Shown: piece by piece, positions 1 through 41,870 of the stretch
How the letters are laid out: each line of letters starts with the position of its first letter
How positions within the stretch are numbered: the first letter of the stretch is position 1
NCBI GenBank assembly: GCA_032718475.1
Contig: JAUCBJ010007989.1
Span: forward strand, 1 to 41,870
Length of the DNA: 41,870 nt
Reading direction: 5' to 3'
Origin: Nemertoderma westbladi
Taxonomy: Eukaryota > Animalia > Xenacoelomorpha
The notes under the pieces: model-generated
The model's input: the letters and a program-made list of their open reading frames with translations, nothing else
Databases searched by the model: none
Told to the model about the DNA's origin: nothing
Program-made: the position numbers and the translations under genes

Positions 1-70
1 AACTGGTAACAACATCTAAAATTGTTACTAACACGAATCATTTTGCTGTGATGGGGGGGGGGGGGGGGGG

Positions 71-267
71 GTAACAGGAATGGGAGTGTAACAGGAATGG
101 GAGTGTAACAGGAATGGGAGTGTAACAGGAATGGGAGTGTAACAGGAATGGAAGTGTAACAGGAATGGGAGTGTAACAGGAATGGGAGTGTAACAGGAAT
201 GGGAGTGTAACAGGAATGGAAGTGTAACAGGAATGGGAGTGTAACAGGAATGGGGTGTAATAGGAAT
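71..267. repeat. 17-bp G-rich minisatellite (GTAACAGGAATGGGAGT) x ~11.5
   Basis: Near-identical head-to-tail units with no spacers, preceded by a poly-G run. Confidence 0.95.
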
Positions 268-507
268 CACTATCTGGGACGAGAGGAGGTAACAGCACTG
301 GGGGGTAACAGGACAGTACGACAGTATTAAATACTTGAAAAATATCAAATGTGTGAAATATTGTGAACAAGATGTTCCTTTGAAGCACAACCGTGGTTAC
401 TGTTAGAACAACTCATAACAAATTACTAGAAAAAAACATATAAAACCTGGCGAGCAAAACTAACCGAGTATGGTACCCTGAGCGGCCAGTTTTGTATTTT
501 TTTTCGA

Positions 508-773
508 TTCCCCGACTTTTGCAAACTCGTTTGAACAACTTTACAAAACTCGGGAAAACAAATCTAATTGGCTGGAGTGGTTTCTATAACAATAAACACC
601 CAATCATGTTTGTTTCCCCGACATTTGCAAACTCGTTCGAACGAGTTGGCAAAAGTCGGGGAAACAAAAGACTTGATTGGGTGTTTGTTGTTATAGCAAC
701 CACTCCAGCCAATTAGATTTGTTTTCCCGAGTTTAGTAAAGTCGTTCGAACAAGTTTGCAAAAGTCCGAGGAA
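508..773. repeat. ~265-bp imperfect palindrome (foldback/MITE-like)
   Basis: Arms of ~130 bp are reverse complements around AACTCGTTC|GAACGAGTT (centre 638/639); the two opposite-strand ORFs here translate to near-identical peptides. Confidence 0.85.
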
Positions 774-1599
774 CAGTTAATAAGATTACAAAACTGGCCG
801 CCCAGGGTCAGGGCCACCATAATAGAGAATTACCGCCCGAGCTACATACATAATGTTAATAAACCTCATAACCAACGGCTGTATTTCCAAGAATATATTA
901 CACAGTATGGCACAGTGCCATACTGTGTAATATATTCAATTTTTAGCACATGTTTAAATTTCAAAACCCAGTATCTCATCTAGCTATATAGAAAATACAT
1001 ATAAAAATTATGTATAACAAAACCCAGTATCTCCAAAAATTGTATGTCAAAACCTGACTATGCCCCATTTTATGAGCAATTGGTAAATTCCGGAAAACAA
1101 ATTAATATTTTTGACAACGTGGGTAATTTAACCAATAGCTTAACTAGGTACTGGAAAGAGGTTTTGTGGGAATTCATTTGTGGGAACATCAATCCATGTG
1201 TTAAAGTGGTGTGACAGTTCTACAAATTAATACTGATCGAGATACTGGGTTTTGTAATGAATATATTGTCTATTTTAAGAACATAATATTGTCTATTTTA
1301 AGAACATAATTTATAATTCAAAACACAGTATATTTCTTATGTTATATATAAAAAAACAACAACTAACAGCTAACAAACATGTAATATATTTCACATATTG
1401 TGAATTTATTTTTGTCAGCTATTGCAGCCTTGTACCACCGGGTCCGGTCTTTAGTTTACATTCAGTGTCTTTTTCCATTCACTTTAAACTGCCCGTCCGT
1501 AGTTTATCACCCCCCCCCCCCCCCCCCTAATTTGAATATATGAGGCGTGAGTATTACGGACATTTCCGACCCATGAAAATTTCATTAGACCCTTTGAAT

Positions 1600-1644
1600 G
1601 GGTCGGAATTGTCCGGATCGCAATTGTCCGGGTCGGAATTGTCC
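1600..1644. repeat. 15-bp tandem repeat x3 (GGGTCGGAATTGTCC)
   Basis: Directly visible; the middle unit has two substitutions. Confidence 0.85.
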
Positions 1645-1669
1645 TAACTTCGTGGGCTGGGCATGCATT

Positions 1670-1769
1670 ATGTACCGAAGGGAAAACAACACCTTGTGGG
1701 GGTGCAACATGTACTGAAGGGAAAACAACACCTTGTGGGGGTGCAACATGTACCGAAGGGAAAACAACA
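1670..1769. repeat. 39-bp tandem repeat x ~2.6
   Basis: Unit ATGTACCGAAGGGAAAACAACACCTTGTGGGGGTGCAAC starts at 1670, 1709 and 1748. Confidence 0.9.
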
Positions 1770-3108
1770 GCTTGCATGGATGAACAATGTCTTAAAAAGG
1801 TTCGATAATAATAATTGGTAATAAAAGGCTTAAATTAATTGAAACAAAGAAAGGTTTGCCAAAAGGTTTTGGTGAAGTTTTTTGGACTTTTTGGAGATAC
1901 TGGGTTTTGGCAAAAATCCAAAACCCAATATCTCCCAAAAGTTTCATATCAAAACCCAGTATCAACGACTATGCCTCATTTCATGAGCAATAATTAAATT
2001 CTGGTAAATTAGATTCCTGTTTTTTATTGGTTGGCTAAATTAACCAATGGCTTCCCTTGGTTCTGACAAATTTTGGGTTCATTTCATAGCTTTGAACATC
2101 AATCGCAGAAGGTCCAAAGTCTGTGAGTTTTTTTAGTGCGTTTTTCTCAAAATGAAAAATTTGGGGATACTGGGTGTTAGAATGAAAGGGCCGTACTGCG
2201 TACAATTTACCAAACCTAGCCGCTAGCCCTCCTAATAGACATCCTTTATGATTCTGAACTATAGTCAGTAAAGTCTGTATAGTCAGCATTGTACTATAGA
2301 ATTGAATGCAGGTGTCTTCTGAACTTATATTTTAAATCAATTATTAATGAAGAAATAGTCTTTAGCGCAAAAAAGCGCTTTTGGCCATTACAGTGCTATT
2401 TTGGGCCCGATTTTTAACATATTTGGCTTGGCTATTCTTAAACAACCCAGACGATGTTTAGAAGCACAAAAAATAATTTTCACCCAATTTTATAGTTACA
2501 GAGACACCAAAATGTAGTTTCCATTTTCCCCCCATTACAGTGTTAATGAATAAAAAAATTAAATTAAATATATATATTTGCAGAATTTTTAATTCAACAC
2601 TAAATGGAAAATGTCCTTCAAACAAATTTAAAATCAACTAACATAACTCCACTATTCCTACTCTATAACAACAGTCCATGCTACACTTAGTATTATAAGT
2701 ATATAATCTATGTTCTTTATAGTATATTAAGTAAACCAAACTGCACTTTTTAACTAAAATCACCAAAACTTGATAAAAACTTATAAAACCAATTCCAAAC
2801 AATAAAAGCTGCTTAAAACCAAATTCAAATTTTGCACTACGAAGCACTAAAATGTAAAACAACAAAAATAATAATTATAGTATTGTTGACATGCATTGAA
2901 AGATTATAAAAATTTTGGAAATAATAATAATTGTATTACAATGCTAGTATTACTATGTACACTATGCCAAAAGTAATATTTTGTAAACACGAATTATATT
3001 TATTTATTTATTTATCAAGCACCTTAAGTAAAAAACATTACCGGTATGTGTGTTACAGTAGTACCAAAGTATGTAAAAAACTAAAAAGCAACAAAACCTA
3101 GACGTTGG

Positions 3109-3307
3109 ACGCAATCAGTGATCAGCTGACCCTGACAGCAGCCAGCTGATCGGTAGGTTTCGCCCCACAGCTGAAGGCATTCTCAGGAGGCCAAGCCAAG
3201 AAATGTACTGAATTTCATTTCTTGGCTTGGCCTCCTGAGAATGCCTTCAGCTGCGGGGCGAAACCTACCGATCAGCTGGCTGCTGTCAGCTGATCACTGA
3301 TTTGCGT
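3109..3307. repeat. ~200-bp near-perfect hairpin (MITE-like)
   Basis: ~90-bp GC-rich arms (…GGCCAAGCCAAGAAATG / CATTTCTTGGCTTGGCC…) with a 10-nt loop at 3206-3215, set in AT-rich DNA. Confidence 0.85.
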
Positions 3308-3899
3308 AATGTGATGTAAAAAATAATGAAGAACAAATTTATAAAATAAAAAAAATTGTTCTAGAACTCTTTCATAAAATTGCCAAAACCTAGATAGTAT
3401 AAATAGTGTGAATGACCCTAAACATAATTTTAGTGCCGATCAAGGTAATTTATATCACTGAATGTTCGGGTCTAAATATTATAATTACAAATTGTAATAG
3501 GCCTAATGTTCCATTTAAAAATAACAATAATTTTCGTTATTGTTGGATATTAAATGAATAGTATCCAATTTTTTTAATATAATATATATTCTTAGATATA
3601 ATATATAATAACAAAACTGTATGAAAAGTCACACTTTTTAAATTTTACACATTTTACTTTCAGTATGCAGTATGTCAACCGCAAGAATAAGCAGTTTTAT
3701 GTAAACACTGTAAAAGTGATGTTAAAAAAATACAACGTAAATAACTGTGATTAAATAAGCAACTTATTATTCATATTATGATGTTATTGTTTATTCATAA
3801 TATTATATGTTACCATACCAGTGTGGGAATATGTGTATTACACAGTTATAGGCCTAAACCGTTTGTTCCTGTCCCTAATAAATGTAACCAGTATTGGAG

Positions 3900-4391
3900 T
3901 TATATTGTGTGATGGTCGCGTAAACGACCGTAAACACATCTGGCTGTTTGCATAAAAGGGACACCAACTTCCTCCCCAGAGTCCCCCCAATTACGCACCA
4001 TCACCATGGGCTCTCGCTCCTGGTGCTCTATCAAACACCGCACACACATCCCTGTGATTACCCACTCCTGTAGTCGGCATTGCAACTGGCCTTCCCTAAA
4101 GGTGAGAGACTCGGGTCCTGGCATCGGTAGATCGTACCGACAATATGGACACCAGTCGTTCTCCGTCAGCCATGGCTTCATGCAACCCTGGTGGAACACA
4201 TGCTCACAAGGCAACATAAACACCTCACTGTTGGAGTCTATCTCCCCGAGACACAGCTCACACACTCCAGATTCAACCTTGAGTCCGGTATTGAACCGAC
4301 GGAAATCCACTACTCCATCGCCCACACAATCCATGTTGAGGACGGCCAGCACGGACATCACATCGTTCATTTCACAAGGTTTAGACATCAT
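3900..4391 (-). CDS. Intronless RING-H2 (C3H2C3) zinc-finger protein, putative E3 ubiquitin ligase, 163 aa
   Basis: CELC…LPCEHVFHQGCMKPW…CPYCR has all eight RING-H2 ligands plus the conserved Trp and Pro; AATAAA on the - strand at 3790-3795. Confidence 0.75.
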   Translation of the reverse strand: MMSKPCEMNDVMSVLAVLNMDCVGDGVVDFRRFNTGLKVESGVCELCLGEIDSNSEVFMLPCEHVFHQGCMKPWLTENDWCPYCRYDLPMPGPESLTFREGQLQCRLQEWVITGMCVRCLIEHQEREPMVMVRNWGDSGEEVGVPFMQTARCVYGRLRDHHTI

Positions 4392-4439
4392 ATCCTTACA
4401 TTTTGAAATGGGAGGAACTTTATTTTGCTTTAAGTGTTT

Positions 4440-5628
4440 TGTAAAAGCTTTTGTGGGATAACTGATTCGTTTGCTTTGCTAACCAGTTCCCCCCAAGGCG
4501 CTGGAATACTCTAAAAGGGATCTCTAGCTCGAATAGTGCAAGCTACCGGCTGATTGGCTGATTTGCTGTATGAAGGGATCTGGGCTATGTTCGATCGTCC
4601 AACCAGCTTGGGAAGGTTGCCCCATAGCCCTGCTTTCTGTATCTGCCAATAGGATTTGAGTTGGTTTTGATTTTGACCTATCACAGATCTACTGAACTGA
4701 ATTTCCTATCTGTATGCTCATTCTCTGTGGTGAGTGAGATCTTTGTAGAATAGGGGTAGCTGGTATTCTTATAGTTATTGTTATCTTATGGTTTTTAGTG
4801 TTGTTGGTGATTCTAAGCCAGGAAGAACGGCTCTGCCTTACACTAGTAGGCTTAATTATAAGGACATATATCCGTTATCATAACAAAACTGACTGATTGT
4901 CACAACTCATGCAACTCAACATACCATACCTAATCAAACAACCTGTGCATACTTTTATATTGTTATACTGCTATTTACTGTCAGTTCTTCATAATATGGT
5001 TGATGAATTATTATATTTGGAATAACGATAAATAACCCCGAAACCCAATATTCGTGATATACCGAAGGTAAGAGAGAAAGGTTACATATAACGATTGTGA
5101 CTTATGTTAAAGTGGTTTGAAGTGAATCTAATGTTATTTGATAGACCTACATGATTCGGTCCGTGTTCCTTTTATATGTGACTAAAATCAGTGAAGATCG
5201 GCAGATTAGTGTGCAGTATTGTGCAGCATTGTGTATGAGTGAGACTGATAACGAAGCATTTCCTAAAGAATGCGCCATATATGTGAATTATAACTAAGCC
5301 ATATCGTTGTGAGTAGTTTAAGTCATAACTCTGTTTATATAGATAGAGCGCCACGTCCTAAAGGAACTGTTAATATTCCCGAAGGTGAATAATATTGTCA
5401 GAGATTATATAATACGATCAGTCGAATAATACAGTAGGCTTACCTAGCAATACGATTAAGCCGTCGAACCCAATCTCCCGGGTATATCCAGTGGGTGAAT
5501 GATCGCGCACAGATTGGTTTCGACTAGTGTAGTGAATCAAATACTTGTCATAGGCTAAAAGCGAATTATTATCTAGAAGACATCCTAATTTGGCGGGTTA
5601 AACTGCCAAAGGTCTGAAAGCGCGAACA
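4440..5628 (+). repeat. 5' LTR (1189 bp)
   Basis: TGTAAAAGCTTTTGTGGG…GCGCGAACA; matches 15378-16537 with scattered substitutions and small indels. Confidence 0.92.
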
Positions 5629-5639
5629 ATAACGGATAT
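5629..5639 (+). promoter_or_regulatory. Primer-binding-site position; non-tRNA, candidate self-priming site
   Basis: ATAACGGATAT directly follows the LTR's CA, lacks TGG, and is the exact reverse complement of ATATCCGTTAT at 4868-4878 (15783-15793 in the 3' LTR). Confidence 0.6.
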
Positions 5640-5906
5640 TGCTTCTGTATTGCAGTAGGCAATAAAGCTGAAGTACCGGTACCGGCAACCGGTACCCAGT
5701 AGGCCTGACTACATAACCACCCGGACCGGTACCTACAGCAGTACAGGTACAGCAGTATTATTCGATTTTGATTATTATATACCAGTAGGTCTTAATAATT
5801 AATCGGGGACGCCTGGTTTTTATTGGGATTTTACTAGGCCTATTTCTGTCAGTTTTATTTGTTTGTAGGCCAGTATTGAACAGAAGGCGTGTAAGCCTGA
5901 TCATAT

Positions 5907-6485
5907 TGTACAGACAATTTGTAGGCTGAGCTGTTGTCTGATTGTTGTTAAGTCTGAACGGATTGCAGTGTGTGTAGAGCATCTGTCCGATAAAGAACGG
6001 TTAGGAAGTAGGGGCAGCCAATGCTGTAAGGTAAACCCCCATCTAAAGAATAAGTCGTACTACTGAGTTAGAACGCATACTACCTAATCATTTCGGAGTC
6101 TGCATGTCCTGTAGTTTATTTAGGCTTGAGAGTAGTCTGCCATCGTTTAGTCTGTACTTTGTTTGTGTAGTCTGTACAGGTAGCGTATAATATTTATTTA
6201 GATAATTTGTAGGCTGGATAGTTGTCTGGCTGTTATTAGGTCTGAACGGATTGTAGTGTGTGTAGAGCCCCTGTCCGATAAAGAACGGTTAGGAAGTAGG
6301 GGCAGCCAATGCTGTAAGGTAAACCCCCATCTAAAGAATAAGTCGTACTACTGAGTTAGAACGCATACTACCTAATCATTTCGGAGTCTGCATATACCGT
6401 AGTTTGTTTAGGCTTGATAGTAGTCTGTCGGTATTTGGTCTGCATTTTGTTTGAGTAGTTTGTACGCGTAGCGTAATATTTATTA
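5907..6485 (+). repeat. 288-bp tandem duplication; each unit folds as a long G-U-rich RNA hairpin
   Basis: Period of 288 bp; 123-bp cores (5983-6105, 6271-6393) are identical while the flanking arms differ yet stay complementary with G-U pairs. Confidence 0.85.
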
Positions 6486-7420
6486 TTCAGAGTTTATGCG
6501 ATTATCCGCAACATTCATTCCCCAAGCTTGTTCCTACAATAATTGTGTTTGTTATACATACCGCTATAGTTAAATTAACCCCGGTACTACACGGGCTGCT
6601 TGGCATAGGTAAAGACTGGTGATTTTGTGCACCGGTCACTCCAGCAGATGCCGTGGTTCTTTTAGCTGTTCAAGTATATTTAACTACTGATTATATGTTA
6701 TACAAGTACTCGTACCTAATTTAGGGTTTAGTGTACAGTGCTTTCCGAAAGTAATTAGTGTAGACATTATATTTGTGTTGTAAAGTGGTTGATAGGCACG
6801 TTCGATTAGCTCTATTAACTTCTAGGTAGGAACACTCCGTGATACATAACGTAGTACCTATAGCGATACGGCTATAGGTCGTCAGGCGGTGGTATTTTCC
6901 TATCTGGACAACGCAGTGTATTTACTACTACTTATTATTTTCAAATACCGTAGTACCCTGTCCGTTGTAATAACCAGATTTCTAACCCTTTGTTAGGCTG
7001 GTTTGTAGACTTCTTGTAAAATTACCCTGAAAATTCGTATTTTGTGTTTTTGTAAATTTTTGTGTTTATTTAGAGATTGTAATCTCACCCGAATTGTACG
7101 TAATTTGTAGTATTAAGTAACTTAGGTAAATTAGCATTATTTGTTTTAGTGTCCTATAAGTAACACTTCACTGAAAGCGCACCGCTTTGTGTAGTGATTA
7201 CTCCCCAGAAATAATAACATTTATTTCAACATTGACAAAACCCATTAAAACGGGTATATATATATTATAAATCAAATCTAACGATTTATAAATCGTAGGC
7301 CTACCATACAACCATTAGGTCTCAATATCAGTTGGACTACTGCTCAAATAACGGTAATAAAGTAAGTAAAGTAACAAAGTAACCCTAAAATTCAGAAATT
7401 CAATTATTTAAAATAATTGA

Positions 7421-7670
7421 TATACCGGTATTTACGATAGGCCTATTATCTTTATTTCTATAAATCTAGGCTGAAATTATACCGGTACTTGTAATTAATT
7501 CTATTCCAGAATTATATATACTACAAATTGTAAGCTGTATACCGGTATTCCCGATAGGCCTATTATATATTTATATATATTTGTGCTAAAATTATACCGG
7601 TATTCTGTGATAAACCTAGTCTGTAATAATACTTATATAGCTATATATACTATAAGTATACCGGTATTCT
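7421..7670. repeat. Degenerate array of five TATACCGGTA-containing units, ~55-65 bp apart
   Basis: TATACCGGTA near 7421, 7478, 7538, 7593, 7658; units 1 and 3 continue …CGATAGGCCTATTAT. Confidence 0.7.
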
Positions 7671-7806
7671 AATATATTATATATATATATCACGCTCCAC
7701 TGAGTAGCAGTATCGGTAATTAATTATTAGGCTAACAGTGATACTGACTTACTAGACTTGCTTTAACTGTATTTATAGCCGTAGGCATTCAACTGTGTAA
7801 ACAAAC

Positions 7807-10800
7807 ATGTCTGACACGACCCAATCACTGTCGGATAGTCTCCTAGATAGTGTTAGAATGACTGTTAGACAGTGTCTTAAAAAGATCAGTGACCCAGATC
7901 CAAGTATAGAACATCCTAGATCCAAGTCTAAGTCACCTCCTGCTGTAAGAAAGGCCATCCCTACTGTAGTAATCTCAGACCCTAGGCTAGTCCAACATCG
8001 TAGGTCTATCATCGGCACTCGGGCCCAAGTCAAGCGGGATCAAGAAGCAGCTGTCAAACAGCAGCAACATCCTAGCCAAGAACCTAGTTTTCAGCGGCCC
8101 GATAGCTCCAGTAGTTCGCATACTGATGAGCGGACGCCCGAACGCGGAGCGAAGATGGTGGATAAGGTTTATGATGAGCGGCCAACCTATGAAGAATCAA
8201 CCGACGCCACTTCTTCTCAAGAAGAAAGCGAAGTGACAGCAGAGAAACCGCATAAGAGGGATGCTATTGACATCTATCTGTCAGACTATCAACGCTTTGT
8301 AGGAGATGAAGAGTTGAGGAGAAGGCTGGAGGGGCTTAGCCCTAATAGTGAAGGAACCAAGCTTGTGTTGGATGCCATCGATGCGGAAATGTTAGCGGCG
8401 AACCAGGCTAAATTTGATGAACAACTCCGCATCACACGAGTCCAAGAAGAACAAGTCAAGAAAAAACGTATAGAAGACAGAAAGAAAGCAGCAGTGGTAG
8501 CTGCAGAAGCAGAAAGAAAAGCGGCAGCGGCAGAGGCAGCGGCAGAGGCAAAAGCGGCCGAAGCTGAAAGAAAAGCGGCAGCGGCAGCGGCAGCGGCAGA
8601 AGCAAAAGCGGCCGAAGCTGAAAGAAAGGCGGCCGAGGCTGAAAGAAAAGCCGCAGAGGCAGCGGCAGCGGCAGAAGCAAAAGCGGCCGAAGCTGAAAGA
8701 AAGGCGGCCGAGGCTGAAAGAAAGGCCGCAGAGGCAGTGGCAGATGCCGAACGGAGAGCGACTGAAGAAACCATCCAATTAGAATTGGAAAATATTCAGG
8801 AGAATCAAGACTGCATAAATAAACAGTTAACAGCTAGTAATATGCAGATGATGAATCGATCTACTCCCAAAAGGCAGGGATATACATCATCTGAGGAAGG
8901 CGATACCACCGATACTGAAGGCAAAGGAAATAGATCTCGTCTAAGCAGACGTAAAAGAACATTCCACCGTCAGAAATTGCCTGATTTGCCTCCAGCTGTT
9001 AGAAGGCAACTAAATAACACCAACTTAGGTAGTACAGAGCCCACAGACCAAATAATTAAAATAGAAAGACTCCCTACTATAGTAGATGAGCCTGAAATAA
9101 TTAGGCCTGTTCTTGAAATCACCCCTTCGGTGATAGACACACCTGTGCTCACTGAAGTTACCTCTAAATTCCCTCTGCATAGCACTAAGCTATCTGTGCC
9201 CAGTAGAACAGCCCATGAGACAGTTCAGGTCCTGGACCCCGAGCGAAATATTCATGATTTGTCGCCCGTTGTCCCTCGTCCGCCCGCTACAACGTTGGCG
9301 ACTCCCGCTTCGGCGGTCGAATGGGTGGATGAGAGATGGCGGGCGATGGATCTCCTGCTCGAGCAGATGCAGGAGACCGTTCAGCAATTCAAGGGCACAG
9401 TAAGGGAAAGTAGGTTAGAGTTGCAAAAGGTGCAGCAAAGTATCGCGTTAGAACGCGATAAATTAGTGAACACACAAAAGGGTATACCACCACCCCCTGT
9501 AACAATGTGTCAACCCGTTAGGTCTGAAGTATCCCATGCGCAAGGTGTGGAGCCTACACGCATCTATACTGCTAGCGAAGTAGAAACTCCTATAGTAAAC
9601 CCTATTAAGGGTAATTATAAACCTGTTGATAATGACATTCCCTATAGACCTGATCATAATCCGAGAAATTTATATACCGATAACTCGATATTAAATAACA
9701 CGATGGCCCAAGAAAGTTTTACACGACAAATGGCTAGAACCGAAGCCCGGCAAGCGGTAAAGGTTGGAGAGATCGTCAAGTTTAATGGAGATGAGATGAA
9801 ATGGTTACCTTTTAATGAATATTATAAAGATAACATACAGGACTCTGTGCTATCCAACGGAGAGAAACTTAGATTTCTCATCGAGTGCTTGGAAGGACCT
9901 CCCAAGTCAATGGCGTTAAAGTTTATTGGACATCCAGACGGATTAAGACAAGTTTGGGATACACTAAACATCAGGTATGGTAATAGGAATAACATAGCTG
10001 GGTATTTGTATGCAAAGTTGGTAGCGCCCCGAAAGTTTATTAGCAGCGGGATTATAGAGTTTTCCGATGAAATTCAGGAGATCTGCAGACAATTAGATTG
10101 GCTAGGTAAGTCTCATGAGTATCAGAGTGCTATGGTTATTAGAGCAGTGGCTTCTACTTTACCGAAGGGTGGAGTAGGTACACGCTGGGACAAGAAAGTG
10201 TTATACATGATGGAACAACAACAACGAGACCCTACCATGACTGATCTCATGACATTCTTGGATGGCGAAGTGAAATTACAGCTCATAAAGCAGTCCAGAG
10301 AGAAGACATCAGAAAACAAGGTAAGTGAGAAACCCGTTTCTAGGAGAAGGGTAACACCAGTATGTTATACCGACGACGGTGAAAGCCAAACTTCTCAAGG
10401 AGAGGACAGCGGGAAAGACACTGACAGATCTTATTATGTCAATAAAATGCCTAAAGATCAGGTAAGTAAATCCAAGTCTCGACCCAATGACAGAAGGGAA
10501 CCGGTACAAAAAACCCTTCCTACGTCTCCTAAAAGAATTCAGGTGAGAAAGCCCGAGGAAAGAACAAGTGTGCACCACATAGCACAGGTTAAAGTAAGTA
10601 ACATCAAGCCGAAATGTGTGCTGTGCGACGGGCCCCACCGTTTAAATGCGTGTGATAAATTCCTGAGGAAATCACTAAAGGATAGACGTGAAGTCATGTG
10701 GGATAAGCGGTTGTGTTATAATTGTCTCAGACGAGGACACCAACGGCGAACCTGTTACTCCGACGCAAGGTGTGCAAAGTGCGGCGCAAAACATCATATC

Positions 10801-12354
10801 TTGTTGCACACGGAATTCGAACGAAACAGCCCGAGTCAAGTAAGTGAGTCCGAACTACATGTCCAATTCAGTGATGTGAACGACACTGATCAATCTGAGA
10901 TGGAAGGATTCTATACGGACGAGTTCTCCGACGAAAACGAATCCTGTTACTTAATAAACACCACCGCAGTGTATCGAGCACTCATGTATGAGAAAGACAC
11001 AGACAGCGACCTCACCCTAACTACTTCAGATCAACAACAATCTTGGAAAGCGCCAACTTCCAATATAGGAATCCGAGAATTTCCTGTAGTCCAGTTACGG
11101 GTCCACGGACCTCAGAAGAGCTATATAGTGAACGCCCTCCTGGACTCCGGTAGCACAGGAACATTCATCGATAAAGAACTAGCCGAAGTCATCTTTGCTG
11201 GACAACCCAAGTTCCGAACCAAGCTAAACATGTCAGGGATCATGCAGGTTTGGAATTCTACTGTAGCTGCCGACTATTATATAGGTGAGTTGTCCACTCC
11301 ACAGGATAAACTAGGAGAACACAGTATAAGGTCAGTCAAAATGGTGGCAATAAAGAACTTCGCTACCACCCAAGTGGAACCTTATAATTGGGACGAAGAT
11401 GATCATGTCCAACAACTTAACATCCCTAGATTTGACACCGATTATCCTGGAGTACAAATATTAATCGGTCAAAACGCGCATGAGGCGCTGGAGACATTAG
11501 AGAAACGACCTACTCAACCGCAACCACTTCAGACCTATGCGGTAAGAACTAGAGTAGGTTGGTACCTTACTGGACCTTCCCGAAGAACGCTCAGAGAAAG
11601 ACTGCTTCAAGATCGCGTCTGCCAGGTGAGTGAATGGGAAGATGATACTAGTGAGGGAGACGACCCAACTGAGGGAACACCATACTCCTCAGATAATGAC
11701 GATATTAGCTCCAATGTAGATCAATGGAGATATTGCCCCAAGAAGTTTAATCCAACTGACATCGCTTCCAGAGGAGCAACTCCTCAAGAACTGACAGATA
11801 CTACAGACCGGTTAGGTGAACCCGACTTCCTGAGTAAGGAGGATGAATGGCCTCCCCATCTTACTCCGACTGAGATTAGACCAGCCAAGGGAGCGGAGAA
11901 AGTCAAACCTAAAACCAGGACGGGTGGATCGGAGTTATTTGAACCCGGGATAGATCTGTCGGTATTACATATTGCCAGGGACGACGCCGTGGATCTGGAC
12001 CTCCCCACCGCGAGTGGATCCTTCATGAAGATCAGAGAGAGCGATTGGAGCTCTGGAACATCAGACGTCTCGCAGGGACTCTCACCTCTCCTGCAGGGAG
12101 CGACGGACCACTATAGCTCCTGGAATCGGCTTTGTAAGGCCGTCGTGTACCTAGAGCGATGTTTCTATCGTCACTATTCCAGGACGAAGAGGAAACCTGG
12201 AATTGTATTCGGGATGCAGCGACTCAATCACCCAGTCGGTCGTTTGTGTTTACCGGAAGGGAATGGAGGACTCTCCGGAAACTGTGGAAGGCAAGATTCT
12301 CTTCCCACGACCACCTCCCTAATCCTTCAAACATCTAGGGACTCCATAACGTAA
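7807..12354 (+). CDS. BEL/Pao Gag-aspartic protease polyprotein lacking RT/RNase H core and integrase, 1515 aa
   Basis: Capsid-like DUF1759-type region (KFNGDEMKWLPF…EKLRFLIECLEG…LNIRYG); three Cys/His knuckles (CVLC…H…C, CYNC…GH…C, CAKC…HH…LH); protease ALLDSGS at ~11143; AVRTRVGWYLTGP; then directly the post-RNase H motifs WRYCPKKFNPTDIASRG and YSSWNRL. Confidence 0.9.
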   Translation: MSDTTQSLSDSLLDSVRMTVRQCLKKISDPDPSIEHPRSKSKSPPAVRKAIPTVVISDPRLVQHRRSIIGTRAQVKRDQEAAVKQQQHPSQEPSFQRPDSSSSSHTDERTPERGAKMVDKVYDERPTYEESTDATSSQEESEVTAEKPHKRDAIDIYLSDYQRFVGDEELRRRLEGLSPNSEGTKLVLDAIDAEMLAANQAKFDEQLRITRVQEEQVKKKRIEDRKKAAVVAAEAERKAAAAEAAAEAKAAEAERKAAAAAAAAEAKAAEAERKAAEAERKAAEAAAAAEAKAAEAERKAAEAERKAAEAVADAERRATEETIQLELENIQENQDCINKQLTASNMQMMNRSTPKRQGYTSSEEGDTTDTEGKGNRSRLSRRKRTFHRQKLPDLPPAVRRQLNNTNLGSTEPTDQIIKIERLPTIVDEPEIIRPVLEITPSVIDTPVLTEVTSKFPLHSTKLSVPSRTAHETVQVLDPERNIHDLSPVVPRPPATTLATPASAVEWVDERWRAMDLLLEQMQETVQQFKGTVRESRLELQKVQQSIALERDKLVNTQKGIPPPPVTMCQPVRSEVSHAQGVEPTRIYTASEVETPIVNPIKGNYKPVDNDIPYRPDHNPRNLYTDNSILNNTMAQESFTRQMARTEARQAVKVGEIVKFNGDEMKWLPFNEYYKDNIQDSVLSNGEKLRFLIECLEGPPKSMALKFIGHPDGLRQVWDTLNIRYGNRNNIAGYLYAKLVAPRKFISSGIIEFSDEIQEICRQLDWLGKSHEYQSAMVIRAVASTLPKGGVGTRWDKKVLYMMEQQQRDPTMTDLMTFLDGEVKLQLIKQSREKTSENKVSEKPVSRRRVTPVCYTDDGESQTSQGEDSGKDTDRSYYVNKMPKDQVSKSKSRPNDRREPVQKTLPTSPKRIQVRKPEERTSVHHIAQVKVSNIKPKCVLCDGPHRLNACDKFLRKSLKDRREVMWDKRLCYNCLRRGHQRRTCYSDARCAKCGAKHHILLHTEFERNSPSQVSESELHVQFSDVNDTDQSEMEGFYTDEFSDENESCYLINTTAVYRALMYEKDTDSDLTLTTSDQQQSWKAPTSNIGIREFPVVQLRVHGPQKSYIVNALLDSGSTGTFIDKELAEVIFAGQPKFRTKLNMSGIMQVWNSTVAADYYIGELSTPQDKLGEHSIRSVKMVAIKNFATTQVEPYNWDEDDHVQQLNIPRFDTDYPGVQILIGQNAHEALETLEKRPTQPQPLQTYAVRTRVGWYLTGPSRRTLRERLLQDRVCQVSEWEDDTSEGDDPTEGTPYSSDNDDISSNVDQWRYCPKKFNPTDIASRGATPQELTDTTDRLGEPDFLSKEDEWPPHLTPTEIRPAKGAEKVKPKTRTGGSELFEPGIDLSVLHIARDDAVDLDLPTASGSFMKIRESDWSSGTSDVSQGLSPLLQGATDHYSSWNRLCKAVVYLERCFYRHYSRTKRKPGIVFGMQRLNHPVGRLCLPEGNGGLSGNCGRQDSLPTTTSLILQTSRDSIT

Positions 12355-12847
12355 CAACATATGGAGTGGGTGTATGACTCTATTATTTTATATTATTTTA
12401 TTATTTTTATCTTTCTGTATGTATTACTATGTAATTTTATTATAATCGTTTTATTTAATTTAGTAGAATATTATTTAGCGATTATTTAGTACTTATATTA
12501 TATTTAGTGCGACGGCAAGAAATAATTCTTTTCCTCTTTCCTTACTGTCCGTATTATATTATAAATACGTAACTACAGTAAGATGACATATCCGTACTTA
12601 TTAAAGTACAATAAAGCCACTACTATATTCAAGTATTATTGGTAGGCAGAGTATTAGGAATGCAAAGTTCAGATCCTCGTGTCTCGGCTAAACCAAGCTC
12701 TGGGTAGACCTTGGAAACGACTTGCCTCTTCACACTGACATTGCTTCATGCGATATTGCTCTCATACCGTATATTAAATAATACATATAGTAGCGTGATG
12801 TCCCTTTAACAGTAGCGTATAACGCAAACTAAATCTGTTAAACCCTT

Positions 12848-13135
12848 TGACCATCTGTAATTCTAGTCGATTAAGATATCGCGGCACCCACCGATATACT
12901 TGAAAGACAAATTCTAGAATCAGTGGTTAACGTCCCCAGACAAGTTCTGGAATAAATCGGTGCCCATCTCAAATATTAATTATTTAATATTTGCAAATCT
13001 AATAAATCAAAATCTGTAAAATTCAGATCCTTCAACAATTCTAGTCAATTAAGATATCGTAGCATTTACCGATATTCTTAAAAAGACAATTGTCATAGAA
13101 TTAAGGATCTTGTGTCCCCAGACATGTTCTAGAAT
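12848..13135 (+). repeat. Diverged ~180-bp duplication; both units form the same stem-loop
   Basis: Shared ATTCTA/TAGAAT, GTC/GAC, TTAAG/CTTRA and ATATCG/CGATAT helices, with different but paired basal stems. Confidence 0.7.
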
Positions 13136-13967
13136 CAAAATATGTCAATTTAATTATCAAATAATAAAATTTCAGGGAATAAATTTAAATTCATGCCTTT
13201 TAATGAATTTAATAAATTGCCATTTTTACGCAATTTATAACATTCCCAAAATTCCATTAATTAATAGATCAAGGGAGCGGAGATTTATCTTATTATGCGT
13301 ATGAGTGTGCGAAAGTCTCCCAAACATAGTCAATAGCCGATAAAATTCATAAAGTCATGTATAAAACAGGACATTGACCATTAAAGAATTACTATTAAAT
13401 AACATCCCAGATCTGTATGCATTGGAATTACCCTAATTCTACCGCTAGCTTTACATAATGTCACCATAGCAACAACCACGCTAGAATTAGAATTGAGTTA
13501 AAAGAACAATAGAAAGCTTGTCCCATTGAATAGCATAGGGAATAAATAGTGCACTGATAGTATCCAAGGATACATAATAATACAGTGACATTCTGGAAGG
13601 CATTGACTAACGGACAAGTGACCCGAGTGTGTGTAATTTGTGACAAGTTGTGTGTGTGGTATTTGTGAGTTTATAGGCGAATGTTACTACTAAGGTGTGT
13701 TTACAGTAGCGAGTCGCAATTGTGAAAGTAACCCTAACTCTCCAGTAAGAACCTGAGGTGTATCTAAGCCTTTGGGACGGACAGTCGAGTGACTTGTACC
13801 GGTTGTCGTTGTCGTTGTGCGGCTACGTCGTTGGCGAAAGTACAGCGGCGACGACACATCGGTGCTGAGGATCTCGCACTGTCCGGGGGCGGATTGGGGT
13901 AGGCAGCGACGCTCGCTAGCCTAAATATAAACTCATTATAATATTAATAAACTCATATATAGCAGAT

Positions 13968-15299
13968 ATGACGGAGTTGATAGAAGATGGTCTTGGTATC
14001 AGGGAGCGATATAATCTACTTTCAAGCGTTTGTTGATAGCTTGATACGCGGTGATACTAGTCCAACTACTACGAAGGATGATGGTTGTTATATCGAACCT
14101 ACGATTTCCTGGAAGTAACTTACGCGTGAATTGGACTATGGAAAATTCACCGCTCGCTACACGCATTGTAATGGTATGTATATGGACTTCTTAACCATTG
14201 GCCATTCTATCGATTTACACGATACGGACTATGTCGAACATATCCTACCCAGAGGAGTCGAAACGATAAACCAAAATTCTAATGCGAAAATCCTATTCGA
14301 AATCGACTCGAAAGAAAAGACATTAAAGAAACAAATAAACGCGGTAACTCCAACATATATTTGGAATTCTTGATAGAAGCATTGTAACAACAAATAAATA
14401 TCATCCGCGTTTCCCCTACAAGACGTGCGTCTTTGGTATTATTACGATAAATGCCCTAGACCAACCAACAAACGGAAAGACATGAACACCAGTGGAGACG
14501 TTGCTTTGAACGCGGTTTGCTCGCTGTGTTTGCGGGAGTTTCGGGAGAAACTTGTTCGATGTGTTACCCACGCTCTCTCGACTCAGGCGATCCTTGAGTA
14601 GACCTATGATCTGAGTTCCGGAATGCTCGGTCAGACCTCCTCATTCCTTAGTTAGACCTCAGACTCTTGATCCTAACAGTATCACGGATTATCACGAACT
14701 GTACTTACCGTTCAGAGATCCAGTGTTACCCGAACCGTTAGTCGGTGGCACTCAGGTTGTGGGCTCCCTAAATATCCGCCCATCTTACCTGGCCGGATTG
14801 GGGCACGGGCACCCGATATCGCCATTCAATCGTATAATCGGAATCGTTCCCGTTTAACACGATACCACCTGTCATCAAGGTGGAGGAGAGCGTTGTACGA
14901 AAAGAGATAGACGCTATTCTACAAAGATCAGAAAAGAAATCTACGTTTGCTCAGATAAACCTAAATTATAACAGCAAGTCCAAGCGGTAAACGGATTGGC
15001 TTTATCCCAGTTCGATTGGGAAATCCATAGTCTCTAAGACGATATTGAACTTAGACGACCCTATTCTCGGCGAGAGTTTTAGACGAACGTATCCAACGAT
15101 GAGCGGAGGAAAATATCGAGGAGAACATATTGAAACGGCGGATACCCCGACTATAATCCCACGCCTTCTGATGCAATCATATTGCACCCTTCACCCAGGA
15201 GTTATAGCCCTCCTTGTAAAGTGGCTCGCCCCAAAGAGAAAAAGGACTCTGGCTAGCTTTAAAAAACTGCGTAAACGCCGTCCGCGCAAGAAAGACTAA
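13968..15299 (+). pseudogene. Possible decayed second ORF of unknown function inside the BEL element
   Basis: Consecutive long + strand reading segments (including 14131-14373 and 15045-15299) broken by a few stops and frameshifts; basic C-terminal tail; no family recognised. Confidence 0.35.
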
Positions 15300-15369
15300 C
15301 TGTTTAGAGTATTTATGTATATTAGAAATTGTGATTTTGTATATTTTATAGACTTAAATCCCATTTTCT

Positions 15370-15377
15370 GGGAGCGG
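15370..15377 (+). promoter_or_regulatory. Polypurine-tract-like sequence GGGAGCGG
   Basis: Directly precedes the TG of the 3' LTR. Confidence 0.6.
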
Positions 15378-16537
15378 TGTAAAAGCTTTTGTGGGATAAC
15401 TGATTCGTTTGCCTTGCTAACCAGTTCCCCCCAGGCGCTGGAATACTCTAAAAAGGGATCTATAACTCGAATAGTGCAAGCTACCGGCTGATTGGCTGAT
15501 TTGCTGTGCGAAGGGATCTGGGCTACGTTTGATCGTCCAACCAGCTTGGGAAGGTTGCCCCACAGCCCTGCTTTCTGTATCTGCCAATAGGATTTGAGTT
15601 GGTTTTGATTTCGACCTATCACAGATCTACTGAACTGAATTTTCCTATCTGTATGCTCATTCTCTGTGGTGGGTGGAAGCTTTTGTAAATAAGGTTATTC
15701 TTATCAGTTTTTAGTGTTGTTGGTGATTCTAAGCCAGAAGAACGGCTCTGCCTTACACTAGTAGGCTTAATTATAAGGACATATATCCGTTATCATAACA
15801 AAACTGACTGATTGTCACAACTCATGCAACTCAACATACCTAATCAAACACTGTGCATACTTTATATTGTTATACTGCTATTTACTGTTGGTCCTTCATA
15901 ATATGGTTGATGAATTATTATATTTGGAATAACGATAAATAACCCCGAAACCCAATATTCTTGATATACCGAAGGTAAGAGAGAAAGGTTACATATAACG
16001 ATTGTGACTTATGTTAAAGTGGTTTGAATTGAATCTAATGTTATTTGATAGACCCTACATGAGTCAGTCTATGTTCCTTTTATATGTGGCTAAAATCAGT
16101 GAAGATCGGCAGATCAGTGTGCAGTATTGTGCAGCATTGTGTATGAGTGAGACTGATAACGAAGCATTTCCTAAAGAATGCACCATATATGTGAATTATA
16201 ACTAAGCCATATCGTTGTGAGTAGTTTAAGTCATAACTCTGTTTATATAGATAGAGCGCCACGTCCTAAAGGAACTGTTAATATTCCCCGAAGGTGAATA
16301 ATATTGTCAGAGATTATATAATACTGTCAGTCGAATAATACATTAGGCTTACATAGCAATACGATTAAGCCGTCGAACCCAATCTCCCGGGTATATCCAG
16401 CGGGTGAATGATCGCGCACAGATTGGTTTCGACTAGTGTAGTGAATAAAATACTTGTCATAGGCTAAAAGTGATTTATTATCTAGAAGACATCCTAATTT
16501 GGCGGGTTAAACTGCCAAAGGTCTAAAAGCGCGAACA
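15378..16537 (+). repeat. 3' LTR (1160 bp)
   Basis: Direct repeat of 4440-5628 with TGT…ACA termini. Confidence 0.92.
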
Positions 16538-18048
16538 CCCTTAGTTTGTAGGCTATAGATGATTGACATTTCTAGCAATGTTCTTAACATAGGCATTTTA
16601 CTGGAAGTTATTAATACCATAGTTTACCCCAAAAAAACTAAAATTACCCAAATCGCACCAAATCAAAATAAATCTTATAACAGCAACACAGGCTATCTGA
16701 CGATATGGATTAGATCAATGTAGCGGATAGTGACCATTGAAGGGCTTCTTATGCATGCAAAGGAAAATATGATCAGACCCAAATCACACAGTCAGACCTG
16801 ATCTTTTGCTGATCAAATACCGGTAGGTGACTTTGCTGATATGCAGTAACATTTTACGGTACAATTTGATGCGAAAATGTTTTGGCCAGTACTCTGAACC
16901 TTCCAGTGGGGTCTCAGGTCACGCGCGTACCGTGGTCACTGTATCTAGCACCTGATTGGTTCAAATATTCAAACACTGAAAACTTACATAGGCCTTGACA
17001 ATTAGTGATAAGATTTTATGCAAATATGTTTTGGATGGTGTTCTGAATCTCGCGTTGAGGTCCCAAGTCACCCCCATACCGTGGTCATCAGATACGGCGC
17101 CTGATTGGCTAATTCTTTGAACGACGATAACTCGAGTTTGTTTCACTTTGGGATGAAGTTTGAAAGCTAAGAATATTCTCTGGAGTATTCCCTAACTCAC
17201 TGACGATGTTTTATAGCTGTTGGATTGTCGGGTTTTGCTATGTGGTCTATGATTGGTAAATTTTTTGAAAGGCTATATCTCAAGAAGTATTCACTTTGGA
17301 ATGATGAAGTTTATTTTTAAATGTTCTCTAGAGTGTTTCCGATCCCACTAAAGACATCCAATTGCTGTATGACTACCGGTTTCACGCTTTTGATTGTTTG
17401 AATATGCTTGAAAATTTTGCATATAATATATCAAGAAGAATTAATTTTTGCACAAGGAAATAATACTTACAATGCTCTCTGACATGTCTGGTGTATTTTA
17501 AAATCACATCAAATTTTGAACAATTGTAATTGTAATTAATACACCTTCATAATTTCAGTCCCTAGTTACCCAACCCCAGCTTATAGTATATGGTTGCCCC
17601 CGACCCTTCCACCCCCAAATACCAACCCATGTTTCATTTAACATATATTTACAATAACTAATTGTTGTGGAATACTGTATATATTATTATTGATGACTAC
17701 AGTCCCAATCCCAATAAACATTAACTTGGTCGTTTTGGCGGCCAAAATGACCAAAATCACCAAAAAAATGTAGTGTATTCCTATGGGCTACTTGGTCGTT
17801 TTGGCGAAGCGATTTAACTCGAATCAGCTAAGTCCAGACATTCAGTCTCCTTGGCCATCCATTTGGTGGATCTGACTAAATGTCGGCTCGCTTTCATTTT
17901 TATTATTGACAGATTGTTAACTTACCCGGCGCTGAGCCTTGCAGTACTGGAGTCCGCCCACTGAGGCATTGATAGAGTACAGTATACAGTCTTATAAAAG
18001 GAGTTGAATGGGGCTTCGTTAAAGGAGGAGTATGTATAATAATCTGAA

Positions 18049-18198
18049 CGTCCCGAAATTAATTTATGGACGTCCCGAAATTAACTTATGGACGTCTCGA
18101 AATTAATTTATGGACGTCCCAAAATTAATCTATCAACCAATCAGAATCGTAATGAAATAACTAATTAATGGACGTCCATAAATTAATTTCGGGATGTT
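18049..18198. repeat. 22-bp tandem repeat x ~3.5 plus one inverted copy
   Basis: Unit GACGTCCCGAAATTAATTTATG; reverse copy at ~18170-18198. Confidence 0.8.
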
Positions 18199-18288
18199 AA
18201 TTTCGGAAATTAATTTCAATAATATTTTTTTTTATAATAAAAATTTTTTTTAATATTTTTTTACAATGTATAATTCGCGGACACTGCG

Positions 18289-18691
18289 GGGTGACTACAA
18301 AACAAAGACCCAATTATAAAGACCTGCATAATCTTGTTACATGTGTTAACTTTCGTTAATTGTTTTGAATCCCCCGTCACGCCTCTGTAACTTGCTCCTT
18401 TACTAACCTGCTCCTTTAAATAGCAATGGTACATAACGCTCATTGTGACCTGTACAAAACAAAGAGGTAAAGTCGCGTTACGTCCCAAAGAGCGTTAGGT
18501 TCCAAAGAGCTTTAGGTCCCATTGCCAGAGAGAGTGAGGTCACATTGCCATTTAAAGGAGCAGGTTAGTAAAGAAGCAGGTTACAGAGGCGTGTTGGGGA
18601 ACCAAAACAATAAACGAAAGTTAACACATGTGTTTTGTATTTGTACAGGTCTTTATTATTTGGGTCGTTGGTCTTTGTTTTGTAGTCACCC
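18289..18691. mobile_element. Mutator/MULE-like MITE (403 bp) with ~140-bp TIRs and 9-bp TSD
   Basis: GGGTGACTACAAAACAAAGACC…GGTCTTTGTTTTGTAGTCACCC; GACACTGCG duplicated at 18280-18288 and 18692-18700. Confidence 0.8.
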
Positions 18692-19155
18692 GACACTGCG
18701 GTGTTGCGTGGGGGCCACCCACACTCAACTCCCAACTTCCTGGACACTAGGATACTGAGTGAAAGCGTCTAAAACTACTACAGGAACTCCATGACAGACT
18801 ATGTGCTAGCGACTAGGGACTGGCGCCCTTGAACATGTAAACTGTAGTACCTACTGTACCACCTACCTTAAAGTGACCTGTGGGACCAGCCCATTATTAG
18901 CGAGGTCGGCATTTCTCTTTATCCTGCCGCTCTCTTTGTATTACAATAGCATACAGCTAACCAATGGCAATGGTCTACCTCCAGTGCGGTTTTCTATCTG
19001 CCAACATCCTGGGCTTTACTTACACTCAGCCTCTATTCACTGGCTGTGATTGACCAGCCAACTTGCCTCAGAAGTTCCTTTCATGAATGCCGCAATTTAT
19101 ATTTGGCCATTTTGGCCGCCAAAATGACCAAGTTAATGTTTATTGGGATTGGGAC

Positions 19156-19293
19156 CAGTCCCAATCCCAATAAACATTAACTTGGTCGTTTTGGCGGCCA
19201 AAATGACCAAAATCACCAAAAAAATATAGTGTATTCCTATGGGCTACTTGGTCGTTTTGGCGAAGCGATTTAACTCGAATCAGTTCAATCCAG
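19156..19293. mobile_element. Second left end of the same TIR family as 17700
   Basis: ~130 bp nearly identical to 17700-17830, then diverges; no partner TIR seen in the window. Confidence 0.65.
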
Positions 19294-19526
19294 ATGGAGA
19301 GCGCAAATGGAGCATTTGCGCCGTGCGAGAGCATGGCCGACGGCGTTGGCCATGTGGTATTGTTCTAGAATATTACAGTATTATTAATGCCATGTAAAGT
19401 TAAAAGTTAAAGCCCATGTTGCTGATGGAAAATAACAAATGCCTACCTTGATTTTGTTAAGGTCAGTTTTGTTTATACTTGAAGGCTTACATATATAAGT
19501 ATACATGGGCATAATATTCCAAATAC

Positions 19527-19967
19527 TTTTGTTGCGCCTGTCGATTCGTATAAATCGACAGGCGCATAAACCCCCCCAATTTATATTACTTGTGTATTAT
19601 TATTTGTGGAAGTAACACATAACCCTAAGCTGGTGGAAGTGGAGGTCTTTTGGAACACACCAGAGATACCAGAGAACATTATATAAATTATAATTATTTG
19701 CACTAAAGTGAATTCTTCTTGAAATTATGTGCAAAATTTTCAACCATGCATACGAATCAGTACTGTACGTGTAGGCGAATACTGTTTCCTGATTGGTCCA
19801 GATAAGATAGGCCTACTGTATCAATAGAGTATCGTGGTGTTTCGCATTTGTCTGTCAGCAGGGATGTTAAGTGTTATTTTATTCGTTTTTCATTTGTCTC
19901 ACCTAGCTTGACACACGAACGGAGCCGCCGCCGCTTAGCAGGACATTGCCGGCACAGCATTCTTAGT
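19527..19967. mobile_element. Possible non-autonomous Helitron/Helentron-like element
   Basis: Perfect 14-bp stem TGCGCCTGTCGATT/AATCGACAGGCGCA after a T-run at one end; GC-rich patch ending TTCTTAGT at the other. Classification is by resemblance only. Confidence 0.3.
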
Positions 19968-20961
19968 ATATATGCATTATACAGTATATAATGCAGCTGC
20001 AATAAAGCAAGCCGAGAGTAGTAGTAGTATAGTAATCATCGCCAACAGGCAAACAGGCTAGCTGCAGTCGATTTAAGACCTCACAAAAACACATTCTGGA
20101 GGTCTAGAATACAGTATATGTGCCATAAAGGTATTGTATCACTCAGGAAGAAAGGATTATAAACAACGTAATGGCTGACGATTTTCATTTCAGACATTTC
20201 TAGAATGTTATCATTTCATCCCACTAGCAGTAAACTACAGTATGAGAACTGCCGAGGGATTACGTTCCCAACAAAGACGCAGTCTATGGATGGACTACGG
20301 TCGAGCATGTTTATCTGCCAAGTTTCAGCTCGAACGGATTAAACAAGAAATAACGAAATGAGAGAAGGTTTTCACTTTCAGACATTTCGACCTATAGTGG
20401 CAAACTGTAGAAGTGTAGATTGTGTACGTCCCACAAATAAGCAGTCAGTTTTCTAGCACATACAGTATATACAGTATATGTCGCTGATTTAATTTCCGAT
20501 GTCAGTTTTGATTTTTAGTTGAATTTTGTCTGTCTATCTCTCAGTTTGGCTGTCTGTTTTGTCGGTCTTTTTGTCTGTCCGAATGCCTGTCAACATACAA
20601 AAACAACACATTCTAGATAACATTTTCATTATGGGTTTTCGGGGTCGCTGATTTCATTTCCGGTGTCAGTTTTGATGTTCGGCAAAATCTAGTCTGTCTG
20701 TTTAAGTCGGGAAAAACATTTTTTTGGGGAAAATAATGTTAATCAGATTTTTATGGAAACATTCTGTGTAGTATCGTATAAGTTCATACGCCCGACGCCC
20801 GCTAGGCGGCGTATATATATATATATATATACTTACTTCTATACTTACCGGTCGCTTTTATTCAGGGCATGATTACTGACCTTGGTGATTATATTATACC
20901 AGTATACAGACCGCCAGACAACCTTAGTCTGCAACCAGCACGCCCTCGTTATGATCAGTCA

Positions 20962-20970
20962 TGGCGCAGT
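20962..20970 (+). promoter_or_regulatory. tRNA primer-binding site, probably tRNA-Ser
   Basis: TGGCGCAGT directly after the LTR-terminal CA; TGG is complementary to the tRNA CCA end. Confidence 0.65.
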
Positions 20971-21038
20971 GCTAGATACGACCTAACCCATCCTTACTAC
21001 ACTAGGAACTCAATACTCTATTGCCAACACCTGCAAAC

Positions 21039-24000
21039 ATGTCCGACCACCGCGATCCGCGCACATTTATGTTAAGAGGAAGCGCTCCCCTGTTCGACGT
21101 TGAGACAGAGCGCCTCACCTGGGCGTTATGGCGCGACGAGTGGGAGGCCTTCTTCATCACCTCCGGCCTTGAGAACCTCTACGAGGCCGACCCCGCCGCC
21201 CAACCGGATCCCGCCCTCACGGCTGTCCTCCTCTGCGCCACCCAGCGACAGCGACGAGCCACCCTCACGACCGCCTTCACGCGCGCCACCAACGCCGTGG
21301 TCAAGGGACTCGCCCTCACACCGGAGGAGAACTGTAATGCCACAACTGTCATTGATCGCCTGGAGATCCATATTGACGGCCAGAAACTCTCCCGTCGCCA
21401 ACGTCTCCCCGAGGAAACCCCGGAGACATTCCTCGTCCACCTCCACGATCTCGCCACCAAGTGCTGGTATATGTAGCCCTCTCCACTGCGGAGGCGCACC
21501 TTAACGACCGGTTGCTCGACCAGTTCGTGGTGGGGTTTAATGACCGCGAGGTGACGGAGCAACTCCTCTGCCTCGAGAACGGAGCAACCCTCGCCGACGC
21601 TCTCAAGTGGGCCCAGTCCGTCTGGACGGCTTGGAAGGACGCCGCCTCCTTCAACGTCACCACCCCAGCGGCCACCGCATCCAGCAGCATGGCGAGCCAC
21701 CCCGCTCCGACGCCGGGAGGCCGGTGCACCCACAACCGCCGCAACCAGTCGCAACCGCCAACCCTCTGCCCCTAGTGCGGATACAAGCCTCACCCGGCCG
21801 GAAAACGTGCCTGGGAGTGCGAAGGCAACGTGCCGCCACTGCGGAATTGCCGGGCACTACGACTGGATGTGCCCCTCCAACTCCGACGAACCGCGCACCC
21901 ACGCAGCTACCGGTCCCGATGACGACTTCTACACCACGGCAAACTGCGCCGAGGTGTGGTCCATCCTGGCGGGTGCCAAACTGGAAGACGCCCCCATCGT
22001 CTCGGCCATCGAGTCCCTGGAGCCTCTGGAAACCGTCACCGTCGGGTTCCAGGTGACTAAGAACCCGAACTTCGGGATCGCCGCGGCTGATTTCCTACCC
22101 GACTTCGGAGCGAACATCACCGCGCTCCCGCTCCCCATCATCATCCGGACCACCAAACCACCCCCCAAAGCGCCGCGGCTGGCCAACGGGTGCCACTCCG
22201 GGTGGACAGTGATCGGGATCTTCACTGCAACCCTCCAGTGCCCCGCCCTCCACACCGCCTGCACCACGGATGTGTGGGTCATCGATGGGCTGCAACAGCC
22301 GCTACTCTCGAGGAAGGCCTGTTTCCTGCTGGCCATCCTGCAGAGCCCAATCCTCCGTGGCGGCCGCTACTCCGATGGCCCACCTCCGCCCCCCGGCCGC
22401 ACCCCATGGTCCTACCAGGTGGTCGCGCCCCTGCTACCAGCACCTACGGAGGAAGCAACCCCGTCACCAACAACTTCACCGCCCATAACACACACCACCA
22501 ACACCCCAGAGTGGGCCGCCCTACAACAGCGTTTCCCCCGCCCCCTATCGGGGAAATGCCGAGTAATGTCCGGGGGGGGGGGGGGGATATTACAATTAAA
22601 CTCCACCCGGGTGCCCGGCCCACCAACTCCTATGCGAACCACGCCATCCCCATCAACCTCGAGGCCGCCTTCAACCACGAGCTGGATGAGCAGGTCGCTA
22701 TGGGTATCCTCGAGCCTGCCGCGGACGAGCGGAACCCCGGCGAGTGGCTCAGCCCCATTGTGGTGACCAAGAAGAAGGACGCCACCAAGGTGCGGATCAC
22801 AGTGGCGACCTCCGGGAACTTAACAAGGCCACCGTGTGTCCCACCTACTACTCCGCTGCTCCCTTCCAGGTCGTCTCCCCGATCCCAACGTCCGCCCGCG
22901 TCTTCTCAGTGCTCGACGGCCTCAAGGGCTTCCACCAGGTCGGGTTGGACCCCTCCAGTCGCCGACTGACCACCTTCGTGACGCCATGAGGTCGGTTCTG
23001 CTACCGCCGGATGCCGATGGGGTGGCACGGTAGCTCTGATGTCTTCAACGCCCGGATGGATAAAGCCCTCCGAGGAATCCCCAACATCGGGAGGATCGTT
23101 GAAGACATCATCATCAACACGGGCACAGCGGAGGAGCACTCCAAGGCAGTGGCCCGTGTCCTGGCCGCCTGCGACGTCTCGTCGATCTCGATTAACACGG
23201 CCAAGGTCCAGTTTAAACAGGCCGACGTCCGGTTCGGCGGCTACCTGGTCTCCCACAGCCGCTACCGGATCGACCCGGTCCTCTCCGACGACCTCCGCCA
23301 CTTCCCAGTCCCGACGAACCGCCATCAGCTCCGCTCGTTCCTCGGACTCGCTCAGCAGCTCGGGAACTCGACTGCGGAGATAACCCGTCTAGTCGACCCA
23401 CTCCGCTCCCTGAACTCGAACTTTAACTCCTGGGTCTGGCTCCCCCAACACCAGGCTGCGTTCGAGACGACTCGGTCAACTCTGTCGAGTCCGCACTACC
23501 TGTCGGGGTTCCACCCGGACCGCCGAACCGAGCTGCTGACGGACGCCTACAGACTGATCCGGCCTCGGGTTTCTGCTCCGCCAGTGGGACTCTGACGCCA
23601 ACCGTTGGTGCACCATACAGTGCGGTTCGCGCACCCTGGCCACACACGAGGCCAACTGGTCGGGGAGGGTGGAACTGGAGGCCCTCGGCGCTGCGTGGGC
23701 GGCAAACAAGTGCTGCTACTTCCTCGACGGGCTCCACCACTTCGAGCTCGTCACGGACAGCAGCCCGCTGATTCCCATCCTGAACGACTGCCGGTTGGAC
23801 CAGGTCAGCAACGATCGGCTGCTAAAGTTGAAGACGCTGATGTCGCGATTCAATTTTACTGCCAGCCACCAGCGCGGCAGTAAACACGCAATCGCCAATG
23901 CCTTCTCCCACGCCCCTCGGAACTCCCCAACCTCCGACGACATCCTCCTCACCCCGGAGGACGACGCCTATCGGGAGTTTATCGTCTCCACGGCCGTCGC

Positions 24001-25445
24001 CTCGTCCGCCGCCACCCCATCGGTCGAATCTCGGGACGCCCAGCTCGACCAAATCCGGGAGGCTGGGCAGCGCGACCCCATGTACCGCGCACTTCTCGCC
24101 AGGCCGACGTCCAAACACAACATTACCGACGACCAGCTGCAGCCCTACTTCCCGTTCCGCTCGGAGCTGATGGTTCACGACGGCATCATTCTCCATGGGC
24201 CCCAGCTCTACATCCCTGTCGAACTCCGTCCCGAAACGCTCTGGCTACTCCACGCCGCCCACCAGGGACTAACTAAAACTCGGGAGAGGGCGTGTCGCTC
24301 CGTCTGGTGGCCGTCCATACCCAACGATGTGAAGCAGGCGGTGGAGCACTGCCAACCCTGCCAGGCAGCCCTCCCATCGCACCCACCCGAGCCACTCCAG
24401 CGGAACCCGGACGCCACCCGTCCATTTCAACGAGTTCACACTGACATCTTCGACAAGGACGGCACCAACTACCTCGTCGTGACGGACGAGTTCACCGGCT
24501 GGCCCACCCTCTACAAACTCGGCCAGAACTCCACATCGCCGATTATAATAGACTCTGCCTCCCTGCCTCTTCTTGGCCACAGCCGTCCCGACCGTCATCT
24601 GTCCGGACAACGGGCCCCAGCTGGTGTCTGACGCCATCCGGACCTTCCTATCCGACTGGGGTGTCCAACTCGAGCCCTCTACGCCCTACCTTCCCCACAC
24701 CAACGGCCGCACCGAAGCGGCCATCAAGGCACTGAAGAAGTTGGTCCGCAGGGCGCGCCACAACTCCGATGAGATCGCCAAGGGCATCCTGGCCTTCCGT
24801 AACACCTCGCGCTATGGCGGCCGCTCCCCGGCTGAACTTCTATACGGCCATAACGTCCGGGAGGCCCTACCCGTCCACTTCACAGCGGTTGACGCCAAGT
24901 GGCGAAATACCTTCTCGGACCTTGACGCCACATCCGCAAACAACCAGAACCGTATCATGGCTAACTACGACCACCACACTCGTAGCCTCAAGACTATGCC
25001 GGTTGGGACACCAGTCCTCATCCAGGACCCGGCTACTAAACTCTGGACGGGCCAGGGCACCATAGTGGAGGGCCTCCCCAACCACGACTACCTGGTCCGA
25101 CAGACAAGCGGCCGCGTACTCCGCCGGAACCGAGTCCTACTCTGGCAGCGCCACCTCACCCCAGAGTGCGCCACCCCGACCCCACTAGTACTACAACCTG
25201 ACCCCCATCAGCCCGAGCCACTGCTAAAGCCCGCTGCACCGGCAACACCACAACCTTCTTGGGCCGAAGTCGCCACCAGGCCACCGCCACCACCAGGCCA
25301 AGTCGCTACCAGGCCACTGCCACCCCCAGACCCTGTTACCGCATTGCCAACGGAAACCCAGACACGATCTGGGAAAGTGGTAAAACCACCGGCACGTTAC
25401 TCGAATAGCGAGTACGTCAAACCCGCCAGACTAGCCCCGCAATAA
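21039..25445 (+). pseudogene. Frameshifted gag-pol of the Mag-like element
   Basis: Gag (DRLLDQFVVG; CRHCGIAGHYDWMC), degenerate protease (PDFGANIT), RT (WLSPIVVTKK, LDGLKGFHQV, MPMG, VEDII in place of YxDD), RNase H (ELEALGAAWA, VTDSSPL), integrase (HAAH…CQPC, HTDIF, PDNGPQ, NGRTE), split over several frames. Confidence 0.88.
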
Positions 25446-25581
25446 CTATAATACATTAGTATTAAATATACATATTAATACATTAATAATATCATAACTC
25501 CAACCGCACCCCACCCAAGAGGGGGTATGTGTAGTATCGTATAAGATCATACGCCTGACGCCCGCTAGGTGGCGTATATAT

Positions 25582-27211
25582 CTTAAACAAGATTGGGTAG
25601 CCTACACGGGTACAAATGGACTATGTCGCCGATGCGTGGTAGGAGGACATAGAATCAAAGAATGTAGGGAAACACCAATAAAACACGGTGAGGCAGATGG
25701 AAGTAGAAGCCAAACGATGGCGACAAGCACCACGGGAGCGAAGAGAATGGGAATGGTACTACTCGGGGTGGTACCGGTGAGGATAATAGGAGAGAGCGGG
25801 CGGTCAGTCACGACGTTAATGCTGGTCGACAGTGGGGCAGCGTTCACACTAGTGGAAAATTGGGTGGCCGAAGAGATAGGGTTGCAGACGAAGCCAAGCA
25901 AAATGGCAGTAACTACTATCTCGAGTAAGGATGAGGTCTTGGAGATGAGAACGGGACGTTGCGAAATATCAGCGATAGCACCAGGGTGCAATTATGGGGC
26001 GACCATCGACCCCATCCAAATAATAGAATCGATTAATATAAACGCCAGGCGGCCCACAAGGATCGAGGATGAGCAACACCGGTTCCTGGACGAAATTGAT
26101 TTCTCAGTACCTGAACTGGACGTCTCGAAGGTATCTCTCATAGTCGGCATGGACTGCCCAACGGCCCAAGAGAGACCATGGACCATATTCGGAGGGGATA
26201 GAGAGTGAAATCCGATGGCGATTCTTACGCCATTCGGATGGACACTTAGCAGCCCGATCAAGACCAAGATCCCAGTCAGCGTGTCGGAATCCTTAGGGTG
26301 CATGTTCGCGGGCACAATGAGAGAGATGGAGGATGAAGGAGCAGAGGAGCAACTTAAGAGGCTGCTGCGGCAGGACTTCGAGGGATTAAAGGAGACCGGG
26401 GTCGGGACCTCGGTGGAGGGCAAACAGGCGCTGGAGAGTGTGAAGAACTCGATGAAGTGTGAAGGGGGGCGGTATACGATAGGGATGGTGTGGAAACAAC
26501 CAAGGTTACTGCTACCAGACAATAAAGGGATGGTCCTGATGAGGCTTCAAAAACTGAAGCAGACGCTCAGACGGAGCCCCGAGAAGGATGAATACATCCA
26601 TAGAACTACATCCAGGCGGCCCACAAGGATCGAGGATGAGCAATACCGGTTCCTGGACGAAATTGATTTCTCAGTACCTGAACTGGACGTCTCGAAGGTA
26701 TCTCTCATAGTTGACATGGACTGCCCAACGGCCCAAGAGAGACCACGGACCATATTCGGAGGGGATAGAGAGTGAAATCCGATGGCGATTCTTACGCCAT
26801 TCGGATGGACACTTAGCAGCCCGATCAAGACCAAGATCCCAGTCAGCGTGTCGGAATCCTTAGGGTGCATGTTCGTGGGCACAATGAGAGAGATGGAGGA
26901 TGAAGGAGCAGAGGAGCAACTTAAGAGGCTGCTGCGGCAGGACTTCGAGGGATTAAAGGAGACCGGGGTCGGGACCTCGGTGGAGGACAAACAGGCGCTG
27001 GAGAGTGTGAAGAACTCGATGAAGTGTGAAGGGGGGCGGTATACGATAGGGATGGTGTGGAAACAACCAAAGTTACTGCTACCAGACAATAAAGGGATGG
27101 TCCTGATGAGGCTTCAAAAACTGAAGCAGACGCTCAGACGGAGCCCCGAGAAGGATGAATACAACCATAGAACGATTAAGAAATATGTGGATAAAGGGTG
27201 GGCCGTGGAGT
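25582..27211 (+). pseudogene. BEL/Pao fragment (knuckle, protease, start of RT region) with a 567-bp tandem duplication
   Basis: CRRCVVGGHRIKEC, MLVDSGAAFTLV, AILTPFGWTL, GRYTIGMVWK…LPDN; repeat units start at 26045 and 26612. Confidence 0.85.
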
Positions 27212-30200
27212 TGTAGCAGTATCAACAGCACGAATTTATGTAGCTTAATAAAAGTGCAATTAACGCAATTAATCAAAAAGATTTATTTAGTCGTATATTG
27301 ATTAAATGTTATTTTAAATGTATATAAAATCTCTTGGCAAAGATGATATACAGTAAGCACGAAATACCAATGGAATAGTGCAACCAGCTGATACTCATAT
27401 TGCACGCACGTACATTGAGCTTAGGAAGTTTGAATGTCGTTCATGCAATATTAATATCTACTGTATAAATTTGATTAGCTAATTAAATGGATGATCCCAC
27501 ATAAGCCCTACGCACGTACATTGAGCTTAGGAAGTTTGAATGTCGTTCATGCAATATTAATATCTACTGTATAAATTTGATTAGCTAATTAAATGGATGA
27601 TCCCACATAAGCCCTCCACCAGTGTCGACAAGACACGATAACAATATAGAATTATAATTATTAGATAATAGTTAGTTAGTAATTAACGGACAGTTTTTAT
27701 TGGTCGACCGTAACGCGATCTTAATGGTTGGTTCATGAACACATCGTTTTCAAGGAAGGCTGGTTTTAGTCTATCAATGCTGACCGTGTCCCATTTGCCA
27801 TTTACGTCAAGAGTAAAGAACTTGTCCTGTCGGCAGATTACTTTGAAGGGTCCTTCATAAGGACATTGTAGTGGTGAACGGTGAGCATCCCTACGGATGA
27901 AAACAAAGTTAGATGTCCGCAATTCACTTGGTATGAATAACTTTGAATTATAACAATTTGTATGGTGAGAAGTGGACGTGGGTTGCATATTATGCATGCA
28001 ATGTTGTAGGGTACGTAATAATTTATTGGTTTCTGCTCCTTTAGGAGTTTGTGAAGCGGTGAAATATTCTCCTGGTAGTCGTAATGCCGCTCCATAAACC
28101 AGGTCTGCCGCTGAACAACCCAGATCCTCCTCAGGAGCAGCGCGTAATCCCAACATTATGATTGGTATCTCATCATACCAATTGTTGTTGTGCAAACGAG
28201 CTTTTAATGAAGTTTTGAGTTGTCGATGATACCGCTCGACGATACCATTTGACTGGGGGTGGTAGGCCGTAGTTCTATTTCTTGTTGTTCCTAGGAGTTT
28301 ATTGAGATTAAACCAAAGATCTGATTCGAACTGACCCCCTCGATCTCATGCTACTGTATTTGCTACTCCGAATCGAGAGATCCACTGAGACAGCAAAGCC
28401 ATGGCGCAAGTTTCAGTTAAAGAGTTTTCCATTGGAACAGCTTCAGCCCATCTGGTGTATCTGTCTATACAGGTAAATAAATATGTGTATCCTTGTGAAC
28501 ATGGCAATGGACCCACTATGTCGACATGAATATCAGAAAATCGTTGATCTGGAGCGTCGAAGCGATAAATTCCTGAGTTTGTATGTCGATGGATCTTTGA
28601 TTTTTGACATTGTAGGCAAGTTTGCGTCCATGCGGTAATATCACGGTTGATTTTATACCATACAAACCTTGATGTTATTAATTTGCGTGTTGACTTAACA
28701 CCAGGATGGCTAAGGCTGTGGAGTGTTTCAAAAATTGATCGTCGCCAACTTTGAGGCACTAATGGTCTAGCAACTCCAGTCGATATGTCGCATAATACTG
28801 TATGTGTGGAATTTTCTATAGGGGCATCCCAGAGAACTAAATTTGTTATGGCAGTTCTAGAAGCTTGAATTTCGGGATCGATTTCTTGAGCCTCTGCCAA
28901 TAGAGTATAATCGACAGTTGATGACTGTATTGTATTGGTTGATAGTGGAGCTCGGGATAATGAGTCTGCGACTAAATTGTCTTTCCCTGAAATGTGGGTT
29001 ATCTTGCAAGTAAATTTTGATATGAAGGACAATTGGCGTGATTGTCGAGGTAGTAATGTATCACGGCCTGACTTTAATGCAAATGTTAGGGGTTTATGGT
29101 CCGTATAAATGTTAAACCTTCGCCCTTCGACAAAGTACCTAAAGTGTTTAATGCTGAGCACTATTTATTGCAAGTAATTCCTTGTCATACGCACTGTAAC
29201 GCATTTCGGCAGGACGTAATTTTTTTGAAAAGAATGCGACCGGGTGCTATTCTTTATCTATTAATTGTTCCAGTACAGCCCCAACACCAATGTCAGAGGC
29301 ATCGGTCGTAATTGCAGTATCAGCATTAGCTTGTGGGTGGTAGAGCATGGCTGCATTTACTAAAGCTGTTTTCACAATCGTAAATGTTTTGTTGTATGAT
29401 GGGTTCCAGGTGAAATTTTTGGAATTTTGCTTTAAAGCTATATACAAGGGATTTAACACTTCAGATGCATTGGGGATAAATCTGTGGTAATAATTTACCA
29501 TGCCTAAAAACTTCTGTAATTCCTTCGTTGTTGCGGGTGTTGGGTAGTCTTGCACTGCTTGAATGTGCTCTGCTAACGGTGTTATTCCATCTTTACTAAT
29601 ATTATGGCCTAGGAATGTTAAATGTGACTTACCCAAGTCACATTTATCCTTGTTGATGACCAATCCATACTCTGCTAGTCTCTGAAATAGAATTCGAAGG
29701 TGCTGCTTATGTTCTAGACAGTTGCAACTAGCTACAAGTATATCGTCCATATAAACAAATATGAAATCTAAATCCCCGCAAACTCTATGCATAAATCGTT
29801 GAAATGTTTGACCTGCATTGCGGAGGTCATATGGAGTGCGGATGAATTCAAATAACCCAAATGGGGTTGATATGGCAGTTTTTGGTATGTCTTCTTGCGC
29901 AATAGGTATTTGGTGATAAGCACGGACTAGGTCGGTCGATTTTACTGAATATTGTTTTACCTGCTAGGTTCGCCGTGAAGTCTTGAATATGCGGAATTGG
30001 GTATCTATCGGGTACTGTGGCATCATTTAAACGTCTATAGTCCCCACATGGGCGCCATTCACCAGGTTTTTGTTTGGGGGTCATGTGCAACGGTGATGAC
30101 CATTGACTAGATGAAGGGCGTATAATGCCTAGATTACACATCTGTTGGAATTCTTCCTTGGCGACTGAAAGTTTCTCTGGTGATAGGCGTCTTGGTTTGC

Positions 30201-31125
30201 TGTGAATGGGTGCTCCTACAGTCTCTATGTGGTGTTCAACGTCATGTCTTAGCTTTGATTCACGAAATGTCATTTCTGTTAATGAAGGGAATTCTAAGAG
30301 TAATTCATTGAATTCATTAGAATCGCAGATGAAGCTTAACCCAGGTGCCTTTATCGAATGCGATATTTTACCGGGAACGTGGGTGTAAGTCTTTGCATCT
30401 ATGAGGCTAGAATGTCTCAAATCGATGAGCAGTCCGAAATTACTAAAAAAATCTGCGCCCAATATTGGTTGTGACACATTGGCGATAACAAATTTCCAAG
30501 TAAATCGTTGCGGTAACCCTAAATTGAGTGTTAGGGTTTTGTTGCCATATGTATCAATGGTTGTTCCATTAGCAGCAACAAGTTGTGGTGTAGAGGTATC
30601 CTCTTTGGTGAGTAGTTTATCGGCATATTTTGCAGGTAGGACACTAACGGCCGAACCAGAGTCTACAAGAAACCTGTATCCTGATCGCTTATCTATTACG
30701 TAGAACAAGCGGCTGCATCGGCCAGCAGACGTTGCCGCATTTATTTGCTGCTGGCCCTCGCGTTTCCCTGTATATTCGGGAGTGCATGGAGGTGTGCAGT
30801 TTTTGGCGTTTTTCCCAAATCGCTGATGATACCAACAATATTCTGGTTGACGCGCGTTATTATTGGTCCTTGTGAACATCCTTGGTTTCTGTCCAGGTGG
30901 CCCTGTCCATGAAGTTGGCCTACTAAACGTGGCGTTTAAATTTGTGGTCGCTTGTTCGTTTCTGCCAATGTCGTAGTCGGTTGAGGAGACTGAATCTTGA
31001 TGGGGGTTTGACACAGTGCACCCATCAATAATATCGTCAGCTATTAAGGCAAGTTCACCAAGGGGCATTTTCGAGGCCAATAATACTAATCACATATCTT
31101 TCGGTAGTCGATTGAGAAAGAGCTC
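27212..31125 (-). mobile_element. 5'-truncated Ty3/Gypsy element, CsRN1/Kabuki-like
   Basis: 3' LTR 27212-27607 (TG…CA) with a purine-rich tract upstream on the - strand; Gag CWYH…C…C motif; no 5' LTR. Confidence 0.85.
27683..31125 (-). pseudogene. Disrupted gag(C-term)-pol of the CsRN1-like element
   Basis: FLVDSGS protease; RT ([19 protein letters not shown]); RNase H (TDASD, YTDHKPL); integrase (HSLSH…CLQC, HVDIVGPL, DRGGQF) and PYEGPF module; a 4-bp duplication near 29930 and several stops break the frame. Confidence 0.9.
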
Positions 31126-34100
31126 CGTTGTGTCGGGGGCCCTGGGGGTGTTGGGATTATATTTGTTCGTATTGTTGGTTTGTTTATGTCCTTGCCACGG
31201 TGTGGCCCTACTCCCAGCTGTCTGTGGACTTGTAGTCCCCTGTGTCGCCGCATACGGTAGTGACTGTCTTAATTTTGGTAGTGCATTCGCCGCACTGTGT
31301 CAGGGTTTAGGCCTGTTGTATTCAGCTTTCGGCGCCCTCCCCAAACTGTCCTCGCTGTAGACTGGGTCTGTAATCAATTCTGCCTCATAGTTAAGGAAGT
31401 TCGACATCTCCTCTAGCCCTGGCTCCGCACCTTTCTTCTCCCGGGTGGAGAAGGCGATCCTTCTCCACTTGTTCCTCAGCCAGATCTGTAGTGCCTGCGC
31501 TATTTTAGTGATGTTATTCGATGCGTTGAGTTCGTAAGGTTCATCTAGGGTCTTTAGCACAATCAGCGCCTTTTTGACTTTATTCGCGAAGGTCTTAATG
31601 CTGACAGGGTTATCCTGTAGTCCGCCTGATGTTATTCCCCTTAAGGTTTGTCGGATGATCTTCCCAGGATGCCTGAATTCCCTGTCCAGGGCCCGCCATG
31701 CAGTCGTGAATCCACCTTCGATACTTTGGTACTGCCTCACGATGTCGTATGCTGGCCCCCCTGTGTAAACTTGCAGGTATTTAAGGCACTCTGCCTGCGT
31801 CAAGTTCTTCGTTAGTATTTAATTACTGTACATGCGCCGGAATTGCAGGTATTCCTCCAGCTTACTACCATCGAATTTGAATGGCTCCACTGGCGGTAGC
31901 TCGATCCTGGTCTTTAGCGCGTCAATGAGTGTTGCCATTCCCATCGCTTGTACTTCCAGCACGCTCGATGGTTGTGCTACAGACTCCCTTGCTGTTGGGT
32001 GCGGTTCACCCGTCAGGCCCGCGGACTTTCCTTGTGTTGGATATATCATTGGGGGTAACAGTCCCCTCCATATCTCCGTGTCACACGACTTATCTGGGTC
32101 TGAGGGGTTTGGGGTTTTTGTTATTGGTTGAGTGAATTGCTGATATTGCAATGGGGGAATAATGTCACCCTGCCCCCCCCCCCCCCCCCCCCCACCGGTG
32201 TTATATTTGGTACTGGGGTAGATGTTATCATGTTAGGGCCCATGCACCGATCAGCAATAGCACCCCCCTCCCCTGGGTATATATTATATCCCTGCATGTT
32301 ATAGTCATACTGGTCTGCAGGTACCGGTATAGGCCTATCCACTTCTTGCCTACTGACCGGTATGTATACCGCGACTTCCGGGTTTAATCCCGTTGTCTGC
32401 GCTACCCTATCACCTACACTATCTCTCCCAGCATGGCCTATAGTATGTGCAGTAAGTATGTCCTGCAGTCTGCCTGCATCCTTCCGGACTGAAGTTTAAT
32501 CTTCTCGAGTATTCCAAGAAGTCCCCCCACGGCTACCATATTCTCGATCGGCAGCCATGTTCCGATGGGAAGTTTCTCTTCGATCCCCTCTCCTGTCTTC
32601 ATCCTCGCACCGGTACATTCTGTACCCCTCTCCCGGTGTGTGGTATATCTCACCAGGTTGTGTTTCTCCGGGGCGATGGCAATCCCCCGGAGTACGACCC
32701 CACTGGCTCCCTAACTCCATCTCGGCTACTGATGGTTCACTGTCCATCCTTCTCCTCTGGTTGCTCGTAACAACGCTCCATCGATTCTCCTCACTTCGTC
32801 TCGTTTCAGTGCAGTATTCCTCCTCGTGGGATCTCGCTTCGACCTCCCAGATAAACTCCGCTGTTCTTCTTCCGTCTTCCGACTGGGCTCGACGTTTCCT
32901 CGCTCGCCCGCTCACGGCACCAACGTCTCTCTCTCTGCCCGGTTGGACGGTCCTGGGGATATTTGCAATCCCCCTACTATCCTCTGTCTTTGGGTGCCGC
33001 GGTTCACTTAACTCGCCGCGCGCATTGTCCACTGACGCTTGTGGGACATTTTCTGCCCCCCCCCCCCCCTCTCGCCACTAATCGCTTGTGGTGGGGTGCC
33101 CGTACCCCCCCTCCATCCGTCACCTCTTACATCGCCCCTCGCCCCCCTCTAGTCGACGCACTATCTCTACCCTCGGTGGGTTTATTCACCCCCGCTCCTC
33201 CCTGCGCAACTGCATGGCCTTGCAGGCTCTCATTACTGGGTCCATTCACCCCCGCTCCTCCCTGCGCAACTGTGTGGCCTCGCAGGCTCTCATTGGCCAG
33301 CTCGCTTGTTGCCCCTGTGTTTGTATTAATTGCACCGTCATTAATGATATTATTTTGATTAATTTTAGCTATTTATTATATTATTATTACCTGGGTTATC
33401 GTTTAAATTATTTAAATTATTTTTTTGGCATTATTTACATTATTTACATATATTATTTTGCACATTTAAATTTGGATTATTATTACCGGGTAAAATATTA
33501 TTTCCTGCAAGAAAGGTTTGATTAGGGTTATCTATCACCGTAAAATTAACATTAACTCCCTCTAGCGTATTATTACCCCCCCCCCCCCCCCTACGGTCAC
33601 ACCAGTCCTGGGTCTGTCGTCCGGTACCTGTAAGCGGGGTTTTAACAAAGGTTTCCATTACCTCTGGTTCCTCATAAATACTACCCGAACCAGCCTCGCT
33701 CTCCAATAATCCCATTTTTGCCAGTTCTAACCGGCTCTTCTGCTTCGCTTGATATTGTATTAACCCCCTCAGCCGGGTATGCATATCATCCCACATCCAT
33801 TTGCCCGCTCTCTCTCTCTCTCTCTCTCTCACTATCCTCCCTCATACTCTGGTTGGCCAATTCTGCCTCCCTCGCCTCCCGCTCTCTACGCTCATTCGTT
33901 TCCCTCTCTACCCTCGCTACCTCTCTCGCTTCTCGCTCTTTGCGCTCATTCACTTCTCTTTCAATTCTCTCAGCCTCCCGCACCTTGCGCTCGTTTTCCA
34001 CTCTCGCCTCCCGCTCTTCGCGCTCTTTATGCTCACTCATCTCTCTCTCTCCTCCCGCTTCCTATAGTTTCTCGCCACCCTCTCGGCCCTCTCTTTACAC

Positions 34101-34700
34101 CTCATCTAACTGCCTTTCCAGTTCCTTTTGATCCAGCGCAACAATGTCTAGTTGACACGCCAGATCTATCTCTAACACCCGTCTTGCTTTCACGGAGGAT
34201 GTAGCGGACTTATCAGGTCGCGACGGACTCCCATTGCCTCTCTGTCCTACTAATTTTCCCCCATTTACTGGGGTTCCTACTAACCAACGACACCAAATCC
34301 TCGGGGTTAACCTCGGATTCGCCGTCGTGCGGGTCCACCCATCCTACTAACTTAATTCCCCTGACATCCACTAAGTAAGGCCTTATTTACACTACGTCTG
34401 GTTCCATTACCTTGGACCGCCACAATTCAAACAGTTCTGTGGCGACACCCCTCGCTCTCTCACTCGCCAGTTCTCCCTGTCCGAAACGGACTAAGTAACA
34501 AAAATGTTTGTTAGACTCACCTAGCCTCTGGTATAGTTTAGGCTGGTCTACCTTTCTCCCCTCATTAGCGTCCTTTAGTAGCTTCTTTGTGGCGTTGTAC
34601 GCCCATCGCAGGCGATCACTCGTCCCGACGTCCTCCTCGTTGACTCTACCTTCCCTCCTCATCCGGAGTCGTAACGGCGGCCCCACCGTCGCCCACCCAA
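31126..34700 (-). pseudogene. Decayed BEL/Pao gag (N-terminal, coiled-coil and capsid-like regions)
   Basis: ELPPVEPFKFDGSKLEEYLQF…LKYLQVYTGGPA…AWRALDREF; Glu/Arg-rich segment at 33790-34040; many stops and frameshifts; LTR not identified. Confidence 0.75.
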
Positions 34701-35179
34701 TGACACCCTAAGTGTCACATTCCTAAGCGACGAGTCATGAGTTAGGTCCAACTGTCGCCGAGCCGGCCATGACTCTACTACTACTATTCCCAGTGTACTT
34801 ATCTTACACATTATTTTATCTGAACATTCACGATATGCAAAATTGTGGGGAGTTTTGTGCATTCTAGAAAAATAATAAACATTTATGTCTTTTATGAAGC
34901 GTCTGGGAGAGCATTACTTATGCATACGATTTCGTACAGGCTGTGCTCTACAACAGCAGAAGCCGCCATTCACATCACCATTCTCGAAATATGTAATTTA
35001 GTTACTCAAAACTGGAATAACTGCTTAGTTAACAAAACATGTCACAAAGAACAGTAAAAGAAAATAGAACTAAGACTAAGAACACCACCACCACACGAGG
35101 CAAGGCCCTCCTCCTTTAACTTTTCACCACAAGATAAACCTTCACTAATAAATACAATATATTTATCTCAAACAGTTTA

Positions 35180-38100
35180 TTAGTGACCGTACTGATCCAT
35201 TTTATCATCCACCCAGTTCCTGTAGTTGGCCACCCGAGCGTAGACGCTAGGATGGTTTGGAGAGTAGCAATCCTGACTGGATACGTAACTAGCAGCTCCG
35301 ATTACCGTCCATTTACCGTTAACATTACAGTTGAGCGGCCCACCTGAATCTCCGAAACAAACAGATTTACCGTCATCTAAACCGGCACAGACCTTACCAG
35401 GGTAGTTGGCATGGGAGCCCCAGTAGGTATCCTGTACACATCTAAAAGCAAATAATGGATTATTACAAAGGATAAACATATGGATAAGAATGTTATTGGT
35501 GAATATGAAACAAGTCATCACCGGAGTCAACCTGGGTAATCCTCTTGTGTTGGGCTGCGAGGCAACAGCCATATAATTACTGTATATAATATAATTTTAC
35601 AGTCCTAATCGAATCCTGGGGGCCATATGGGGTCGGGAAACCTACCGGGATGATGAATAAAAAAAATCGGACGGATCGTCAGACACCTGGATTCTACGTC
35701 GCCGTTTTTGTCGTGGACAACTGACCTGATGTCCATCACATTACATATATATTAAGAATGCTGTGCCGGCTTGTGATTGCTTGACGATTGCGCCGCCACA
35801 AATCCTATCACCCATGATATGATATTTGCTAGATTATCCGCATCTTCAAGGCCAGTGTCTTTTAAGATGCGTCTCAAGAAAGTAATGGGCTGTCCACCAT
35901 TGTTAATCACTCCATGAGGCCACCAAAGCACAAGATTATGCACTGGCTGGTCCTCATGGCGAAAGCAATGTCCTGCAAAGCTGACACTGACACGCTCACT
36001 GATTACACTTGGCTAATTATACATCTCAGGATCAGCGGAAAAAATTGTTATATTTCTCTAGTCTACTTACTTCTCTTGCGTCCATGCAGGTAGTAGGGCC
36101 TGATTTAAGGTCTGCTGGTCTCCAGTCCCCTTTGTATCCCCCCATCCGGTACCATAACATTCGGCCAGATGCGCCAGCTGCAGATCTTGTTGGGGCAGAC
36201 AGACTGGACTGACATTCTGGTTGAATAGGATAGGCGAGTCAAGTTTGATTAGAGCGATGTCGTTGTTTAGCAAACCGAACTGGTTGTATCTTTCGTGCAT
36301 AATTATGCGGTTGGATGCGTGGTTCACCTGCAAGCAATTGTTTAGGAACATTATATGGAAACAAATAATATAGTCATTATAAAGAATGTGTAATAATGAT
36401 AAGAACAACCCACTTATGGTCTCTATTAGGTCATCTTAACATCCCCAGCACCGACGCCAATGCTGGTTATTGGACCATGCGTTGGGTTTCAACTTTATGC
36501 TACTTTAATATTTAGTTCCGTGGAGTTCTAAGCGTATTGAGATGCGGATGGGTAAAGACCAATTAATTATTGACAAGTGACTGTAAAATAAGTAGGTTGT
36601 GATATTTCGGCCAACATTAAATAATAGCCGAAATATCGCAATAAATGTATTTTACGGTCACTTGAATTGTAACCCCACCCTACAGTGCTTTTCAACTAGT
36701 TGAAAGTTCAACTAATTAAGTTATAATATTAAAGTTATTTAGTTAAGGTGGTTTTATTTAACTTATCACTGCGAATTTAGTTAGTTAACGGTTTTTTTTA
36801 ATAGTTGACAATTTTCTATGTCCCTTTCTCCTTTAACTATTCTGAACCATCTCGTTGAGAGTCTAGACTGAATGCTCTCTAAACAATAACAATTAATAAC
36901 ACCTATTATTAAGTTAACATATAGTGCTTATCATATGAAAAGCCATTGCGAGGTGTTGTGAAACAACAATTACAAACGTTGCTATGGTTACCTGAAATAT
37001 TCCAAATTTTGTTATTTAGTTAAGTTTTAGTTGAATTTTCAACTAATAATTAACTAAACTCCTCAAAATTAGTTGAAATAATTAGTTAACTTGTCAGAAT
37101 ATTAGTATTACTTGAACAGCACTGCCCACCCACATCGCATTATGGTACCGGCCATTATCTGCTACTACAGTATATTACCATAAAAAAGCAGGCTTTTTCG
37201 AATAGAGCCATTATAGATAATATCATACAATTATATTTTCTGTCCCATGAAAACAACCAAATTAGATGTTATGTTAATTATCGCAAGAATTATTGTTTTA
37301 CTTTGTGTGTTACACTTTGCAATATAATATATTAAATACATGTATTAATATTAAGAATGATCAACGGTATCTTGTCTATGAATGAATATCAATATAATAA
37401 TTCAATGTAATATGATTTATAGTATGATAATGATAAAATACTAGAAATAATAATATAAAACCTTATACTGTAGGTATTCATGAGACAAATACAGTATGTA
37501 GCTCCTACAATACAAATCATTCATAATGAACAAATGCAAGTCTCAAATATTCTACCTAATCTATACCTAAACTATACCTATAAAAATCAAATTATCTCTG
37601 TCTCTCTCTCTCTCTGTGCTCGAACTCCTCCAAAACGGGTGGAGGGATTGCGCTGGGACTTGGCATGTGCATATATTTTTAACCAGCGGTCGTTATAGGC
37701 CACTTTGCGAAAAGTTTAATTCACGTTCAGTACCGGTACCGGGTACCAGTACGCCAGTAGGCCTATACCGGTAGCGGGAAATACCGGGTAACCCGCCTCG
37801 GGTATTGCCTGCTAGTATAATATAACTCTAACCTCAGTTCCTGCGTCTACATTGAGTTTGTGTTCCCCGACTATTACATACACATCTGAAGCTCCTTTCC
37901 CGTCGACACAATGACTTGCAGTTAGGATCCAATTCTGGTTTATTATGCTCCCTCCGCAGAAATGAAATCCCCACCAGGTTTGTAGAGAAACCTAAAATAC
38001 AATATTCACGATCAGAGATTATCTTGATGGAGGGAGATAAGACTATCATTGAGTCCGAGTTCATTATTTATATTTCTGGATCCCGTTCCAAAAAAGTCGG

Positions 38101-38334
38101 TATCGGGATCGCATTATTCGCCAGTATCCCGTTTGAACACCATACACACACCCCAGCTAAATTCCCAGTACGCCTCACCTATTAACATTAACTTACCTGC
38201 CAAGGCCAACTATTGGGTTTGGCAGGAACTCCCCCAACAACTTTTGAGCCAACATTTGGGCTAATGGCTGGGTTTCCGCAATCCTGAGCCAATGTTGCTG
38301 TTACGAACAACGAAATAAACAACAATAAAGCCAT
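35180..38334 (-). CDS. Secreted S1A serine protease, chymotrypsin/elastase-like, 271 aa, four exons: 38197-38334, 37833-37991, 36071-36327, 35180-35441
   Basis: All introns are GT-AG with matching phases (0,0,2); signal peptide [16 protein letters not shown]; propeptide CG…K|VVGG; SWPWQ; triad TASHC, NDIAL, GDSGGP; AATAAA overlaps the stop. Confidence 0.93.
36574..36664. repeat. ~90-bp imperfect hairpin in protease intron 2
   Basis: CAAGTGACTGTAAAATA…TTGTGATATTTCGGC pairs with GCCGAAATATCGCAA…TATTTTACGGTCACTTG. Confidence 0.75.
36683..37124. mobile_element. hAT-like MITE in protease intron 2
   Basis: 13-bp TIRs CAGTGCTTTTCAA / TTGAACAGCACTG (1 mismatch); flanks CCCACCCTA and CCCACCCA resemble a degenerate 8-bp TSD; internal AACTA/TAGTT repeats. 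Confidence 0.6.
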
Positions 38335-38406
38335 CGTGTAAAACTTTAACTTAAACGTCTTTGAAAACCAGAGAAACTATAAATTATGCGTCTTAATTCG
38401 AGACAA

Positions 38407-38414
38407 TATATATA
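38407..38414 (-). promoter_or_regulatory. Candidate TATA box of the protease gene
   Basis: TATATATA ~75 bp upstream of the ATG; positional evidence only. Confidence 0.4.
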
Positions 38415-38639
38415 AGAAAATAATTTGTTAGCCAAGGGAAAATACATTATTGTTAAATTTTTGAGAGAAGTGTGCGAGATAAGTGCCGCCGTTTGTATTT
38501 TAATTATAATGCGGCCGAATTAACTTTGAATATTATTGACAATTAATTAAAATATAAACACAAAGATAGATTAGTAAAATATATACATAGAGTAGGTGAT
38601 AAGTACTCACCAAATGTTACAAATATTCTATGCATGGTG

Positions 38640-39620
38640 CAAAGAATGGTACCAAGATACAGTATATGTATGGAGAGGCGGTTTTATTTCAAGGTCTTGA
38701 GCCAGCTGTGTATCTATGAAGGAAGAATTGGACTGTTCATCAAGTATGGCATATGTTCTTATTGAACCCTTAAATGTTGTCGGAGATTCCACATCAACTA
38801 AAAACACCTAGCTGCAACTTTTAAAGTTATTGCCACGAATTTGTGTGCAAGAGATATTGTACTTTTGATTCAATTCATTTGAATTTTGGGGATAATTTCT
38901 TTCAGTTGTGCGAGAAGTAGTGTTCAATTTTATGGTGTCACCCGGACATACAGTAGTAACGTGGTCAGTTGATTTACACTTCTTGCATTGACTTGTTAGT
39001 CTACATTGTGACCCTGAAGAATGTTTTCCGGTGCATTTGAAACAAAGATTTTCGCTTCTAAGGAATGCTATTTTTTCTCGATGTGCAATTGGGTTGAAAT
39101 CGTGACATTCATTGAGACTGTGTCCTGAACGACTATGAAAAATGCAATGAGTTGTATATCTTGAATTACGTTGGATTGGTTAGTGTTATGCGGTGGTTGA
39201 TAAGTATTAAAGCGTCTCGTTGGAAAATCCAATTGATTATTATTTCCATTAAAATGATGTCGAGAAACTTGAGTTGAAATATAATTTCCCTTGTTATAGG
39301 CCTAGTTGTGAAGATGGTCTAATCTGGGTTCGAGTTGGTCATATTCATCTGTAATTGGTTTGTATTTTGGGTTATATTTACTATGAGAGATACGATGTAA
39401 GAAGTCACAAAAATATGAAAATGGAGGATGTTGGTAATATTGTTCTTCATAAAGTAAACCTCGATCAATCCATTTGTTGTCTAACCAACTGGGCAGTTTT
39501 TGTCTGATCAATCTAAGACCTGTTGAAAGATTAAACTCATGGAGTTCAGGCAAGTGATCCACGTTTACGGCTAGGACACGGCAAATATCGCTGAGATCAC
39601 GAAGTCGAGATGGAGGTAAC
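38640..39620 (-). pseudogene. Old BEL/Pao gag-protease remnant
   Basis: KLPSWLDNKW…PPFSYFCDFL; CIFH…HSLNEC; LCFKC…H…C; TYAILDEQSNSSFID; stops and frameshifts. Confidence 0.8.
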
Positions 39621-40699
39621 TAAACGGAGACCCAACTACTGATATTTATATAAAATTCACTTTGGGTTACAGCTACAAATGATACTAATATCAGTGCAAT
39701 AGGAGTAAAATAAGTTGATATTCACTACAATTGAATATTAGGCAGTTCTGCTTATATAATATTAATATATTTAATATCATTTTAGAATATTATTACTCTA
39801 AAAGACACCGACGAAATGAAAAAATTGAAAAACTTAAAAAATTGAAATTTATAAAATGGAAATATAAATGGAAAAACCGTACTCATATTTAAACATGTGT
39901 GATTCTAGAACTATTGTTAACATTGGGTTGTATATACTTAAAGGCATTTGAACGACGGGAATTACAGTAATTAAGGGGGTTGGCATAGTTAATTAATTAA
40001 TTCAATTTTCTCATTATTCCGTGTGTACAGTATTTACGGTTATTTTAAATTGCAAATTAAATTGTAATTATCCTAATTATTTATCATCTATATCCGCGAT
40101 CCGTCCGTATTACTATTACTAATACTACAGTATTACTGCTTGATTGAAGTACGCGAAAGTTAAAATATGTGCAATTTATTTCTCTTTGGCGCCAAGGCCA
40201 TTAATGCTATAATTTGGTCTGGGGCATTTTTTTAATATGTATGGCATTATTATCAATTTATTATAGGAAGGGATCTAGGGGTCTTAACCTCTCTCTATAC
40301 AGTAGGAAGGGATCTAGGAGTATTAACATTGTTATTATTATAAATAGTATTACTAATTTATTTAGTACTATTTAAGAAAAAGACACTGGTAAAATATTTT
40401 GAAAATATAATTTTTGGAATCAGGGCATTGAAGTGCCCCAAAAAATGAAATCAGTATGGACGAAAATAAAAAAAACAAAAATATGAATAAAATAGATAAT
40501 GAATGACATAATCTCGCAGTGGTTAAGCTATGCGCCTGGGCCCCCATGTCAAGATTACAAGATTTTCAAGCACATATGCCAAGCACGAGCATGGCTAAAT
40601 ACAGCGCCCATGTGAAGTTTCCCAGGCGTGTTTTTCTGTTACACCCCCCCCCCCCCCCCGGTATATCTGTGTGAATAAATTTATTAGTACCTTTCTCCT

Positions 40700-41870
40700 T
40701 CAAATGGTAACAAAATCATTTATTGTTTTGGTTAGAAAAAGCCCTCTCTGTAACCTTAGAGGCTGTAGCTTAAGAAAACTCATTCTCTCCATGTAACTAC
40801 GGCTGCCGAGGTTACAGCGCTTAAAAAGACGCCGGGTGAAGTAACGCTGAACCCGTTCGATTAAATCAATACTACCTATAACGTAAATGGAGAGCAAACG
40901 GCAGTACAATATTCTACTGTAGTAATGGTCTGGCATATGACTTATACGCTGTAAAAATGGCTTTCAGGTTACATGTATAAAAGCACTTACACGGTAGTGA
41001 AGATCAAATTTCAAATCGTGATTCACAGTTACACCAAGATCTCTACAAAAGTCATCATTTTTTATAAGGTTACCATTAAGAAAGTATTGCACAGGTGACA
41101 CCTTTATACCAGTTGTAGATAAATGAACTACTGAAAATTTGTGTGCAGCTATCTTGACCTGCCACTCATTAGCCCAAGTCTCTAGTGATTTGAGAGCTTC
41201 TGCTAATGAATGGATGTCTGATGATTTGCTGTACAACTTGAGATCGTCAGCGAATAAATTACAACAGGTGCTGGTGCCTATAATATCAGGTAAATCATTA
41301 ACATAGAGTAAAAATAATAATGGCCCTAAAACGCTTCCTTGAATTGTACCTGATATAACTTTGCTTACGATCATTCGATTTTTATCATTCGAGGTTAAGA
41401 CCCCTAGATCCCTTCCTATAATAAACTTTGCTTATGACAGAAATAGTATTACCAACCAAGACTTGTTGGGTACGATTACGTAGAAAAGCACCAAATCCAC
41501 AATAACAAGTGACCCGAGATACCGTAGCTAGCAAGTTTAGCCAAAAGTTTCCAGTGAACGACAGAATCAAACGCCTTGGCGAAATCTATGTATATCAGGT
41601 CTATAGAGCTGCGACTGACAAGCAGCTTAAACCATTTATTATTAATGTCAAGCAATTGAGTACAAGTACTGCGGCGTTTCATAAATCCATGTTGCGACTT
41701 GCTAATAATATTATGCAACCTTAATTACAATAATACATCATTTTTGATACATAACTCCATTATTTTACATGTTACACATGTAAGCGAAATGGGGCGGTAG
41801 TTATAGGGATTAGTGTGGCTGCCTTTCTTAAAGAGGATGTTAGCAGTGAGCCATATAGAGGGTAAAGCGT
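40700..41870 (-). mobile_element. Decayed CR1/L2-group LINE reverse-transcriptase fragment, runs off the window
   Basis: NYRPISLTC, QHGF, YIDFAKAFDSV, QGSVLGPLLFLLYVNDL, LFADDLKLY, RDLGV, IERVQRYFTR. Confidence 0.9.

Follow-up and report, generated by a model that had tools for sequence, protein, structure and literature searches.

How does a BEL/Pao retrotransposon without a tRNA-type primer-binding site (PBS) begin reverse transcription? The question is raised by an LTR element in a 41,870-nucleotide stretch of DNA from Nemertoderma westbladi (the window; coordinates refer to it, and features lie on its plus strand unless otherwise stated). According to the ICTV, BEL/Pao elements are primed by a host tRNA at an 18-base PBS, and their replication is poorly understood (PMC8742986). 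A sequence-only reading of the locus had proposed that this element primes itself, the 11 bases directly behind its 5′ LTR (5629-5639) being the exact reverse complement of 4868-4878 inside that LTR. We found the match exactly as described: it begins at the LTR boundary (offset 0), covers 11 bases with no extension on either side, and the LTR partner, here called the predicted self-primer, is kept in the 3′ LTR at 15783-15793. The TGG of a tRNA-type site is likewise absent, as had been claimed: none occurs between 5629 and 5813 (185 bases), the first being at 5814. The earlier, rough estimate of chance was below 1e-3. The 11-mer appeared in 15 of 20,000 dinucleotide-shuffled LTRs (about 7e-4) and in 44 of 20,000 when offsets of 0-5 were allowed; as a background, the LTR holds a complement to 27 of 39,418 11-mers taken from the window. 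Two further features were not significant, namely extension of the duplex upstream of the 11-mer (1015 of 2000 random 12-mers were equally good) and a hairpin formed locally across the primer (337 of 2000). The window contains no tRNA genes.

The 5′ LTR occupies 4440-5628 (1189 bases) and the 3′ LTR 15378-16537 (1160 bases, with AATAAA at 16444). Both have TG...CA ends, and they align with 1121 matches, 33 mismatches and 41 gap columns (K2P 0.029). The stretch was also found in six public runs from four studies, always as contigs; none is recorded as RNA, and the run termed X5 is RNA only by guess. Other copies show the same ends of the 5′ LTR, as does a contig from run X4 that is likely an empty site, and two X4 contigs diverge at 5628 into unrelated DNA, giving independent support for the LTR end. 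An earlier end, at a TGG at 5591, was rejected because the alignment with the 3′ LTR continues through 5628. The X4 empty-site contig covers the flank up to 4439 and then runs into other sequence; since the flank is present there without the LTR, the insertion is likely to be polymorphic. The flanks (4435-4439 and 16538-16542) share no target-site duplication of 4, 5 or 6 bases, a sign that two copies may have recombined, that a deletion may have occurred nearby or that the assembly may have been joined here. Next to the 5′ LTR, on the minus strand, lies a RING-H2 finger frame free of introns (3900-4439; PF13639, E 7.9e-13). Behind the PBS lies a long leader (5640-7809) in which a 276-base repeat is present twice (5912-6475), and Rfam gave no matches in 4400-7900. 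At the other end, the 3′ internal region (12355-15359) gave no integrase match; it includes a series of short open frames before the 3′ LTR (14119-15299) that may be a decayed extra gene, four of which were tested and matched no Pfam family. A polypurine-tract-like run (15370-15377), with similar runs in relatives, adjoins the 3′ LTR.

The open frame at 7810-12354 (1514 codons) encodes a BEL-type Gag with two zinc knuckles, a protease and a C-terminal remnant of RNase H. It includes DUF1759 (PF03564; 9781-10164, E 2.1e-11), a protease DSG motif (11143-11151) in a region that aligns with BEL proteases, and the remnant itself (11710-11853), which was matched by 14 of 27 full-length queries (best E 8e-8). 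Full-length relatives carry about 550 extra residues, comprising RT and most of RNase H, ahead of the position of this remnant. Neither an RT motif nor an integrase was found within the element by a motif check and by comparison with full-length BEL queries, and of the ordered RT, RNase H and integrase of BEL/Pao elements the RNase H C-terminus is all that is left. The element resembles Belpaoviridae (PMC8742986) in having LTRs of 0.2-1.2 kb, a DUF1759 Gag, zinc knuckles, a protease and a polypurine tract, and differs from them in having no tRNA-complementary PBS, RT, most of RNase H or integrase; the TG...CA ends also fit BEL/Pao, whereas the missing target-site duplication does not. All five hits of a protein search carry both PF05380, the Pao marker, and PF03564. 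By its coding content, the element is therefore a non-autonomous, strongly diverged BEL/Pao derivative rather than an intact member. The sequence-only reading was right about the family, to judge from the Gag and protease, but had missed the non-autonomy. Having no RT or integrase of its own, and little of RNase H, the element would obtain these enzymes from another, intact one.

No close protein relative was found, identities being 20-31% in one search and 24-45% in another. The named relatives are from a ribbon worm (Tubulanus polymorphus) and sea urchins (Diadema), which would make the Sailor lineage a plausible home for the element; Sailor (Sinbad, Sparrow, Surcouf) is the dominant BEL/Pao group in molluscs, according to the accessible part of PMC6238403. 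The N-terminal region of Gag contains an Ala/Glu/Lys/Arg-rich repeat of 21-33-base units (8446-8778). Elsewhere in the window, at about 20765-25581, a neighbouring LTR element carries the usual TGG site behind its LTR and is followed by BEL fragments at 25603-27213; BEL gag fragments also lie on the minus strand at 31159-31929 and 38682-39604.

The sequence-only reading had suggested asking whether the PBS and its LTR partner co-vary among related elements. Relatives were collected with an alignment of 18 full-length BEL proteins picked among the matches to this element, a choice that tilts the sample to the element's own neighbourhood. The search gave 101 loci: metagenome contigs contributed 80, taken from 551 confirmed there, and genome contigs another 21. 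In viral contigs, the BEL profile gave no confirmed loci. A repeat with its 3′ end inside the contig was present in 19 of the 101, and three of these were dropped (L038, in which the repeat ran into the ORF; L076, with 46 bases at a contig end; and L094, with 65% identity). In 13 of the remaining 16, the PBS had a match of 10-15 bases in the element's own LTR, starting 0-4 bases from the LTR end. The match was contiguous in four (L003, L048, L075 and L081), whereas in nine (L002, L004, L013, L015, L018, L057, L087, L097 and L100) it spanned a GT-AG junction, the predicted introns having a GT(A/G)AG donor and a pyrimidine-AG acceptor. For 12 of the 13, between 0 and 9 of 300 shuffled PBS controls did as well. 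When each PBS was compared with the LTRs of other families, a score of at least 10 was reached by 8 of 272 pairs, six of them among L004, L013 and L018, which share a primer, so that the primers comprise about 11 different sequences, every one of which fits the LTR of its own element. Co-variation was thus borne out, with own-LTR matches in 13 of 16 against 8 of 272 across families. The expectation that relatives would lack a normal TGG site was borne out less completely: two of the 16 (L095 and L099) carry tRNA-type TGG sites with self-match scores of 4 each, and L046 is ambiguous. The LTR end had been shifted by hand by 10 bases in L015, which was scored only then, and by one base in L013. 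As judged from these sequences, the complementarity is real and part of a lineage-wide pattern.

The base following the primer is C in nine of the 13 relatives as well as in this element, and CA follows in six of the 13; the CATA at 4879-4882 is accordingly a candidate cut-site context here. Extension of the duplex upstream was notable only in L004 (8 of 500) and L048 (16 of 500) among 12 relatives. For this element, the best primer across a splice junction had 10 bases (34 of 300 shuffles) and was rejected as poorer than the contiguous 11. The LTRs of L003, L015 and L100 end in TA or AA rather than CA. The 21 loci L081-L101 come from genomes filed as bacterial or archaeal, and most are likely to be animal DNA binned into metagenome-assembled genomes. 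One of them, L095, is found in a Wolbachia chromosome record of 1.44 Mb (NZ_OU909470.1, locus 9461-15440). This BEL element is complete, with its TGG site, a target-site duplication of 5 bases and two LTRs, and its presence there may be explained by a mis-assembly, by a genuine insertion or by Wolbachia DNA that has entered the nucleus of the host.

In a quick tree, the element stood outside the group of self-complementary relatives, without a firm position. A mixture-model tree (24 rows, 565 columns), from which L013, L015 and L035 were omitted because the anchor motif was missing, placed it with these relatives (85/84, unstarred) on a long branch, and it is likely, on sequence grounds, to be kin to them. 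Spliced and contiguous primer types did not cluster on either tree.

The public runs showed how the two sites vary within the element's own family. Run X1 alone has 12,294 contigs on 4300-5905, which indicates a large and varied family; depth is not copy number. At the PBS, the depth units that differ at 5629 number 210,545 of 421,428 in X1 and 88,673 of 255,722 in X3; for 5633, the figures are 134,419 of 297,434 and 88,594 of 197,703, respectively. The two changes occur together, as the near-equal X3 depths (88,673 and 88,594) and a single X5 contig with both indicate, and thus define a second PBS type. The partner changes then expected in the LTR, at 4878 and 4874, were fixed before the LTR-site data were viewed. 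One of the two was seen among the loose ends listed: the predicted base at 4878 opens a loose end in X3 (2 contigs). Four of the 25 records listed stop at 4877. In X5, the PBS is mostly of the second type, yet the single contig at the LTR site is of this copy's type; the PBS and LTR sites are unlinked in these data.

The same contigs revealed a conserved island at 4837-4879, common to subfamilies whose flanking LTR sequences are unrelated, which ends one base past the 11-mer. In X1, depth is about 496,000 at 4855-4864, against 2,800 at 4815-4829 and 1,550 at 4895-4919; this peak inside the island is partly due to short overlapping contigs, while the island edges are not. On the 3′ side, loose ends begin behind 4877 or 4879 in X1, X3 and X5. 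A 22-base pattern of the island had no matches in metagenome contigs and viral contigs.

The 5′ edge of the island has a character of its own. A pyrimidine run followed by AG is the signature of a 3′ splice site. In other subfamilies, such a motif immediately precedes the island, where it corresponds to 4834-4835; of the 5′-side loose ends listed, six of seven are pyrimidine runs with AG at this place, and the AG at 4834-4835 is also present in most of the depth of this copy's own subfamily. In this copy, the predicted 3′ splice site would be the T-run plus AG at 4792-4798. A search for a conserved donor gave nothing convincing; the candidate GTGAGT at 4730 was rejected, being private to this 5′ LTR, with a variant at 4733 in all covering depth in X1 and X3. 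Both LTRs share a strong motif of donor type (at 5068 in the 5′ LTR); together with a motif near 5576 that resembles an acceptor, it could delimit a second LTR intron downstream of the primer, a reading to which no contig joint lends support.

We consider it likely that, in some form, self-priming operates in the lineage that includes this element (probability about 0.8). This agrees with the sequence-only reading in the family-specific, lineage-wide complementarity of PBS and LTR; it departs from it in that a transcript starting at 4868, which that reading had held to be needed, is probably not required. In the nine junction relatives, a GT-AG intron must be removed before the primer exists, so these primers cannot be the first bases of an unspliced transcript. 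Together with the conserved 3′ splice-site signature just upstream, they indicate that the primer is probably internal rather than the 11 bases with which the RNA begins. It would not have to lie at the cap, since only a cut at its 3′ end is needed for priming. That the primer lies, more specifically, within a 5′ leader that is likely spliced is a proposal to which we give even odds. A start upstream of 4868 is favoured, because the junction relatives need an upstream exon and because three relatives (L075, L087 and L015) have TATA-like boxes at least 120 bases upstream, counted from the primer or donor.

Under the internal-primer proposal, the RNA would start upstream in the LTR and lose an intron whose 3′ border is the conserved AG. 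The bases 4868-4878 would then fold onto 5629-5639, and the RNase H of a helper element would cut behind 4878 in the way described for Tf1, so that a 3′ end would remain on the PBS, from which RT would copy U5 and R back to 4879 before jumping to the 3′ LTR. The PBS would be re-copied from the primer in each cycle, and primer and PBS would therefore stay matched. In retroviruses, the PBS is re-copied from the tRNA. A PBS that is the complement of a spliced junction is what would be expected from such re-copying, and this is the strongest argument for a role in priming.

The alternatives differ in where the transcript starts and in what the pairing is for. One is a mechanism strictly like that of Tf1, with a start at about 4868, the first 11 bases as primer, and the upstream AG active only in the 3′ LTR or never. 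The length of 11 bases is the same as in Tf1 (PMC7175516, in its accessible part), the island begins about 30 bases upstream, as a core promoter might, and in an RNA starting at 4868 the duplex of PBS and primer is present in the unconstrained best fold with a pair probability of about 0.99. Folding favours the duplex for RNA starts at 4850-4868, whereas for unspliced starts at 4836 or further upstream its probability is at most 0.03, and it costs 2.1-9.0 kcal/mol for unspliced starts from 4836 to 4680; long-range folds of this size are weak evidence. The earlier claim about the start site thus retains the support of folding, but has the upstream 3′ splice-site signature against it, since the 5′ edge of the island, where a promoter would begin, coincides with the pyrimidine-run-plus-AG motifs. 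There is also no TATA box at -30; the sole TATAA upstream of 5087 is at 4857-4861, only 11 bases before 4868, which is too close, as had been noted before. With the junction-spanning primers of nine relatives also against it, we regard the strict Tf1 mechanism as rather unlikely here. The TATAA, which lies inside the conserved island, might instead be a true TATA box with a start near 4885, in which case the RNA would contain the 11-mer in its 3′ LTR alone, with the primer coming from there or from a second RNA. Conservation ends at 4879, short of such a start, and cutting the 3′ copy would destroy the U3 template unless a second RNA were used; a start near 4885 therefore appears decidedly improbable.

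The pairing might, on the other hand, serve leader structure, packaging, dimerisation or a translation switch, while a host RNA, such as a fragment of a tRNA, acts as primer. Ty1/copia lineages include elements primed by half-tRNAs (PMC6317226, in its accessible part). Against such a role, the paired bases lie at an offset of 0-4 in the element and the 13 positive relatives (about 11 sequences), at the site that a primer would have to occupy, and neither relative with a TGG site matches itself; we think it improbable. Coincidence, or an inverted copy made once in an element since decayed, would be a further explanation: an event of 7e-4 can occur when many LTR ends are scanned, and this copy is degenerate and without a target-site duplication. 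Conservation of the site across the family contradicts this, as do own-LTR matches far above the cross-family ones in relatives, and chance is hardly credible as the explanation.

How, then, does the element compare with known self-priming systems? In Tf1, RNase H makes the primer by cutting between bases 11 and 12 (PMC7175516 and PMC5341516, accessible parts). As partial accounts of Tf1/Tf2 of Schizosaccharomyces pombe, Tf1/sushi and Tcn1 describe, these elements have no tRNA PBS, and 11 bases beside the 5′ LTR pair with the LTR; the element likewise has an LTR-adjacent PBS complementary to about 11 LTR bases. Its proteins are BEL-type and not those of Ty3/gypsy chromoviruses, to which Tf1/sushi belong, and it lacks its own RT. 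It differs from Tf1 also in the placement of the primer, which is separated from the PBS by 750 bases and is likely to be internal to the transcript, downstream of a splice site, while in nine relatives the primer exists only across a predicted splice junction. The accessible part of PMC6317226 gives self-priming as described for Tf1/sushi and as predicted for Tcn1 and for the copia elements TAR, Houba and Osr-1. For the three copia elements, as here, self-priming is predicted from sequence outside Tf1/sushi; they belong to another superfamily and host kingdom, and that part of the source mentions no splice-dependent primer. The accessible portions of four BEL surveys (PMC3118150, PMC554778, PMC6238403 and PMC8556966) mention neither PBS nor tRNA. 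In agreement with the sequence-only reading, we found no report of self-priming in BEL/Pao in the literature searched, a scope that lay outside subscription journals, Repbase and GyDB.

Taken at its widest, the proposal is that, in a large clade of BEL/Pao elements of marine invertebrates, tRNA priming has been replaced by an internal self-primer that in most families is made by splicing of the LTR, so that splicing would license reverse transcription, and that the high-copy, non-autonomous family studied here keeps the splice site with the primer just downstream. We put this slightly on the better side of even. If true, it would extend self-priming to a third LTR superfamily, and an internal or splicing-made primer would be a new way of starting reverse transcription. 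It would also account for BEL elements annotated without a PBS and provide a simple rule for locating LTR ends. The finding bears on the question of whether tRNA priming or self-priming arose first, which is discussed in the accessible part of PMC3601003. For the BEL elements themselves, it would mean that replication is tied to the RNA processing of the host.
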